A model generated the notes under the pieces. The model ran no database searches. It worked only from the letters and a program-made list of their open reading frames with translations, and was not told where the DNA came from. Made by a program: the position numbers and the translations under genes. DNA of 64,000 bases, taken from the NCBI GenBank assembly GCA_036504335.1, contig DASXVJ010000033.1, positions 97,921 through 161,920 on the forward strand, in the 5' to 3' direction. Origin of the DNA: Thermoanaerobaculia bacterium. GTDB taxonomy: Bacteria > Acidobacteriota > Thermoanaerobaculia > UBA5066. Below, piece by piece: positions 1-64,000 of this stretch (position 1 is the first letter of the stretch; the number at the start of each line of letters is the position of its first letter).

Positions 1-491
1 GGGAGGACGGCGGCCTTTTTCTGCGAGAACGCGGCCGGCATCTGGGCCGGAACGGCGTGAGCCGCCCGCGCGTGGACGGGGTTCTCCGCGACCGTCACCT
101 CCGCAGGGAAGAACCAGTTCTCGAACGAGCAGGACGCGCCGTCGAGCGCGCCCGCCCTGACTTTCGCGACGAACTTGCCCGGTCTCGGGTACGCGTGCTC
201 GAGCCTCAGCGTGGTGGCGGTCATGATCCCCATGCGAATCGTCCGCGGACCCGTGTTCTCGACGGTGCCGTCGCCCCAGTCGACGGTCGCCGACGCGCTC
301 GCTTCGTTGAAGCCGCGTGCGGGCCGGAATCCGAGGGAGAAGGCGATCTTCTCCCGTGTCACCGGAGTCTGTCCCTGGTTGAGGAGGAAATTGACGAGCT
401 TGCACGTGTCGGCTGCAGCCGGACGCACCGTCGAGAGCCCACAGAGAACGGCGAGACCGCACGAGGCACGGGCCGATTGAACGAGTCGCAT
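1..491 (-). CDS. secreted PKD-like domain protein, partial (runs off window start)
   Basis: My own minus-strand translation from ATG 491 (GTG 494) gives MRLVQSARASCGLAVLCGLS..., a signal-like N-terminus, then ...ATVDWGDGTVENTG... (PKD-type WGDG motif). The frame is open to position 1. It is absent from the ORF track because there is no stop in the window. Confidence 0.45.
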   Translation of the reverse strand, partial: MRLVQSARASCGLAVLCGLSTVRPAAADTCKLVNFLLNQGQTPVTREKIAFSLGFRPARGFNEASASATVDWGDGTVENTGPRTIRMGIMTATTLRLEHAYPRPGKFVAKVRAGALDGASCSFENWFFPAEVTVAENPVHARAAHAVPAQMPAAFSQKKAAVL

Positions 492-577
492 CACGATTGC
501 CCCCTGTTTCGCCACGGATCCTCTCACGCCGCGGGAGGAATCCGGAGAAAGAGACTCCGTCGCCGAAACTCGCGGGT

Positions 578-2062
578 TCAGCGCGTCAGCCGGAACGTCC
601 GCGCAAACCCGTCCTTCGCATCGGTCACCGTGACCGTGATCGCGCCCTCGCTCCCGAGCGCGTAGGCCTCGGCGACCTCCGGGCCGCCTTCCCGTCGCAG
701 GACCGGTGCGGCTGCGAGGTCCGCGGCGCGCAGCGTCGGGTCGAACGGGAAGTAGGCCTCGTCCCACGGCGTGACGTCGCCGTCGGGCCGTCCGGCCGTG
801 AGGCGCGAGCACTCGAGAAACCGGAAGTGGCCGACGTCGTGCGCGGCGCGGTAACGGCGCGTCACGACGACGGGCGGCTCGCCGGGCGCCGGCAGCGGCG
901 TTCCCTTCTCGAAGATCGTGTCGAAGACGACGTCCTCGCCTCCGCCGCCCTCGCGGAAGACGCCGAAGTGCCGCGAGAGCCGGTCCTCGAGCGCATACCC
1001 GCCCTCGCGGTCCAGCCACACGGCAAGGCCCATCGCCGTCGCGGCGAACGGGTGCGGCGAGCGCTTGACGCGCTTGTCGCCGAAGCGCTCCTTCAGGAGG
1101 CGCGGCACGAGCGGCAGGAGGCCGGCGCCGCCGACGACGTAGAGCGACGCGACGTCCGCCCACGTGCCGCCGCCGCCCTCCTCCACGAGCGCGCCGACGG
1201 CCTCGAGCGTGCGCGCGACGAGCGGCACGCAGACCTCCCAGACCTCGTCGACGGGAAAGACGAGGGGCTCTTTCCCCAGCGCGGAGAGGTCCACGAGAAA
1301 CCGGCGCGAGTTCGGGGAGAGGGACTCCTTGGCCCGCACGCATTCCTCGAGGACGAGCGCCCGCTCGACGTCCGAGACGTCGTGCGCGTGGGCCTTCTCG
1401 AGGACGAGCGCGAGGATCGCCGCGTCGAAGTCGTCCCCGCCGAGGCGCTGTACGCCGTGCGTCGCGACGACCTCGTTCGTCTTTCCCGTCATGCGGAGCA
1501 GCGACGCGTCGAACGTGCCGCCGCCGAGGTCGTACACGACGAGGTGCTCGCGCCGCCCGTCGCGCCGGTTGCGGTGCGCGTACTCGAAGCCCGCCGCGGA
1601 CGGCTCGTTGAGGAGCGCCTCCACGGCGAAGCCGCCGCCCTTGAACGCCTCGAGCGTCAGGAAGCGCTGCGCCGTCGACGCGTTGGCGGGGACCGACACG
1701 GCCGCCGTGATGGAGTCGTTCGCGGCGATCCCCGCGTTCGAGCGCTCGACGAGCTCGCGGTGGAGCGCCGAGAAGAAGCCCTCGAGGAGGGCGGCGATCG
1801 GGAGGCGTCTCCGCCCCACGACGACCTCCGTGGACGGGCCCGCGTCGGAGAGGAGCCGCTTGACCGAGGGAAGGACCGTCCAGCCGGGCTCGTGCCTCAC
1901 CGCGGCCGCATCCCATCCCCAGCGCAGCGTGCCCGACGCGTCGTGCGCCGCGACGAGCGACGGCACGAAGTCGCCTCCCTCGAACGAGACCACCGGGTAG
2001 TTCCCGCGGTCCACGAGGGCGACGACCGTGTGCGTCGTTCCGAAGTCGATTCCGATCCTCAT
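578..2062 (-). CDS. Hsp70-family ATPase (DnaK-like, non-canonical)
   Basis: 494-aa ORF. The N-terminus MRIGIDFGTTHTVVA is the actin/Hsp70 phosphate-1 motif. DLGGGTFD is present, as is the later GGAGLLP motif. Confidence 0.8.
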   Translation of the reverse strand: MRIGIDFGTTHTVVALVDRGNYPVVSFEGGDFVPSLVAAHDASGTLRWGWDAAAVRHEPGWTVLPSVKRLLSDAGPSTEVVVGRRRLPIAALLEGFFSALHRELVERSNAGIAANDSITAAVSVPANASTAQRFLTLEAFKGGGFAVEALLNEPSAAGFEYAHRNRRDGRREHLVVYDLGGGTFDASLLRMTGKTNEVVATHGVQRLGGDDFDAAILALVLEKAHAHDVSDVERALVLEECVRAKESLSPNSRRFLVDLSALGKEPLVFPVDEVWEVCVPLVARTLEAVGALVEEGGGGTWADVASLYVVGGAGLLPLVPRLLKERFGDKRVKRSPHPFAATAMGLAVWLDREGGYALEDRLSRHFGVFREGGGGEDVVFDTIFEKGTPLPAPGEPPVVVTRRYRAAHDVGHFRFLECSRLTAGRPDGDVTPWDEAYFPFDPTLRAADLAAAPVLRREGGPEVAEAYALGSEGAITVTVTDAKDGFARTFRLTR

Positions 2063-2088
2063 GCGCGGAGTTTAGTTAACATCACCCG

Positions 2089-4197
2089 GTGAAACCTCTC
2101 CTCGCTCTCGCCCTCGCTGGCGCCGCCCTCTTCGCCTTCTCCGCATCCGCTCAGGCCCCGCGCGTCCCGATGCCGTCCGCGTCCGCGCAGATGATCGTCT
2201 CGGGCTCCAAGACGCCCGAAGACACGCTGGACGTGCCGGGCTCCGTCGAGGTCGTGACGGGCGAGGAGCTGCGCCGGACCGGCGCCCGGACGTTGCAGGA
2301 CGCCCTCCAGAACGTCGTGGGCGTCGAGGCCGGCGGCGGCTCGGACGGCGGCCCGCGCTTCCCGAACCTCGGAATGTGGGGATTGAAGGAGTTCGACGCG
2401 CTCCTCGTGACGGTCGACGGCGTCCCCGCGGGCGGGCCGTTCAACCCGAACCTCGCGCAGATCCCGATCGAGGACATCGAGCGCATCGAGATCGCCAAGG
2501 GGCCGCAGGGCACGCTTTACGGCGTCTCGGCGTTCGCGGGCATGGTGCAGGTCTTCACGCGGCGCGGGAAGAACACGAGCGTGACCCTCGGGCTCGGCTC
2601 CTGGAACGACAAGCACGCCTCCCTCGCCTGGGAGAAGCACGAGGGCAACTCGATCACGCACGTGGCCGGCTCGATGTTCCGCGACAACGGTTTTCAGGAC
2701 AACACCGGTTCATCTGTCGACAGGCTCGCAATAGGTTTTGGTCAGAAGACGCGCGAGGGCTCGTGGGACCTCACGCTGGGCGTCCTCCGGGACACGGCCT
2801 ACTGGGGCTCGCCGCTGCCGATCGAGGGCGGCCAGCTCGTGCCCGGCTTCGAGGTGGACCGGAACTACGCCGTCGGCGGCGGGCGCATGGACCACCGCGT
2901 CTACTCCCTGACGTCCACGGTGACGCGCAGGCTCTCCCCGCAGGTCTCGATGGAGAACACGCTCGGCCTCGCGCGCGACGAACAGATTGCCGTGCGCTCG
3001 TTCATCGACGGCGTGAACGGGAGCACGGCCACGGCGAACGGGACCTCGCTGCGCCCCGTCCAGACGACCTTCTTCGAGGACGCACGCGTCGTGACCACGG
3101 CCGGCACGCACCGCCTCGTCACGGGGATCGCCCTCACGTCCGGCAAGACCACGGTCGAAGGCACGGGCTTCGACCTCACGCTCTCGACCGGCGCGAACCC
3201 CGTCGTCCCGAACGTGGACTCGCTCCCCGTCGGCGATTACCGCTCCGCGGAGGATCAGCGGACGTTCTGGGGCTTCTACGCGAACGACACGTGGACGCCG
3301 TGGAAGTGGCTCGCCCTCACGTTCGGCGCGCGGTACGACCGGACGTCCGAGACGCTCTCGGCCGTCGTGAACGAAGTCGGCGGGCCCGGCCCCGAGGCGG
3401 GCTCGAGCGAGCGCACCGACGGCAACTGGTCGGGCGGCGTCTCGGCGCTCATCCGGATCGTCGACGGGAAGCCCAGGGGCTTTCTGAACACGCTCCACCT
3501 CTACGTCGCCGCGAAGAGCAACTTCAAGCCCGCAGCGCCGAACATCCTCGAGGCCGAGGCCACGAACATCCTCGAGCCGGAGCGCTCGCGCTCGGGAGAG
3601 GCCGGTCTCAAGTCCCGCCTCTTCGGCGGCAACGTGTCGCTCGACATGTCTCTCTTCCACATGTCGCTCGAGAACGTCGTCGTCTCGACGCTCGGGCCCG
3701 ACGGCCGGCCCGCTCTCACGAACGCGGGCGAGGAGCGCTTCCAGGGCTTCGAGGGCCAGGTCACGTGGGCGCCACCCTCGTGGAAGGGCTTCTCGCTCGG
3801 CGCCGGCTACGCGCACCACGACGCGACGTACGTGAGCTTCTCCTTCGTGACGCCCGACGGCGAGCTGCGCGTCGTGGACGGCAAGCGCGTCGAGCTCGTG
3901 CCCCGCGACCTCTGGAACGTCCGCCTCGCGTGGGCGCCGAAGTCGGGCCTCGGCTTCTGGGGCGCGGTGCGCCACCAGGGCATCCGCCCATACACGCGCC
4001 GCAACACGGCGTACGCGCCGGCGTTCTACGAGTGGGACGCGGGCGTCTCGTGGGAAAACGACTGGGTGCGATTCTCCTTCACGGGGCGCAACCTCGGCGA
4101 CGACCGCCACGTCGTGACCGAGAGCGAGCTCGGCGACGCGCAGTTCTACCTCGCGCCGAAGAGGCGCTACGTCGGGGAGATGACGCTGAGGTTCTGA
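2089..4197 (+). CDS. TonB-dependent outer-membrane receptor
   Basis: 702 aa. Signal peptide ending ASAQA. Plug-like region (VEVVTGEELRRTGARTLQDALQNVVGV, IEIAKGPQGTLYG). Long beta-rich body and terminal ...MTLRF aromatic residue. Confidence 0.85.
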   Translation: MKPLLALALAGAALFAFSASAQAPRVPMPSASAQMIVSGSKTPEDTLDVPGSVEVVTGEELRRTGARTLQDALQNVVGVEAGGGSDGGPRFPNLGMWGLKEFDALLVTVDGVPAGGPFNPNLAQIPIEDIERIEIAKGPQGTLYGVSAFAGMVQVFTRRGKNTSVTLGLGSWNDKHASLAWEKHEGNSITHVAGSMFRDNGFQDNTGSSVDRLAIGFGQKTREGSWDLTLGVLRDTAYWGSPLPIEGGQLVPGFEVDRNYAVGGGRMDHRVYSLTSTVTRRLSPQVSMENTLGLARDEQIAVRSFIDGVNGSTATANGTSLRPVQTTFFEDARVVTTAGTHRLVTGIALTSGKTTVEGTGFDLTLSTGANPVVPNVDSLPVGDYRSAEDQRTFWGFYANDTWTPWKWLALTFGARYDRTSETLSAVVNEVGGPGPEAGSSERTDGNWSGGVSALIRIVDGKPRGFLNTLHLYVAAKSNFKPAAPNILEAEATNILEPERSRSGEAGLKSRLFGGNVSLDMSLFHMSLENVVVSTLGPDGRPALTNAGEERFQGFEGQVTWAPPSWKGFSLGAGYAHHDATYVSFSFVTPDGELRVVDGKRVELVPRDLWNVRLAWAPKSGLGFWGAVRHQGIRPYTRRNTAYAPAFYEWDAGVSWENDWVRFSFTGRNLGDDRHVVTESELGDAQFYLAPKRRYVGEMTLRF

Positions 4198-4209
4198 GCC
4201 GAGGCGCGT

Positions 4210-6444
4210 CTACGCGCGGGCCGGCGGCTCGGGGAAGAGCCGCTCGAACTCGGGATCGCCGTGGATGAACGAGAGATCCGGGTCGCGGCGCGACCAGTCC
4301 GAGTCCCGAAAGCCCGCGTTCCAGGCCTTCCGCATCGCGTCGAGCGCCTGCGGCTTGTCCTTGAGGGCGCAGAAGACGCACGCCGCGTTGTAGAGGACCG
4401 TGGCCTCGTTCGGCCGCAGGGCGACCGCGAGGTTCGCCTCGCGGATCGCGTCCTCGGCCCGCCCCGACTCCGCGTAGTCGCTCGCGAGGAGGACGCGGGC
4501 GCGCGCGTCCTCCGGCACGGACCGGATGTGGTTCTCGAGCGCCTGGATCGAGCGCTGCCGGACGTTCTTCAACGCCTCGCTCTTGCCGAGCGCGCCGAGC
4601 GCGTTCTGGATTGGGACGAAGATGTTGTAGTCCTGCCCGCCCGCCTCCATCGCCTTCTCGGCCACGTCGGCGAGCTCCTGATAACGGCCCGCCGCGAAGA
4701 GGGTGCGCCCGAGGAGGTAGTAGGCACCCTCGCAGTCGCTCTTCCTCTCGATCGCCTGGCGCACCGTCTGCTCCGCGTCGTCGTACCGCCCGTCGGCGTA
4801 GAGGCTCCATGCGTGCGCGACGCCGGGCTCCGGGAGCTCGGGCCTCAGCGCGACGGCCTTGCGCGACGCCGCGCGCGCGCGCTCCAGCCAGACGGGATCG
4901 CGCCCGTAGCTGTAGTGCATCTGCGCGCAGACGTTGGCGATCGCGGCATGGGCGAGCGCGAAGTTCGGATCGAGCGTGACGGCGTTCTCGAACATCTGCA
5001 GCGCGAACTCGTTGTCCTGGCGCGTCAGGCGGCGCGCGTAGCTCTTCCCGCGGAGGTACAGGTCGTACGCCTGCAGGTTCTCGGTCGGCTTGGCCGCGAG
5101 CGCCGCTTCTTCCTGCGGCGAGAGCGTCACGCGGAGGGCCTCCGCGATCTTCCGCGCGATCTCGTCCTGAAGCTCGAAGACGTCCTCCATCTGGCGGTCG
5201 TAGCGGTCGGACCAGAGCGGGAAGTCCGTCTTCGTGTCGACGAGCTGCGCGTTGATCCTGAGGCGCGTGCCGGCGCGGCGCAGGCTCCCCGCGAGCACGT
5301 ACGCCGCGTTGAGCTGCTGGCCGATCTGCGCGGGCGTGACCGGCTTGTCGCGGTACGCGAGGACCGTCGGGCGCGAGAAGATGTTCAGACCCTTGATCTT
5401 GGAGAGCTCCGTGATGATGTCCTCGGTTATCCCGTCCCGGAAGTACTCGTCCTCCTTCACGCCCGAGAGGTTCTCGAAGTAGAGGACGGCGATGGACTTC
5501 TCGACCTGCTTCGTCCCGCCGCCGCGCGAGTCGCTCTTCTCGGCCGCGCGCTTCTTCCCCGAGTCCTGGTCGCGCTTCAGGCGCGAGAGGTCCGTCTTGA
5601 GGTCCGTCGCGGTCTGGTAGCGGAGGTTCCGGTCCTTCTCGAGCGCCTTGTCGAGGATGCGGGAGAGTTCGGGCGGCAGCGCGGGGTTTGCCTGCGCGGC
5701 CGGGAGCGGATCCCGGTTCAGGATGGCGTCGAAGACCACCGCCGACGTCTCGCCCGGGAACGGCAGCGCGCCGGTCGCCATCTCGTAGAGGACCGTGCCG
5801 AGCGAGAACAGGTCCGTGCGCGCGTCCGCGAGCTGCCCGCGCGCCTGCTCCGGAGACATGTACGACACCGTGCCCATCGCGGTCCCGGGCGTCGTGAGGT
5901 CGCCGACCGTCTCGAGGCGGGAGACGGCGCCGTCGTTCCCGCGCCGCCCGCCTTCGATCCGGGCGAGGCCGAAGTCGAGGATCTTCACCTGCCCGCGGGC
6001 GTTCACGAAGACGTTCGCGGGCTTGACGTCGCGGTGCACGATGCCGCGCGCGTGGGCCGACTCGAGCGCGTCCGCGATCTGGATCCCGATCGCGAGCACG
6101 CCCTCGAGGTCGAACGGCGGGCGCGCCGCCATCATCTGGGCGAGCGTCTGCCCTTCGAGGCACTCCATCACGATGAAGTGCTGCCCCTCGTGCTCCTCGA
6201 TGGCGTACACGGTGCAGATGCCCGGGTGGTTCAGCGCCGAGGCGGCGCGCGCCTCGCGCTGGAACCGCTCGAGCGACGCGCCGTCGCGGGCGAGCTCCGG
6301 CGGAAGGAACTTGAGGGCGACGTGGCGGCCGAGCCTGGAGTCCTCGGCCTCGTACACGACGCCCATCCCGCCGCTGCCGAGTCGGCGCACCACGGAGTAG
6401 TGGGACACACTTTTCCCGATCAGCGGATCAACGTCATCGGTCAT
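4210..6444 (-). CDS. Ser/Thr protein kinase with TolB-like and TPR C-terminal region
   Basis: 744 aa. Hanks kinase motifs are present: GSGGMGVVY, VALK, HRDVKPANV, DFGLA, SPEQ. The C-terminal half carries TPR-like repeats. Confidence 0.9.
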   Translation of the reverse strand: MTDDVDPLIGKSVSHYSVVRRLGSGGMGVVYEAEDSRLGRHVALKFLPPELARDGASLERFQREARAASALNHPGICTVYAIEEHEGQHFIVMECLEGQTLAQMMAARPPFDLEGVLAIGIQIADALESAHARGIVHRDVKPANVFVNARGQVKILDFGLARIEGGRRGNDGAVSRLETVGDLTTPGTAMGTVSYMSPEQARGQLADARTDLFSLGTVLYEMATGALPFPGETSAVVFDAILNRDPLPAAQANPALPPELSRILDKALEKDRNLRYQTATDLKTDLSRLKRDQDSGKKRAAEKSDSRGGGTKQVEKSIAVLYFENLSGVKEDEYFRDGITEDIITELSKIKGLNIFSRPTVLAYRDKPVTPAQIGQQLNAAYVLAGSLRRAGTRLRINAQLVDTKTDFPLWSDRYDRQMEDVFELQDEIARKIAEALRVTLSPQEEAALAAKPTENLQAYDLYLRGKSYARRLTRQDNEFALQMFENAVTLDPNFALAHAAIANVCAQMHYSYGRDPVWLERARAASRKAVALRPELPEPGVAHAWSLYADGRYDDAEQTVRQAIERKSDCEGAYYLLGRTLFAAGRYQELADVAEKAMEAGGQDYNIFVPIQNALGALGKSEALKNVRQRSIQALENHIRSVPEDARARVLLASDYAESGRAEDAIREANLAVALRPNEATVLYNAACVFCALKDKPQALDAMRKAWNAGFRDSDWSRRDPDLSFIHGDPEFERLFPEPPARA

Positions 6445-6489
6445 TCGCGACTGAGACTACCTCAAAGAGTCCGGACTCCGCGGCCGAGA

Positions 6490-7281
6490 TCAGGGTGAAG
6501 CCCGGCGACGGCGTGCGGCCAGGACGAGAAGCGAGACGCCGTACGCGATCAGCCCCGCAGCGACGAGCGCGAAGAAGACCGGCCCGCCCCCGCCGGTCTG
6601 GACCGTGCGGAGCGCGCGGCCGGTGCCGCCGAGCTCGCGCGGATTCGCGTGGAATCCCGCCAGGAACACGGAGTATCCGATGACGGCGACGACCGCCCCG
6701 TGCGCGAAGACGCCCACGCGCGCGAGCCCGGACGCCCATCTCTGCGGCGCGCGGGGGAGGATCGCGGCGGTGAAGTCGGCCGGCAGCTTGCCGAGGAGCG
6801 CCCGGACGGCCTGCACGCCCCCGGCGACGGCGGCGATCGCGCCTCCGAGCTCGAGCGCGACGCGACCCCCGGTGTGAGAGAGGACGCTCGCGCCCAGGTC
6901 GCGCAGCCCCGCCTCGCCGCCCCCCGAACCGAAATGCAGGAGCACGCGCAACGCAGTGACCACGAGGACGAGCCCGCCGATCGCGCTCCCGGCGTAGCCC
7001 GCGAGGAGGATCGGCCGGCGCGTCCGCACGCACTGTGTGACGCGGAAGAGCACGAACGCGAAGAGACCCGCCGCCACGACCCAGAGGACGAGCCGCCCGC
7101 CCGGTCCCGTGAGGATCTTCGTGAGCGCGCCGCCCGGTCCTGTCGCGCGGCCCCTCTGGAGAATCGCGACGCGCGCGGCGATGCCGCCGATCAGGAGGTA
7201 GACGATCCCGCGCGCGAGGAAGCCGAACGCGGCGAGCCGCTCGGGGATGACGCCTTCGGCGCTCCTCGCTTCAGGGGACAC
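6490..7281 (-). CDS. DUF1206-like integral membrane protein
   Basis: 263 aa with repeated pairs of hydrophobic helices. The family assignment comes from my memory of the sequence pattern only. Confidence 0.5.
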   Translation of the reverse strand: MSPEARSAEGVIPERLAAFGFLARGIVYLLIGGIAARVAILQRGRATGPGGALTKILTGPGGRLVLWVVAAGLFAFVLFRVTQCVRTRRPILLAGYAGSAIGGLVLVVTALRVLLHFGSGGGEAGLRDLGASVLSHTGGRVALELGGAIAAVAGGVQAVRALLGKLPADFTAAILPRAPQRWASGLARVGVFAHGAVVAVIGYSVFLAGFHANPRELGGTGRALRTVQTGGGGPVFFALVAAGLIAYGVSLLVLAARRRRASP

Positions 7282-7287
7282 GCGCCC

Positions 7288-7743
7288 TCAGCGCGCCGGC
7301 TTCGCGAGCTCGACGCCCGAGGCGAGGAAGGAAAGCTCCTTCTGGTCGCCCTTGATGTCGCCCGGCCTGCCGCCCGGCGTCTCCTCGGCGTAGTGCTTCG
7401 CGGTCGCCTCGGGAACCGTCTTCACGATGAAGACGCCCTCGAGCACGGCGGTGGCGCCGGCGGAGTCCTTCGGCACGAAGAACGCGTAGTCCTTGAACCG
7501 CACGCGGACCGACTGGTCGCCGGCCTTGAGGACCATCCAGCAGCCCTTTTCCTGGCAGACGGAGGAGACGGTTCCTTCCGTCTTCACGGTCTTTCCGGAG
7601 AACGCGGCGGGATCCTTGACGAGGTCCGCGAGCGCGACCTTCGGCGAGTCTCCGAGCGGCGCGCCGAACTTGCCGGCGCCGGCGAGGACGGTCAGGGGAA
7701 GGAGCAGGAGGACGGCGAGGAGGGCGAGTGTGTTGCGTTTCAT
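7288..7743 (-). CDS. DUF4920-like secreted protein
   Basis: 151 aa. It has a signal peptide and a CQEKGCWMVL motif that is characteristic of DUF4920 as I recall it. Confidence 0.55.
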   Translation of the reverse strand: MKRNTLALLAVLLLLPLTVLAGAGKFGAPLGDSPKVALADLVKDPAAFSGKTVKTEGTVSSVCQEKGCWMVLKAGDQSVRVRFKDYAFFVPKDSAGATAVLEGVFIVKTVPEATAKHYAEETPGGRPGDIKGDQKELSFLASGVELAKPAR

Positions 7744-7800
7744 GGGGAATGAATCTTAACGGAGGCGCGTTAGGATGGACGTTCGAGAGGAGATCTCAAG

Positions 7801-8523
7801 ATGCCCACCGAGCTCCCGCCGCGCCCGTTCGACTCGCCGAGCCCGATCAGCTCCTCGGCGTCGGTCGCGATTCCCTCGTTCCTCGCCCGTGTCTACGTCT
7901 GGATGGCCGCGGGGCTCCTCGTCACCGCGGGCGCCGCATTCGCCACGCTGTCGAACGAGAGCCTCCTGAAGTTCGTCTTCGGAAACCGCATGGTGTTCTT
8001 CGGCCTCATGATCGGCGAGCTCGCGCTCGTCGCGTGGCTCTCCGGACTCGTCGGCCGCCTCTCGTCCGGCGCGGCCGGCGCCGTGTTCCTCTTCTACTCG
8101 GCCCTCAACGGCCTGACGCTCTCCGCCGTCTTCCTCGCCTACACGTCCGCGTCCATCGTCTCGACGTTCGTCGTGACGGCCGGAATGTTCGGCGCGATGA
8201 GCGTCTACGGCCTCGTCACGAAGCGCTCGCTCGACGGCCTCGGGTCGTTCGCGTTCATGGGCCTCATCGGCGTCATCCTCGCGTCCGTCGTGAACATCTT
8301 CCTGAGGAACGACATGCTCGGGTTCGTCGTGAGCTGCGTCGGCGTCATCGTGTTCACGGCGCTCACGGCCTACGACACGCGGAAGCTGAAGACGATGGCG
8401 GCCACCGTGGACGGCCGGTCCGAGGAGGGCAAGCGCGGCGCGGTCTCGGGCGCCCTCGCCCTCTACCTCGACTTCATCAACCTCTTCCTCATGCTGCTCC
8501 GCCTCTTCGGCAACAGGCGGTAG
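7801..8523 (+). CDS. Bax inhibitor-1/YccA family membrane protein
   Basis: 240 aa with about 7 TM helices. N-terminal FLARVYVWMAAGL and C-terminal LYLDFINLFLMLLRLFG are typical of the BI-1 family. Confidence 0.8.
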   Translation: MPTELPPRPFDSPSPISSSASVAIPSFLARVYVWMAAGLLVTAGAAFATLSNESLLKFVFGNRMVFFGLMIGELALVAWLSGLVGRLSSGAAGAVFLFYSALNGLTLSAVFLAYTSASIVSTFVVTAGMFGAMSVYGLVTKRSLDGLGSFAFMGLIGVILASVVNIFLRNDMLGFVVSCVGVIVFTALTAYDTRKLKTMAATVDGRSEEGKRGAVSGALALYLDFINLFLMLLRLFGNRR

Positions 8524-8569
8524 GCCCATCGGCTCTCCCGCGGGCTTCGACGCGTTTCTCGCCTGGGCC

Positions 8570-8806
8570 GTGTCGGTGGTGGGCATCGCCACCGGCGCGG
8601 CCTACGTGCCGCAGGCCCTGCGCATCTGGAAGAGACGGAGCTCCGAGGACGTCTCGATCACGACGTATCTCCTCTTCCTCGGCGGCCAGCTCGTCTATCT
8701 CCTCTACGGGATCCGCTTCCACCAGACGCCGATCGTGATCGGCATGGCCGCGAACATCGCCGGGAGCCTCGCCGTCATCGGGTCGGCCCTGAAGTTCCGG
8801 AAGTGA
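8570..8806 (+). CDS. SemiSWEET / PQ-loop small transporter-like protein
   Basis: 78 aa with three hydrophobic helices and a PQ motif (YVPQALRIW). The start is uncertain (GTG 8570). Confidence 0.55.
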   Translation: MSVVGIATGAAYVPQALRIWKRRSSEDVSITTYLLFLGGQLVYLLYGIRFHQTPIVIGMAANIAGSLAVIGSALKFRK

Positions 8807-9534
8807 GACCTCTTCCGTCGCCGCGCGGCGCCGAGGCGTACCTCGCGATCGACAAGCCGGCCGGCGTCGCGGTCCACGGGCCGTACGGCCTCATCGGGCC
8901 GCTGCGCAAGGAGTTCGGCGACAACCTCGCCCTCGTTCACCGCCTCGACAAGGAAACCTCCGGCGTCCTGCTCCTCGCGAAGACGCCCGAGGCGCTGCGC
9001 GCCGCACAGGCCGCCTGGCCGACCTCGGTCACGAAAACGTACCGCGCCGTGACGCGCGGCGTGCCGTCGCCGCCCGAAGGCGTCGTGACGGAGAAGCTCC
9101 TCGAGCACCGCACGGGAAAGCCCGAGCTCCTGAAGCGCGCGCTCAAGGCGGCCTACGGGCCCTCGCGGGCGGGACACCTTCTCTCGGGCCGGCGCGTCCT
9201 CGCGATCCCGGCGATCCCGCCGCCCGGCCGGACCGCCGTGCACCCCGCCGGACGCGAGGCGCGAACGGCGTACCGCGTGCTCGAGAACCGTGGCGCGACG
9301 GCGCTCGTCGAGCTGACGCCGGAGACCGGCCGGATGCACCAGCTGCGCGTCCACCTCGCCCACCTCGGGACGCCGCTCCTCGGCGACCCGCTCTACGACC
9401 TGGCACGGACGCCCGACACGCCTGCGCCCGTCCTCCACGCCGCGCGCCTCGCCTGGGCCGATCCGCCGGGCGCGCCCGGCGCCGTCTGGGCGTGGGAGGC
9501 GCCGCCCCCCGCGGCCACGCGAGTTGGGCCATGA
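8803..9534 (+). CDS. RluA-family pseudouridine synthase
   Basis: 243 aa. Contains DKPAGVAVHG, the HRLDKETSGVLLLAK catalytic Asp motif and HQLRVH. Confidence 0.78.
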   Translation: MRPLPSPRGAEAYLAIDKPAGVAVHGPYGLIGPLRKEFGDNLALVHRLDKETSGVLLLAKTPEALRAAQAAWPTSVTKTYRAVTRGVPSPPEGVVTEKLLEHRTGKPELLKRALKAAYGPSRAGHLLSGRRVLAIPAIPPPGRTAVHPAGREARTAYRVLENRGATALVELTPETGRMHQLRVHLAHLGTPLLGDPLYDLARTPDTPAPVLHAARLAWADPPGAPGAVWAWEAPPPAATRVGP

Positions 9535-10360
9535 TCCCGGCGTGACCGACTCCCCTCTCCCCCTCGACGCCCTCGGCCCCGTCTTCGAGCTCTGCGCGGA
9601 GCGCCCGCTCGCCGTGTTCGACCTCGAGACGACGGGCACGGACCGCCTCTCGGACCGGATCGTCGAGGTCGCGGTCGTGCGTTTCGGCAAGGGCGGCCAG
9701 GTCGCGACGCTGGACCGGCGCGTGAACCCCGGCGTGAAGATTCCGCGCGAGTCCACGCGCGTGCACGGCATCTCCGACGCGGACGTCGCGGAGTGCCCCG
9801 CGTTCGCGGCGCTCGCGCCGGAGCTCGTGGCGTTCCTCGACGGCTGCGACCTCGCGGGCTACAACGTCCGCCAGTTCGACGTCCCGGTTCTCCTGCGCGA
9901 GTTCGAGCTCGCGAAGGTCCCGTTCTCGATGGACGGGCGGCGCGTCGTCGACATGCAGACGATCTACTTCCGGCGCGAGCCGCGCGACCTCGCCGCGGCC
10001 GTGCGCTTCTTCGCCGGGCGCGAGCACGTCGCGGCCCACGCGGCGCTCGCCGACGCGGTCGCTTCGGCCGAGGTCCTCGCCGGGCAGCTCCGGCGCTACG
10101 CGGACCTCCCGCGCGACGTCGCGGCGCTCCACGATCTCTCGCGGCCGCCCGAGGGCCGCTACGTCGACCCCGACAAGCGCTTCCTCTGGCGCGACGGCGA
10201 GGTCGTGTTCGCGTTCGGGCAGCACCGCGGGACGCGGCTCGCGGACGTCGCCGAGAAGAACCCGTCGTACCTCGACTGGATCGTCGACGGGAACTTCCCC
10301 GACGAGGCCAAGCGCATCGCGCGCGACGCGCAGCGCGGCGTCATCCCGCGCCGGGATTGA
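9524..10360 (+). CDS. DEDDh 3-prime to 5-prime exonuclease (DnaQ-like) with DUF3820-like C-terminus
   Basis: 278 aa. Contains the FDLETTG ExoI motif, AGYNVRQFDVP, and a HAALADA ExoIII-like motif. The C-terminal region reads NPSYLDWIV. Confidence 0.8.
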   Translation: MGHDPGVTDSPLPLDALGPVFELCAERPLAVFDLETTGTDRLSDRIVEVAVVRFGKGGQVATLDRRVNPGVKIPRESTRVHGISDADVAECPAFAALAPELVAFLDGCDLAGYNVRQFDVPVLLREFELAKVPFSMDGRRVVDMQTIYFRREPRDLAAAVRFFAGREHVAAHAALADAVASAEVLAGQLRRYADLPRDVAALHDLSRPPEGRYVDPDKRFLWRDGEVVFAFGQHRGTRLADVAEKNPSYLDWIVDGNFPDEAKRIARDAQRGVIPRRD

Positions 10361-10386
10361 GTGCCCCCATCCCCTCCCGCGGCCTC

Positions 10387-10650
10387 GTGCGGCGCCGCAG
10401 CCGGCCCGCGCGCCTCGCGCTTCTGACGCTCGGGTGGGTGCTCCTCGCCCTCGGCGTCCTCGGCGGCCTCCTGCCCGTCATCCAGGGCTGGCCGTTCGGC
10501 GTCGCGGGGATGGCGATCCTCTACATCGAGAGCCGGTGGGTGCAGAGGAAGGTCCGCCGCTTCCGCCAGAAGAACCCGAAGTTCGAGCGGACGTGGCTCA
10601 AGGCGCGCGCGTGGCTGCGCGAGAGGCGCCGCGCGAAAAAGAGAGGCTAA
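10387..10650 (+). CDS. small two-TM membrane protein (hypothetical)
   Basis: This is the C-terminal part of track ORF 9793..10650: [39 protein letters not shown], followed by a basic tail. GTG 10387 is chosen because it lies after the upstream gene stop. The start is speculative. Confidence 0.35.
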
Positions 10651-11861
10651 TCCATCTGGCGGCGGAGGAAGGTCGGGATGTCGAAGACGTCCTCGCGCGG
10701 ATCCCGCATGTTGATGAGGTTCACGCCGTAGCCCTGGTCCTCGGGAGTCGGAGGCATCGCGGGCTCGGCGCCCGGCCGCGGCCGCTCCGGCGCGGCGATG
10801 CGGGCTCCGGACGGATTCACCGGGAGAGAGACCTCGCGGCGCGAGGCGAGCGCGGCGGGCGCGTCGAAGCCCGTCGCGATCACGCTGATCTTGACCTCGT
10901 CCTTCATGTCCTTGTCCTGCACGAGGCCGAAGATGACGTTCGCTTCCTCGTCGGCGGCCTGCTGGATGATCGCGCAGGCCTCGTTGACCTCGGCGAGCGT
11001 CAGGTCCTCGCCGCCGGTCACGTTGATGAGGATCGCGCGGGCGCCCTGGATGGACTGCTCTTCGAGGAGCGGGTTCGAGATCGCGCGCTGCGCGGCCTCG
11101 ACGGCGCGGTGCTCGCCGGAGGCCGTGCCCGTGCCCATGAGCGCCATGCCCATGTTCTCCATGACGGTCTTCACGTCCGCGAAGTCGAGATTCACGATGC
11201 CGGGCACCGTGATGAGGTCGCTGATCCCCTGGACGGCCTGGCGCAGGACGTCGTCCGCGATGCGGAAGGCCTCCCACGTCGTGACGTTGCGGTCCACGAA
11301 CGAGTAGAGGCGCTCGTTCGGGATCGTGATGAGCGTGTCCACGTACTCGCGCAGCTCGGCGATGCCGTCCTCGGCGTACCGAAGCTTTCTCCGGCCCTCG
11401 AACGCAAACGGCTTGCTGACGATGGCGACGACGAGCGCCCCGGCTTCGGAGGCGAGCCGCGCGACGACGGGCGCGGCGCCCGTCCCCGTCCCGCCGCCCA
11501 TGCCGGCGGTCACGAAGACCATGTCCGAGCCCGCGAGGACCGCCGTGATCCTTTCGGCGTCCTCGAGGGCCGCGTTGCGGCCCACGTCCGGGTTCGAGCC
11601 CGCGCCCATGCCGCGGGACGTCGTGATCCCGAGCTGCAGCTTCGTCGCCGCCCGGTTCACCTTCAGGACCTGCAGGTCCGTGTTCGCCGCGACGAACTCG
11701 ATCCCCTTGATCCCCGCCTGGATCATCCGGTTGACGGCGTTGCCGCCGCCGCCGCCCACGCCGACGACCTTGATGCGGGCGGGAGGAGCGTTGTCCTCGC
11801 TGAACGTGATCGTCCGCGACGTGCGCTTGGAGCCGGCGTCGTCGTCGTCGAATAGGATCAT
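10647..11861 (-). CDS. ftsZ: cell division GTPase FtsZ
   Basis: 404 aa. Contains the [13 protein letters not shown] tubulin signature and NTDLQ, with a C-terminal DIPTFLRRQ peptide. Confidence 0.97.
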
Positions 11862-11880
11862 TTTCTTTCCTCCATCGATA

Positions 11881-13128
11881 TCACAGAGCGGTGGACGAGG
11901 GGAACAGGTTTCGGAAGCTGCCTTTGATCTTGTCGAGGAACCCGGGCGACGCGCCCCGGTTGCGCCGCCGGGCCGTGGCCGCGGCGCCGCGCCCGTAGAG
12001 CAGGAGCCCCGCGGCGCAGGCCCACTCGGGCGACGCGACGATGTCCGTCAGGCCGCCGAGCCCGCGCGGGACGCCCCGGCGGACGGCGATCCCGAGGACC
12101 TGCTCGGCGACCTCGAGAAGGCCGTAGAGCTCGGAGCCGCCGCCCGTCAGGACGAGCCCGGCGCGCAGCTCGCCGGCGGGCACCTCGCGGACGGACTCTT
12201 CCCACAGGAGCGTGAGGAGCTCCTCGGCGCGCGGCTGGAGGATCTCGGCGATCTCGCGCCGCTTGACGGGATGGACGCCGCGGCCGCCCGTGAGCGGCAC
12301 GTCGATCGAGTCGGATTCGTTCACGAGCGCCGCGAGCGCGGCGCCGTGCTTCCTCTTGAGGCGCTCGGCGTCGGGCACGGGCGTCTTGAGAACGACCGCG
12401 AGGTCGTTCGTGAAGTGGTCTCCCCCGACGGGCAGGACGGACGTGTGCGCGAGCGTCCCGTGGCGCCAGACGGCGATCTCGGTCGTGCCGCCGCCGATGT
12501 CGGCCAGGACGACGCCCAGCTCGCGCTCGTCGGCCGTGAGTACGGCCTCGCTCGCGGCCAGGGGCTCGAGGACCATCTCGATGACCTCGACGCCCGCCCG
12601 GTTGACGCAGTTCAGCAGGTTCTGCGTCGTGGCGACGGGGACCGTCACGACGTGAACGTCGGCCTCGAGGCGGCTGCCGACCATGCCGAGCGGGTCCGCC
12701 ACGCCGTCCTGGCCGTCGACGACGAACTCGCGCGGGAGGACGTGGAGGATCTCGAACTCGGAGGGGATCGGCACGGACCGGGCCGCGTCGAGCGAGCGCT
12801 GGATGTCCTCGCGCGAGATCTCGCGGTTCTTGGCGGCGACCGCGACGACCTGCCGGCTGTTGAACGACTTGACCGCGGGGCCCGCGACGCCCACGACGGC
12901 GCGCTCGATCTGGGCTCCGGCCATGATCTCGGCCTCCTCCGTCGCGCGCTTGATCGCGTCCACGGTGGCCGGCACGTCGATGATCGCGCCCTTGCGCGCG
13001 CCCTTGTGGGCGGCGGTGCCCTTCCCGATGATGTCGATCTTTCCGGCCGCGTCCGACTCCGCGATGAGGGCGCACACCTTCGTCGATCCGATGTCGAGGC
13101 TGACGAGGTACGGCGTGGTCTTTGGCAT
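11881..13128 (-). CDS. ftsA: cell division protein FtsA
   Basis: 415 aa. Actin-like fold motifs DIGSTKV and DIGGGTTE. Sits in the conserved position upstream of ftsZ. Confidence 0.95.
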
Positions 13129-13138
13129 CCGTTAACCC

Positions 13139-13948
13139 TTAGGTCTTTCCGCGTCCGGTGTCGCCGGGCGCCTTCAGGACGATGCGGCCCGCGAAGCGCA
13201 GGTCCGCGTCGGAAGTCGGGAACGCGTTGCGCTCGAGCTCCGGGAGGAGCGCGAGGTACGCCCGCCAGATGGAAGCCGCGCGCCCCGGCGTCGAGGCGTC
13301 AGGCCCGAAGAGGAGCCGGCACGATGCGACGCGGTCCGTGACGGCGAAGCCCTCCGGCACGACGGCGACCTCGGACGCGCGGGCAAGGAGGTCGGAGTCC
13401 TCCGTCCGGAGGATGTCGAGGAATGCGGCCCCCCGCGTGCGGGCCGCCTCGGTTGCCGCGCCCGAGAGCACCACGAAGTCGTCCTCCCGGCCGAGGGCGC
13501 GCCCGCCGTAGGGCCCGATGAAGCTGCCCGTGCGGTCCACCGTCCAGAGCTCGCCGCCCTTGTCCTCCCGGACGGCGATGGCGACCGGGGGCCGCGCGAC
13601 GACGACCACCGCGATCGTGCCCGGCACGACGCGTCTTGCGGAGGCGGACGCCACCCACGAGCGCTTCGAGAGCTCGCCGACGGGCCCCTGGAGGTCGACG
13701 AAGAGCGCCGGGCGGCCGATCCAGCCGTCCGTGAGCTCCTCGGCCTCGGCGCGCCGCGCCTCGGGCACGCCCTCGAGGACGACGCGCGTCACCGCGAAGC
13801 GCGGATGCGTCCGCAGAACCACGAAGCCCGAGAGCCCGAGCGCGGCGAGGAAGAGGACCGTGAGGCCCGGAACGATGAGACGCCTCCCCGACCGGCGCCG
13901 CATGGGGCGCACGGTGCGGGACGAAGGCGGCCGGTAGAACGAACTCAT
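13139..13948 (-). CDS. ftsQ: cell division protein FtsQ (POTRA)
   Basis: 269 aa. One N-terminal TM helix followed by a POTRA-like segment (FAVTRVVLEG). Its position between murC and ftsA supports the call. Confidence 0.8.
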   Translation of the reverse strand: MSSFYRPPSSRTVRPMRRRSGRRLIVPGLTVLFLAALGLSGFVVLRTHPRFAVTRVVLEGVPEARRAEAEELTDGWIGRPALFVDLQGPVGELSKRSWVASASARRVVPGTIAVVVVARPPVAIAVREDKGGELWTVDRTGSFIGPYGGRALGREDDFVVLSGAATEAARTRGAAFLDILRTEDSDLLARASEVAVVPEGFAVTDRVASCRLLFGPDASTPGRAASIWRAYLALLPELERNAFPTSDADLRFAGRIVLKAPGDTGRGKT

Positions 13949-15405
13949 CTGTTTTCGGATGAAGAAGAAGATTTCTTGGAAGGTGTTGGCTGCGGTTGAG
14001 CACCCGCGTCCGGCGGTGCGGTGACCTGGCCTGCGATCTCCTTCACTCGAAGAAACTCTTCTCCGAAATGCAACACATCACCCGCGCCCATCGTGATGAG
14101 GAGGTCGCCGTCCTTGAGTTCCCACTCGAGGGCGTCGAGGATGTCCTTGCGGTCGGTGATGAAGCGTGCGGCGCGGTGCCCGCGCGCGGTCGCGGCATCC
14201 GCGACGAGCGCGCCCGTGACGCCCTCGCGCGGGGCCTCGCGCGAGCCGTAGACCGGCGTCACGAGCAGGACGTCGGCGTTCAGGAACGCGGCGCCGAACA
14301 GGTGCGCCATGTCCTTCGTCCGCGAGTAGAGGTGCGGCTGGAAGAGGGCGACGATCCGCCGGTCGGGATACGACTGGCGGGCCGCGGCGAGCGTCGCGGC
14401 CACTTCCGTCGGATGGTGGGCGTAGTCGTCGATCACGATCACGCCCGCGCGCTCGCCCTTCTTCTCGAAGCGCCGGATGACGCCCTGGAATTCCGCGAGC
14501 GCGCGCGAAGCCGTCGCGAACGGGATCGAGAGCTCCCGCGCGACCGCGAGCGCGCCGAGGGCGTTCTTGATGTTGTGGAGACCGGGAATCCGCAGCGACA
14601 CGGCGCCCGTGAACTCGCGGTCCGCGAACGCGACGAAGCGCGAGCCCGTGCGCTCGAGGACGACGTCGCGCGCCGTGAGGTCCGCCTGAGGCGTGAGCCC
14701 GTACGTCACGACGCGCCGGGAGACGAGCGGGCGGATCTCCTGCACGTGCGGGTCGTCCAGGCCGAGGATCGCGGCCCCGAAGAACGGGACGCTCCGCGCG
14801 AATCGCGCGAACGTCTCCTGCAGGTCCTGAAGGTCGCGGTACGTGTCGAGGTGCTCGAGGTCGATGTTGTTGATGAGGGCGAGCATCGGCGAGAGCGCGA
14901 GGAACGAGCGGTCGAACTCGTCCGCTTCGGCCACGAGGTACTCGCCGCGCCCGAGGCGCGCCGTGCCGACCTCGCGCATCCGCCCGCCGACGATGATCGT
15001 CGGGTCGAGCCCCGCCTCCATGAGGATCGCGCCCGTCATCGAGGTCGTCGTCGTCTTGCCGTGCGTCCCGGCGATCGCGATCCCGCGCTTGACGCGCATG
15101 ACCTCCGCGAGCATCTCGGCGCGCTTGATGACGGGAATGCCCATGCTGCGCGCGGTCGCGACCTCGGGGTTCGAGTCGTGGACGGCGCTCGAGTAGACGA
15201 CGACGTCGGCGCCCTGCACGTTCTCGGCGTGGTGCCCGAGGAAGACCGGGATGCCGAGCGTGCGGAGCCGGAGCACCTGCTCGCCCTCCGAGAGGTCCGA
15301 ACCCGTCACCTCGAGGCCGACGCTCTTGAGAAGCTCGGCGAGGCCCGACATGCCGATGCCGCCGATCCCGACGAAATGCAGACGCTTGACGCGCAAAAAG
15401 TTCAT
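13945..15405 (-). CDS. murC: UDP-N-acetylmuramate--L-alanine ligase MurC
   Basis: The start was re-derived at ATG 15405 (MNFLRVKRLHFVGIGGIGMSGLAE...). GTHGKTTTT P-loop present. 486 aa. The track ORF 13945..16158 is an upstream read-through. ATGA overlap with ftsQ. Confidence 0.93.
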   Translation of the reverse strand: MNFLRVKRLHFVGIGGIGMSGLAELLKSVGLEVTGSDLSEGEQVLRLRTLGIPVFLGHHAENVQGADVVVYSSAVHDSNPEVATARSMGIPVIKRAEMLAEVMRVKRGIAIAGTHGKTTTTSMTGAILMEAGLDPTIIVGGRMREVGTARLGRGEYLVAEADEFDRSFLALSPMLALINNIDLEHLDTYRDLQDLQETFARFARSVPFFGAAILGLDDPHVQEIRPLVSRRVVTYGLTPQADLTARDVVLERTGSRFVAFADREFTGAVSLRIPGLHNIKNALGALAVARELSIPFATASRALAEFQGVIRRFEKKGERAGVIVIDDYAHHPTEVAATLAAARQSYPDRRIVALFQPHLYSRTKDMAHLFGAAFLNADVLLVTPVYGSREAPREGVTGALVADAATARGHRAARFITDRKDILDALEWELKDGDLLITMGAGDVLHFGEEFLRVKEIAGQVTAPPDAGAQPQPTPSKKSSSSSENR

Positions 15406-16520
15406 TTCCGACTCGCTTCCGCTTCGAACACGATTTCGCACAGCCGCGCCGCGGCGTCCGGCTTCGCGGCGCGGCGCGCGGCTTCCCCCATCGAGAGGAG
15501 CCGCGCGGGATCCCGGAGAAGCGCCGCCACGGCGTCGCCCACGCTCTGCTCCGTCGCCTCGGGCTCGGTGAGGACCGCCGCGGCGCCCTCCGTCTCGAGA
15601 GCGCGAGCGTTCGCCTCCTGGTGGCCGTGCGTCGCGCCTGCGAACGGGACGAAGAGCGCGGGGCGACCCGCCGCCGCGACCTCCGCGACCGTCATCGCTC
15701 CGGCGCGCGCGACGACCAGGTCCGCCGCCGCGAACGCGTCCGGCATGTCGTGGACGAACTCGCGGACGGAAACGCGATCTCCCGCCAGCCCGTGCTTTTC
15801 GTAGAGCGCCTTGACCTCCGCGGCCCGGCCCTTCCCGGCCTGATGAACCGCCGTGAAGGAAACGCCCGCCGCAGCCGCGAGCGCGAGCGCCCCCGGCAGG
15901 ATCCGGTTCAGGATGGCGGCGCCCTGGCTGCCCCCCACCACGAGCAGACGCATCCGGCGCGGCGTCTCGCGCGCCCCGAGAGAGGGAGCCTCGAAGAATT
16001 CCCCTCTCACCGGATTCCCAACCGCCACGCCGCCCAGGCACGAGGCGCCGGCCTCCGTCCCCGTTGCGATCCGCGTCGCGATCCGCGCGAGGAGGCGGTT
16101 CGTGAGCCCGGGGACGGCGTTCTGCTCGTGGATGACGGTCGGGATGCGCCGCGCCCACGCGGTCGCGACGAGCGGGCCCGAGGCATAGCCTCCGACGCCG
16201 ACGACGGTCCGCGGCGCGTGGCGCCCGAGGATGCCGATCGAGTCGGCGAGCGCGAGCGGGAGCGCGAGGAGGCCCTCGAGCCGCGCCCGGACGCCCTTGC
16301 CGACGAGGCCCTTCGCGCGCACGAACTCGAGCGGCCAGCCCGCGCGCGGGACGAGGTCCGTCTCGAGGCCGCGGCGCGTGCCGACGAAGACGATCGGCGC
16401 GTCGGGCCGCCGCCGCCGGATCTCGCCCGCGAGGGCGAGCGCGGGGAACACGTGCCCGCCCGTCCCGCCGCCCGCGATCAGGAAGCCGCCCGTGGCCGGG
16501 GAGTGCGCGGCGTTCGTCAT
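15402..16520 (-). CDS. murG: MurG (lipid II glycosyltransferase)
   Basis: The start was re-derived at ATG 16520 (MTNAAHSPATGGFLIAGGGTGGHVFPALA...). 372 aa. 4-nt overlap with murC. Confidence 0.93.
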   Translation of the reverse strand: MTNAAHSPATGGFLIAGGGTGGHVFPALALAGEIRRRRPDAPIVFVGTRRGLETDLVPRAGWPLEFVRAKGLVGKGVRARLEGLLALPLALADSIGILGRHAPRTVVGVGGYASGPLVATAWARRIPTVIHEQNAVPGLTNRLLARIATRIATGTEAGASCLGGVAVGNPVRGEFFEAPSLGARETPRRMRLLVVGGSQGAAILNRILPGALALAAAAGVSFTAVHQAGKGRAAEVKALYEKHGLAGDRVSVREFVHDMPDAFAAADLVVARAGAMTVAEVAAAGRPALFVPFAGATHGHQEANARALETEGAAAVLTEPEATEQSVGDAVAALLRDPARLLSMGEAARRAAKPDAAARLCEIVFEAEASRK

Positions 16521-17620
16521 GACGCGTGCTGGGAGAGGTTGAGGAGGATCCCCACGGCGAGGAGATCGGCCCAGAGCGCCGACCCGCCGTACGAGAGGAA
16601 CGGCAGCGGGATCCCCTTGGTGGGCACGAGGGAGAGGACGACGGAGATGTTGATCAGCGCCTGCACGACGATCATCACGGAAAGGCCGATGCCGAGGAGC
16701 CGCCCGAACGAGTCGGGCGCGTTCACCGCGGCGCGCACCCCGCGCGCGAAGACGAGGCCGAAGAGCGCGAGCACGGCGACGCACCCGACGAGGCCGAGCT
16801 CCTCGCCGACGATCGCGAAGATGAAGTCCGTGTACGGGTACGGCAGGAAGAACAGCTTCTGCTTGCCCTCGCCGAGCCCGAGGCCCGTGACGCCGCCCGT
16901 CCCGACCGCGATGAGGGACTGGATCGCGTGGAAGCCCTTGCCGAGCGGGTCCAGCTCCGGGTGCAGGAACGCCGTGAGGCGGTCGCGGCGGTACTGCGCG
17001 GACAGGACCCACGCCGAGAGCGTCGGGACGAGGAGGAGCGCCGAGCCGAAGAACCACCGGAACGGGAGGCCCGCGAAGAACAGCATCGCGCCCGCGACGA
17101 CGAAGTACGTGAAGGCGGTTCCGAAGTCCGGCTCGAGGAGGACGAGGCCCGCGGGCACGGCGACGAGCCCAAGCACGGGCAGCAGGGTTCGCGTCGGAAG
17201 ATCCATCTCGCCCTCGCGGCGCGAGAGGAGGGCCGCGAGGGCGATCACGAGGCCGACCTTCGCGAACTCCGACGGCTGCACCGACATGAACCCGAGCGCG
17301 AGCCACCGGCGCGCGCCGTTCACCGGCGCGCGAAAGAGCACCGCGACGAGGGCCACCGCGAGGACCGCGAGGAGGACGCCGATGAGGCGCGGGTCGTTTA
17401 GGCGCCGGTAGTCGATGGACATCGCCGCGAACGCGAGGAGCGCTCCGACCGCGACGGCGATCGTCTGCTTGAGGACGAAGAAATACGGGCCCGCCGGGGC
17501 GGACGACGACGCCAGCGTGGCCTGCAGCGACGACGCGCTGTAGATCATGAGGAGACCCGTCCCGACGAGGAGGAGGACCGAGCCGAACAGGAGGCGGTCG
17601 GAGGCCAGCTTCTTGGCCAT
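16517..17620 (-). CDS. ftsW: FtsW (SEDS family lipid II polymerase/flippase)
   Basis: The start was re-derived at ATG 17620 (MAKKLASDRLLFGSVLLLVGTGLLMIYSAS...). 367 aa, polytopic, with SEDS motifs (QPSEFAK, LPFLSYGGS). Confidence 0.9.
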   Translation of the reverse strand: MAKKLASDRLLFGSVLLLVGTGLLMIYSASSLQATLASSSAPAGPYFFVLKQTIAVAVGALLAFAAMSIDYRRLNDPRLIGVLLAVLAVALVAVLFRAPVNGARRWLALGFMSVQPSEFAKVGLVIALAALLSRREGEMDLPTRTLLPVLGLVAVPAGLVLLEPDFGTAFTYFVVAGAMLFFAGLPFRWFFGSALLLVPTLSAWVLSAQYRRDRLTAFLHPELDPLGKGFHAIQSLIAVGTGGVTGLGLGEGKQKLFFLPYPYTDFIFAIVGEELGLVGCVAVLALFGLVFARGVRAAVNAPDSFGRLLGIGLSVMIVVQALINISVVLSLVPTKGIPLPFLSYGGSALWADLLAVGILLNLSQHAS

Positions 17621-19026
17621 CACCCCACCTTCCCGGCGAGCTCGGGCAGCGCGCGGACGAGCTCCTCGAACACGTCGCCGCGGTGCTCGAAGTTCCGGAA
17701 CTGATCGAAGGACGCGCACGCGGGCGACAGGAGCACGGCGTCGCCTGCGGCGGCGCGGCGCGCGGCCTCTTCCACGGCTTTCTCGAGCGTGCCGGCGAGG
17801 ACGACGTCGACGCCCGGCACCGCCGCGAGCGCTTTCGCGACCGCGGGGGCGGCCTTGCCGATCGCGAGAATCGTCCGCGTCTTCTTTGCCGCGAGGGGCG
17901 CGAGCCGGCCGAAATCGTCGCCCTTGTCCTTGCCGCCGAGGATGAGGTGCACGCGAGCGTCGTCGAAGCCCTCGAGGCTCTTGAGCGTCGCGTCGACGTT
18001 CGTGCCCTTCGAGTCGTTCCACCACGTGACGCCGCCGAGCGTCCGCACGAGGACCGTGCGGTGCGGAAGGCCGCGGAAGCCGCGGAACGTCTCGACGGCC
18101 GACTCGGGCGTGACGCCGAGCGGCAGAGTCGCCGCAAGCGCTGCGAGCGCGTTCTCGACGTTGTGCGCTCCCGGAAGGGCGAGGTCCGCGCGCCGGGCGA
18201 TGACGCGCGGGCCCTTGCCCGTGACGTCCGCGACGAAGAGGTCGTCCTTGAGCCACGCCCCGAGCGCGGGCTGCGCGGCGCGCGAGAACTCGAAGCGCCG
18301 GGCTCGCGGCCGGATCCGCGCGACGAGCGCGTCGTCGGCGTTCAGGACGGCGACCTGCGCCTCGCGCTGGTTTTCGAAGATCCGCGCCTTCGCGGCGCCG
18401 TAGTCGTCCATCGAACGGTACCGGTCGAGGTGGTCCGGCGTGAGGTTCAGGTGGACGGCCACGTCGGGCGCGAAGCGCCGGATGCCCTCGAGCTGGAAGG
18501 ACGAAAGCTCGACGACCCACGTCTTCGGGGCCGACCCGTTGCCGTTCGCGCCCGCCTTCGTCGCGAACGAGATCCAGGGCGTCCCGTAGTTGCCGCAGGC
18601 GATGGCCGCGTGGCCCGCGGCCTTCAGAAGCGCCGCCGCAAGAGCCGTCGTCGTGGACTTGCCGTTCGTGCCCGTGATCCCGACGACGACGCCCGGCAGG
18701 AGGCGCGAGGCGAGCTCGACCTCGGAGACGACGGGAATCGCCCGCGCGCGCGCGGCGTCGAAGACCGGCAGCGTGAGCGGGATCCCGGGCGAGACGACGA
18801 CGAGGTCCACGCCGTCGAGGATCGAGAGGGGGTGTCCGCCGAGCTCCCAGCGGACGCCGGCGAGCGCGGGCAGGTCGCCCATCTCGGCTGCGTCCTTCGC
18901 GTCCGTGCCGACGACGGCGACGCCGCGCTCGGCGAGCGCGGTGACCGCGGCCCGGCCGGAGCGCGCGAGGCCGAAGACCGCCGCGGCGCGGATCTCGGGC
19001 AGGTCGGGACCGACGTCGACGCTCAT
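17620..19026 (-). CDS. murD: MurD (UDP-MurNAc-L-Ala--D-Glu ligase)
   Basis: The start was re-derived at ATG 19026 (MSVDVGPDL...). GITGTNGKSTTT P-loop. 468 aa. Confidence 0.9.
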   Translation of the reverse strand: MSVDVGPDLPEIRAAAVFGLARSGRAAVTALAERGVAVVGTDAKDAAEMGDLPALAGVRWELGGHPLSILDGVDLVVVSPGIPLTLPVFDAARARAIPVVSEVELASRLLPGVVVGITGTNGKSTTTALAAALLKAAGHAAIACGNYGTPWISFATKAGANGNGSAPKTWVVELSSFQLEGIRRFAPDVAVHLNLTPDHLDRYRSMDDYGAAKARIFENQREAQVAVLNADDALVARIRPRARRFEFSRAAQPALGAWLKDDLFVADVTGKGPRVIARRADLALPGAHNVENALAALAATLPLGVTPESAVETFRGFRGLPHRTVLVRTLGGVTWWNDSKGTNVDATLKSLEGFDDARVHLILGGKDKGDDFGRLAPLAAKKTRTILAIGKAAPAVAKALAAVPGVDVVLAGTLEKAVEEAARRAAAGDAVLLSPACASFDQFRNFEHRGDVFEELVRALPELAGKVG

Positions 19027-20108
19027 CGCAGCTTCAGCGACCCCAGCGCCACGAGCGCGAAGAGGATCGCGACGATCCAGAACCGGATGATGACCTTCGA
19101 CTCCGCCCATCCGAGCAGCTCGAAGTGGTGGTGGAGCGGCGCCATCCGGAAGATGCGCTTGCCCGTGAGCTTGAAGGAACCCACCTGCAGGATGACGGAC
19201 ACCGCCTCGACCACGAAGAGCCCGCCGACGAGGACGAGCAGGATTTCCTGCTTGATGAGGACGGCGACGGTCCCGAGCGCGGCGCCGAGGGCGAGCGAGC
19301 CCGTGTCGCCCATGAAGACCTCGGCCGGGTGGGCGTTGAACCAGAGAAAGCCCAGCGAGGCGCCGACGATCGCGGCGCAGAAGACCGCGAGCTCTCCCGT
19401 GCCGGGCACGTACGGGACGAGGAGGTACGTCGCGGCCCGCGCGTTGCCCGCGATGTACGCGAGGATCGCGAACGTCCCGGATGCGACCAGCGTCGCGCCG
19501 ATCGCGAGCCCGTCGAGGCCGTCCGTGAGGTTCACCGCGTTCGAGGATCCGACGACGACGACGGCGGCGAAGAGCACGTAGAAAGCGCCGAGGTCCGGGC
19601 GGACGTTCTTGAGGAACGGGAAGGCGACGTGCGCCGCGTCGACGCGTCCCTCGAAGACGCTCACGGCCGCCCAGCCGACCGCGAGGCCGATCACGGCCTG
19701 CAGGACGAGCTTCTGGCGTCCCGAGAGGCCGCGGTTCTGCTTGCGCGACACCTTGCGCCAGTCGTCCCCGACGCCGATCGCCATCGCCAGGACGGTCGCG
19801 CCGAGCGCGACCCACACGTAGCGGTTCGTCAGGTCCGCGAAGAGGAGCGTCGGGACGACGATCGCGAGGTTGATGAGGACGCCGCCCATCGTCGGCGTGC
19901 CCGCCTTGGCCTGGTGCGCCTTCGGCCCCTCCTCGCGGATGGACTGGCCGATCTGCCGCGAGCGCAGCCAGCGGATGAGGCCGGGGCCGAGGAACACGGC
20001 GAGGAGCAGCGCCATGAGCGCCGCGTTCGCCGCGCGGAACGTGATGTACCGGAAGACGCCGAGAACCGGCACCTTCCCGAAGAACGGGTGGAGGAGCCAC
20101 GGGATCAT
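19023..20108 (-). CDS. mraY: MraY (phospho-MurNAc-pentapeptide translocase)
   Basis: The start was re-derived at ATG 20108 (MIPWLLHPFF...). Contains KAGTPTMGG, NAVNLTDGLDGLA and HHHFE motifs. 361 aa. Confidence 0.95.
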   Translation of the reverse strand: MIPWLLHPFFGKVPVLGVFRYITFRAANAALMALLLAVFLGPGLIRWLRSRQIGQSIREEGPKAHQAKAGTPTMGGVLINLAIVVPTLLFADLTNRYVWVALGATVLAMAIGVGDDWRKVSRKQNRGLSGRQKLVLQAVIGLAVGWAAVSVFEGRVDAAHVAFPFLKNVRPDLGAFYVLFAAVVVVGSSNAVNLTDGLDGLAIGATLVASGTFAILAYIAGNARAATYLLVPYVPGTGELAVFCAAIVGASLGFLWFNAHPAEVFMGDTGSLALGAALGTVAVLIKQEILLVLVGGLFVVEAVSVILQVGSFKLTGKRIFRMAPLHHHFELLGWAESKVIIRFWIVAILFALVALGSLKLR

Positions 20109-21745
20109 CGGCCCGCCTCCCCCGCCAGCAGCGTGCGCAGCGCGGCGCGGTCGTCGAACGGGTGCGCGACGCCCGCGATCACCTGTTCGGTCTCGTGGCC
20201 CTTGCCCGCGACGAGGACGACGTCGCCCGGCCGCGCGCGGCGGAGCGCCTCGGCGATCGCGGCCTGGCGGTCGGCGATCGCCGCGACGGCGGCGCCGGCA
20301 GGGATGCCGCCCAGGACTTCCGCGATGATCGCGTCGGGGTCCTCCGAGCGCGGGTTGTCCGACGTGACGACGACGTCGTCGGCAAGCTGCGCGGCGATGC
20401 GTCCCATGACGGGGCGCTTGGCCCGGTCGCGATCGCCGCCGCACCCGAAGACGACGTGCACGCGCCCGCCGCCGGCCGCGGCGAGCGGGCGGACGGTGCG
20501 GAGCACGCCTTCGAGCGCGGCCGGCTTGTGCGCGTAGTCGACGAGGATCGTCAGCCCGCGGTTGTTCTCGATGCGCTCGAGGCGGCCGGGAACGCTCTCC
20601 ACGGACGAAAGCGAGGAGGAGATCTCGGAGGGCGAGAAGCCCAGCGCGATCCCCGCGGCCGCCGCGGCGAGAAGGTTCTCGGCGTTCGGACGGCCGAGAA
20701 GAGGGGAACTTATGCTGAATGGATTTTCAGTCTGGCCCGTTCCTTCACGCTTCAGTGGGGCTCTCGTACCGGTATTGTTTTCTTCGAAGGTGAATGGGGC
20801 GAGGACCGAGACGTCGAGGCGAGTTCCTGCGAGCCCCAGCGTGGCACGCCCGAGGACCGTCGCGAAGAGGCCGCCCGTTCCTTCTCTCCCCGCCACCGCC
20901 GCCGCCACCGCGACCGCGCCCGCGAGCGCCGCCGGGCGCGTCTGCTCCGTCCCTTCTTCACCTTCCAAGAGAAAACCAACGGTCCGATTCGCTCTGAGTC
21001 TGCTCGCGAGCCGTCTTCCATACTCATCCCCGAGGTTCACGACGGCCTTCCCCTCCGGCTTCAGCAGCCCGAAGAGGCGGGACTTCGCCTCGAAGTAGTC
21101 GTCCATGTCGGCGTGGAAGTCGAGGTGCTCGTGCGAGAGGTTCAGGAACAGCGCGACGTCGAACGTGCAGCCCGCGAGACGCTCGAGGACGAGCGCGTGC
21201 GAGGAGCACTCGAGCGTCGCGGCCGTGCCGCCGTCCTTCACGAGCGCGCCGAGCATCGGCTGGAGCTCCGTGGCCTCCGGCGTCGTGTGAGGGGACGGGA
21301 CGGCCGCCGCGTCGCCGCCGGCGCCGCGGTAGACGATCGTCCCGAAGAGGCCGCGCTTGTCGTGCCGCGCCGCGAGGAGGCGATCCACGAGGAACGCCGT
21401 CGTGGTCTTTCCGCTCGTGCCCGTGACGCCCGCCGTCACGAGGCGCGCCGCCGGCCGGCCCGCGAGGAGCGCGGCCATCAGGCCCGCCGCGCGCCGCGGG
21501 TTCTCGACCGCGAGGTACGGTACGGCGAGGCTCTCCGGCGCGGGCGCGAGCCCCAGCGCGGCGACGGCCCCGCGCGCGACGGCGTCGGCGACGAACCGTC
21601 GGCCGTCCGCCTTCTGCCCCGGGTACGCGGCGAAGAGCGTGCCCGGCGTGGCGGCGCGCGAGTCGTGCGTGATCGACGTGACGTCCGGGTCCCCGGCGCC
21701 TTCGGCCGTGTGCGGGATCTCGGCGGCGAGCGCGGAGAGCCTCAC
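20105..21745 (-). CDS. murE: MurE (UDP-MurNAc-tripeptide synthetase, meso-DAP-type inferred)
   Basis: GTG 21745 (VRLSALAAEI...) overlaps the ftsI stop as GTGA. Contains GVTGTSGKTTT, and DYAHKP, DNPRSEDP near the C-terminus. 546 aa. The region before the GRPNAENLL segment is longer than in E. coli MurE. Confidence 0.88.
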   Translation of the reverse strand: MRLSALAAEIPHTAEGAGDPDVTSITHDSRAATPGTLFAAYPGQKADGRRFVADAVARGAVAALGLAPAPESLAVPYLAVENPRRAAGLMAALLAGRPAARLVTAGVTGTSGKTTTAFLVDRLLAARHDKRGLFGTIVYRGAGGDAAAVPSPHTTPEATELQPMLGALVKDGGTAATLECSSHALVLERLAGCTFDVALFLNLSHEHLDFHADMDDYFEAKSRLFGLLKPEGKAVVNLGDEYGRRLASRLRANRTVGFLLEGEEGTEQTRPAALAGAVAVAAAVAGREGTGGLFATVLGRATLGLAGTRLDVSVLAPFTFEENNTGTRAPLKREGTGQTENPFSISSPLLGRPNAENLLAAAAAGIALGFSPSEISSSLSSVESVPGRLERIENNRGLTILVDYAHKPAALEGVLRTVRPLAAAGGGRVHVVFGCGGDRDRAKRPVMGRIAAQLADDVVVTSDNPRSEDPDAIIAEVLGGIPAGAAVAAIADRQAAIAEALRRARPGDVVLVAGKGHETEQVIAGVAHPFDDRAALRTLLAGEAGR

Positions 21746-23805
21746 GGCATCCCTCCCTCGGCCGCCCGGCTCGAGGCCGGCGCGAGGACGAGCGCGCACG
21801 TCGTCCCGCGGGAGAGAGGGGCGCCCGCGGGCGGATCCTGCGAGACGACGAAGCCCGAGCCCTGGAGCCGTGCGGCGACGCCGCGCAAGGCGAGCACACG
21901 CACCGCGTCGCGCGCGCTCTTGCCCGAGAGGTCCGGCACGGCGTCCTCGTCGACCTCGGGCCCGGTGCGGTTCGCGGCGGGAACGACGCCCGCGGCCGCG
22001 AGCTGCGCGCCCACGGAGGCGGGCGCGGCGCCGGCCGAGAGATCCGCGGTGAGGATGGGCGAGCGAGCGCCGTCCGGCCGCTGCGGCGCCACCTTGAGGA
22101 CGCGCATGACCTCGGCGCCGATCTGCGAGAAGACGGGCGCCGCGACGTCGCCGCCGTACGTCTTCCCGCGCGGCTCGTCCACGACCACCGCGATCACGAC
22201 GCGCGGCGCGTCCGCCGGCACGAAGCCGATGAACGACGCGACGTACTTGTCCTTCGAGTACCCGGCGCCGGGGATCGCCTTCTGGGCGGTTCCCGTCTTG
22301 CCGGCGGCGGCGTAACCCGGAATGGCGGCTGCTTTTCCCGTTCCCATCTCGACGACCCTCGCGAGGAGCCGTCGCATCTGGCGTGCCGTGCCCTCGGTGA
22401 GGACGCGGGGCGGCTCGGGATGCGGAATGCTCCGGAACTCCGCAGATCCGCTCCGTTTCACGCCGTCGACGACGTGCAGCGAAGGCAGGACGCCGCCGTT
22501 CGCGATGGCGGCGTACGCGCGGGCCATCTGGAGGACGGTGACGCCGATCTCCTGCCCGAACGCCATCGTCGGGAGGGAGAGCGCGCTCCACTGCGCGGTC
22601 TCCCTGAGGAGGCCCGCCGTCTCGCCCTTGAGCTCGATGCCCGTCTTCTGGCCGAACCCGAAGCTGCGCATCGCCTTGTAGAACGGCCCGCGCCCGAGGC
22701 CGAGCGCCACGTGCGCGATCCCGATGTTCGAGGAGTGCGCGAGGATGTCGCCGATCGTGAGCGCGCTCCAGCCCTTGCCGCCGTGCTCGTGGATCGTCGT
22801 CCCCCCGATCGACAGAACGCCGCCTCCACAATCCACGGCGTCGTCGAGGCCGATCGTCCCGCCGTCGAGCGCCGCGCCCGCCGCCACGATCTTGAACGTC
22901 GAGCCGGGCTCGTACGCGTCCGTGAGGGGGCGGCACTTGCGCGCCTCGGCGTCGGATTCCCCGAACCGGTTCGGGTCGAACGGCGGCCACGACGCGAGCG
23001 CGAGGACGGCGCCCGTCGCGGGGTCGAGGACGATCGCGGAGGCGCCCTTCGGATGGAACTCGGCCGCGACGCGCGCGAGCTCGCGCTCGGCCGCATGCTG
23101 GATCGCGGAGCGCAGCGTGAGCCGGAGGGACGCTCCCTCGATGCCTTCGGCGGGGGCCTCGCCGCCGGCGCGCGTGCGCGCCGCGTAGGAGCGCCGCGCC
23201 GCGTCCTTCAGGAGCGTCACCGTGACGGGCCGGCCGCGCACCTCCGAGTCGTACCGGAACTCGAGGCCGCCGAGGCCGTGGTCCTCCGTCCCGACGTAGC
23301 CGAGGACGGCCGCGGCGAGCGGCCCCTCGGGGTAGCGACGCACCGACTCGGGGACGAGCGAGACGCCCGGCAGCCGCTTTTCGGCCATGAGCGCGCGCAC
23401 GCGGTCCGCGACGGCGTTCGACACGCGCCGGGAGACCCACACGAATTCCTTGTCCGAGGCGAGCTTCCTCTCGAGATCCTTCGCGTGCAGCGCAGGCAGA
23501 TTGAGAAGCCTGGCGAGAAGCGCGGCCTCGCCCACGGGGTCCTCGACGTCCGACGGGGTCGCGAAGACCGAGTCCGCGCGGGCGTTCACCGCGAGGGGCT
23601 TGCCGTCCGCGTCCTCGATCGTGCCGCGACGCGGCGCGAGCTCCGTGACGCGCTCCTGCTGCTTCTTCGCGCGGCGGGCGAATTCGTGCTGGCGCACGAC
23701 CTGCAGGTCCACGAGGCGCACGAGGAGTCCGAGGATCCACAGCCCCACGAGTCCGAGGAGGACCCAGGCGCGGCGCGAGGGATCGGGGCGGCGCGGGGCG
23801 TTCAG
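21742..23805 (-). CDS. ftsI: FtsI-type class B penicillin-binding protein with C-terminal PASTA domain
   Basis: TM helix WVLLGLVGLWILGLLV. Transpeptidase motifs STFK-like (GSTFK), SSN and KTGT. The C-terminal VPDLSGKSARDAVRVL...VVSQDPPAG is PASTA-like. The start is uncertain: the only in-frame candidate after the ftsL stop is CTG 23805, and the track ORF extends to 24363 as read-through. Confidence 0.82.
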   Translation of the reverse strand: MNAPRRPDPSRRAWVLLGLVGLWILGLLVRLVDLQVVRQHEFARRAKKQQERVTELAPRRGTIEDADGKPLAVNARADSVFATPSDVEDPVGEAALLARLLNLPALHAKDLERKLASDKEFVWVSRRVSNAVADRVRALMAEKRLPGVSLVPESVRRYPEGPLAAAVLGYVGTEDHGLGGLEFRYDSEVRGRPVTVTLLKDAARRSYAARTRAGGEAPAEGIEGASLRLTLRSAIQHAAERELARVAAEFHPKGASAIVLDPATGAVLALASWPPFDPNRFGESDAEARKCRPLTDAYEPGSTFKIVAAGAALDGGTIGLDDAVDCGGGVLSIGGTTIHEHGGKGWSALTIGDILAHSSNIGIAHVALGLGRGPFYKAMRSFGFGQKTGIELKGETAGLLRETAQWSALSLPTMAFGQEIGVTVLQMARAYAAIANGGVLPSLHVVDGVKRSGSAEFRSIPHPEPPRVLTEGTARQMRRLLARVVEMGTGKAAAIPGYAAAGKTGTAQKAIPGAGYSKDKYVASFIGFVPADAPRVVIAVVVDEPRGKTYGGDVAAPVFSQIGAEVMRVLKVAPQRPDGARSPILTADLSAGAAPASVGAQLAAAGVVPAANRTGPEVDEDAVPDLSGKSARDAVRVLALRGVAARLQGSGFVVSQDPPAGAPLSRGTTCALVLAPASSRAAEGGMP

Positions 23806-24194
23806 GGCGCCTCCCGGCGCGCGGCGGGCGGCCGCGCAGGCGGAGGCGCCGGAGCGAGCGCCGCGTCCTTCACGAGCACGACCTGGTCGAGCGTCGGGGG
23901 CACGAGGCCGAGCGTCCGCCTGGAGACGTCCTCGACCCGCGAGAGCGCGGCCGCCTGGGCGCGGTCCATCTCGAGCTTGCGCTTCTTCTCGAGAAGCGTC
24001 TCCCGTTTCTTTGCGACCGTGGCGATCCGGTAGCCGAGCTCGACCGTCTTGACGTTCGCCCAGATCGCGACGAACAGCACGATGACGGGCGGCACGGCGG
24101 CGAGCGCGAATCCGAAGAGCTCGCGCGACCGGTGGCGGTCGCGCTCCCGGACCAGGTAGACGTTTTCGACGGGGCGACGGACCGCGTAGGCCAT
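23802..24194 (-). CDS. ftsL: FtsL-like division protein
   Basis: 130 aa. One TM helix (FGFALAAVPPVIVLFVAIWA) followed by a coiled-coil-like segment. The position between rsmH and ftsI supports the call. Confidence 0.6.
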   Translation of the reverse strand: MAYAVRRPVENVYLVRERDRHRSRELFGFALAAVPPVIVLFVAIWANVKTVELGYRIATVAKKRETLLEKKRKLEMDRAQAAALSRVEDVSRRTLGLVPPTLDQVVLVKDAALAPAPPPARPPAARREAP

Positions 24195-24203
24195 GGGAAT
24201 CCC

Positions 24204-25172
24204 TTAACGCGGCGGCGTCAGAGGGCCGGTCTCCTCGGCGACGCGCTCGAGGACGCGGAGGCGCGCCGAGCGGGCGCGCGGGTTCTCGCCGAGCTCGGCG
24301 AGCGTGGGGCGGATGGCCTTCTTCGTGACGAGCGCCATCACGCGGCGGCGCGAGCAGACGCACACGGGGAACGACGGCGGGCAGGTGCAGCCGGCCGTGT
24401 GGCGCTGGAAGGCGTGCTTGACGATGCGGTCCTCGAGCGAGTGGTACGAGAGGACCGAGAGCCGCGCACCGAGCGCGAGGCGCGCGATGGCGTCGTCGAG
24501 GAAGCGCTCGAGCTCGACGAGCTCGCGGTTCGTGGCGATCCGGAGGGCCTGGAAGACGCGCGTCGCGGGGTCCTTGTGCTTTTCCCGTCGCGGGCCGAGC
24601 GCCCGGAGGACGAGGCGCCGCATCTCGCCCGTGGTCCGGATGGGAGCCGTCTCCCGCGCCTCAACGACCCGTCGCGCGATCGGTCCGGCCATGCGCTCTT
24701 CCCCCCATTCGCGGAAAATCCGCGTCAGTTCGTCCCGTGAGGCGGTCGCGACGAGGTCCGCGGCCGTCGGGCCGTCCGGCCCCATCCGCATGTCGAGCGG
24801 TCCGTCCTTCATGAACGAGAACCCCCGCTCGGCGCGGTCGATCTGCATCGACGACACGCCGAGGTCCGCGAGGACGCCGGCCACCCGGTCGATCCCGAGC
24901 GCGTCGAGGTGGGCGGCGAGGTCCTCGTGGCGGCCCGGGACGGTGACGAGGCGGTCCCCGAAGCGCGCGAGGCGCTCCTTCGCGATGGCGAGCGCCTCGG
25001 GATCGCGGTCGATCCCCACGATCCGCACGAGGGGCGACGCCTCGAGCAGGGCCTCCGCGTGTCCGCCCAGGCCGAGTGTCGCGTCGACGAACACGCCGCC
25101 GCCCTCCGGCCGGAGAGCCGCGACGACCTCACGGAGGAGGACGGGGACGTGACCCGCGCGTTCTCCTTCCAT
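24204..25172 (-). CDS. rsmH: 16S rRNA m4C1402 methyltransferase RsmH
   Basis: 322 aa. Contains HVPVLLREV, DATLGLGGH and the DLGVSS motif. Confidence 0.93.
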   Translation of the reverse strand: MEGERAGHVPVLLREVVAALRPEGGGVFVDATLGLGGHAEALLEASPLVRIVGIDRDPEALAIAKERLARFGDRLVTVPGRHEDLAAHLDALGIDRVAGVLADLGVSSMQIDRAERGFSFMKDGPLDMRMGPDGPTAADLVATASRDELTRIFREWGEERMAGPIARRVVEARETAPIRTTGEMRRLVLRALGPRREKHKDPATRVFQALRIATNRELVELERFLDDAIARLALGARLSVLSYHSLEDRIVKHAFQRHTAGCTCPPSFPVCVCSRRRVMALVTKKAIRPTLAELGENPRARSARLRVLERVAEETGPLTPPR

Positions 25173-25181
25173 GTCGGACCG

Positions 25182-25628
25182 TCAGACGAGATGGCGTGCG
25201 AGTTCGTCGTAGTCCTCATCAGTGATCGTGGCCGTCTTGAGCGTCTTGAGATGGCGGGCGCGGTCGACGAGGCGGAGATGGTCGGTCTGTCCCAGGACGA
25301 GCGCGTCGCCCGAGAGTCCCGAGACCTCGCGCAGGAGCGACGGCACGAGCAGGCGGCCCTGCGTGTCCATCCGCACCGTCTGGCCGAACGTGTTGAGGCG
25401 TTCCTGGAACTTCGCCTTCGCACGGTGGATCGCCGGCATCGCGGCCAGCTTCTCCTCGAGCGCGTTCCAGACGGGCATGGGGAAGATCAGCACGTCGGCG
25501 CCCGAGATCGACGTCAGGAAGAACTCCGGGCCGAACGTGTCCTCGACGGGCTCGCGGAAGACGGCCGGGACCTTGAAACGGCCCTTCTCGTCCACGGTCG
25601 TCTCGGCGCTGCCCCGGAGGCGGTCCAT
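25182..25628 (-). CDS. mraZ: transcriptional regulator MraZ
   Basis: The start was re-derived at ATG 25628 (MDRLRGSAETTVDEKGRFKVPAVFR...). A second DTQGRLLVPSLLR repeat is present. 148 aa. Confidence 0.88.
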   Translation of the reverse strand: MDRLRGSAETTVDEKGRFKVPAVFREPVEDTFGPEFFLTSISGADVLIFPMPVWNALEEKLAAMPAIHRAKAKFQERLNTFGQTVRMDTQGRLLVPSLLREVSGLSGDALVLGQTDHLRLVDRARHLKTLKTATITDEDYDELARHLV

Positions 25629-25678
25629 AATCCCTCTCGTGAAAAGCGACGGCGGAGGCGGTGGCAGGCCCCAGGGGC

Positions 25679-25712
25679 CCACCATTCACCACCACTGACC
25701 ACTTTTTTCCAC
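25679..25712 (-). promoter_or_regulatory. candidate MraZ operator: four GTGG repeats with exact 10-nt phasing
   Basis: CCAC on the plus strand (GTGG on the gene strand) starts at 25679, 25689, 25699 and 25709, which is 50-85 nt upstream of the mraZ start. MraZ operators in other bacteria are short direct repeats with about 10-nt periodicity. Confidence 0.4.
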
Positions 25713-25816
25713 CAGCGAGTATCCGGCGGCCCCGCCGGGGGCGTCAAGAGAAATCCCGTCTCAGGAGCGGGTTGCGGCTCCAGGGGCTTCCGGGCGGGGT
25801 GGTACCCTCGCCGCCC

Positions 25817-26974
25817 GTGACGGCGCCGAACCCCGATCTCCTCCCGCCTCCCGCTCCCGCGCCGCTCTTCGTCGCGTCCGAGGCGCCGCTCGCCGGGCTC
25901 CTCGCCCGCCTCGACGCGGATCCCGGCGCGCCCGTCGCGCTCGACACGGAGGCCGATTCCTTCCATCACTACTACGAGAAGGTGTGCCTCGTGCAGGTCG
26001 GCCTCGGCGCCGAGGCGTTTCTCGTGGACCCGCTCGCCGGCGTCGACCTCGCGCCTCTCTTCGCGCGGCTCGCGGCGCGCCCGCTCCTCCTGCACGGGGC
26101 CGACTACGACCTCCGCCTGCTCTTCCGAGGCTACGGCTTCCGCGCGTCGTCGCTCTTCGACACGATGATCGCGGCGCAGCTCGTCGGCGAGAAGGAGATC
26201 GGCCTCGCCGCGCTTCTGGCGACGCGCGTCGGGGTCTCGCTCGACAAGGCGCACCAGCGCGCGGACTGGAGCGAGCGGCCGCTCTCGGCGTCGATGGCCG
26301 CGTACGCGGCGGCCGACGTCGTCCACCTGCCCGCGCTCGTCGGCTCTCTCACGGCCGACCTCGCGGCGAAGGGCCGCCTCGCGTGGCACGCGGAGGAGTG
26401 CACGCGCCTCGCCGAGACCGCGTTCCCCGCCGGGCGCGCCGCCGACACGGAAAACGACTGGCGGATCAAGGGCTCGAACGGCGTGTCCGACAGGGAGCGC
26501 GCCTTCGTGCGCGCGTTCTGGGAGGTCCGCGAAGCGCGCGCCCGCGCCCTCGACCGCCCGCCCTTCCGCGTCCTCACGAACGAGAGGCTCCTCGCGGCCG
26601 CCGCGCTCGCGGCCAAGGGCGAGCGCGATCTCGCGCGCCTCTTCCCCGGGCCGCGCCCCCTCCCCGGACCGTTCGCCGAGGCGCTGAGGGGCGCGATCGA
26701 GGCCGCTGCGGCCGCCAACCCCGCCGACTGGCCGAAACCCCGGCGCGGCGAGCGGGCCGACACCGATCCCGCGCTCGAGCGGGACGTGGACGCGCTCAAG
26801 AAGGCGCGCGACGCGAAAGCGGTCGCGCTCGGCCTCGACCCCGGCGTCCTCGGGTCGCGCGCGGCGCTCACCGCGGCGGCGCGCGTCAAGCGCGCGCACG
26901 GACGGCTCACGCCGGAGCTTCTCGCGACGGAAGCCGGGCTCTCGCGCTGGCGCGCGGAGCTCCTTTCGCTCTGA
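25817..26974 (+). CDS. rnd: ribonuclease D (DEDDy exonuclease + HRDC)
   Basis: Contains VALDTEADSFHHYYEKVCLVQV, HGADYDLRLL and YAAADVVHL motifs. GTG 25817 is chosen as the start. The track ORF begins at 25661. Confidence 0.8.
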   Translation: MTAPNPDLLPPPAPAPLFVASEAPLAGLLARLDADPGAPVALDTEADSFHHYYEKVCLVQVGLGAEAFLVDPLAGVDLAPLFARLAARPLLLHGADYDLRLLFRGYGFRASSLFDTMIAAQLVGEKEIGLAALLATRVGVSLDKAHQRADWSERPLSASMAAYAAADVVHLPALVGSLTADLAAKGRLAWHAEECTRLAETAFPAGRAADTENDWRIKGSNGVSDRERAFVRAFWEVREARARALDRPPFRVLTNERLLAAAALAAKGERDLARLFPGPRPLPGPFAEALRGAIEAAAAANPADWPKPRRGERADTDPALERDVDALKKARDAKAVALGLDPGVLGSRAALTAAARVKRAHGRLTPELLATEAGLSRWRAELLSL

Positions 26975-26986
26975 GGCGCAGGTGCC

Positions 26987-28666
26987 TCAGAACCTCGCGA
27001 TGAGGCCGAGGTGGGCGTCGCCCTGATTCAGGTAGTTCGTGCCGTACCAGGCGTAGCAGCCATAGACCGGGTCGCACGTCGACCCGCCGCTCGTGGACGC
27101 GTTGATGTAGACGGGCATCCACCGGGCCCCGGCGCGCAGTCCGAAGTGGTCGGCGAAGTAGTACTTGACGCCGCCGCCGACGCTCCCCGAAAAGCGCGTG
27201 ATCGTGTTGAACTCGGGCGAGGGCGTCAGAACGGTGACGCCGAGAAGAACGTCGAAGTACAGGCGGGCCTTGTTGCTCGCGTCGCCCGACATCCACATGC
27301 CGCCGATCTGGAACGTGTCGACGTTCAGGTGGGAGAGCTTGTCGTCGTACCCGACCGTGCCCGCGGTGAACTGCGCTCTGAGCGTCGTGTTCTGGTGGCT
27401 CCAGAGCGCCTCGAGGGAGCCCCACGGCGTGACCCCGTATTCGAACGTCAGGCCCCAGCTCAGGGCGTTCGGCACGCCGATCTTCTCGAAGTAGGACGTC
27501 ACGGACTCCGACGTCGTGCCGCCCCAGCGCCAGCCGACCGTCGGCGTGATCTCGACGACCGGGTCGTGCGACGCCGTCGTGACCGGGCCCGTGCCGACCC
27601 CGGCCACACCGGCGGCCTGGTCGAGGATGTCGGGGCCGGCCGCCTGCGAGAAGCCCGGAGGAGGAGGCGGAGGCGTGAAGTACGCCTGCGCCTCGGGGTT
27701 GACCTTGATGACGGCCTCCCGCTTGAGCTTGTCGAGGTACTCCGCGAGCTTCTTCTGGAACTGTGTGTCCTGCTCGCGCTTCAGGAGGTCGGCCTTCACG
27801 TCGGCGAAAGACTTGTACGACACCGGCGCCTTCTCGAGGACCTTCACGATGTGCCAGCCGAACTTCGTCTGGATCGGGTCGGACACGGCGCCGACCGGGA
27901 GCGAGAAGACGGCCTTGTCGATGTCGGCCGCGAGCTCGCCCTTCGCGACGATTCCGAGGTCGCCGCCCTTGCTCTTCGTGCCGCCGTCCGAAAATTCCCT
28001 CACGACGGCCTCGAACTTCGCGCCGCCTTTCAGCAGGTCCGAGGCTTCCTTGGCCCGGCGCGCCGCGGCCGCAGGGTCGTCGCCCTTCGAGATGAGGACC
28101 TCGGCGAGGTGCGCCTTCTCCGGGACCCGCCACGTCTCCTTCTCGCGTTCGTAGATGACCCGGAGCGCGTCGTCCGAGAGGTCCACCTTCGCCTGCACCT
28201 CGCGCCCGACGACGCGCTGCAGCGTCTGCGAGCGGCGCAGCTGGTCGCGCAGGCGGTCCACCGTGAGGCCGGAGGCGGCGAGGCTCTTCGCGAACTCCTC
28301 GTCGGTCTTGACGTTGTTCTGCTCCTTGAGCCGCTTGATCTGGTCCTCGATCTCCTGGTCCGTCGTGATGAGGTCGAGCTCCTTGGCCCGGTCCTCGAGG
28401 AGCGCCTCGTTGACGAGCTCCTCCATGACGCTCTTCTTCAGGGTCTCGCGCTGCGCCGGGGTCGGGGGGGCGGCGCTCTCGCGGATGGCCTGGTCCATCC
28501 GGGCGTCGAACTGGCTCTGCGTGATGATCCGCGAGTTCACGTGGATGAGGATCCGGTTCACGATCTCGCTGGCCGAGAGCGGGAACGCCGGGGCGAGGGC
28601 GACGAGCGCAGCCAGAGTGGCGGCCGCCGCGCCGAGCGGTCTGAAAAAGGGCCGATTTGACGTCAC
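26987..28666 (-). CDS. SurA-like chaperone / PpiC-type PPIase fused to a C-terminal outer-membrane beta-barrel
   Basis: 559 aa, starting at GTG 28666. Signal peptide, then a SurA_N-like region (IVNRILIHVNSRIITQSQFD). A parvulin motif follows (GDLGIVAKGELAADIDKAVFSLPVGAVSDPIQTKFGWHIVKV), then a Pro-rich linker (PPPPPPG). The last ~200 aa are alternating beta-strand sequence ending ...GDAHLGLIARF. Confidence 0.7.
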   Translation of the reverse strand: MTSNRPFFRPLGAAAATLAALVALAPAFPLSASEIVNRILIHVNSRIITQSQFDARMDQAIRESAAPPTPAQRETLKKSVMEELVNEALLEDRAKELDLITTDQEIEDQIKRLKEQNNVKTDEEFAKSLAASGLTVDRLRDQLRRSQTLQRVVGREVQAKVDLSDDALRVIYEREKETWRVPEKAHLAEVLISKGDDPAAAARRAKEASDLLKGGAKFEAVVREFSDGGTKSKGGDLGIVAKGELAADIDKAVFSLPVGAVSDPIQTKFGWHIVKVLEKAPVSYKSFADVKADLLKREQDTQFQKKLAEYLDKLKREAVIKVNPEAQAYFTPPPPPPGFSQAAGPDILDQAAGVAGVGTGPVTTASHDPVVEITPTVGWRWGGTTSESVTSYFEKIGVPNALSWGLTFEYGVTPWGSLEALWSHQNTTLRAQFTAGTVGYDDKLSHLNVDTFQIGGMWMSGDASNKARLYFDVLLGVTVLTPSPEFNTITRFSGSVGGGVKYYFADHFGLRAGARWMPVYINASTSGGSTCDPVYGCYAWYGTNYLNQGDAHLGLIARF

Positions 28667-28695
28667 AAGGCCGGAGTCTAGCGAAATCCGGGCCG
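28631..28695. repeat. direct repeat copy 1 (5-prime end and leader of the SurA-barrel gene); partner at 33237-33301
   Basis: GCCGAGCGGTCTGAAAAAGG...GGCCGGAGTCTAGCGAAATCCGGGCCG. The last 27 nt (28669-28695) are identical to 33275-33301. Confidence 0.8.
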
Positions 28696-28800
28696 CCTAC
28701 CCCGCGGCGGCCCTTTCCGCGGGCCATCCGCGCGCCCTCACTTCCCGGTACCATCCAGCACGGCCCGTGTCTGGCGTGCGTAAAGCGCGCGGGAGGGGAA

Positions 28801-30144
28801 GTGACTCAGGGAGTTCGACGAAGAGCATGGATACCTGAAGTCCTCATCGCCGGCTTGACCGCACTATCGCTGCCGCTCTTCGTCCGGCGACTTCTCGGCG
28901 CGTTCGGAGAATTTCCCTGGGATTTTTCAATCTTCTGGACGGCGGCACGGGGGATGACTCAGGGCCTTTCCGTCTACGGCCATGAGGATCTTCGCGCGAC
29001 TGGGGTTTCGCTCATCGGGCCGCAAATGGAAGCGACCTTTCGGACCACGTTCAACAGCTTCATTGAGCTGCCGACGACTGCGTTCATCTTCTACCCCTTC
29101 GCACGGCTTCCCTTTGCCGAGGCTCGCGCGGCCTTCGCGGTTGTGGCAGTCGTCGCGTTTCTGTCGTCCGTAATCATCGCCTCGCGTGCACTTCCCGCCG
29201 ATGACCGACGACTCGGCCTGCTCCTCGGGGCTCTGTTTCTGACTAGCAGTTTCGCTGTGCCGGCCTCGATTGGCGTGGGGCAGGTCGATGCTCTCGTGGC
29301 CTTGGCCCTTGCGGGAAGCGTCTGGTCGTTGAGACGGTTCCGCGAAGGATCTGCCGGCGCCTTTGCAGCGCTGGCCGGACTCCTCAAGGTCAGTCCCGGC
29401 CTGGTGATCCTCCAGGCCCTCATGCGCCGGAAGTGGAGGCTTGCGGGCGCTGGGATTCTGACGGCAGCCGGTCTGCTCCTCGCTGCGATGATCTCAATGC
29501 GACCCGGCGAGATCAGTGCCTTTGTTCGCGACGTTGTTCCGGCATTGTCCGTCGCACCGGCCGGGATGGAGAATCAGTCACTGACCGCGTGGGCCGCGCG
29601 CATTCTCGGCCCGCCCTCGAGCCTGGTGGATCTCGGCGGCTCACTCGGGCCATTTGCGGCTCTCGCCCCGGTTATCGCGCTCGTCTTACTCGCCGCGATA
29701 GTCAGATTGACCCTCCGGCGCCCGGTCACCCCACTCGAAGTCTCCCTTGTCGCAATCGCCGGTCTTCTCGCCGGACCTGTAACCTGGACGCACTACGCGT
29801 CGTTCGGGGTCGTCTTTGCGGTCATGCTCGGAGACCGAGGAAGGTGGCGGGCTCTTAGCCGTGGCAAGCGCCGCATGGGGTTGGTTTTTTCTGCCTGCGG
29901 CTATGCGTTTCTATGCCTTCCCGTCTACCTCCTTCCCCACCGACTCGATCCTGCGCGCATCTTCTCGGAAGAATCTGTCAGGGCACATCCCGTGCTCCGG
30001 CTCGCGAGCGGCATTCACGCGTTCGCCTTCCTGGCGTTCTTCGTGGCAGGCCTGATTCTGCTCTCGGGGAACGTCGACGACGAGCCCCTCGAGAGAGTAA
30101 GGAGAGCAGAGACAGACGCCGATTGCGATGCGATGAAGTCCTAA
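28801..30144 (+). CDS. polytopic membrane protein, GT87/DUF2029-like glycosyltransferase (putative)
   Basis: About 447 aa from GTG 28801 with more than 8 TM helices. The N-terminal FPWDFSIFWTAARGMTQGLSVYG resembles the DUF2029 signature. Confidence 0.5.
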   Translation: MTQGVRRRAWIPEVLIAGLTALSLPLFVRRLLGAFGEFPWDFSIFWTAARGMTQGLSVYGHEDLRATGVSLIGPQMEATFRTTFNSFIELPTTAFIFYPFARLPFAEARAAFAVVAVVAFLSSVIIASRALPADDRRLGLLLGALFLTSSFAVPASIGVGQVDALVALALAGSVWSLRRFREGSAGAFAALAGLLKVSPGLVILQALMRRKWRLAGAGILTAAGLLLAAMISMRPGEISAFVRDVVPALSVAPAGMENQSLTAWAARILGPPSSLVDLGGSLGPFAALAPVIALVLLAAIVRLTLRRPVTPLEVSLVAIAGLLAGPVTWTHYASFGVVFAVMLGDRGRWRALSRGKRRMGLVFSACGYAFLCLPVYLLPHRLDPARIFSEESVRAHPVLRLASGIHAFAFLAFFVAGLILLSGNVDDEPLERVRRAETDADCDAMKS

Positions 30145-30146
30145 AT

Positions 30147-30188
30147 GGGCCCTCCCTGGCTCTTGGCTCAGAGAGGGCCCTTCTTATT
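30147..30188 (+). terminator. intrinsic terminator-like hairpin
   Basis: GGGCCCTC (30147-54) pairs with GAGGGCCC (30173-80) and is followed by TTCTTATT. It lies directly after the stop of the GT87-like gene. Confidence 0.5.
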
Positions 30189-30235
30189 ACGAATTTCTCC
30201 TTCAACCCCGAAAGGTCGCGCTTGGCCTCCGCCAT

Positions 30236-31087
30236 TCACGGGCAGGTTGGACAGGGATCCGCCGAGTCGCCGTTGACCACATAGAGTGTCGTCGTCTCCC
30301 ATGGTTGAAATGGCGTGGGGCGCCATGCGATGAAGCCCAGTCCGCGCACCACGCCAGTCTGCGGGTCCGTCCACCGCCCGAAGATATATTCTTCGCCGGG
30401 CGTGCAGCATGTCGGCTCAGTGTGCCAGAGTATGTCAATGGGGTATTCCGTGCTGCAGTTGCCCCCAGGCCGACAATCGCGAACCCTGAACGGATTCATA
30501 CCGTCGCCTGCCAGATAGAGTGTGTCGATGACTCTCGGGTACCCACTCGGGCCACTCCATTGGCCCTGCCCGCTCGGGCAAGCGTTGTACGAGACCTCGT
30601 ATGTGGTCGGGACATCGTACCAGCCGCTCCATGTCGTAACCCACAGGGGAATCCGCGGTGAGCCGAAAGAAAGTGTATTCGCGTTGTAGAACTGGCGAGT
30701 GAATGTCACGGTATTACTTGACACGCTCTTCTCGTCGAGCGCATCAATGTAGCCGTAGTACCCCGTGCCCACCCTGTGCGTCTCGACGCCCCATGGGCCC
30801 GCTGGGCCACCGCCTTTCAGCCACACAATTGTCGGCACCGAGCAGTTGGACCAGAAGATGCCGGCGTAGGAGCCCGGGTTATTCGGGTCGGTAGCTGTCA
30901 TCGTGCGCCCGGCGTTGCATTTGCCGTGCGATACGCACGCGGGCGTGTCGTTCACTACGAGATCCGGCGAATACGCCACTGCTGGGGGCGGCGGTAACTG
31001 CGCCGCGGAATCATTCGCCACGAACAGCAATGCGCCACACAGCGCAACCCGAAAGAGCAGACGGCGAAGCAATGGGTCTTTGCACAT
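30236..31087 (-). CDS. secreted Cys/Trp/Tyr-rich hypothetical protein
   Basis: ATG 31087 has a GGAGG 6 nt upstream. The product begins MCKDPLLRRLLFRVALCGALLFVANDSAAQ (signal-like), has about 14 Cys, and ends DPCPTCP. No family recognised. Confidence 0.5.
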   Translation of the reverse strand: MCKDPLLRRLLFRVALCGALLFVANDSAAQLPPPPAVAYSPDLVVNDTPACVSHGKCNAGRTMTATDPNNPGSYAGIFWSNCSVPTIVWLKGGGPAGPWGVETHRVGTGYYGYIDALDEKSVSSNTVTFTRQFYNANTLSFGSPRIPLWVTTWSGWYDVPTTYEVSYNACPSGQGQWSGPSGYPRVIDTLYLAGDGMNPFRVRDCRPGGNCSTEYPIDILWHTEPTCCTPGEEYIFGRWTDPQTGVVRGLGFIAWRPTPFQPWETTTLYVVNGDSADPCPTCP

Positions 31088-31435
31088 ACGGTACCTCCAC
31101 TGTTGTGTGCCTCCAGGTGTCAAGAGGCCGTTGCCATTCGCACAATCCAGTCACGTTCGACTGCTCGTGCCCCGGGGTTCCGTGTCGAGGTACCTCGTCT
31201 ACGATTCAACGTATGGCACGCCACGACCGAGTCAATGACCCATTTCGGACGGCGGCCGCTTCGCCGGTCAGATGACGCCTTTGCGGCCAGGACCATTGCT
31301 AATCTTTGAGGCCGCTTGCTAGCGCGATGTCGCCAGCGCGTAGCTTTCGCGCTATGCGGGCGCAGGGCTATGGCTTACCTTGTGGGGCGACCTTCTTGCT
31401 CGAGCGTAGAGATTTTGCTCTATTGGGCGTTGCCG

Positions 31436-31453
31436 CCACGAGCTAGCTCGTGG
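31436..31453. repeat. perfect 18-bp palindrome CCACGAGCTAGCTCGTGG
   Basis: It spans the stop codon of the HTH gene (31443-45). It could be a terminator stem or an operator. Confidence 0.6.
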
Positions 31454-31994
31454 ACATTCCCGCTGCCGTCAACAACCTCTGCTCCTGCAAGATTCTTCGC
31501 TTGAGAACAGATGGCGACAGGCACAGTTCCCTGCGGGTAAACCGAGAGAGCGATGACGCTCGGGCGTAGCCAAGTGCCTTCGCGACCGCAGACACGCTCC
31601 AGTTGTTTCGGAAGAGACCCGTCATCTGCTTACACCGTGTTTCGCGGGCAAGACCCCGAACGGTCAGGCCCCTGCGCACGAGTGCTCGTCGAAGTGTTCG
31701 TTCGGACACGCCGAGCGTGGCCGCGCCCCGATGAGCACCGGCTGTCGTAAGGAGATCGAGGAACTCTTCGTCTTCGAAGGCCCATGCGATGTCTTCACCC
31801 GGTTGTGAAGGCGCCTGGACTGATGCAGATGGTGCGGACCTCGATGGGCGCTTTATGCCGAGCCGAGGGTCGTTAGGACACAGGCCGCCGGAGCGCCAGT
31901 GCGAGATGGGGTGTCGGTGCGACATAGGTGACGGGACTAAGTAGAAAAATGCCAGTACGGCAAAGAGACTTTTCCGGACGCAGCTACCAACCAA
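31443..31994 (-). CDS. HTH transcription regulator (AraC-type C-terminal helix-turn-helix)
   Basis: Contains ...GAATLGVSERTLRRALVRRGL... and ...WSVSAVAKALGYARASSLSRFTRRELCLSPSVLKRR. The start is uncertain (TTG 31994 or ATG 31925). Confidence 0.5.
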   Translation of the reverse strand: MVGSCVRKSLFAVLAFFYLVPSPMSHRHPISHWRSGGLCPNDPRLGIKRPSRSAPSASVQAPSQPGEDIAWAFEDEEFLDLLTTAGAHRGAATLGVSERTLRRALVRRGLTVRGLARETRCKQMTGLFRNNWSVSAVAKALGYARASSLSRFTRRELCLSPSVLKRRILQEQRLLTAAGMSTS

Positions 31995-32339
31995 CCGCCG
32001 AGGAGACCAAGTGTTCTAGGAACCATGTTCGACAGAGGCAATATGGGGGCTAGGAGTCCTGCAGCCACCCGTTTACCTGTACTAACCCAAACGGGGTAAC
32101 CTGCCCCGCTTCCATTCCGGTACGCCGATGCTGCCGAGGCCAGTGAGCCACCCGCACTACCAGTCGGGGGCGAGAGGAGTCTCTTGGGTCGCGAAAGTGA
32201 CCAGCACGGCCCCGAAGGAATGGCACGGGACCTGACTATGCGAGGACGGCTGGTCCGGGCTCAACAGCGGCATCTTGGTCCGCGAAGGTGTGCTGAAAGG
32301 ACAGGCCGTTTGAGCTAGCCCTAGGAGGTGGAGGGCTTC

Positions 32340-32903
32340 ATGTGGGCGGCAAACCGTCTCTCACTGACCGCGACTATTGCTCCGATCCGAGCCGCAGACG
32401 TGCCAGCAAACCTGGCGCAGGAGCGGATTCGAGTCTTCACGGCCTCATTTCTGAGGGATCCGCGGCCAGGTCTTCTCTTTGAATCCGACCGCCTTGTTAT
32501 GGCCAACGATGCCGCGATAGCCCTTCTCGGCATGTCTGTGGCGACGGATCGACTCTTCTACGAGCTTGAGAGGACGTTACGGTCGGGAAAGAACGAACCT
32601 GATCTCGTTTTTCAGACGCGCACTGGCAGTTTCCTGACTGAAATCCACCCTACGTGCACTCGGGCGCACGACATGACACGCATCTGCTTTCTCGTTAGGC
32701 AGCCCATCAGTTCGCCGGCCCTCGCATCGCTCTCCGAGCGTGAGCGGAGCGTGGTGGGATCGCTGCTCAACGGCCTTTCCACTACACAGATCGCCGGCCG
32801 GCTGAGGATCTCACCGAGCACCGTCCGTAAGCACATCTCCCACGCACTACAGAAGACCAGAACTCATACGCGAGCAGCCTTGGTGGCACACGTCCTTGCT
32901 TAG
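32340..32903 (+). CDS. LuxR/GerE-family regulator with PAS-like N-terminal region
   Basis: ATG 32340 has an AGGAGG 11 nt upstream. The C-terminus LSERERSVVGSLLNGLSTTQIAGRLRISPSTVRKHISHALQK is a LuxR-type HTH. Confidence 0.72.
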   Translation: MWAANRLSLTATIAPIRAADVPANLAQERIRVFTASFLRDPRPGLLFESDRLVMANDAAIALLGMSVATDRLFYELERTLRSGKNEPDLVFQTRTGSFLTEIHPTCTRAHDMTRICFLVRQPISSPALASLSERERSVVGSLLNGLSTTQIAGRLRISPSTVRKHISHALQKTRTHTRAALVAHVLA

Positions 32904-33062
32904 ACGGGGTGGACCGGTGGAATTCGTCGAAGCGGGGTTGGGCGCCGCTCGGTCCATCGTAGAAGGCAAGCTGGCTTGATCTGCCTAAGTTCCTCTCGGG
33001 ACTGGTTTTGTTGGGTCCGCCGCCGCGACTCGGCCTTCCTGGCTGCCGCCGTGTTCACACCC

Positions 33063-33301
33063 TCATCGCGCAGCCGCGGCCGCTTTCGGGTTCGTGCCGA
33101 CGTACGGGAACGGCAGGTGGTCCTCGAGGACCGTCACCGGAAACGCCTTCCGCGCCTCGGCGATCGCGTCCTCGACGGCCTTCGCGCTGAGCTCCTCGGC
33201 GAGCGAGATGAGGAGGCCGGGCCTTTGCGGCGGCAGCGCCGAGCGATCTGAAAAAGGCCGGAATGTCGTTACGGGGCCGGAGTCTAGCGAAATCCGGGCC
33301 G
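33063..33301 (-). pseudogene. chimeric remnant: leader plus first ~17 codons of the SurA-barrel gene fused in frame to the last ~50 codons of the PpiC lipoprotein gene
   Basis: The minus strand reads GTA(not GTG)-ACG-ACA-TTC-CGG-CCT-TTT-TCA... = (V)TTFRPFSDRSALPPQ, then RPGLLISLAEELSAKAVEDAIAEARKAFPVTVLEDHLPFPYVGTNPKAAAAAR*. The start codon is mutated relative to 28666. Confidence 0.6.
33073..33209. repeat. 137-bp direct repeat copy A (136/137 identical to 36088-36224)
   Basis: Direct alignment by eye shows a single G/C mismatch. The sequence corresponds to the 3-prime end of the PpiC lipoprotein gene. Confidence 0.9.
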
Positions 33302-33352
33302 GAGCACTCGACCCAGGTCGCCCACTCCCTGCCCCCGGATTCCGGGGCGGGA

Positions 33353-35599
33353 CTACCGAGGGCGAGGCTTCTCGATCACGACATCGGTCGGCGTACCCTC
33401 GCGGAGCTCGACTCGAGAAGGGGCGATCGGAACCGTCTCCCGAGAAAGCACGTCGAAGCCGGCGATCCAGTACGCGTCGTTGTCGAGGCACCGGTCGAAA
33501 GACTCGGTACCGACGGTGGGGGGCATCACGAGCGAGCATCCGCCGAATCGTGTCATCAGCAGAGAGAGAACGTTGTGCGGCACGAATTGTCCGTGCGTGG
33601 CGACTTGAATTCCCAGGCCCATGCCGAAGTCGGAATCGGGGACACGGAACCTCACCGCCGCTTCCCGCCGGCGGGGGGACAGACGGACGACACCCTCCAT
33701 GGCGTCGGAGGGCAATTCGAAGAAGGTCACGCGATAGCCGGGAGCCGTGGCCGCGAAGAGAGCGGGCGCAGTGCCGTCAACGGCGCGGACGACGCGGGCC
33801 TTGCCATCGGCGGCGGCGGGCCAGGCCGCGGGGAACGGATCTCCTTGGCTGCTCAACGGCCCGAATACGACGCCCCCCCCAACGGTCCCTTCGAGCGAGA
33901 CGGAAACCTCAGCCGCGCGATGAACATTCACGGTAAATTCGGCTTTCGGATGCTCTGGAGTCAGCTTCGACGTCTTTCCAAGATCGCCAGGCTCCGGTTG
34001 CCACTCTCTGGTGCCCGCGCCCGTGAGCTTGATCTCGCCGAGATCGAGGTTCTCGAACAGCGCAATGCCCTCGGAGTCCGTCGACATTTCAGCACGCGAC
34101 GAATCGCTCGCCTGGGCCACCACCAGGTACACCGTGACGCCCTCCACCGTCTTGCCATTCAGCTTGTCGCGGACGACGACTCGAACGACCCCCGGCGACA
34201 ACTTCATGCGGAGGTGTTCCCAGTCAAGGCTCTCGTCGAGGGGACGGAAGGAGTGACCACCTCCCGGCGTCGATACCGTGAGCACCAGGGCACCGCCCCC
34301 GTGAAGAACTTCCGCAGCGAAGCTACCCGAGTCGTCCGACGAAGCGGATGCGAGCGCGTTCGCCGGGTCCGTAAGATAGTGAATCCGCACTTCGGCGCCC
34401 ACGATCGGATGGTCACGACTATCGGCGACTTGCCCGGCTATGCGCCGCATTCCAATCGAGAACGACATCTCACCGTCGCCATCTTCCAAGAGCAAAGCTG
34501 ATCTTTCGCCGAGCACTCGCGCCAAGGAACGCAGGCTCATGAGCCACCTGCCAGGGTAGAGCTCCAGCATCTCCACCAGCCGCTCCGCGCTCACCTTGAT
34601 TCTTGCGCTCCTCGCAAGCGGCCCAGGCATCGGAAGACCTTTGGCCGGCTCGAGCAATCTCCCTTCCAAGAGAAGCTCGCGGGCGTTCGCATTCTGAAAC
34701 GAGCCCGGGGCTACGTCCACCCGCAATCGGGCGAGCCTGGGGAGCGGAATCGCTCCGACGAAGTGAATCCCCGATACGTTATTCGTAGTCGACAGCGTCG
34801 CGAATCTACGGTGAGGAATACGGGCAAAGAACCACAGGGGGCGGCACGGGACCGGAGCAACCGTGACCACCCCGTCCTTCGCCTGGGTGAACCCGACGGA
34901 CCTATAGAAACCCCGCCAGCCGTCCAGCTGCGCGTCGACACGCGCCGCCCCTTCCGGGGGCGAGGACGGATCGACCAACTCGAGCTTCGGTACATCGTCG
35001 AGAGGAATGCCGGCCGAATCCGTGAGTTGCGCGGCCACGGCCCAGGGCCTCGTCTCGGAGGGCTTCTCCGCAGGATGTCCGAGGAATCCGGAAATGACGA
35101 CGCCAAGGGCGATGGTCGCGCATCGGCCCTTCGAGGCGAGTACGACGTCCCCGATGCCTTCGTCCGCCGCGAAGCCGCCGCCGTTTTCAAGAGGTACTTC
35201 AGGCGCGCGCCTGAACTCCCCGTCCGGCGCTCGCCGGATCCATACCGCTCCAGTCCCCGGGGCGAAGGGGTTCAGCCGGAGATTGGGATTCAGCGAGCAC
35301 GAATACTCGTGTTCGTCGTTCTGTAGCGCGTGATGGCACGGACGGTAGTACGGCGACGTCACCTGAAGCTGTGTGGCCCCCGCCACGAGTGCGACGGCGA
35401 AACGATGCGTGCCCGGGTCGATCAGTCCTTCCCGGAGAACCTCTCCAGCGCTGTTCGTTTGCCGAGTCTTTAGGTCAGACCAAATAACCGGCTGCGCGCT
35501 ACTGATGTCAACAACCACTTCTGCCGGCGATGCGAACGCTGCATGTGCGCGAACCAAGCAGACGACCGCGAACAGCCCCGACGGGTTTCCTCGCATCAC
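33353..35599 (-). CDS. secreted protein with CarboxypepD_reg-like beta-sandwich repeats (hypothetical)
   Basis: 748 aa. Signal peptide ...AHAAFA/SP. Segments such as GQVADSRDHPIVGAEVRIHYL...SDDSGSFAAEV and VVRDKLNGKTVEGVTVYLV...TDSEGIALFENL match the carboxypeptidase-regulatory-like pattern. Confidence 0.6.
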   Translation of the reverse strand: MMRGNPSGLFAVVCLVRAHAAFASPAEVVVDISSAQPVIWSDLKTRQTNSAGEVLREGLIDPGTHRFAVALVAGATQLQVTSPYYRPCHHALQNDEHEYSCSLNPNLRLNPFAPGTGAVWIRRAPDGEFRRAPEVPLENGGGFAADEGIGDVVLASKGRCATIALGVVISGFLGHPAEKPSETRPWAVAAQLTDSAGIPLDDVPKLELVDPSSPPEGAARVDAQLDGWRGFYRSVGFTQAKDGVVTVAPVPCRPLWFFARIPHRRFATLSTTNNVSGIHFVGAIPLPRLARLRVDVAPGSFQNANARELLLEGRLLEPAKGLPMPGPLARSARIKVSAERLVEMLELYPGRWLMSLRSLARVLGERSALLLEDGDGEMSFSIGMRRIAGQVADSRDHPIVGAEVRIHYLTDPANALASASSDDSGSFAAEVLHGGGALVLTVSTPGGGHSFRPLDESLDWEHLRMKLSPGVVRVVVRDKLNGKTVEGVTVYLVVAQASDSSRAEMSTDSEGIALFENLDLGEIKLTGAGTREWQPEPGDLGKTSKLTPEHPKAEFTVNVHRAAEVSVSLEGTVGGGVVFGPLSSQGDPFPAAWPAAADGKARVVRAVDGTAPALFAATAPGYRVTFFELPSDAMEGVVRLSPRRREAAVRFRVPDSDFGMGLGIQVATHGQFVPHNVLSLLMTRFGGCSLVMPPTVGTESFDRCLDNDAYWIAGFDVLSRETVPIAPSRVELREGTPTDVVIEKPRPR

Positions 35600-35819
35600 G
35601 ACCGGAAGTTACTGTTAGCCCTGTTGGTCCCTGCAGCGGGGGTCGCACCCGACGGAACAGCTCTCGCCTGGCGGATTTCCCGGAAGGGTGTACGTACAGC
35701 CGAACTCCAAGTTGTAGCACGTCGTGTTTCCGTTTCCCGGATTATCCAGAGTCAGAATATCTTCGCCTCCCCTTCTTCATCAGTTGCCTGGCTGAAAATG
35801 TAGAGAGTCGAACTGACCG

Positions 35820-35845
35820 GCACCTGATTCAAGTGAATCAGGTGC
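35820..35845. repeat. perfect inverted repeat GCACCTGATTCA-AG-TGAATCAGGTGC
   Basis: 12-bp arms with a 2-nt spacer, in a ~480-bp low-GC intergenic region. Further TGAATC/GATTC copies lie at 35853-35865. Confidence 0.7.
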
Positions 35846-36080
35846 AATGAGGTTGAATCGGATTCGCTTGAACCGTCTATATCAGGGGGGTCCCTTTCGG
35901 CGCCTCATACCGTGCTGCCGCGATCGAAACGTGCAGGGCGCACAAGTTGTAGTTCGCCGACCCCCGGGCCCTCATTCGCAGCTCCCTGGGCCGACTGCAT
36001 TTCAGCATCGGAGCCCTCTAAGGCGCCTGACCTGAGCTGCACTTTCTTCGGGACACACGCCCCGCTAGGCAACGGCCCAC

Positions 36081-36932
36081 CTACCGGGCCGCGGCCGCTT
36101 TCGGGTTCGTGCCGACGTACGGGAACGGCAGGTGGTCCTCGAGGACCGTCACCGGAAACGCCTTCCGCGCCTCGGCGATCGCGTCCTCGACGGCCTTCGC
36201 GCTGAGCTCCTCCGCGAGCGAGATCCTGAGGCCGGGGCGGGCCTCCTCGAACGTGATGTCCCGGGCGTCGAGGCGCTCCTCCACGCGGAAAATGTGGAAG
36301 CCGTGCGGCGCCGCGAGGATGCCGGTCGTGCCGCCCGCGGGCAGCGCCCAGATCGCCTTCTCGAATTCCTGCGGCAGGTCGGACCGGCCGAGGAGACCGA
36401 GGGCGCCTCCGGAGGCCGCGTTCGGCGCTGCGCTCGAACCGCGCGAGACGTCCATCCACGCCGCGCCGTCCTTGAGGCGCCGGAGCGCCGCCTCGGCGGC
36501 CTCGCGTGTCGGAAAGAAGAGCTGCGAGACCCGCACCAGCGCGGGGCGGCGGTAGCGGTCCGGGTGTTCGCCGTAGTCCTTGCGGAGGTCCGCGTCGCCG
36601 AGCGTGTCGAGCCCGGCGCGGCGCGAGAGGTAGGCGCGGCGCCGCTCCGCCGGCGTCGCGCCCGTCACGGGCGGCCGCGCGGCCGCGACGGCGCGCTCGA
36701 GGAGGATCTCGTCGAGGTACTGGTCGAGGAGGCTCGAGAGGACGCGCGGCGAGACGTTCTTCGGATCCTCGCCGGCCGCGTTGCGGGCCGACGTGAAGAA
36801 TTCCTCGAGCGAGACGTGCCGGTCTCCGACCGTCGCGACGACGGACGGCCCGGGCGCTCCCGGCCGGCCGCTGCGCGAACAGCCCGCGGCGAGGACGAGC
36901 AGCGCGGCCGCGAGCGCCGCCGTCCGCCTCAC
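36081..36932 (-). CDS. PpiC/parvulin-type peptidyl-prolyl isomerase lipoprotein (SurA/PrsA-like)
   Basis: GTG 36932 overlaps the mfd stop (GTGA). The product begins VRRTAALAAALLVLAAGCS, a lipobox. It carries a parvulin-like ...GGALGLLGRSDLPQEFEKAIWALPAGGTTGILAAPHGFHIFRV. 283 aa. Confidence 0.75.
   Translation of the reverse strand: MRRTAALAAALLVLAAGCSRSGRPGAPGPSVVATVGDRHVSLEEFFTSARNAAGEDPKNVSPRVLSSLLDQYLDEILLERAVAAARPPVTGATPAERRRAYLSRRAGLDTLGDADLRKDYGEHPDRYRRPALVRVSQLFFPTREAAEAALRRLKDGAAWMDVSRGSSAAPNAASGGALGLLGRSDLPQEFEKAIWALPAGGTTGILAAPHGFHIFRVEERLDARDITFEEARPGLRISLAEELSAKAVEDAIAEARKAFPVTVLEDHLPFPYVGTNPKAAAAR
36088..36224. repeat. 137-bp direct repeat copy B (within the intact PpiC lipoprotein gene)
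   Basis: See 33073-33209. Confidence 0.9.
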
Positions 36933-39900
36933 GCGAACGCCTCCGGCACGGCGCGCGGCCGCGCGAGCGAAACGAGGACGTCGCGGGCGCGCGACGCGAG
37001 CGCGTCGGGCTCCGCGCCGGCGAACGCCTTCGGGAGGCGGAACGCGTCCGGCCCGGCCGCGACGAGCGCTCCGGCCTTCAGGAGGTCGACGACCTTCGCG
37101 GGGTCGAGAGCGTGGTCCTTCTCGAGCGTCGCCGCGAGCTCGTCGCCGCGGCGCTGGAGCGCCCTCACGCCGAGAGCGCGCGCGAGGAGCCGCAGCCGCG
37201 CGAGCTCGAGCAGCGCCCGGAACGCCGCCGGCGCCGTTCCGTAGCGGTCCTCGGCCGCGGAAGCCTCGCGCGCGAGCGTCGCCTCGTCGGCGGCGGCCGC
37301 GATCTTCTTGTAGAGCGCCATCCGCAGGTTCTCTTCCGGAATCCACGCGGCCGGAAGCGCGAGCGGGACGCCGAGCTGGAGCGTGACGTCGCGCGTCTCG
37401 GGGACGGGCTCGCCCTTCATCTCGGCCATCGCCTCCTCGAGGAGGTTCACGTACGTCTCGAAGCCGACCGACTCGATGTGCCCGGACTGCTCGCCGCCGA
37501 GGACGTTTCCCGCGCCGCGGATCTCGAGGTCCTTCGCCGCGATCCGGAATCCCGCGCCGAGATCCGAGAACTCCTGGATCGCGCGCAGGCGCCGCCGCGC
37601 GTCGTCCGAGAGCGGCATCCCCGGCGGAACGAGGAGCCAGCAGCTCGCGGCCTTGTCGCTGCGGCCGACGCGCCCGCGCAGCTGGTAGAGCTGCGAGAGG
37701 CCGTAGAGATCCGCGCGGTCGATGATCATCGTGTTCGCCGAGGGAATGTCGAGCCCATTCTCGACGATCGTCGTCGCGAGGAGAAGGTCCGCCGCGCGGG
37801 TCACGAACGCACGCATCGCCCGCTCGAGCTCGCCCTCGGACATCTGCCCGTGGGCGCTCACGACCTTCACGTCCGGGACGAGGGCCTGGAGCCGCTCGCG
37901 CCACGTCCCGAGCGACTCGATCCGGTTGTGGACGACGTAGACCTGCCCGCCGCGGTCCACCTCGGCGCGGATCGCCTCGCGGATCACGGTGTCGTCCACG
38001 GCGACGACGTGCGTGTCGATCGCGAGTCGGTCCTTCGGCGGGGTTTCGATGACGGACAGGTCGCGGATGCCCGCGAGCGAGAGGTGCAGCGACCGGGGGA
38101 TCGGCGTCGCCGACATCGCGAGAACGTCGACGGAGGCGCGCCACTCCTTGATCCGCTCCTTCTGCGCGACGCCGAAGCGCTGCTCCTCGTCCACGACGAG
38201 GAGGCCGAGGTCCTTGAACGCCACGTCCTTCGAGAGGATGCGGTGCGTCCCGACGACGACGTCGAGCGTCCCCTCCGCGAGCCGCCGCAGGACTTCCTTC
38301 TGCTCGTCCTTCGTCCGGAAGCGCGAGAGGAGGTCGAGCGAGACGGGAAACGCGGCGAAGCGGCGCTTGAGCGTCCGGAAATGCTGGTCCGCGAGGATCG
38401 TCGTCGGCGCGAGGAACGCCGCCTGCTTGCCGTCGAGCACGCACTTGAAGATCGCGCGCATCCCGACCTCGGTCTTGCCGTACCCGACGTCGCCGCAGAG
38501 CAGCCGGTCCATGGGCTTTTCCGACTCCATGTCGCGCTTCACGTCGCGGATCGCGGCCGCCTGGTCGGGCGTCTCGACGTACTCGAACGCGTCCTCGAAC
38601 TCCTTCTGCCAGGGAGAGTCCTTCGAGAACGCGTGCCCCGGCGCGGCCGCGCGGCGCGCGTAGAGCTTCAGGAGCTGGTCCGCGATGTCCTTGACGGCCT
38701 TGCGGACGGAGGATTTCCGCTTTTCCCAGCCGGCCCCGCCGAGGCGGTCGAGCGCGGGCGAGGGGCCGTCGCCCGCGGAGGCGTACTTCTGGATGAGGTC
38801 CAGCCGCTCGACCGGGACGAGGAGCTTCGCATCGCCCGCGTAGCGCAGGTCGACCATCTCGCGGATGGCGCCCGCGTCGTCGATCGACGCGAGGCCCGCG
38901 AAGAGCCCGAGCCCGTAGTCGCGGTGGACGACGACGTCGCCGACGTTGAGATCGCGCAGGTCCGAGAGGAACGCCTCCGACGCCGACCTGCGCCGCACGG
39001 CCGCGGTCCGCGGCTCGCCGAAGAGGTCCGAAGCCGTGAGGAGGAGAACGCCCGCGGAACGGAACAGGAACCCCGTGCGCGGGCCGCCCGAGACGACGCG
39101 GCACGCGCCCGGAGCGAGCGGCGAGGTCGGGTCGGAGTCCGCGCCCTGATGGTCGACCTCGTACTCGGCGAGGAGACGCTCGACGTGCTCGCGCTCGCCC
39201 TTCGTCGCCGCCGAGAGGACGACCGCGAGGCCGTCCTTGCGCGCGCGCGCGATCTCCTTCGGAGCGTCCGGCAGACGGTCCTCGAAGGAGAGGACCGACT
39301 CGGCGCCGATGGCGACGGTCTCGCCCGCGGGCACGGCGGGCGCCAGCGCAAGGACGGTCCGCCGCGCGACGTCCCCGGCGAGGCGGTCCGCGTCCCCCGC
39401 GAGGCGCGCCGGGTCGGGCGCGACGCGGCCCGCGGCCCGCGCCTGTTCGTAGTCGAGACGCAGGACGTCCGCCGCGCGGCCCAGCTCGGCGGCCACCGCG
39501 TCGGCGTCGTCCACCGCGACGACGTGCGACGGCGCATGGTCGAGGACGTGCGCGGCGTCGCGCCCGTCGAGCAGCGGGAGGATCTCCTCGAGGCCGTCGT
39601 TCTTCCGTGCGAGCGAGAGGTCCCGCGGGACGGGCGGGTCGTCGTCGGCCGTCCGGCAGGCCGCGAGAACGCGCTGCGCGGCTTCGCGCGTCGCGCGCGT
39701 GTCCGGCGTGAGCGCCATCGGCGGCAACGCGACGGCGGCCAGCGCGCCGGTGGAGCGCTGCGTGTCCGGGTCGAACGAGCGCAGCGAGGCGACGGCGTTC
39801 AGGTCGAACTCGATCCGCACGGGCTCGTCGCGGTCGGGCGGGAAGACGTCGACGAGCCCGCCGCGCACGGCGACGTCGCCGGTCTCCGTGACGAGGTCCA

Positions 39901-40453
39901 CGCGCGCGTAGCCCTCGGCGAGAAGCCCCTCGACGAGGCGCGCGGGCGCCACGTCGTCGCCGGCCCCGACGCGGCGCGTGCGTTTCGCGAGCTCCGCGGC
40001 CGGCGGGAGCGCGCGCAGGAGCGCGCGCGCCGGGACGACGAGGACGGTCACCTCGCCCGAGGCGAGGCGCTGGAGCGTCCCGAACTCGTCCCGGCGCACC
40101 TTGAGCGAGGGGGCGATCCCCTGGTACGGCGAGAGCGCGGGAGCCGGGAAGAGGGCGACGCGCGGGGCGCCGAGGACGGCCGCCGCGTCGCGCGCGAACG
40201 CGGCCGCGTCCCGCTCGTGGGCGAACACGACGGCCCATTTGAGGCCGAGAGGGCCGCCCACCGCCTCGAGAAGGCAGGGAAAGAGGCCCGGCGGAGCCCC
40301 GGTCAGGGACACCCCTCCCGTCGACGTTCCGAGGACCCCCGCCTCGATCCGCCCGGCGAGACGCGTCACCGCGGGTGCGGCGGCGACCGTCTGGATGAGC
40401 GGATCTCCCCGCCCCGGCACGGGCCGAGAATATCCGTAATTCCGTTGCTTCAT
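36929..40453 (-). CDS. mfd: transcription-repair coupling factor Mfd
   Basis: 1174 aa. Contains GDVGYGKTEV (helicase motif I), DEEQRFGV, and a TRG-like region (LYQLRGRVGRS). Confidence 0.95.
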   Translation of the reverse strand: MKQRNYGYSRPVPGRGDPLIQTVAAAPAVTRLAGRIEAGVLGTSTGGVSLTGAPPGLFPCLLEAVGGPLGLKWAVVFAHERDAAAFARDAAAVLGAPRVALFPAPALSPYQGIAPSLKVRRDEFGTLQRLASGEVTVLVVPARALLRALPPAAELAKRTRRVGAGDDVAPARLVEGLLAEGYARVDLVTETGDVAVRGGLVDVFPPDRDEPVRIEFDLNAVASLRSFDPDTQRSTGALAAVALPPMALTPDTRATREAAQRVLAACRTADDDPPVPRDLSLARKNDGLEEILPLLDGRDAAHVLDHAPSHVVAVDDADAVAAELGRAADVLRLDYEQARAAGRVAPDPARLAGDADRLAGDVARRTVLALAPAVPAGETVAIGAESVLSFEDRLPDAPKEIARARKDGLAVVLSAATKGEREHVERLLAEYEVDHQGADSDPTSPLAPGACRVVSGGPRTGFLFRSAGVLLLTASDLFGEPRTAAVRRRSASEAFLSDLRDLNVGDVVVHRDYGLGLFAGLASIDDAGAIREMVDLRYAGDAKLLVPVERLDLIQKYASAGDGPSPALDRLGGAGWEKRKSSVRKAVKDIADQLLKLYARRAAAPGHAFSKDSPWQKEFEDAFEYVETPDQAAAIRDVKRDMESEKPMDRLLCGDVGYGKTEVGMRAIFKCVLDGKQAAFLAPTTILADQHFRTLKRRFAAFPVSLDLLSRFRTKDEQKEVLRRLAEGTLDVVVGTHRILSKDVAFKDLGLLVVDEEQRFGVAQKERIKEWRASVDVLAMSATPIPRSLHLSLAGIRDLSVIETPPKDRLAIDTHVVAVDDTVIREAIRAEVDRGGQVYVVHNRIESLGTWRERLQALVPDVKVVSAHGQMSEGELERAMRAFVTRAADLLLATTIVENGLDIPSANTMIIDRADLYGLSQLYQLRGRVGRSDKAASCWLLVPPGMPLSDDARRRLRAIQEFSDLGAGFRIAAKDLEIRGAGNVLGGEQSGHIESVGFETYVNLLEEAMAEMKGEPVPETRDVTLQLGVPLALPAAWIPEENLRMALYKKIAAAADEATLAREASAAEDRYGTAPAAFRALLELARLRLLARALGVRALQRRGDELAATLEKDHALDPAKVVDLLKAGALVAAGPDAFRLPKAFAGAEPDALASRARDVLVSLARPRAVPEAFA

Positions 40454-40497
40454 TGACCCCCCCGGCCCCGGCGGGCACCGTTCCCGCGGAGGCTCGT

Positions 40498-41550
40498 GTG
40501 ATCACCGGCCGTAAAGGTCTCATTTCCGGCGCCTTGTTCGCTTTCCTCCTCGCCGCGCCGCTCGCCGCCGGCCCGAAGGAAAAGGAAGAAGTCGAGAACT
40601 GCCTCTCCTGCCACGGCGACAAGAGCGCATCGTTCAAACTCCCCGACGGCTCGGTGCAGTCCGTCTACGTCGACGCCGTGCAGTTCGCCAGCTCCGTCCA
40701 CGGAACGAAGATCTCGTGCACGGGCTGCCACCCGGCCCAGAGCGAGCTCCCGCACCCCGACGTGAAAGTGAGGACGAAGGCCGAGTTCTCGGCCTCGTTC
40801 AAGGACCTCTGCAAGTCCTGCCACTTCGAGAACTACACGAAGGCGCTCGACGGCGTGCACTTCGCGGTCATCCAGAAGGGCGGCGCCGCCCCCTTCTGCA
40901 CGGACTGCCACGGGTCGCACGACATCATGAAGCCCGAATCGCCGAAGACGCGCGTCTCGGACACGTGCGGGACCTGCCATTCGGACGTCGCCGAGGTCTT
41001 CGGCAAGAGCGTCCACGGCCTCGCGCTCGCGAAGGGCAGCCAGGACGTCCCGGTCTGCGTCGACTGCCACAAGGCGCACGACACCGCAGACCCGAAGACG
41101 ACGTCGTGGCGGCTCAAGACCGTCGACGCGTGCGCGAAGTGCCACACGGACAAGGCGCTCATGAAGAAGTACGGCCTCTCGACGGACGTCGTGCAGACCT
41201 ACCTGAACGACTTCCACGGGATGAGCGCCTCGCTCGCGAGCGAGGGCCAGTCGCCGCGCGTCATCACGGCGCTCTGCGTCGACTGCCACGGGATGCACGA
41301 CATCACCAAGGCGAAGGCCGGCAACTCGCAGGTCCTGCAGGCGAACCTCCAGAAGACCTGCGCGAAGTGCCACCCCGGCGCCCCGAAGAACTTCACGGAC
41401 GCCTGGCTCTCGCACTACCAGCCGAGCCCGAAGCGCGCGCCGCTCGTCTGGGCGGTCGGCATCTTCTACAAGGTGTTCATCCCCTTCCTGATCGGCGGGC
41501 TGGTCCTGCAGATCCTCCTGCACCTCTGGCGCGTCATGGTGAACCGATGA
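40498..41550 (+). CDS. multihaem c-type cytochrome (nine CXXCH) with C-terminal TM anchor
   Basis: CXXCH motifs counted by eye: CLSCH, CTGCH, CKSCH, CTDCH, CGTCH, CVDCH, CAKCH, CVDCH, CAKCH. The start is either GTG 40498 or TTG 40453. Confidence 0.85.
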   Translation: MITGRKGLISGALFAFLLAAPLAAGPKEKEEVENCLSCHGDKSASFKLPDGSVQSVYVDAVQFASSVHGTKISCTGCHPAQSELPHPDVKVRTKAEFSASFKDLCKSCHFENYTKALDGVHFAVIQKGGAAPFCTDCHGSHDIMKPESPKTRVSDTCGTCHSDVAEVFGKSVHGLALAKGSQDVPVCVDCHKAHDTADPKTTSWRLKTVDACAKCHTDKALMKKYGLSTDVVQTYLNDFHGMSASLASEGQSPRVITALCVDCHGMHDITKAKAGNSQVLQANLQKTCAKCHPGAPKNFTDAWLSHYQPSPKRAPLVWAVGIFYKVFIPFLIGGLVLQILLHLWRVMVNR

Positions 41551-42287
41551 CCGACTACGCCGTCCGTTTCTCGAAGAAGCAGCGCCTCGAGCACTTCGTC
41601 GTCATGACGACGTTCGTGCTCCTCGCCCTCACCGGGTTCCCGCAGAAATTCTACGAGGCGGGCGCGGCGCGCTTTCTCGTGAAGATCTTCGGCGGGCTCG
41701 ACGGCGCGCGCCTCGTGCACCGCGTCTCGGGGTTCCTGTTCGCGGCTCTCACGTTCTTCCACCTCTCGGCCGCGATTCTCTCGACGCTGCAGCACAAGAT
41801 GAAGATGACGCTCGTGCCGGACCGGCAGGACTTCAAGGACGCCGTCCAGCAGCTGCGTTACTACCTCGGCCTCGCGGACGAGGAGGCGAGGTTCGACCGC
41901 TTCGACTACCGGCAGAAGTTCGAGTACTGGGGCCTCGTCCTCGGCGGCCTCGTCATGATCGCGACGGGCTTCATCCTCTACTACCCGATGCTCGTCGCGC
42001 GCTTCCTCCCCGGCGAGCTCATCCCGATGGCGAAAGTCGCGCACAGCAACGAGGGGCTGATGGCCTTCCTCGTCGTCATCACGTGGCACATCTACAACGC
42101 CCACCTGGCGCCGGGCATCTTCCCGTTCGACCCCGCGATCTTCACGGGGAAGATCCCGCTCGAGCGCCTGAGGCACGAGCACCGGCGCGAGTACGACCGC
42201 CTCTACGGCTCGGACGTCAAGACCGCCGAAGCCGCCGGGGCCGCTCAGGAACCCGCACCGGAGAAACCCGCTCCGTCGGATGCCTGA
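41547..42287 (+). CDS. dihaem cytochrome b (FdnI / Ni-Fe hydrogenase b-type cytochrome family-like)
   Basis: ATG 41547 overlaps the cytochrome c stop (ATGA). 246 aa with 4-5 TM helices. Conserved His residues sit in helices (RLEHFVVM, HRVSGF, HSNEG, WHIYNAH). Confidence 0.78.
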   Translation: MTDYAVRFSKKQRLEHFVVMTTFVLLALTGFPQKFYEAGAARFLVKIFGGLDGARLVHRVSGFLFAALTFFHLSAAILSTLQHKMKMTLVPDRQDFKDAVQQLRYYLGLADEEARFDRFDYRQKFEYWGLVLGGLVMIATGFILYYPMLVARFLPGELIPMAKVAHSNEGLMAFLVVITWHIYNAHLAPGIFPFDPAIFTGKIPLERLRHEHRREYDRLYGSDVKTAEAAGAAQEPAPEKPAPSDA

Positions 42288-43755
42288 ACCCGCGCCCCCC
42301 GCGGGGGGCCGCACCTGGGACCGCCACGGCCTCCAGCGCCGGGCGGTCCTTCTCGCGATCATCGGGCTGCTCGTCCCGGCCGCGATCCTCGCCGAGCTCG
42401 GCCGGCGGGGCTTCGAGGACACCAGCCGCCGCCTCGCGAAAGAGCGAGAAACGCTCGCGCGCTCCGTCGCCGTCGCCGTCGAGATGACGGTTTCGGACCC
42501 GGACTTCAAGGGTTCCGGGCTCAGGGAAGCGCGTGCGGGCCTCGTCCTCAGGACGTTCCGCGACGATCACACGCTCGCCGTCGAGCTCCTCGACGCGGAC
42601 GGCCGCGTCTTCGCGGCCAGCGCCGCGGTCCCCGAAGCGCCCGACGACGTCACCGCGACGGCGGCCGTCGCGTCGACGGCGTGGCGGGTCCGCGTGCGCC
42701 AGCCCCGACGCGACGCTTTCGCCGAGGAAATCGCGCTCAAGGGCTGGTTCGCGTTCCTGACGCCTCTCTTCCTCGTCGTCGTGGGCCTCTTCGCGTGGGG
42801 CGCCGCGCGCAGCGTGCGGCGCCCTCTCGGCGCCCTGACGGATTCCGCCGACCGGCTCGCCGCAGGCGACCTGTCGCAGCCCGTCCCTCTTCCACCCGAG
42901 GACGACGGCCGCGACGACGAGACCGGCCGCCTCGCGCGCGCGTTCGAGACGATGCGCGTCGCGCTCGCGACTTCCATGGACGAAGTCACGCAGGCAAACG
43001 CGACCCTCGAGCGCCGGGTCGCCGCGCGCACGGCGGAGCTCCAGAAGCTGTATGCCGAGCTCAAGGACCGAGACGCGCGCCGGGCGGAGCTCGTCCGGAA
43101 GCTCCTCTCGGCCCAGGAGGACGAGCGGCGGCGGATCGCGCGCGAGCTGCACGACGAGACGTGCCAGACCGTCGCGGCGCTCGCCGTCGGCCTCGACACG
43201 GTGAGCCGCGCCGCGAGCCCGGTGGAAGCCTCCGTGAGGCTCGAAGACGCGCGCGCCCTCGCCTCGCGGACGCTCGACGGCCTCCACCGCGTGATCTTCG
43301 ACCTGCGCCCGTCCGTCCTCGACGACCTCGGACTCGTCTCGGCCGTGCGCTGGTGGGTCGCGCGGCACCTGACGCCGGCCGGCATCGCCGTGCGCCTCGA
43401 GATCGAGGACCTCGAGGACCGCCTTCCGCCGACCGTGGAGATCCCCGTTTTCCGCGCGATCCAGGAGGCCCTCACGAACGCCGTTCGCCACTCGGGCGCG
43501 AAGACGGTCCTCATCCAGATGTCGCACGAGGGCGGGACGCTCTCCGTGGACGTCGAGGACGACGGCCGCGGGTTCACCCCTGCCGACGTCGCGACGCCCT
43601 CGGAGACCGGGCAAGGCCTCGGCCTCCTCGGCATGCGCGAGCGGATCGAGATCCTCGGGGGTACTCTCAAGCTCGATTCGTCGCCGGGAGCGGGCACGCA
43701 CGTCGCGTTCACCGTCCCGGTCCCGAGGGAGGAGCCTGCCCGTGCCGCGCATTAG
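42280..43755 (+). CDS. sensor histidine kinase (HAMP + HisKA_3 + HATPase_c, NarX/DesK-like)
   Basis: 491 aa with two TM helices flanking a ~130-aa periplasmic region. H-box [11 protein letters not shown]-box [11 protein letters not shown]-boxes DDGRGF and [10 protein letters not shown]. 8-nt overlap with the cytochrome b gene. Confidence 0.88.
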
Positions 43756-44392
43756 GGTCGTGATCGCCGACGACCACGCGCTGCTGCGCGAGGGGCTCCG
43801 CGCGCTTCTGAAGACCGCCGAGGACATCGAGGTCGTCGGCGAGGCCGCCGACGGGCTCGAGGCGATCGAGGCCTGCCGGAAGCTCGGGCCGGACGTCGTC
43901 CTGATGGACATCGCGATGCCCGGCCTCGGCGGGCTCGAGGCGGCGCTCGAGGTCCGCAAGGTGAGCCCGCACACGCGCGTTCTCGTCCTGACGCAGTACG
44001 ACGACCGCGAGTACGTCTCGCGCTTCCTCAAGGCCGGCGCCGCGGGGTACATCCTCAAGAAGGCCGCGGGCACCGAGCTCGTGTCGGCCATCCGCGGCGT
44101 CTCCCGCGGCGGCCTCGTCCTCGATCCCGCGATCGCGCGCGACGCGATGGCGGGTGACGCGCCCGCCGGGGCCGGCGCCGGCGAGGACCCCTACGACCTC
44201 CTCACGGACCGCGAGAAGCAGGTCCTGAAGCTCGTCGCGGAGGGCAAGGCCAACAAGGAAGTCGCGGCGCTCCTCGACATCGCGGTCAAGACCGCGATGT
44301 CGCACCGCGAGCGCGTCATGGAGAAGCTCGGCGTCCACGGGCGCACGGAGCTGATCCGCTTCGCGCTCCGCCGCGGGATCATCCAGAGCTAG
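43742..44392 (+). CDS. NarL/LuxR-family response regulator
   Basis: 216 aa. Receiver domain ([16 protein letters not shown], ...K) plus a C-terminal [34 protein letters not shown]. 14-nt overlap with the kinase gene. Confidence 0.92.
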
Positions 44393-44415
44393 GATCCGCC
44401 CCCGGGGGGCGGACC

Positions 44416-44997
44416 ATGCCGGAAGGACCCGAAGTCGAGACCGAGAAGCTCCACGAGGCCATCAAGGAGGAGCTCGAACACGAGGGCGGCGGTTTCCTCA
44501 AGAGGATCGCGCTCACGACGGCGATCCTCGCGGCGCTCGCGGCCGTCGCCTCGCTGAAGGCCGGCGCGACGGTGAACGAGGCTCTCGTGCTCAAGACCGA
44601 GGCGACGCGCCTCCAGGCCGAGGCCTCCGACCAGTGGGCCTACTACCAGGCCAAGGGCGTCAAGGCCGCCGTCCAGGAGGCATCGTCCAGCGCGTGGGCG
44701 GCCGCCGGGAAGGAGCCGCCGGCGAAATTCGCCGAGGACCAGAAGCGCTACAAGGAAGAGCAGGCCGAGATCAAGAAGAAGGCCGAGGAGAAGGAGCACG
44801 ATCGCGACGAGAGGTCGACCGAGGCCGACCATCTTCTCCATCGGCACCACGGCTTCGCGAACACGGTCGCGCTTTTCCAGATCTCGATCGCGCTCGGCGC
44901 CGTCGCCGCGCTGACGCGCAACCGGCTCGTCTGGTTCGGCTCGATGGGCGTCGGCCTCGTCGGCCTCGCGTTCTTCGTCCGCGCCCTGCTCGGCTGA
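44416..44997 (+). CDS. DUF4337-like membrane protein
   Basis: 193 aa with two TM helices. The ASDQWAYYQAKGVK motif is recalled for DUF4337. Confidence 0.55.
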   Translation: MPEGPEVETEKLHEAIKEELEHEGGGFLKRIALTTAILAALAAVASLKAGATVNEALVLKTEATRLQAEASDQWAYYQAKGVKAAVQEASSSAWAAAGKEPPAKFAEDQKRYKEEQAEIKKKAEEKEHDRDERSTEADHLLHRHHGFANTVALFQISIALGAVAALTRNRLVWFGSMGVGLVGLAFFVRALLG

Positions 44998-45118
44998 GCG
45001 CGTGACGACGCTCACGTCTGGCGCAGCCGGACCGCGCTTCTTCGCTCCGGGACCATGCGTCCCCCTCGACAGGACGCGTTTTGCAGCCCAGCTTGTGGTG
45101 GAGGGTCAAAGGAGCACC

Positions 45119-46054
45119 ATGAGAAACATCGTCCGAACCGCCGCTTTCGTCTTTCTCGCACTCGCCCTGTCGGCCGCCCCCGCGTTCGCCGCCGACTGGG
45201 TGAGGATCGTCGGCATGAGCCCCGCGTCTCCCGCGACGCTCGCGGGCGTCCCGCCGGCGACGCCGATGGGGCCCGGGAACTCCATCGAGATCGCCTTCAC
45301 GTACAACCTCGAGACGCAGGCCTCCGGCCGCATCGGCTTCTACACGGCGGGTGAGCCGGGCAACCCGCCACACACGGGAGTCGAGATCCCGTTCGCCGTC
45401 ACGAAGAAGGGCCAGGGCGAGGGCAAGACGCGCATCTCCGTCCAGTGCCCTCCGGGCTTCGCGGGCTGTACGATCAAGACGATCCGCTTCGACCTTTTCC
45501 ACGATCAGCCGGCGCCGGCCCCGCTCCTGAAGCTGTTCGAGGGCCATCAGCCGGTCGACTACGCGTTCACGTGCCGTCATCCGAACGACAGGAAGCCGAA
45601 CGTCGCGTTCGCGCGCCCCGGCATTTACGTCTGGGGCAGCGATCCCGCGAAGAAGCACTGGGTCGACTGGAACGGCTCGGTCAAGCTCACGGCCGCCGAG
45701 TCCATCAACCCCCATCCGACGCCGAGCAACGGGCGGTGCGCGTTCAACGTCGAGTACTACGAGAAGGAAACGAACGGCGTCGCGACGCCGCCCTTCAAGA
45801 ACCGGCTCTACTCGGACGGGGACGAGCGCGCGATCAACGGGCCGTTCGCGCTCACGGCGAGCGAGCACAAGAGCATCGTGACGCAGCCCTACCTCGATTC
45901 GGGCGCCCACGGCTTCAAGGTCGTCCTCGACGCGGACGGCAACGTGAACGAGACGTCGGAGACCGACAACAGCGGCTCCATCCGCTACCACCTCGAAGGG
46001 CGCTGCGACAGCAAGCCCTCCACGGCGCCGGCCGCCGCCGCGACGAAGCACTGA
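45119..46054 (+). CDS. secreted protein with CARDB-like C-terminal domain
   Basis: ATG 45119 follows AAAGGAG. Signal peptide ...APAFA/AD. The C-terminal VVLDADGNVNETSETDNS resembles the CARDB D..N.V.E..E.NN signature. Confidence 0.55.
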   Translation: MRNIVRTAAFVFLALALSAAPAFAADWVRIVGMSPASPATLAGVPPATPMGPGNSIEIAFTYNLETQASGRIGFYTAGEPGNPPHTGVEIPFAVTKKGQGEGKTRISVQCPPGFAGCTIKTIRFDLFHDQPAPAPLLKLFEGHQPVDYAFTCRHPNDRKPNVAFARPGIYVWGSDPAKKHWVDWNGSVKLTAAESINPHPTPSNGRCAFNVEYYEKETNGVATPPFKNRLYSDGDERAINGPFALTASEHKSIVTQPYLDSGAHGFKVVLDADGNVNETSETDNSGSIRYHLEGRCDSKPSTAPAAAATKH

Positions 46055-46061
46055 CCCGCGT

Positions 46062-46089
46062 CCGCGGGGGGGCGCCCGCCCCCCCGCGG
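46062..46089. terminator. bidirectional terminator-like GC hairpin between convergent genes
   Basis: CCGCGGGGGGG (46062-72) pairs perfectly with CCCCCCCGCGG (46079-89). That gives an 11-bp stem and a 6-nt loop. There is no clear U-tract. Confidence 0.55.
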
Positions 46090-46094
46090 CGTTC

Positions 46095-47441
46095 TCAGAA
46101 CGCGGCGCGCAGCGTGACGAGCCACTCGTCGGGGTGGACGAAGCCGCGGCGGGTCGTCGCGTCGTGTCGCGCGTACTCGGCGGTGAGGTCGAGTCCGCGC
46201 ACGATTCCGACGCGGACGCCGTAGTCGTATTTCCGCCAGTTCCACCCCGTGGACGGCGCGACGAAGCCCGGCGGGTTCTCCCAGAGGTTGTCGATGTACG
46301 AGACCCGGACCTCGGGCTCGATCCAGTTCACGACGCTCTGATCGCCGGAAGCGAAGAGGCCGGGCAGCGGAATGCGCCACGAGAGCTCCGCCTCGTAGCC
46401 CTGCCTCCACAGATATGCGATGTCCTGCTTGATCGCCTGCCCGAAGAAGTGGACCGGCCCGAAGCGGGCCTCGACGTTCACGCCCCACTCGCGCTTCCTC
46501 GGGTCCTCGGGGTCGAACGGCAGGAAGACGCCGTTCGGCCCCTTCAGGATCGTGAGGTCCGCGCCGTAGAACGTCCCGTGGAGGGACGTGCGGTCGGCCA
46601 GGTCTCGCTGGAAGTACCACGCGAGGACGTCCACCCCGTTCCGGCCGTTTTCCCCCCAGTTCCACCGGAAGCCCGCGCCGCCGCCGAGCTGCATCTTCCC
46701 GGAGCCGCCGACGTCCGGCGCGACCGTGTCGTACAGGATCGGGAACCCGGAGTTGTAGACGACGGGCGTCGTCGAGCCGACGGTGCGCTCCGGCGTCCCG
46801 TTGTCGCCCGCGAGCGCGTTCGGGTCGCGGAAGAAGAGCGGCGTGCCGCCCGTGACGCTCGCGCGCCAGTAGACGTGCGGGCCGAACGAGCCGCCGGCCT
46901 CGGCGCCCGTCTCCTCGAAGCGCCCGACGGCGGTGCCCCACAGGCCGTAGCTCTCGAGGCGGCGCACGATCTGCTTCGAGAAGCGCGGGAACTTCCCGAC
47001 CTCGAGGTAGGCGCTCGTGCCGTCGGCGGCGCGCAGCGTCTCGACCTTCTTTCCGAACCGCACGAACGCCTCGCGGAGCAGGATCTTGTCGGCGCTCGAG
47101 GTCGGGTTGCGGTTGTAGAGGTCGAGGACGTTCACGACCGCGCGCGCGAAGATGTCCGGCGTGAGGTCGGCCTCGAGGGTGAGGCCGAGGTTCGGGACCT
47201 CGACGTGCGCGCCGGGGTCCACGGTCCGCATGACGATCGGGAACGGCGTCCCCGTGTTCGGCACGGTGATCGAGAGGTCGCGCGAGTCCCGGAACGCGGC
47301 CTTGATCTCGACCCTGAGGCGCAGCTTCCCGGAGTCGGACACGAACGGACTCGCGCCGGCGAGCATCGAGTCCTGCGCGGCGGCCGAAGCCGCGGCGCCG
47401 GCCGCGAGGACGCATGCGAGGAACGCGCTTCGGCGACTCAT
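46095..47441 (-). CDS. outer-membrane beta-barrel protein (porin-like, family not recognised)
   Basis: 448 aa. Signal peptide ...ASAAAQ/D. Alternating beta pattern throughout and a C-terminal ...LVTLRAAF. Confidence 0.6.
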   Translation of the reverse strand: MSRRSAFLACVLAAGAAASAAAQDSMLAGASPFVSDSGKLRLRVEIKAAFRDSRDLSITVPNTGTPFPIVMRTVDPGAHVEVPNLGLTLEADLTPDIFARAVVNVLDLYNRNPTSSADKILLREAFVRFGKKVETLRAADGTSAYLEVGKFPRFSKQIVRRLESYGLWGTAVGRFEETGAEAGGSFGPHVYWRASVTGGTPLFFRDPNALAGDNGTPERTVGSTTPVVYNSGFPILYDTVAPDVGGSGKMQLGGGAGFRWNWGENGRNGVDVLAWYFQRDLADRTSLHGTFYGADLTILKGPNGVFLPFDPEDPRKREWGVNVEARFGPVHFFGQAIKQDIAYLWRQGYEAELSWRIPLPGLFASGDQSVVNWIEPEVRVSYIDNLWENPPGFVAPSTGWNWRKYDYGVRVGIVRGLDLTAEYARHDATTRRGFVHPDEWLVTLRAAF

Positions 47442-47483
47442 TCCGCCCCGCCATTCTACGGGGCGGCCGCCGCATCGGAACTC

Positions 47484-50400
47484 CTACGGGAGCTTGACCG
47501 GCGTGATCCCCCCTTCGCCGACCGTGAACGTCGTCCCGCCGCCGCCGTCGAGGGCGAGGACGTAGCTGCCCGGCGCGAGGTTCGTGAGGCGCCGGAACCC
47601 CGTCTGCCCGCTCGCGTCGGCCGTGATCGCGAGGCGGCCGTCCGTCGCGAAGAGCGTGTACGGATAGGGCATTCCGGCCGCGGTCCGGAGCGTTCCGCGC
47701 AGGATCCCGTTCACGAACGACTTCGGCCCGACGGAGATGTCCGCCGAACCGCCGGGCGTGAGCGTGACGGCCAGCGCCCGCGACGGCACGGAAACGCTGG
47801 CGACGTACACGGTCGCGTACCCGCTCGCGTTCACGAACAGGGAGTAGCCGCCCGGCTTGAGCGACGTGATCTCGCCGGCGCCGTTCGAATCGAGCGAGAT
47901 CGTCCCGGCGTAAACGGCCGCCTTCGTCCCGTCGAGGACGCGCACGGACACGCTGCGCATCGGGACGCCCGCGAGCCCGTCGCGCGCCTGGATCTCGATT
48001 CCCTGCCCGCGCGCGAGCTCGACCGCGAGGTTCTCGCTCGAGCCGTCGTCGGCGGCCGTGATTGCGCGCTTGTCGTACTGGTAGTCCGGCTTCGACGCGT
48101 TGAGCGTGTACGCCTGCGGTGCGATGTCCGTGAACTGGAACCGGCCCGTCGAGTCCGTCTGCGTCATCCGCTGGACGCCGCCGGAGCCGTTCGCCGCCGG
48201 CGGCGCCGAGAGCCCGACCGTAACGTCGGCGAGCGGCTGCTTCGTGTCCGAGTCCGTGACGAGCCCCGCGACCTTCGCCGTCGGGAAGGTCAGGTCGAGG
48301 CTCTGGTCCCCCGTGAGCGACACCGTCTGGCGCACCATCGACGCGCCGCCGCCCGTGAGCGGGTCGGCCGACGCGGAGACCGCGTACGAGCCCTCCTGCA
48401 GTCCCTGGAGCACGTAGGCGCCCGACTCGTCCGTGCGCGCGGTCGCCTGACGGCCGCCTCCGCCCTGCAGGTTCGCGACGACCATCGCGTTCGCGAGGGG
48501 CTGGCTCGCGCGCGTCACGCGGCCCGACAGCGTGAACCCGACGTCGAAGACGATCTCCGTCTGGAGAAGCGGCACGTCGTCGGCCGCCGTGACCTGCTTC
48601 GTCGCGCTGCGCGACGTCCCCATGCCGTCGCCCGCCTGCGCGCGCAGCGTGACGGGCCCGGCCGGGACGCCCGTGACCTGGAACGAGCCGTCCGAGCCGA
48701 CCTTCGTCGTCGCGAAGAACGACTCGACGCCGGTCGCGATCACGGTCGTCTGGCTCTTCCAGCCGTCCGGAAGGCCGGCGACGACGCCTTGAATCGTCGA
48801 GCCCGCCGAGAGCGACAGCACGAGGTCGCTGCGCGTGTCGCCCGACTGAAGGACGACCTCCGAGAGGTTGCTCGATTTGCCGTTCAGGCCCGCCGACGCG
48901 CTGTATCGGCCCGCGACGAGATGGTCGAAGACGAACCGGCCCGTGGCGTCGCTCGTCGTCGTCTGCCCGCCGCCGAGGATGCGCCCGAACCCGGCCTCAC
49001 CCGCGCCCGCGAGCGAGACGCTCGCGCCGGGCACGGGCTGGTTGCCCGAAACGACGACGCCGCCCACCGAGCCGCCGGAGGCGAGCTTGATCTCGACGCT
49101 TCCGCCGGTCTCCTTGACGTCCGCGACCTCGCTCCCGTCCGCGTAGTCGGGGCTCTTCGCCGTGACTTTCACGCGTCCCGCCGCAATCCCCTCGACGGTG
49201 AACGCGCCCTCGGCGTCCGTCGTCGTCTCGTCGCCGCCGTCGAGACCCAGCGGGCCGCCGCGGCCGAACATCCCGCCCGGGCCGCCACCGCCGGCGCCCG
49301 CCGGCTCCCACGACACCGCCGCATTCGCGACCGGGCGTCCGGTCTTCGCGTCCGACACGCGCCCTTTGAGGAGCGTGCCCGGCGTTGCGCGCACCTCGAC
49401 GCCGTCCTTCGTCCCGCCGTCGTCGACGGCGAGACTTGCGACGCGGGCCGTCTGGTACCCCTTCGCGTCGAGAACGACGGTCCACGTCCCCGCGGGCACG
49501 TCCTCGAGCGCGAAAGCGCCGTCTTCCGCCTGGAAGTCGCGTTTCTGTCCGATGCCGGTCTGCGCCCCCGCTCCGCGCGCGACCATGCGGATGACCATTC
49601 CCCCGCCGCGGTCGGGCTCGTACGAGACCGAGAAGTTCCGGAGCGGCTGGCCCGTCCGCGCGTCGAGGGCGACGCCGGCGATGCGGCCCGTGCCCGAGAC
49701 GACGATGTCCACGCCGGCCGCCGGCGCCACGACTCCGCGTTTCTGCGGCCCCATTCCACCGCCGCCGAACGCGGAGAGGTCGTAGGCCTGCCCCGCCTTG
49801 AGGCCGTCGATGAAGAAACCTCCGTCGACGCCCGTCGCATTGTCGGCCCCGATCGCGTTCAACAGGCCGGCCCCGGGCCCGCCGCCGCCCCCGCGTCCGC
49901 CGCGGCCGCCGCCGGCCGCCTCGCCGGCGCGCACGAGGAATCCCTCCACGCCCTCGCCGTTCCTGCGGCGGACCGCGCCCGAGATGCTCGCACCCGGCCC
50001 CATGGTCACGAGAACGGGCTCGACGCCCTGCTCGGCGACCTTGACGGGGTCGACGCGCTCGGTCGCGAAGCCGGGCTTCTTGAGGACGAGCGCGTACTCG
50101 CCGACCGAGATGCCCTTGATCGCGAACGCGCCGTCCGCGCCCGTCTTCGTCTTCGGCCGCGCGCTCGCGCCGCCCAGGCGCACGACGTTCATCGCGACGC
50201 CGCCGGCGCCGCCCCGAAAGTTCACGGACGGATCCACCTGGACCTCGACGTCCGCGAGCGGCTGGTCGGCGCCGTCCTTCACGAAGCCCGTGATCGTCGC
50301 GCCGCGCTTGAGGACGACGGTGACGCCCGCCTTCGTCCCGCCGGCCGGGAGGGACAGGCCCGCGAGCGTCGCGCGCTCGAACTCCGCGTGGCTCACGAAA

Positions 50401-51782
50401 AGGCGCTGGTTGTCACCGGGCGCGAGCCGCGAGGCCGTGAACGTCCCGTCGGGGCGCGTCCGGAATGCCGTGGTCTCGGCGCCGATCCGCAGCATGCGCC
50501 GGAGGCCCGCGACGCCGCTCTCGCCGCCGCGCGTGAGCGTGCCGCGCGCCGCGGCCACGGGGGCGCCGCTCTCGTCGACGACCTTGCCTGCGAGGGACGC
50601 CCCGAGCGTGAGCGCTATGTCGAGCTTCTTCGCCTCGCCGGGCGCGAGCGCGAGCGCGGCCTGGACCCACGGCACGTGGCGCGCCTCGTCCACCGCGAGA
50701 CGGTACGTCTCGGGCGGCACGCCTTTCAGCGCGTACGTGCCGTCGGGGGCCGCGCGGACGAGGCGCGCGAACGCGTTCCCCTTGAGGAGGAGCTTCGCCC
50801 GCGGTACGGGCTTGCCGGTCTTGTCCTCGACGACCTTGCCGGTGAGCGCCGAGGGCGCGGCCAGCGTGACCGTCAGCGCGCGGCCGTCGGGGAGCGGAAG
50901 CTTGACGTCCGGTCTCGCGGCCCAGCCCGAGTCGCCGGCGTCGACGACGAGAGACCCGCGGCCGTCCGGCGCGTTTGGGATCGAGAAGGCGCCCTCGGCG
51001 TCCGTCAGGGCCCAGCGCGTCGTCGCTTTCACGCCCTCGAAGCGCACGAGCGCGCCCGCGACGGACCGCCTGGCGGCGTCGCGGACGACGCCCGCGATCG
51101 GAAACCCGGCCGCGAGCGCGATCGGCTTCGCGAGACCGCCGGCGCGCAGACCCGACGAGCGTGCGGGCGCGAGACCGTCCTTCATCACCGTGATCCGGTT
51201 GCCCGTGGCGCCCGCCTCCTCGAAACGGAAGACGCCGTCCGCGCCCGTCACGACGATCCGCGCGAGAGTCCGGAGCGACGGGTCACCCGGGCCGCCGCCG
51301 CCCGGCTCGAGGACGACTTCGGCGCCCGCGAGCGGCGCGCCGGAGGCGTCCACGGCGGTGCCGGAGATTTTCTCGGCGCGCGACAGAAGGTGCTCGCCGA
51401 GGTCGTCTGACTCGGATGTGTCGTAGACGTCCTCGAAGAGGATCGGCACGACGCCGGCGCCTTCGGCCTGGACGCGGAAGAGTCTCTCCTTGCCGGCCTC
51501 CGCGGGGACGGAGAGCGCGAAGGAGCCGTCGGCTCCTGTGGTCGCCGCCGCGAAGGGCTTCGGGGCGGCCGAAGCCGGACCGGCCTTCGCCTCGCGCCGC
51601 GCCTCCTCCCCCGGTGTCTCCCACGCGACGGCGGAGACCGTCACGCCTGCGGCGGGGCGGTCGCCCCGGTCCGAGACGAGAAGCCTCCCGCGGATCTCGC
51701 CGGCGGAAGCGGAGAGCGCGAGACTGACGGGAAGCAGGAGGACGAGACGGCCGGGCCGAAGCGCTTTCAGGGGCGTTTTCAC
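47484..51782 (-). CDS. giant secreted protein of ~13-14 tandem CarboxypepD_reg-like domains
   Basis: GTG 51782 is preceded by GGAGG (the track start is 51797). A repeated ~90-100-aa unit of the type G.V.D..G.P...A.V.........T.ADG.F....L..G.Y runs throughout. Signal peptide LLLPVSLALSASAG. Confidence 0.75.
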   Translation of the reverse strand: MKTPLKALRPGRLVLLLPVSLALSASAGEIRGRLLVSDRGDRPAAGVTVSAVAWETPGEEARREAKAGPASAAPKPFAAATTGADGSFALSVPAEAGKERLFRVQAEGAGVVPILFEDVYDTSESDDLGEHLLSRAEKISGTAVDASGAPLAGAEVVLEPGGGGPGDPSLRTLARIVVTGADGVFRFEEAGATGNRITVMKDGLAPARSSGLRAGGLAKPIALAAGFPIAGVVRDAARRSVAGALVRFEGVKATTRWALTDAEGAFSIPNAPDGRGSLVVDAGDSGWAARPDVKLPLPDGRALTVTLAAPSALTGKVVEDKTGKPVPRAKLLLKGNAFARLVRAAPDGTYALKGVPPETYRLAVDEARHVPWVQAALALAPGEAKKLDIALTLGASLAGKVVDESGAPVAAARGTLTRGGESGVAGLRRMLRIGAETTAFRTRPDGTFTASRLAPGDNQRLFVSHAEFERATLAGLSLPAGGTKAGVTVVLKRGATITGFVKDGADQPLADVEVQVDPSVNFRGGAGGVAMNVVRLGGASARPKTKTGADGAFAIKGISVGEYALVLKKPGFATERVDPVKVAEQGVEPVLVTMGPGASISGAVRRRNGEGVEGFLVRAGEAAGGGRGGRGGGGGPGAGLLNAIGADNATGVDGGFFIDGLKAGQAYDLSAFGGGGMGPQKRGVVAPAAGVDIVVSGTGRIAGVALDARTGQPLRNFSVSYEPDRGGGMVIRMVARGAGAQTGIGQKRDFQAEDGAFALEDVPAGTWTVVLDAKGYQTARVASLAVDDGGTKDGVEVRATPGTLLKGRVSDAKTGRPVANAAVSWEPAGAGGGGPGGMFGRGGPLGLDGGDETTTDAEGAFTVEGIAAGRVKVTAKSPDYADGSEVADVKETGGSVEIKLASGGSVGGVVVSGNQPVPGASVSLAGAGEAGFGRILGGGQTTTSDATGRFVFDHLVAGRYSASAGLNGKSSNLSEVVLQSGDTRSDLVLSLSAGSTIQGVVAGLPDGWKSQTTVIATGVESFFATTKVGSDGSFQVTGVPAGPVTLRAQAGDGMGTSRSATKQVTAADDVPLLQTEIVFDVGFTLSGRVTRASQPLANAMVVANLQGGGGRQATARTDESGAYVLQGLQEGSYAVSASADPLTGGGASMVRQTVSLTGDQSLDLTFPTAKVAGLVTDSDTKQPLADVTVGLSAPPAANGSGGVQRMTQTDSTGRFQFTDIAPQAYTLNASKPDYQYDKRAITAADDGSSENLAVELARGQGIEIQARDGLAGVPMRSVSVRVLDGTKAAVYAGTISLDSNGAGEITSLKPGGYSLFVNASGYATVYVASVSVPSRALAVTLTPGGSADISVGPKSFVNGILRGTLRTAAGMPYPYTLFATDGRLAITADASGQTGFRRLTNLAPGSYVLALDGGGGTTFTVGEGGITPVKLP

Positions 51783-51942
51783 GGAGGGAACCTCCACGTC
51801 GTTTTGACCCTATTGGGGCCGGACGCCCGCTGTCGAGCAACGTCGCTGCCAGCGAAACGCGTCGCCCCAGACGCCCCGCGCGCGCATCCTGGTCAGACGC
51901 CGGGGAGCGTCGAAAGGTTACGCACCGTGGCAAGCTGCGCGC

Positions 51943-52968
51943 GTGAAGATGGCGACGACACGGGTTTACGCGCCGCCGGGCGACGTCGTGCGGCTCACTT
52001 CGGTCGAGCCGCTCGTCTTCGAGCTCGCCGACCGGCTCTGGGACCTTGCGCCGGCCGACGCCGAAGGCGGGATTCGGATGGAGATCCTGCATTCGGAGAA
52101 AGAGGGGGATTTCTTAGAAGGCGCGTGGGAGGACGGCGCACCGGCGAGTGGCTCGCCGCGGGGCGACGCCGGTCTCGCTTTCTCATTCGAAGAAGAACAG
52201 CAGTGGGTGCACGAGGGGAACGAATACCGCTGCGACGTCTCCGGCGCGCTCTCTTTGTCGATCGACTTCGCGACGGCCCGCGTCGCCGCGCACCTCGCTC
52301 CCCGTCTGTCCCTCTTACTTTCAAAGAAATCTTCCTCTTCTCCTTCTCTCTCTTCTTCCCTCTTGTCCTTTCTCGCCCGCACGCTCCTCGAGGCGCCCGC
52401 GGCCGTCCTCCTCGGCCGCCGCGGCTGGCAGGTGCTGCACGCGGGCGCCGTCGTCGGGCCGCGCGGGGCCGCCGTCGTGCGCGGCCCTTCCGGCGCGGGC
52501 AAGTCGACGCTCGTCGCCGCCGCGCACCGCGCGGGCCTCGGCGTCCTCGGCGACGAGAGCGTCTTCGTGTCGCGCCTGGATCCCGACGCGCTCGCGGCGA
52601 GCGTGCGGGACCTCGCTCTGCGCGAGGACTCGGCGCGCCTTCTCGGCATTTTCGACGTGACGGAGCCCGCCTTCACGGGCCGCGAGGTGAAGCGGCGCGT
52701 GGACCTCTTCGACGGGAGCGCGCCGCGCGACCGCCGCGCGCGCCGCGCCGCGACGGTTCTGCTCGGACCGCGCGAGCCGGGGCCCGCGCGCCTCGCGCCG
52801 CTCAGGGGTGTTGCGTTTCTCGACGCGTTCCGCGCGGGTGGGATCCCGCAGGAGCGGCCGGGCGACCCCGATGCCGTGGCCCGCGCGTGGGCCGCGGACG
52901 CATGGCACCTCTCGGGTGCGTCCGACCTCGATGGCGCCGTTCGCCTGCTGAAAGACCTCGTCACCTGA
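51943..52968 (+). CDS. HPr kinase C-terminal-domain-like P-loop protein (HprK-related kinase)
   Basis: 341 aa. LHAGAVVGPRGAAVVRGPSGAGKSTLVAAA resembles the HprK/P C-terminal Walker A region (G.SG.GKS). Confidence 0.6.
   Translation: MKMATTRVYAPPGDVVRLTSVEPLVFELADRLWDLAPADAEGGIRMEILHSEKEGDFLEGAWEDGAPASGSPRGDAGLAFSFEEEQQWVHEGNEYRCDVSGALSLSIDFATARVAAHLAPRLSLLLSKKSSSSPSLSSSLLSFLARTLLEAPAAVLLGRRGWQVLHAGAVVGPRGAAVVRGPSGAGKSTLVAAAHRAGLGVLGDESVFVSRLDPDALAASVRDLALREDSARLLGIFDVTEPAFTGREVKRRVDLFDGSAPRDRRARRAATVLLGPREPGPARLAPLRGVAFLDAFRAGGIPQERPGDPDAVARAWAADAWHLSGASDLDGAVRLLKDLVT
52310..52374 (+). repeat. low-GC pyrimidine tract containing the motif CCCTCTTACTTTCAAAGAAATCTTCCTCTTCTC
   Basis: 28 of 33 nt match the reverse complement of 61703-61737. 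It lies inside the HprK-like CDS and encodes LLSKKSSSSPSLSSS. Confidence 0.8.
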
Positions 52969-53026
52969 CGCTTCCGTAACGGGGGTCACGCTCGAGGGGC
53001 GAGACGGCGTCCTAGTCTCTCCGGAC

Positions 53027-54514
53027 ATGCCATCCGGGCCGAAGGTCCTCCTCGCCCACGCCTACTACCTCGCGCACGACGCGAAGCAGATGCGGAAGAT
53101 GAAGCCCTATCCGCCGCTCGCGACGCTTCTCGCGGCGGCCGTCCTCCGGGCGCGCGGATTCGACGTCGTGTTCTTCGACGCGATGCTGGCCGCCGACGAG
53201 CGCGAGTTCGCGCGGGCGCTCGACGCATCGGGCGCGCGGATCGTCGGCATCCTCGAGGACAACTTCAACTTCCTGACGAAGATGTGCACGACGCGCAACC
53301 GCGAGGCGGCTCTTGCGATGACCTCCGCCGCCCGGGCGCGCGGGTGCCGCGTGGCCGTGAACGGCGCCGACGCGACGGACCACGCCGCCGCGTACCTCGC
53401 GGCCGGCGCGGACGCGGTGATCCTCGGCGAGCCCGAGCACGCCATGGCCGAGCTCGCGGCGCTCTGGGCGGCCGACCCTGCGGCGGTTCTCGAACCCGTG
53501 CGCGGCCTCGCGCTCGACGGAGGGACCGGTCTCGACGGTGCTCCGGCCGTGCGCCGCACGCCGACAAGGCCCTTCCTCGAGGACCTCGACGCCTTGCCGC
53601 TGCCGGCGTGGGACCTCGTCGACTCGGAGGCGTACCGGACGGCGTGGGCACGCGCGCACGGACGGCTCTCCTGGAACCTCGTGACGACGCGCGGCTGCCC
53701 GTTCCACTGCAACTGGTGCGCGAAGCCCCTCTGGGGCACGCGCTACGCCCAGCGCAGCCCCGCGAACGTCGCGGACGAGGTCCGCCTGCTCGCGGACACG
53801 GTGCGCCCGGACCACCTCTGGTTCGCGGACGACATCTTCGGTCTCTCGCCGCGCTGGACGGAGTCCTACGCCGAGGCGCTCGCCGAGCGGCGTGTCAGGA
53901 TCCCGTTCACGATGCAGTCGCGCGTCGACCTCATGACGCCCTCCGCCGTCGCGGCGCTCGCCGCCGCGGGCGCCGAAGAGGTCTGGATGGGCGTCGAGTC
54001 CGGTTCACAGCGGATCCTCGACGCGATGGACAAGGGCACGCGCATCGGCCAGGTCCGGACGGCGACGCGCCTCCTCCGGAGTCACGGGATCCGCGTCGCG
54101 TGGTTCCTCCAGCTCGGCTACACGGGCGAGACGTGGGCGGACCTGCTCGCGACGCGCGACCTCGTCCGCAGCGAGCGGCCGGATGATGTCGGCGTCTCCG
54201 TGGCCTACCCGCTGCCCGGGACGCTCTTTCACGAGCGTGTGAAGGAGCAGCTCGGCGCGCGGACGAACTGGAGCGACAGCGACGACCTCGCCATGATGTT
54301 CCGCGGCACGTACACGAGCGCGTTCTACCGGCGCGTGCGCGACGTCCTGCACGAGGAAGTCGCGGCCTTCGCGGCCGGCACGAACGCCGCCGCCGAGACG
54401 CAGCTCGCCTGCGACGAGAGGTGGCGCGAGCTGGACGACACCGAAAGCCTGCATCGCTCCGAACCTCCCGAGGTCGAGGCCTCGGGGCCGCGCCTCCGCG
54501 TCGCGCGCGCGTGA
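53027..54514 (+). CDS. B12-binding domain radical SAM enzyme (1)
   Basis: 495 aa. The N-terminal Rossmann-like B12 region (KVLLAHAYY...PPLATLLAAAVLRARGFDVVFFD) is followed by the TTRGCPFHCNWC CxxxCxxC cluster. Confidence 0.88.
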   Translation: MPSGPKVLLAHAYYLAHDAKQMRKMKPYPPLATLLAAAVLRARGFDVVFFDAMLAADEREFARALDASGARIVGILEDNFNFLTKMCTTRNREAALAMTSAARARGCRVAVNGADATDHAAAYLAAGADAVILGEPEHAMAELAALWAADPAAVLEPVRGLALDGGTGLDGAPAVRRTPTRPFLEDLDALPLPAWDLVDSEAYRTAWARAHGRLSWNLVTTRGCPFHCNWCAKPLWGTRYAQRSPANVADEVRLLADTVRPDHLWFADDIFGLSPRWTESYAEALAERRVRIPFTMQSRVDLMTPSAVAALAAAGAEEVWMGVESGSQRILDAMDKGTRIGQVRTATRLLRSHGIRVAWFLQLGYTGETWADLLATRDLVRSERPDDVGVSVAYPLPGTLFHERVKEQLGARTNWSDSDDLAMMFRGTYTSAFYRRVRDVLHEEVAAFAAGTNAAAETQLACDERWRELDDTESLHRSEPPEVEASGPRLRVARA

Positions 54515-54527
54515 CGCCGGGCGGCCC

Positions 54528-55349
54528 GTGCACCCCCTCCCCGCCGCCGTCCGGGCCTTCGACGCCCTCGCCCCGGGCTTCGACGCCGCCTTCTCCGGAT
54601 GGGCGTCCGTCGCCGCCCAGCGCCGCGCCGTACGCCGCGAGCTCCTCGCCGCGTTTCCGCCGGGCGCCCGCCTGCTCGAGCTCGGAGGCGGCACCGGCGA
54701 GGACGCGCTCTTTCTCGCCTCCGAGGGCCGCGGCGTGCACGTGACCGACGGTGCACCCGCGATGGTCGCGCAAACGCGCGCGAAGGCCCGGGCCGCCGGC
54801 CTCGACGGCCTCGTGACGACCGAGCGCGTGGCGCTCGAGGACCTCGGCGCCTGGGACGCGGCGCGCGGCGGCGCGCCCTTCGACGGCGTCTTCTCGAACT
54901 TCGCGTCGCTCAACTGCGTCACGGACCATGCCTCCGTCGCGCGCGGCCTGGCACGCGTCCTTCCGCCGGGCGCCCGCGCCCTGCTCGTCGTCTTCGGCCC
55001 CGCCTCGCCGTCCGAAGTCGCCGTGCTGCTCCTGCGCGGGCGCTTCCGGGCGGCGTTCCGGCGCTTCTCGCGCGCCCCCGCGCCGGCGCGCGTCGCCGGC
55101 GAGACGTTCACGGTGACGTATCCGGCGCCGCGCGCGTTCGCCGCCGCGTTCTCCCCGTGGTTCGCGCTCCGGAGGACGACGGGCATCGGCGTCTTCGTGC
55201 CGCCGAGCTCCGCCGAGCCGTGGATCTCGCGCGTCCCGCTCGCGCTCGCCGCGGCCGAGGCGCTCGATCGCGTCTTCGCCCGGCCGCTTGCGCTCCTCGC
55301 GGACCACGTTCTCCTCGACTTCGTGCGCACGGACGCGGAGGCCCCGTGA
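54528..55349 (+). CDS. class I SAM-dependent methyltransferase (1)
   Basis: 273 aa. Motif I LLELGGGTGEDALFLA and post-I VHVTDGAPAM. Confidence 0.8.
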   Translation: MHPLPAAVRAFDALAPGFDAAFSGWASVAAQRRAVRRELLAAFPPGARLLELGGGTGEDALFLASEGRGVHVTDGAPAMVAQTRAKARAAGLDGLVTTERVALEDLGAWDAARGGAPFDGVFSNFASLNCVTDHASVARGLARVLPPGARALLVVFGPASPSEVAVLLLRGRFRAAFRRFSRAPAPARVAGETFTVTYPAPRAFAAAFSPWFALRRTTGIGVFVPPSSAEPWISRVPLALAAAEALDRVFARPLALLADHVLLDFVRTDAEAP

Positions 55350-56164
55350 GCGAGCCCGCGCGCCGCCGCTGGGCCCGCGCCTACGCCCGGCTGCGCCGGA
55401 CCGAGGGCCGCGGCGCCGGAGGCACGCGCGAGCTCTTCTCGCTCCCGTGGGTCACGGACGGCCCGCTCGCCGCGCAGTGGCGGATCCGCGCGCGCACCTT
55501 CGACGCCTTCCTCCGGCGCGTCGTGGCTCCCCTCGAGCGCGAGCGGGGGAAGGCGCTCCACGTCCTCGACCTCGGCGCGGGCAACGGCTGGCTCTCGGCG
55601 CGCCTCGCGGAGCGCGGCCATCGCTGCGTCGCGACGGACCTCCGTGTCGACGACGTGGACGGCCTCGCGGCCGCGGCGCCGTTCGCCCGGCGCCTCCCGC
55701 GCATGTTCGGACGCGTGGCGGCCTCGTTTGACGCGCTCCCGCTCCGCCCGCGGCTCTTCGACCTCGTCGTCTTCGACGCGTCGCTGCACCTCGCGGAGGA
55801 TCTCCCGCGCGCCCTCGCCGAGGCCGCGCGTGCCGCGGCGCCCGGCGGCCGCGTCGCGGTCCTCGACTCCCCGTTCTACGCGCACGCCGCCTCGGGCGAC
55901 GCGATGCGCGCCGAGAAGCGCCTCGAGACCGCGGCGCGTTTCGCCGACGTCGCCGAGGATCTCCTCGCGCTCTCGCCCGTCGAGTTCCTCACCGAGGAGC
56001 GGCTCGAGGCGGCCGCCGCGCCCGCGGGTCTCGCCTTCCGGCGCAGGCGCGTCCTCTACACCGCCGCGTACGAGGCGCGCGGCGTCGTCGCACGGCTGAA
56101 GGGCGCGCGCGCCCCGTCGCGCTTCGACCTCTGGGTCTCGGGCGCCCCGGGGGGCGCCGCGTGA
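55346..56164 (+). CDS. class I SAM-dependent methyltransferase (2)
   Basis: GTG 55346 overlaps the upstream stop (GTGA). Motif I VLDLGAGNGWLSARLA, and AAPGGRVAVLD. It lies within track ORF 54599..56164. Confidence 0.7.
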   Translation: MSEPARRRWARAYARLRRTEGRGAGGTRELFSLPWVTDGPLAAQWRIRARTFDAFLRRVVAPLERERGKALHVLDLGAGNGWLSARLAERGHRCVATDLRVDDVDGLAAAAPFARRLPRMFGRVAASFDALPLRPRLFDLVVFDASLHLAEDLPRALAEAARAAAPGGRVAVLDSPFYAHAASGDAMRAEKRLETAARFADVAEDLLALSPVEFLTEERLEAAAAPAGLAFRRRRVLYTAAYEARGVVARLKGARAPSRFDLWVSGAPGGAA

Positions 56165-57537
56165 TCCTCCTCGTGAACACGCGCGCCACGCGGGCGAAGA
56201 ACCGGCGTTTTCCGCTCTCCCTCCTCGCCCTCGCGGCGGCGCTGCCCGAGGACGTCACGTGGCAGATCGTCGACGGCAACCTCGAAGGGTCCGACCCGGC
56301 CGTCGAGGCCGCCGGGATCGTCGCCGCGCGCGCCGGGACCGGCGACCCCGTGCGGCTGATCGGCATGACGGTCATGCCGGGGCCTCAGCTCCTGTCGGCC
56401 GTGCCCGTCGCGCGCGCCCTGAAGGACCGCTTCCCGGACCTTCCGATCGTGTGGGGCGGCTACTTCCCGAGCCTCTACCCGGCGCCGGTCCTGCGCGCAC
56501 CGTACGTGGACTACCTCGTCCGCGGACAGGGCGAGCGCACGCTCGTCGAGCTCCTCGCCGTCCTCGACGGGCGCGTTGACCCCGCGTCCGTCGCGGGCCT
56601 CGGCTGGAAGGACGGCGAAAACGCCGGAGTTCCGCGCGTCAACGCCGAGCGCGCGTGGGAGGGCCCGGACGCGTTCCCTCGCGTGCCGTGGCGGCGCGTC
56701 GACGTTCCGACGTACCTGCGCCCGTCGGCGCTCGGGGCGAAGAGCGGCGTCTATCAGGCGTCGATCGGGTGTCCCTACACGTGCAACTTCTGCGGCGTCA
56801 TCGGCGCGTTCGGCAGCCGCGAGAAGTTCGCGTCGCCCTCGCGCACCGAGGCCGATCTCGCGCACCTCGCCGGGACGCACGGGATGGACTCCGTCCACTT
56901 CTACGACAACAACTTCTTCCTGCGCGAGGAGCACGCCCTCGAGCTCTGCGAGCGGATCGCGCCGCTCGGGCTGAAATGGTGGGCCGAGGCGCGGATCGAC
57001 GCGATGCTGCGTTTCTCCGACGCGACGTGGCGGACGATCCGGCGCGCGGGCCTCACGATGGCGTACTTCGGGGCGGAGTCGGGCTCGAACGAGCGCCTCA
57101 GGAAGATGTCGAAGAACCTGACGATCGAGCAGACGCTCGCGCTCGCCGCGAAGACCAGAGAGCACGGGATCCTGCCGGAGTTCTCGTTCGTCTTCGGCGA
57201 CCCGGACGACCCCGAGGACGACGTCCAGACGAATCTCGCGTTCATCGAGAAGCTCGCCGCGGTCAACCCGGACCTCAAACTCATCACGTACTTCTACACG
57301 CCGACGCCGCAGCGCCGCGGGACGTACGGGAACGTCGACCCGCTGTCGACGACGCCCGCGACGCTCGAGGAGTGGACGACGCCCGAGTGGCTCGGCTGGA
57401 TGACGCACGAGGACCCGAAGGTCCCGTGGCTGCCGCCGCGGCTCAAGGGGCGCGTCGAGGACTTCGCCCGCCGGCTGAAGGGCGGCCTCGCGCCCGCGGA
57501 CTCACAGGCCTACGGCCACCTGAGGGAGGCCTCGTGA
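56161..57537 (+). CDS. B12-binding domain radical SAM enzyme (2)
   Basis: 458 aa with a GTGA overlap. B12-like N-terminal region (ILLVNTRA...LIGMTVMPGPQL) and the SIGCPYTCNFC cluster. Confidence 0.85.
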   Translation: MILLVNTRATRAKNRRFPLSLLALAAALPEDVTWQIVDGNLEGSDPAVEAAGIVAARAGTGDPVRLIGMTVMPGPQLLSAVPVARALKDRFPDLPIVWGGYFPSLYPAPVLRAPYVDYLVRGQGERTLVELLAVLDGRVDPASVAGLGWKDGENAGVPRVNAERAWEGPDAFPRVPWRRVDVPTYLRPSALGAKSGVYQASIGCPYTCNFCGVIGAFGSREKFASPSRTEADLAHLAGTHGMDSVHFYDNNFFLREEHALELCERIAPLGLKWWAEARIDAMLRFSDATWRTIRRAGLTMAYFGAESGSNERLRKMSKNLTIEQTLALAAKTREHGILPEFSFVFGDPDDPEDDVQTNLAFIEKLAAVNPDLKLITYFYTPTPQRRGTYGNVDPLSTTPATLEEWTTPEWLGWMTHEDPKVPWLPPRLKGRVEDFARRLKGGLAPADSQAYGHLREAS

Positions 57538-58211
57538 GCGCGGCGCTCCGGACGCGCGAGGCGTACCGCCTCTGGTCGGACACGTACGACCAGGAGAACC
57601 CGTTGACCGTCCTCGACGAGGCGGCCGTGCGGATGTTCACGCCCGAGCTCGAGGGGCTCGACCTCCTCGATGCGGCCTGCGGCACCGGACGGCGCCTCGT
57701 CTTCGGGGAGAACGCGCCGCGCTCGGCGGCCGGGGTCGATCTCGTCTTCGAGATGCTCGCCCGGGGCCGGCGCGTGCCGGGCCGCCCTTCCGCCACCTCG
57801 GCGGCGGACGTGCGGTCTCTGCCGTTTCCCGCCGCGCGGTTCGACGTCGCGTGGTGCCGGCTCGCGGCCGGGCACCTTCCCGCGCTCGCGCCGCTCTATG
57901 CGGAGCTCGCGCGCGTCCTCCGGCCCGGCGGGTGCGCGATCGTCACGGATTTTCACCCCGAGGCGATCCGCCGCGGGCACGCGCGGGTCTTCCGCGACGC
58001 CGCGGGAACGGCCCACACCGTCGAGCACGTCGTCCACGAGCCGGGCGACCACGAGACGGCTGCGCGCGCCGCCGGGCTCTCGTTCGATTCCGGCGGCTGG
58101 CTCAGCGTCGGCTCCGAGGTGCGCGCCTTCTACGAGCGGGCCGGAAAGCTCGACCGCTTCGGACGCGACGCGGGCATGCCGCTGCTTCTCGCGCTGAGGT
58201 TTTCGCGGTGA
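57534..58211 (+). CDS. class I SAM-dependent methyltransferase (3)
   Basis: GTG 57534 with a GTGA overlap. Motif I LLDAACGTGRRL, and VLRPGGCAIVTDFHP. 225 aa. Confidence 0.75.
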   Translation: MSAALRTREAYRLWSDTYDQENPLTVLDEAAVRMFTPELEGLDLLDAACGTGRRLVFGENAPRSAAGVDLVFEMLARGRRVPGRPSATSAADVRSLPFPAARFDVAWCRLAAGHLPALAPLYAELARVLRPGGCAIVTDFHPEAIRRGHARVFRDAAGTAHTVEHVVHEPGDHETAARAAGLSFDSGGWLSVGSEVRAFYERAGKLDRFGRDAGMPLLLALRFSR

Positions 58212-59287
58212 GGCTGCGCCTCGTCACGCACGCCGGCTCTCTCGACGTCGAGGACGGCCGCGTGGCCGCCGGCCGGGGCCCGGCGGACGTCTCCGTGGAC
58301 CTCGACGGCGCGACGCTTCGGCCCGGGCTCGTGAACGCGCACGATCACCTCCACCGAAACCACCTCCCGCGTCTCGGAGAGCCGCCCTACCCCGACGCCG
58401 CAGCGTGGGGCCGCGACCTCCACGAGCGGTTCACGGAGGATCTCGAGCGGCGCCATGCGCTCCCGCGCCGCGAGGCGCTCCTGTTCGGCGCGCTCAAGAA
58501 CGTCCTCGGCGGCGCGACGACGGCGGTCCACCACGACGCGTGGGAGGACGACTTCGACCGGGACTTTCCGCTCCGCGTGCCGCGCATCCCCACCGTGCAG
58601 TCCGTCCGGGAGGCGCCCGGGGAGAAGCCTCCCGGCCCGTGGGCGATGCACCTCGCCGAAGGGACGAGCCGCGAGGCGTGCGAGGAGATCGCGGACGCGG
58701 ACGCGCGCGGACTTCTCGGGCGGGCCCTCGCGGCGGTCCACCTCGTCGCGACGGACGCCGACGGCCTCGCACGCCTGACGCGCGCGGGGTGCGCCGCCGT
58801 GTGGTGCCCGACGTCCAACGCGTTCCTGTACGGCGCGACGTCCTCGCGGGCGCTCTTCGGCGCGGGCCTCGAGGTGCTGCTCGGGAGCGATGCGCTCGTG
58901 AGCGGCGCCGGCACGCTCCTCGACGAGCTCGCCGCGGCCCGGGCCACGGGTCTCGTATCGGACGCGCGGCTCGCCGCCGCCGTCTCGACGGTGGCGGCGC
59001 GGCGCCTCGGTCTGCCGGCGCCGTCGCTCGAACCGGGCGCCCCGGCGGACCTCGTGGCGCTCCGCGTGCCTCTCCTCTCGGCGCGGCCGCGCGACGTCGC
59101 GCTCGTCCTCGTCGCCGGCCGGCCCGTCCTCGCGGACGAGGAGTTCGCCGCGGTCTTCGACCACGCGGGCGTCGCGCACGAGCCGCTCATCGTCGGCGGC
59201 GTCGCCAAGCGCGTCGCCGCGCCGCTCGGCTCCGTCGCGCACGCGGTTTTTGCCGCCGCTCCCGAGTGCCGGAGGATCGTGGCGTGA
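58208..59287 (+). CDS. amidohydrolase-superfamily metal-dependent hydrolase
   Basis: GTG 58208 with a GTGA overlap. PGLVNAHDHLH carries the HxH motif. Later elements are HLAEG and ...GSDA.... 359 aa. Confidence 0.7.
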   Translation: MRLRLVTHAGSLDVEDGRVAAGRGPADVSVDLDGATLRPGLVNAHDHLHRNHLPRLGEPPYPDAAAWGRDLHERFTEDLERRHALPRREALLFGALKNVLGGATTAVHHDAWEDDFDRDFPLRVPRIPTVQSVREAPGEKPPGPWAMHLAEGTSREACEEIADADARGLLGRALAAVHLVATDADGLARLTRAGCAAVWCPTSNAFLYGATSSRALFGAGLEVLLGSDALVSGAGTLLDELAAARATGLVSDARLAAAVSTVAARRLGLPAPSLEPGAPADLVALRVPLLSARPRDVALVLVAGRPVLADEEFAAVFDHAGVAHEPLIVGGVAKRVAAPLGSVAHAVFAAAPECRRIVA

Positions 59288-59571
59288 CGGCTCCCGGCGC
59301 GCCCGCCCTCGTCCTCCAGGAGGGCGAGTTCCGCCATCAGGAGACGTTTGGGCCCGGCACCGTGAACCGGGGCGCCGTTCTCCTCGAATGCACGTGGGAC
59401 GGCGGCGAGTTCGAGTCGGGAGTCATGCTCGGCGGCGTCTTTCGATCCGGCACGTTCCGCGGCGGCGTCTTCTGGGGCGGCGTCTGGCTTTCGGGCTCGT
59501 GGGTCGCGGGCGATTGGGAACACGGGTTCGGCCCCGACGGGGCCTACCGGCCCCGCACCGACCATCCGTGA
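59284..59571 (+). CDS. 95-aa protein with about nine G-x-(F/W/M)-x-(G/S) pentapeptide-type repeats
   Basis: GTG 59284 with GTGA overlaps at both ends. The repeat region reads CTWDG GEFES GVMLG GVFRS GTFRG GVFWG GVWLS GSWVA GDWEH G. Confidence 0.5.
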   Translation: MTAPGAPALVLQEGEFRHQETFGPGTVNRGAVLLECTWDGGEFESGVMLGGVFRSGTFRGGVFWGGVWLSGSWVAGDWEHGFGPDGAYRPRTDHP

Positions 59572-60554
59572 GGGTGATCCTCGCGTCCGCGCACCGGTAC
59601 GCGGACCTCGCACGCCTCTGGCATCGGTTCGCCCTTCGCGATCTCGTGCCGGCCCTGCGCGCCGCGGGGGCGGGGGTGGACGTCGTCCTCTTCCGCGACG
59701 CGGCGCCCGACGCGTTCGACCCGCGCGACTTTCCTGGCGCGACGCTCCTTGCTCCAGGCCCCGGGGCGCGCGACTTCCTCGAGTTCTACGACGCGGCGCT
59801 CCGTCGGGAGGGCGACGTCCTCTTCCTGCTCGACGCCGACCTGTTCGTCCTCGACGGCGCGTGGGCCGCGTCGTTCCTCTCCCGGTTTGCGGACCCTTCG
59901 GTTGCCGCGGTCTCGCTGCTGCGACGCACCGAGCAGCCCGGCGTGTACGCGCTCCTCGCGCGGACCGCCGCGTACCGCGAGCTCCCCGCCCCGGTCTTCG
60001 CGCCGTCGTACGAGGCTCCCGGGGCGCCGGGCGCCGTGAACCGGCAGCCCGGCGACCGCGCGGCGCTGGCCCTTCGCTCCGGCGGCCTGACGATCCTCGA
60101 CGTCCCGGCGTCCGAGGCCGAGGGCCGCGTCTCCGACTTCCACGGCACGACCGTGATCCGGGCTTCGCGCGAGGTCTTCGGCGCCTCGCTCGGCCCGCGG
60201 TTCGACGCGCTCCTCTCGGAGAAGCCCTACTTCGCGATGGGCGCGTACGACAACCTGCTCCTCGGAGCGCTCCATCGCACGGTGTTCGGAGCGCCGTACG
60301 CTCCGGACGCGGACGGCGTGCACCTCGGCGGGAGCGCGACGGAAGAGACCCTGCGATCCGCGCTCGCCCGCGTCTCCGACCGGACGGCGCTCGTGCGCTT
60401 CCTCGCGTACGCGGACCGTTCGAACCGGGCCGCGGCGGGGCTTTTCGCGAGGGAAGGCCTGCCGTTCGTGCCGCCCCGCCTCCTTCCGCGCCCGCGCGGG
60501 TGGGCGGTGCGGGCCTGGGGGCTCGCACGCCGCGCCGCGGGACGGCCCGCGTGA
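59568..60554 (+). CDS. hypothetical DxD-motif protein (GT-A-like?), paralog 1
   Basis: GTG 59568. 328 aa. Contains ADLARLWH, ARDFLEFYDAALRR, LFLLDADLFVLD and ADPSVAAVS. Confidence 0.5.
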   Translation: MRVILASAHRYADLARLWHRFALRDLVPALRAAGAGVDVVLFRDAAPDAFDPRDFPGATLLAPGPGARDFLEFYDAALRREGDVLFLLDADLFVLDGAWAASFLSRFADPSVAAVSLLRRTEQPGVYALLARTAAYRELPAPVFAPSYEAPGAPGAVNRQPGDRAALALRSGGLTILDVPASEAEGRVSDFHGTTVIRASREVFGASLGPRFDALLSEKPYFAMGAYDNLLLGALHRTVFGAPYAPDADGVHLGGSATEETLRSALARVSDRTALVRFLAYADRSNRAAAGLFAREGLPFVPPRLLPRPRGWAVRAWGLARRAAGRPA

Positions 60555-61432
60555 CCGCGCCGGCGCTCACCGTCTTCACGGCGACCGTCTACGGCGACGT
60601 CGCGCGCCTCTGGCACGCCTGCGTCGCCCGTGCGCTCGGCGACGCGGCCCGGATCGAGATCTTCGACGACTCGCCCGCCCAGGACCTCGACCCGGCGTTC
60701 TTCCCCGCGGCGGAGATCCTCAGGCGGTCGCCGGCGCGGCGCGACTTCCACGAGGCCTACAACGACGCCGTCCGCCGGTGTGAAACGCCGCTGCTCGCGT
60801 TCGTCGACAGCGACGTCTTCTGGCTGGATCCCGGCGCCGGGAAGCGCGCAGCCGCGGAGCTGGCGGACCCGCGCGTCGCCGCGGTCTCCTTCGTCTCGCG
60901 GACGCGCACGTCGAGCCACGGCACGTTCGCCGTCGCCGTGAAGCCGGCCCTCTATCGCGAGGCGCTCGCCGCACTCCCGGGCGGGTTCTTCCCGGCCGTC
61001 GAGGGCGTCCGGCCCGACGTCCCGCGCGCCGGGTGGATCGAGCACGACACGGGCGACCTCATGACGCGCGCGGTCCTCGCCGCGGGCCACGAGGTGCGCC
61101 TCCTGAACCTCGAACGGACCGGAGAGTTCGCGCGCTTCGACGGCATCACGCTGTCGCGCCGGGCCGCGCTGTGGATGGGAGAGGCGGCGCTCGAGCGGAT
61201 TTCGGCGGAGAACGACTACTTCTGGCACGGCTGGATCGGCAACGCGACCCTGAAGTCGCTGCACGACGCTTCCTTCCCGGACGGCCCGCGCTACGACTTT
61301 CCGTTTTCGCGCGGGGCGGCGCTCGTCCGTGCGGTCTCGCCGAGCCCGCGCCGCACCCGCAACCGGCTCGCCTACGTTCTGCGCCTCCGCGGGCAGGCGG
61401 CAGCCGTCCGTGCGCTCATCCGGAGACCCTAG
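60551..61432 (+). CDS. hypothetical DxD-motif protein (GT-A-like?), paralog 2
   Basis: GTG 60551. 293 aa. Contains GDVARLWH, RRDFHEAYNDAVRR, LLAFVDSDVFWLD and ADPRVAAVS, collinear with paralog 1. Confidence 0.5.
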   Translation: MTAPALTVFTATVYGDVARLWHACVARALGDAARIEIFDDSPAQDLDPAFFPAAEILRRSPARRDFHEAYNDAVRRCETPLLAFVDSDVFWLDPGAGKRAAAELADPRVAAVSFVSRTRTSSHGTFAVAVKPALYREALAALPGGFFPAVEGVRPDVPRAGWIEHDTGDLMTRAVLAAGHEVRLLNLERTGEFARFDGITLSRRAALWMGEAALERISAENDYFWHGWIGNATLKSLHDASFPDGPRYDFPFSRGAALVRAVSPSPRRTRNRLAYVLRLRGQAAAVRALIRRP

Positions 61433-62564
61433 AGAACAACCCGCGGAGCGCCAGCCTCACCCGACGCCCGAAGACGCGCACGTACGCGGCGACGAGAGCG
61501 ATCCCCGAGGAGTCCGGCGCCGCGTTCGCCTTCACCTCCCCGAGTGTCGGGAAGAGGGTGCGGAGGAGAAATCGCGAGCGCGGCACCGGCCCGTCCACCA
61601 GCGACAGGAGCGTCCGCGTCCAGCCGCGCGCGGGGCGCGTGTAGCGGAGGGCCGGCAGCGCCGCCGCGCGGCGGCGCAGATCCGGAGGGACGCGGGAAGA
61701 AAGAGAAGAGAGAAAGATTTCTTTGAAGGTAAGAGGGAAGAGTCGTTCGATCGCGGACGCGGCGAAGTACAGAGGCGCCGTTCCTTCCCCTCTCACACTC
61801 GAAGAAATCTCCGGCGCGAGAGCGCCGGTCTTCCGGTCTCCATCCCTCGCGATCGCGAGAAGCCGGAAGTCGTACGCCTGGATCCCGCGGATGCCGTTTC
61901 CCGCGAAGTCCTCCGCGGCGTGGAAGAGGAGATGCGTGAGGAGCGCGCCTCCCGCCGCGACATTCACGCGCGTCCCGCCGAGGTCGCGCGCCTCGGCCTC
62001 TCCGCGCAGCACCGCGCTCGCGTCGTAGACGCGTCCGAGGACGGGCAGGCGGAACGACGTGTGGATCTCGACGCGGATCGGGTTGTCCGGGTCCTCGGCA
62101 GCGGGGCGGACGACACGCTCGTCCGGGCGCGCGAAGACGCGGTGGCGCGGCGTGTCGAGCAGCGCGCGCCAGCCGGCGCCACCGAGCGCCTCCGTCGCGC
62201 GGGCGAGATCGCGGGCGTCCTTCAGGAGGAGGTCGAGGTCTCCCATCGGGCGGAGCGCGGGTTCCGGGTAGTGGAAGGACGCGAGGACCGCGCCCTTGAG
62301 CGCGACGACCTCGACGCCCGCGGCGCGGAGCGCCAGAACGACCGCCCCGAGCGTTTCCCGCAAGCGCCTCGCCCGGGCACGGGCGAAGGGGATTTCTTCG
62401 AGTAGATAAGCAGAAAGGGGCGCGGGAAGCGTCGAGGCGGCCTCGAGCCCAGCGACCAGCGTCGTGAGGCCCTGGGTGGAGATGGCGAAGGCGGCGATTT
62501 CTGCCGCCGCGTCCTCCTCCTCTCCTCTTCCACTCGAAGAAGTTCTTCTCTTCTCTCTCTCCAT
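61416..62564 (-). CDS. uncharacterised nucleotidyltransferase family protein (NTP_transf_5-like)
   Basis: LRAAGVEVVALKGAVLASFHYPEPALRPMGDLDLLL...IRVEIHTSF fits the family pattern. ATG 62564 is chosen as the start. The upstream part of track ORF 61416..63596 overlaps a convincing plus-strand gene. Confidence 0.6.
   Translation of the reverse strand: MEREKRRTSSSGRGEEEDAAAEIAAFAISTQGLTTLVAGLEAASTLPAPLSAYLLEEIPFARARARRLRETLGAVVLALRAAGVEVVALKGAVLASFHYPEPALRPMGDLDLLLKDARDLARATEALGGAGWRALLDTPRHRVFARPDERVVRPAAEDPDNPIRVEIHTSFRLPVLGRVYDASAVLRGEAEARDLGGTRVNVAAGGALLTHLLFHAAEDFAGNGIRGIQAYDFRLLAIARDGDRKTGALAPEISSSVRGEGTAPLYFAASAIERLFPLTFKEIFLSSLSSRVPPDLRRRAAALPALRYTRPARGWTRTLLSLVDGPVPRSRFLLRTLFPTLGEVKANAAPDSSGIALVAAYVRVFGRRVRLALRGLFSRVSG
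61694..61742 (-). repeat. low-GC purine tract; reverse complement carries CCCTCTTACCTTCAAAGAAATCTTTCTCTCTTCTC
   Basis: This is the inverted partner of 52310-52342. It lies inside the NTase CDS, where it encodes PLTFKEIFLSSLSS, a different reading frame from the partner. Confidence 0.8.
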
Positions 62565-62693
62565 CTCCTCGGCAATCGGCCCCGCGTCCCCTTTTTCGAC
62601 GGCCGCCACCGCCGCCGCGGCGTAGGCGGCGTAGCGCGGGTCGGCGAAGAGGCGCTCGGGTTCGAAGCGAATGCCGCTATTCTCTACGACGTG

Positions 62694-64000
62694 ATGAATA
62701 CGAGCCGCCCGCCCGCACGCCGCACCGAACCCATTCGTGTCGCGCTCGCCGCCCTTGCTGTGCTCGCAGCGGCGTCGCCCGCGCGCGCGGGGCTCAGGTT
62801 CCAACAGATCCCGACGCTCCCGGGGGCGACCGCGACCGCGCTCGCCTCCGACGGCACGACCGTCTGGGCGGGAACGCCGTGGGGCGTCTGGAAGCTGACC
62901 TCGGGCGCGTGGACGCCTGGCGGCCTCACGGGACAGAACGTCCTCTCCCTCGTGTCGGGCAGCTCCGTCTGGGCCGCCGACGGCGCGCGGGTGTGGCAAC
63001 GGCAGGCGGCCTGCACTCCGACTCCAGACGGGCCGTGCGTGGATTCCTGGCTCGCGGAAGCTGTCCCCGTCTCCGTGACGCAGCCCTCCGCGCTCGCGAC
63101 GGACGGGACGAGCGTCTGGGCCGCCGGCCTCGGAGTCGCGAAGAAGACGGGCAGCACGTGGGCGGTGCTCGCGAGCCCGGGCGGCAAGGTCATCTCGGCC
63201 GCCGTCTGGAACGGCGACCTCGTCGCGGGCGTCCGCGGCGCCGTCGCGCGTTACACCGGCGCCGCCGTCATGCTCTTCTCGGCGGGAATGCCCGCCACCG
63301 CAAGCGTGCAGGCGCTCGCGTCCGTGAACGGCGTCCTGTGGGCCGGCACGGACCAGACGCTCTACTCGTGGAACGGCGCGGCGTGGGTGCCCGAGCCCGG
63401 CTTCGGCTTCCACGACGTGCGCGCGATCACGGGCGCCGGCGGAGTCCTGCGCGCGGCGACGGCGGACGCGGGCATTCTGAAGAAGTCCGGCATCTGGGCG
63501 CCCGACAACTTCGGGATCCTCGCCCCCGGCGCGCTCAGTTTCGCAGCCGTGGGAACGGACGTCTACGCGGGGACCACGGGCGCGCCCGTCTACCACCTGT
63601 CCGGTTCGTCGTGGGTCGAGTCGGGGACGGGGCTCTGGGCCTCCACGATTTCCGACGTCGCGACGGTCGCGGGAACCACGCTCGCCTCCGCGCGCGGCGC
63701 GGGCCTCGCGCCCGTCTCCTCCGTCCTGGGCGGCGCCTCCGCGAACGGCTGCGGCGACGTGAAGTCCCTCGCCGGCGTCGGAGGCGCGGGTTCCGAGGCG
63801 CCCGCCGCGACCGGTCTGTTCTTCGCGGCGTCGAACTGCGACGTTTCGTCGTTCACCCTCGTCAACGGCTCCATCACGTCGACGACGCCCGCGGTCTCCG
63901 GGCTCCCCACCGGCGTCGTGCCGGCCGCGCTCGTGCGGGTCGGGGCCGACGGCAGCGTGGCGGGCGGCACGCCCAGCGCCGGGATGTGGCGCTGGGTGGG
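62694..64000 (+). CDS. secreted beta-propeller-like repeat protein, partial (runs off window end)
   Basis: My own translation from ATG 62694 gives MNTSRPPARRTEPIRVALAALAVLAAASPARAG..., followed by repeated ...DGTTVWAGT..., ...GSSVWAAD..., ...NGVLWAGTDQTLYSWNG.... There is no stop before 64000, so the ORF track does not list it. Confidence 0.55.
   Translation, partial: MNTSRPPARRTEPIRVALAALAVLAAASPARAGLRFQQIPTLPGATATALASDGTTVWAGTPWGVWKLTSGAWTPGGLTGQNVLSLVSGSSVWAADGARVWQRQAACTPTPDGPCVDSWLAEAVPVSVTQPSALATDGTSVWAAGLGVAKKTGSTWAVLASPGGKVISAAVWNGDLVAGVRGAVARYTGAAVMLFSAGMPATASVQALASVNGVLWAGTDQTLYSWNGAAWVPEPGFGFHDVRAITGAGGVLRAATADAGILKKSGIWAPDNFGILAPGALSFAAVGTDVYAGTTGAPVYHLSGSSWVESGTGLWASTISDVATVAGTTLASARGAGLAPVSSVLGGASANGCGDVKSLAGVGGAGSEAPAATGLFFAASNCDVSSFTLVNGSITSTTPAVSGLPTGVVPAALVRVGADGSVAGGTPSAGMWRWV

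Follow-up and report, generated by a model that had tools for sequence, protein, structure and literature searches.

The locus at positions 51943-62564 of the window, by which is meant the whole stretch of 64,000 nucleotides that was analysed, raises two connected questions: whether its radical SAM enzymes, methyltransferases, kinase-like and nucleotidyltransferase-like genes form a single system, and on what kind of substrate they would act. The original prediction described one locus of eleven genes, a combination not recognised as a known pathway, whose substrate could be a peptide, a lipid or a glycan. The eleven genes are indeed present as open reading frames in that order, with a strong and uniformly high coding signal (GC3 0.83-0.95):

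g1, 51943..52968, plus strand, 341 aa: P-loop protein of the HprK/PEPCK-like kinase type, Walker A GPSGAGKST
g2, 53027..54514, plus strand, 495 aa: B12-binding radical SAM enzyme, CPFHCNWC
g3, 54528..55349, plus strand, 273 aa: class I SAM methyltransferase
g4, 55346..56164, plus strand, 272 aa: class I SAM methyltransferase, its start overlapping the g3 stop by 4 nt
g5, 56161..57537, plus strand, 458 aa: second B12-binding radical SAM enzyme, CPYTCNFC
g6, 57534..58211, plus strand, 225 aa: class I SAM methyltransferase
g7, 58208..59287, plus strand, 359 aa: metal-dependent amidohydrolase, nucleoside/nucleobase-deaminase subgroup
g8, 59284..59571, plus strand, 95 aa: predicted beta-solenoid protein
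g9, 59568..60554, plus strand, 328 aa: glycosyltransferase-like protein of GT-A fold (GT2-like), DAD motif, helical domain at the C terminus
g10, 60551..61432, plus strand, 293 aa: paralogue of g9 with a DSD motif
g11, 61416..62564, minus strand, 382 aa: NTP_transf_5 nucleotidyltransferase-fold protein

The motifs quoted in the prediction are all found in the translations (CPFHCNWC, CPYTCNFC, GPSGAGKST, NAHDHLH for the HxH, LLDADLF, FVDSDVF and RPMGDLDLL). The co-directional set begins with g1, and start/stop overlaps of 4 nt couple consecutive genes from g3 through g10, including g7/g8, where the overlap spans the boundary between the two blocks described below; g10 and g11 are convergent and overlap by 17 nt. 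An upstream GTG at 62609 would give g11 397 aa, as it is called on the source contig (L001). The slot that the locus occupies, between two syntenic flanking genes, is presence/absence-polymorphic. One of these flanking genes encodes a giant CarboxypepD_reg protein and the other a secreted protein of 1100 aa without annotation; both are tied to the locus by synteny alone. In the scanned part of the window there are also genes such as ftsA/ftsZ and those for an RNase D-like exonuclease and a TonB-dependent receptor.

The occurrence of these genes elsewhere shows that the locus consists of two separable, uncharacterised modules joined in one operon. The first, block M (g1, g2-g7 and g11), is a conserved cassette found in other bacteria without g8-g10: the order g2-g7 is kept at 45-66% identity in five loci (L075, L077, L078, L079 and L080), with g3 orthologues (50-61% identity) at the same position, a weakly related HprK-like gene divergently upstream in all five, and, in L075, L078 and L079, an NTP_transf_5 relative of g11 placed convergently after the amidohydrolase, while none of the five holds a homologue of g8, g9 or g10 at E<0.01. 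The third methyltransferase is always followed by g7, and in L078 g7 is fused to a methyltransferase. Since L075, L078 and L079 share a metagenome of origin and may belong to related organisms, these loci represent about three independent contexts of block M. Co-occurrence in related genomes, on which the prediction had staked its claim, is also found, as the complete set is kept in the same or a rearranged order, at 50-93% identity, in at least eight MAG species of Thermoanaerobaculia/Acidobacteriota (L008, L009, L011, L012, L013, L015, L004 and L042), with g1 homologues (50-83% identity) heading the same block in L008, L009, L011, L012, L004 and L042. Thus the genes do belong together, but not as one eleven-gene unit. 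In the reduced loci L014, L017 and L018, g6 is the sole methylation gene retained, and g5 has 4353 homologues at E<=1e-20, one of which, 65% identical, is named Longimicrobium sp.

For most of block M, the Pfam/NCBIfam matches agree with the enzymes proposed: g2 (Radical_SAM, E 2e-18; B12-binding, E 2.3e-10), g5 (B12-binding, E 2.2e-11; Radical_SAM, E 3.3e-10), g3 (Methyltransf_25, E 7e-10), g4 (Methyltransf_11, E 1.9e-13), g6 (Methyltransf_11, E 2.7e-15; over these three the Methyltransf_11/25 matches range from E 1e-7 to 3e-15), g7 (Amidohydro_1/3; Amidohydro_1, E 3.7e-9) and g11 (NTP_transf_5, PF14907, E 3.4e-28). In g1, proposed to be of the HPr-kinase type, the Walker A motif stands, but the family assignment is weak, with 30 bits (E 2.5e-7) against TIGR04352 HprK_rel_A, whose cut-off is 200, and Pfam matches of E 0.14 (Hpr_kinase_C) and E 0.05 (PEPCK_ATP). 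The HprK-related kinases A/B (TIGR04352/TIGR04355) and ScmC (TIGR04249, SynChlorMet) are the best NCBIfam matches of g1 and of the kinases of L075, L077 and L080, yet these score 19-33 bits against cut-offs of 125-200 and therefore are not members of those families; HprK-related kinase A/B cassettes are reportedly associated with PqqD-like and nucleotidyltransferase genes, whereas here a PqqD-family gene is absent.

The two radical SAM enzymes share an N-terminal B12-binding domain and a CxxxCxxC radical SAM core with MgmA (9CCB), AprD4, TokK, CysS and TsrM, their nearest solved relatives (E 1e-18 to 1e-5 over partial lengths); the best are, for g2, MgmA, an MCR glutamine C-methylase (E 1.9e-18), and AprD4 (E 4.5e-16), and, for g5, AprD4 (E 5.7e-12). 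As the substrates of these relatives span from protein (MgmA) to aminoglycoside (AprD4), no substrate is deduced from them for g2 and g5. The amidohydrolase keeps the metal and catalytic motifs (HxH; HxxE, as HLAE; the GxD aspartate, as GSD) of the MTA/SAH deaminase MtaD/PA3170 and of the aminofutalosine deaminase DR_0824, but it is about 80-100 residues shorter, and its C-terminal half alone aligns, at about 44 bits. The solved structures nearest to it are 4DYK/4GBD, 2IMR and 3LNP (E 1.5e-10 to 5e-7); among these, 4DYK, 4GBD and 2IMR are adenosine-analogue deaminases, 4GBD (PA3170) being a methylthioadenosine deaminase and 2IMR an aminofutalosine deaminase. No gene of the locus, g2 included, reaches the cut-off of an NCBIfam equivalog, matches to lipid-enzyme models fall 5- to 10-fold below theirs, and the close homologues all bear the name "hypothetical" or generic radical-SAM labels; in agreement with the prediction, the locus matches no characterised pathway, both blocks being, on these comparisons, without characterised members.

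The second module, block G (g8, g9 and g10), is built around a pair, g8 and a GT2-like transferase, almost confined to the Acidobacteriota, where nearly all of the 67 genome loci with g8 are found. Among the g8 loci flanked by at least 7 kb on either side, a g9/g10 relative lies directly after g8 in 41 of 42, and of these well-flanked loci there are radical SAM genes in only 19, methyltransferases in 21, an amidohydrolase in 8, NTP_transf_5 in 7 and a kinase in 6, the pair often being alone. What had been described as a 95-aa repeat protein does contain repeats, some nine pentapeptide units of the form [GS]-G-x-[FW]-x followed by a conserved Y-R-P-R...P tail at the end, and is in addition confidently predicted by AlphaFold2 to be a small, all-beta, pentapeptide-repeat-like solenoid (pLDDT 94.7), with 29 invariant columns spread over its whole length. 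It resembles the pentapeptide-repeat proteins (MfpA, Qnr, the SV2 luminal domain) in its predicted solenoid and in a five-residue periodicity that combines an inward-facing aromatic with a small residue, and its profile search leads to Pentapeptide_4/LD_SV2 multi-repeat proteins and to natural fusions with GT-A and NTP_transf_5 domains; its architecture is also analogous to the left-handed beta-helix carried by nucleotide-sugar enzymes such as GlmU and ADP-glucose pyrophosphorylase. It differs from them, however, in a Gly-rich repeat ([GS]GxFx, not A(D/N)LXX), in having only about two turns, and in showing neither a significant fold match in the PDB (the weak best ones are LbH and pentapeptide-repeat proteins) nor signs of DNA mimicry or acetyltransferase activity. 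Neither g8 nor g9 is matched by a model of Pfam or NCBIfam.

The two DxD proteins are paralogous, as predicted (32% identity), and can now be given a class: on the predicted structure, they are GT-A-fold glycosyltransferase-like enzymes. The AlphaFold2 model of g9 (pLDDT 94.4) has a GT-A/GT2 fold, with WrtF, ArnC, PcManGT, BcsA and GtrB as top Foldseek matches (E 4e-6 to 1e-4, probability 1.0) and the glycocin S-glycosyltransferase ThuS at rank 47; a profile match to 6YV7 (GT2) covers the DxD region, and D44, D69, D89 and D96 are invariant, D91 and D190 nearly so. The predicted fold, the DxD and the conserved upstream Asp set are like those of the GT2 enzymes (in BcsA, of its catalytic domain), from which g9 differs in a similarity below the Pfam threshold, a distinct C-terminal helical domain, the lack of a transmembrane segment and an obligate small beta-solenoid partner; we know of no characterised GT2 enzyme with such a partner. 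The matches of g10 to Glycos_transf_2 (E 0.002, 18.5 bits) and MftF (E 4e-6) are below cut-off.

The relation between these proteins is also written in their fusions. GT-A domains are fused to g8 in both domain orders, the g8 subclades track the subtype of the partner (g9 or g10), and the g10 subtype is the one met in fusions to g8 and to NTP_transf_5 (P0164, P0167, P0163, P0171, P0173 and P0184); the triple fusion is found on at least six contigs, several of them independent, and in a long-read MAG the 805-aa NTP_transf_5-g8-g10-like protein is a single ORF (L032, 8774-11191). By its position NTP_transf_5 is part of block M, while its fusions tie it to block G, and it therefore links the two. 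The best reading of g8 is that of a glycosyltransferase partner and not of a RiPP precursor, although L006/L027, with g8, two radical SAM and two methyltransferase genes and no GT-A gene within about 9 kb, fits poorly with g8 as solely a glycosyltransferase subunit.

The closest known association of g1 and g11 is the lasso tailoring pair, an HPr-kinase homologue (the kinase of paeninodin) and a nucleotidyltransferase of NTP_transf_5 type (PsmN, of pseudomycoidin), in which the same two families are together; in pseudomycoidin, a hydroxyl is phosphorylated and one or more hexoses are then attached to the phosphate (PMC8498205), and this chemistry is a plausible template for g1 and g11. The present locus differs in that g1 scores only about 30 bits against HprK-type models, in that both genes lie within a methylation cassette adjoining polysaccharide genes, and in the absence of a lasso cyclase, B1/B2 protease, RRE and precursor peptide, and, as had been predicted, the locus genes and the scanned immediate flanks include neither a lasso cyclase nor an RRE/PqqD, and neither a leader protease nor an exporter. 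An alternative, which we judge unlikely, is a RiPP-like modification of a protein or peptide in which g8 would be the substrate or primer: the radical SAM enzymes and methyltransferases would methylate it, g1 would phosphorylate it, and g11, g9 and g10 would add sugars, whether by glycogenin-like self-priming on the conserved Tyr88 or by phospho-glycosylation of the pseudomycoidin type. In its favor, g8 is common to very different enzyme sets (GT-A only; radical SAM and methyltransferases only, as in L006; NTP_transf_5 and GT-A; all of them), peptide substrates are documented for HprK-like kinases and NTP_transf_5, the best solved relative of g2 methylates a protein, the Y-R-P-R tail is strongly conserved, and ThuS is among the fold matches of g9. 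However, block M keeps its order in loci without a g8 homologue, so its enzymes need no g8 substrate, and, judged from this distribution of sequences, g8 can be set aside as a RiPP substrate candidate for them; moreover, it is conserved end to end as a compact predicted solenoid (pLDDT 95) with no leader-plus-variable-core layout, the usual RiPP partners are missing, as just described, Tyr88 is Phe in the fusion protein P0173, and stable fusion to an enzyme, in both orders, would be more usual for a subunit than for a substrate.

It is similarly improbable that the locus is a small-molecule pathway in which block M would act on a metabolite of nucleoside, cofactor or lipid type, for example methylated inosyl/adenosyl-hopanoid-like nucleoside lipids. 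The amidohydrolase would then serve as deaminase of an adenosine moiety, N/O-methylation would fall to the methyltransferases and C-methylation to the B12-radical SAM enzymes, and the GT-A enzymes would add a sugar. The nearest solved relatives of g7, as adenosine-analogue deaminases, would suit this, the B12-radical SAM relatives include, at similarly weak scores, enzymes that methylate or cyclise lipids (HpnJ, HpnR, the ladderane radical SAM enzyme), and a cytoplasmic or membrane metabolite requires no carrier or exporter; methylated adenosyl- and inosyl-hopanes do exist, in soils and some cultures, without known tailoring genes (PMC12583986). Against it are the absence of hopanoid (shc/hpn), isoprenoid and nucleoside-biosynthesis genes among the scanned genes of the window, the distance of the lipid-enzyme matches from their cut-offs, and the neighbors of block M, which are polysaccharide and not lipid genes. 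That eleven unrelated genes with no common function were juxtaposed by chance is very improbable and already disfavored: the blocks are separable, each being found alone, and the slot is polymorphic, but the translational-coupling overlaps continue across the block boundary, at least eight species keep the full set, NTP_transf_5 ties the blocks by position and fusion, and in other lineages (L029, L033, L035, L046 and L072) g8-g9-g10 is followed immediately by radical SAM and methyltransferase genes.

Among the three substrates left open by the prediction, the evidence leans to the glycan, by the genes beside block M, and it is on gene neighborhood that we tentatively read the locus, at somewhat less than an even chance, as a glycan biosynthesis and decoration operon. 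Wherever inspected outside its own lineage, block M has capsule/EPS-type genes beside it: Poly_export (Wza), GNVR (Wzc), an ABC transporter and Caps_assemb_Wzi in L075, L078 and L079; two double GT4 proteins, Wzy_C, Polysacc_synt (Wzx) and Bac_transf in L080; and two GT4 and one GT2 in L077, while the g8 loci of Acidobacteriota carry GT4, GT9, GT2, PIG-L deacetylase and sulfotransferase genes. Mycobacterial methylmannose/methylglucose polysaccharides are made with a glycosyltransferase, O-methyltransferases and a hydrolase, and the Campylobacter capsule O-methyl-phosphoramidate pathway has a kinase, a nucleotidyltransferase, a hydrolase and methyltransferases. Such methyl-decoration pathways resemble the locus in their overall logic, either in combining glycosyltransferases, several SAM methyltransferases and a hydrolase or in having a kinase and a nucleotidyltransferase that activate a capsule substituent; the protein families differ, however, and neither is known to use B12-radical SAM enzymes, HprK-like kinases, NTP_transf_5 or a beta-solenoid partner. 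Against the glycan it counts that, close to the locus, the window has neither a flippase nor an exporter, and neither an initiating transferase nor a sugar-nucleotide gene; that MgmA, the nearest solved relative of g2, modifies a protein; and that, where the substrates of HprK-like kinases are known, they are proteins or peptides.

If the locus does serve a glycan, its GT-A enzymes would transfer sugar units, with g8 as a structural or specificity subunit, and g1 and g11 would either activate a unit, by phosphorylation and then nucleotidylation, or introduce a phospho-linked substitution, as in the phospho-glycosylating pair of pseudomycoidin. The two B12-radical SAM enzymes would add C-methyl groups or perform related radical chemistry, such as a deoxygenation of the AprD4 type; the three methyltransferases would carry out O- or N-methylation; and the amidohydrolase could deaminate or deacylate an intermediate, or clear the inhibitory adenosine-type by-products (5'-deoxyadenosine, SAH) of the five enzymes that consume SAM. 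As product one would expect an oligo- or polysaccharide, or a glycoconjugate, decorated with methyl groups, with the acceptor and the export route encoded outside the locus. In summary, the neighborhoods of these genes in other bacteria suggest that what is built or decorated is a methylated sugar polymer and not a lasso-type peptide.

The window has a G+C content of about 72-73%, and between 51.9 and 62.6 kb it holds eleven ORFs whose third-position G+C (GC3) of 0.83-0.95 is that of real genes, which bears out the eleven genes of the original prediction; every motif quoted there was likewise found in the translations. The locus and its flanking genes are as follows:

51943-62564, the locus under study, comprising g1 to g11:
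g1, plus strand, candidate HprK-like kinase
g2, plus strand, B12-binding radical SAM enzyme (B12-rSAM)
g3 and g4, plus strand, class I methyltransferases
g5, plus strand, second B12-rSAM
g6, plus strand, class I methyltransferase
g7, plus strand, amidohydrolase
g8, plus strand, 95-aa protein of predicted solenoid fold
g9 and g10, plus strand, DxD paralogues of predicted GT-A type
g11, minus strand, NTP_transf_5 protein
47484-51797, minus strand, giant CarboxypepD_reg protein (1437 aa, 12 CarboxypepD_reg domains)
from about 62650, plus strand, secreted protein of ~1100 aa, unannotated

Ten of the eleven ORFs lie on the plus strand; g11 is convergent, and its last 17 nt coincide with those of g10. 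From g3 to g10 neighbouring genes share 4 nt, start codon with stop codon, and therefore form a translationally coupled operon; the only gaps between plus-strand genes, of 58 and 13 nt, lie ahead of g2 and g3. The g8-g10 genes (block G) are inserted between the amidohydrolase and the NTP_transf_5 gene of the other eight (block M, g1-g7 and g11), and they are translationally coupled to g7. The proposal of a single eleven-gene locus holds insofar as the full set is kept in at least eight species, although it is made up of two separable conserved modules. A promoter and terminator scan at 73% G+C was uninformative, Rfam gave no RNA families in the window, and outside the locus the window carries housekeeping genes, among them ftsA, ftsZ, mfd and one for an RNase D-like exonuclease.

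Both flanking genes frame the same slot in many Thermoanaerobaculia (conserved synteny), and what occupies it varies: the full eleven genes (the window, the homologous loci L008 and L012, and others), a reduced methyltransferase-(amidohydrolase)-g8-g9 set (L014, L017, L018), or a truncated g8 remnant only (L073). The locus is thus accessory, in a fixed chromosomal slot. Elsewhere in the window, G+C drops to 0.61-0.66 (vs about 0.72) over 8 kb that separate a SurA-like gene from mfd (28700-36900); this region encodes large secreted proteins and a membrane protein alongside LuxR-type HTH regulators, and has the look of an island acquired horizontally. An anti-phage defence reading was set aside on the PADLOC search, which gave no defence-system match (g2 and g5, generic rSAM similarity of ~20 bits; g1 and g7-g11, nothing).

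The Pfam scans agree with the predicted domains in g2 to g7: B12-binding and Radical_SAM in g2 and g5, class I methyltransferase in g3, g4 and g6, and amidohydrolase in g7. Both g2 and g5 score above the gathering thresholds for PF02310 and PF04055 and, with an N-terminal B12-binding domain and a CxxxCxxC core (CPFHCNWC and CPYTCNFC), they would belong by sequence to the class B (cobalamin-binding) radical SAM enzymes. They are not, however, members of any named family of these: the best NCBIfam B12-rSAM scores are 98.6 and 108.5 bits (BchE) vs a cut-off of 481, equivalog scores at best reach ~100 bits vs cut-offs of 360-750, and BchE, HpnJ, HpnR, MgmA-type, PhpK, ApyD, AprD4 and TsrM were all rejected as far below their NCBIfam cut-offs. 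The nearest solved relative of g2 is MgmA, a protein methylase. The amidohydrolase g7 keeps the HxH (NAHDHLH), HxxE (HLAE) and GxD (GSD) motifs; its NCBIfam score is 44 bits vs cut-offs of 360-540 for the MTA/SAH/5'-deoxyadenosine-type deaminases (COG0402 group), and its nearest solved structures are 4DYK, 4GBD and 2IMR, which we take to be adenosine-analogue deaminases. In L078, another locus with block M, the amidohydrolase and a class I methyltransferase domain are joined in one protein (12057-13826, 589 aa), with a Flavin_Reduct protein encoded directly downstream; this fusion fits either role considered for g7, the processing of an intermediate or the clearance of by-products.

The two genes that bracket the cassette are of unequal standing. 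The g11 product matches NTP_transf_5 (PF14907) at 99.3 bits (E 3.4e-28; gathering score 31.2 bits), as had been proposed, and carries RPMGDLDLL, matching the GDxDLL motif of the family. As for the predicted HprK-like kinase, g1 has a Walker A motif, but the similarity to HprK-related kinase A (TIGR04352) amounts to 30.1 bits, over residues 164-235 only, vs a curated cut-off of 200 bits; Hpr_kinase_C gives an E of 0.14 and the likeness to PEPCK_ATP is marginal. A kinase may be suspected, and this label is the weakest gene assignment in the locus. The one such pair that has been studied, a kinase with an NTP_transf_5 protein, phospho-glycosylates a lasso peptide (PMC8498205). Nothing relevant turned up in literature searches on HprK-related kinase, on PF14907 and on Thermoanaerobaculia radical SAM.

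A 54-nt imperfect inverted repeat, 78% complementary, has one copy inside g1 (52309-52362) and the other inside g11 (61685-61738), and therefore brackets g2-g10. Its G+C of 0.40-0.46 is unusually low vs about 0.73, and the reading frames in the two genes differ. The core motif TTCRAAGAAATC occurs in 7 copies in the window vs 0.18 expected, 5 of the 7 in g1 or g11, and further repeat or motif positions are 52108, 52320, 61716, 61798 and 62391. The long version is found in this strain only; g1 homologues keep the Ser/Leu-rich linker that the repeat encodes in g1, though its length varies. The repeat may serve regulation or recombination, or it may have arisen by coincidence from low-complexity coding.

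Outside the window, block M leads an existence of its own. The g5 family has 4353 proteins at E<=1e-20, many of them 57-68% identical (one annotated Longimicrobium sp.), and with more than 4000 homologues the cassette is therefore not rare. Six g5 homologues were viewed in their genomic context (L075-L080), and in five of these (L075, L077, L078, L079, L080) the order rSAM-MT-MT-rSAM-MT-amidohydrolase (MT, methyltransferase) recurs, at 45-66% identity to g2-g7. All five cassettes have a divergently oriented HprK-like gene upstream, whose product matches HprK_rel_A/B, ScmC and hpr-ser models at about 20-33 bits, and three (L075, L078, L079) have a convergent NTP_transf_5 gene downstream, while homologues of g8, g9 and g10 at E<0.01 are found in none of the five. 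The sixth, L076 (Longimicrobium), has a g5-g6 pair adjoining more genes for rSAM enzymes and methyltransferases; the gene order there differs, and an amidohydrolase is absent.

The neighbours of these five cassettes are those of polysaccharide synthesis and export:

Genes neighbouring block M in the loci with the conserved cassette order
L075, L078, L079: Poly_export (Wza), GNVR (Wzc), ABC transporter, Caps_assemb_Wzi
L080: two double-GT4 proteins, Wzy_C, Polysacc_synt (Wzx), Bac_transf
L077: two GT4, one canonical GT2

Since L075, L078 and L079 share a single metagenome, the independent contexts number about three. The exopolysaccharide (EPS) genes beside the orthologous block M in L075 and L078-L080 support the idea that it works with glycans, and the Acidobacteriota loci that contain g8 also carry GT4, GT9, GT2, PIG-L deacetylase and sulfotransferase genes, as well as an HemK/MTS-type methyltransferase and a flavin-reductase-like protein. 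A conserved gene of ~300 aa adjoins NTP_transf_5 in L075 (14636-15610), L078 (16111-17052) and L079 (14745-15605); it has no Pfam or NCBIfam match, was rejected as a remote g9/g10 relative (hhalign probability 2%), and its VDLxAGDG / GxGDG motif suggests an FkbM/class-I-like methyltransferase.

Block G is of another character. The g8 protein consists of about nine [GS]-G-x-[FW]-x units, with 29 invariant columns across its full length, and is modelled by AlphaFold2 as an all-beta solenoid (pLDDT 94.7). Pfam (even at E 10), NCBIfam, PDB sequence profiles and Foldseek gave no significant match to a known family; the best, weak Foldseek matches are left-handed beta-helix and pentapeptide-repeat proteins (best of the latter, E about 1-3), and an exhaustive profile search reaches large multi-repeat proteins bearing Pentapeptide_4/LD_SV2 domains. 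Its homologues are scarce: 40 clusters, none of them named, in a set of 5.8 billion proteins. A scan of one genome per species gave 67 g8 loci, nearly all of them in Acidobacteriota MAGs (Thermoanaerobaculia, Holophagales, Bryobacterales, Terriglobia), with one in a Planctomycetota bin and one on an Acidithiobacillales-labelled contig, which we suspect to be mis-binned. The closest genome locus is L008, with 93% identity over the g8 product. Several Thermoanaerobaculia have two copies (L004, the same as L005, at 2763-6448; L009, L011, L013, L015, L016, L037), one before g9 in a long operon and a second in a separate NTP_transf_5-g8'-g10 module; in the window the second copy was lost or never present.

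For g9, sequence searches gave no Pfam or NCBIfam match and only a marginal PDB profile match to 6YV7, whereas the fold search placed it: the AlphaFold2 model (pLDDT 94.4) has a GT-A fold with a helical C-terminal domain, which Foldseek places with the GT2 enzymes WrtF, ArnC, PcManGT, BcsA and GtrB (E 4e-6 to 1e-4, best probability 1.0). As its DAD motif and several further Asp residues are invariant, the modelled protein has both the fold and the DxD of GT2 / GT-A glycosyltransferases, and this activity is predicted for it. In g10 the match to Glycos_transf_2 (18.5 bits) is below the Pfam gathering score of 23.3 and that to MftF is also sub-threshold; a GT-A fold is proposed because of its 32% identity to g9. 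Plasmid-borne g9 homologues with curated annotation were not found.

The pairing was followed by tblastn with all eleven window proteins, in the 42 loci having at least 7 kb on each side; the counts are tblastn-based because a GC3-based gene caller mis-called strands in some loci. Almost everywhere g8 is followed directly downstream by a gene of the g9/g10 family:

Companions of g8 in the 42 loci (tblastn)
DxD gene (g9/g10 family): 41/42
Class I methyltransferase: 21/42
B12-rSAM: 19/42
Amidohydrolase: 8/42
NTP_transf_5: 7/42
HprK-like kinase: 6/42

In Bryobacterales and Terriglobia, g8 and g9 occur as an isolated pair; the genes around them vary, resemble housekeeping genes as judged from sequence, and gave no hint of function. 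L006/L027 is the exception to the pairing, which the glycan model leaves unexplained: it is the only locus (6151-11417) in which g8 lies between two B12-rSAM and two methyltransferase genes and has no GT-A gene within about 9 kb.

The partners are also found joined in one polypeptide:

Natural fusions involving g8
g8 then g10-like: P0167, P0184
g8 then g9-like: P0175, low-G+C lineage
g10-like then g8: P0163, P0171, P0173
NTP_transf_5 then g8 then g10-like: P0164, 805 aa

The triple fusion (proteins P0164, P0310-P0316) is present on at least 6 contigs from three data sources (JGI, ENA, NCBI), as one uninterrupted ORF in a long-read MAG locus (L032, 8774-11191) and also in L038; some other apparent g8 fusions were discarded as frameshift artefacts. 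In a neighbour-joining tree of 81 g8 copies the clades track the partner subtype, g9 or g10, and also the presence of an upstream NTP_transf_5. From all this we infer that g8 would be a dedicated partner, as subunit or domain, of the GT-A transferase, and that NTP_transf_5 would work physically with the pair; the fusions predict a physical complex of g8 and its partners.

On the basis of gene neighbourhood, it may tentatively be held, at somewhat less than even confidence, that the operon makes or decorates a glycan. In such a scheme, g9 and g10, together with g8, would transfer sugars; g1 and g11 would activate a unit, by phosphorylation and then nucleotidyl transfer, or alternatively would install a phospho-linked sugar; the two B12-rSAM enzymes and three methyltransferases would methylate the product; and g7 would process an intermediate or clear 5'-deoxyadenosine and SAH. 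Against this stand the kinship of g2 with a protein methylase, the presence in L006 of g8, rSAMs and methyltransferases with no GT-A gene, and the lack of export and initiation genes at the window locus, where initiating transferase, flippase or ABC transporter, polymerase and Wza/Wzc are absent from the locus and its immediate flanks; a complete Wzx/Wzy- or ABC-dependent capsule or EPS cluster was rejected on that account. That g8 is instead a protein substrate or primer would account for its being the common denominator of varied enzyme sets, but block M is found without g8, and g8 is evenly conserved, is predicted to fold and occurs in fusions with enzymes, which makes this unlikely. For these reasons a RiPP with g8 as precursor was rejected as the main model; the operon leaves no intergenic room, its sole small ORF is g8, conserved over its full length, and no precursor gene with a leader and variable core was found in it. 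Nor is the locus a lasso or other RiPP cluster, because the defining genes were tested and are absent: in agreement with the original prediction, lasso cyclase, leader protease and PqqD/RRE did not appear in Pfam/NCBIfam scans of the eleven proteins and the flanking genes.

A more specific version makes g8 a protein primer or carrier, neither passive subunit nor classical RiPP precursor: the GT-A partner, with NTP_transf_5 and the HprK-like kinase, would begin a phospho-linked glycan on it, possibly at its conserved Tyr-Arg-Pro-Arg tail, and block M would then methyl-decorate the chain; we give this a slim chance. A small-molecule, nucleoside or lipid product would suit the deaminase-like g7 and the weak similarity to lipid rSAMs, and is improbable, no neighbour gene supporting it; the nucleoside-hopanoid idea survives as no more than an improbable rival, since the scanned genes of the window include none for hopanoids. 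Chance juxtaposition is scarcely credible, given a translational coupling that spans the block boundary, conservation in at least eight species, and an NTP_transf_5 that bridges both blocks. The remaining probability belongs to functions outside all these models.

The likeness of the locus to known systems is one of fold with the GT2 glycosyltransferases, of protein family with the kinase/NTP_transf_5 tailoring pair, and of logic with the methyl-decorated polysaccharide pathways. The expectation that no described pathway would be matched was borne out, as none of the ten locus proteins scanned reached the cut-off of an NCBIfam equivalog model; membership in named B12-rSAM, HprK-related or amidohydrolase equivalog families is excluded because the scores fall far below these cut-offs. 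What is new is (i) the cassette of conserved order rSAM-MT-MT-rSAM-MT-amidohydrolase, with an HprK-like kinase on one side and NTP_transf_5 on the other; (ii) a GT-A enzyme with a Gly-rich pentapeptide-repeat mini-solenoid as a partner that we call obligate; and (iii) the union of both in one operon.

Block G defines two new families, the mini-solenoid and its GT-A partner, as a pair called obligate in soil Acidobacteriota, whose envelope and exopolysaccharide chemistry matters ecologically and is, to our knowledge, for the most part unexplored. The lineages are uncultured, and the present value of the locus is that of a well-delimited target for heterologous expression. If g8 were a primer, this would be a bacterial glycogenin-like, protein-primed methylated glycan, or a new class of heavily modified mini-protein. 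The pairing of HprK-like kinase and NTP_transf_5 outside lasso clusters is, as far as we know, widespread but unexplained; if block M tailors glycans, this pairing would acquire a cellular role outside lasso-peptide clusters, and cobalamin-dependent rSAM chemistry (C-methylation or deoxygenation) would enter the decoration of polysaccharides and capsules.
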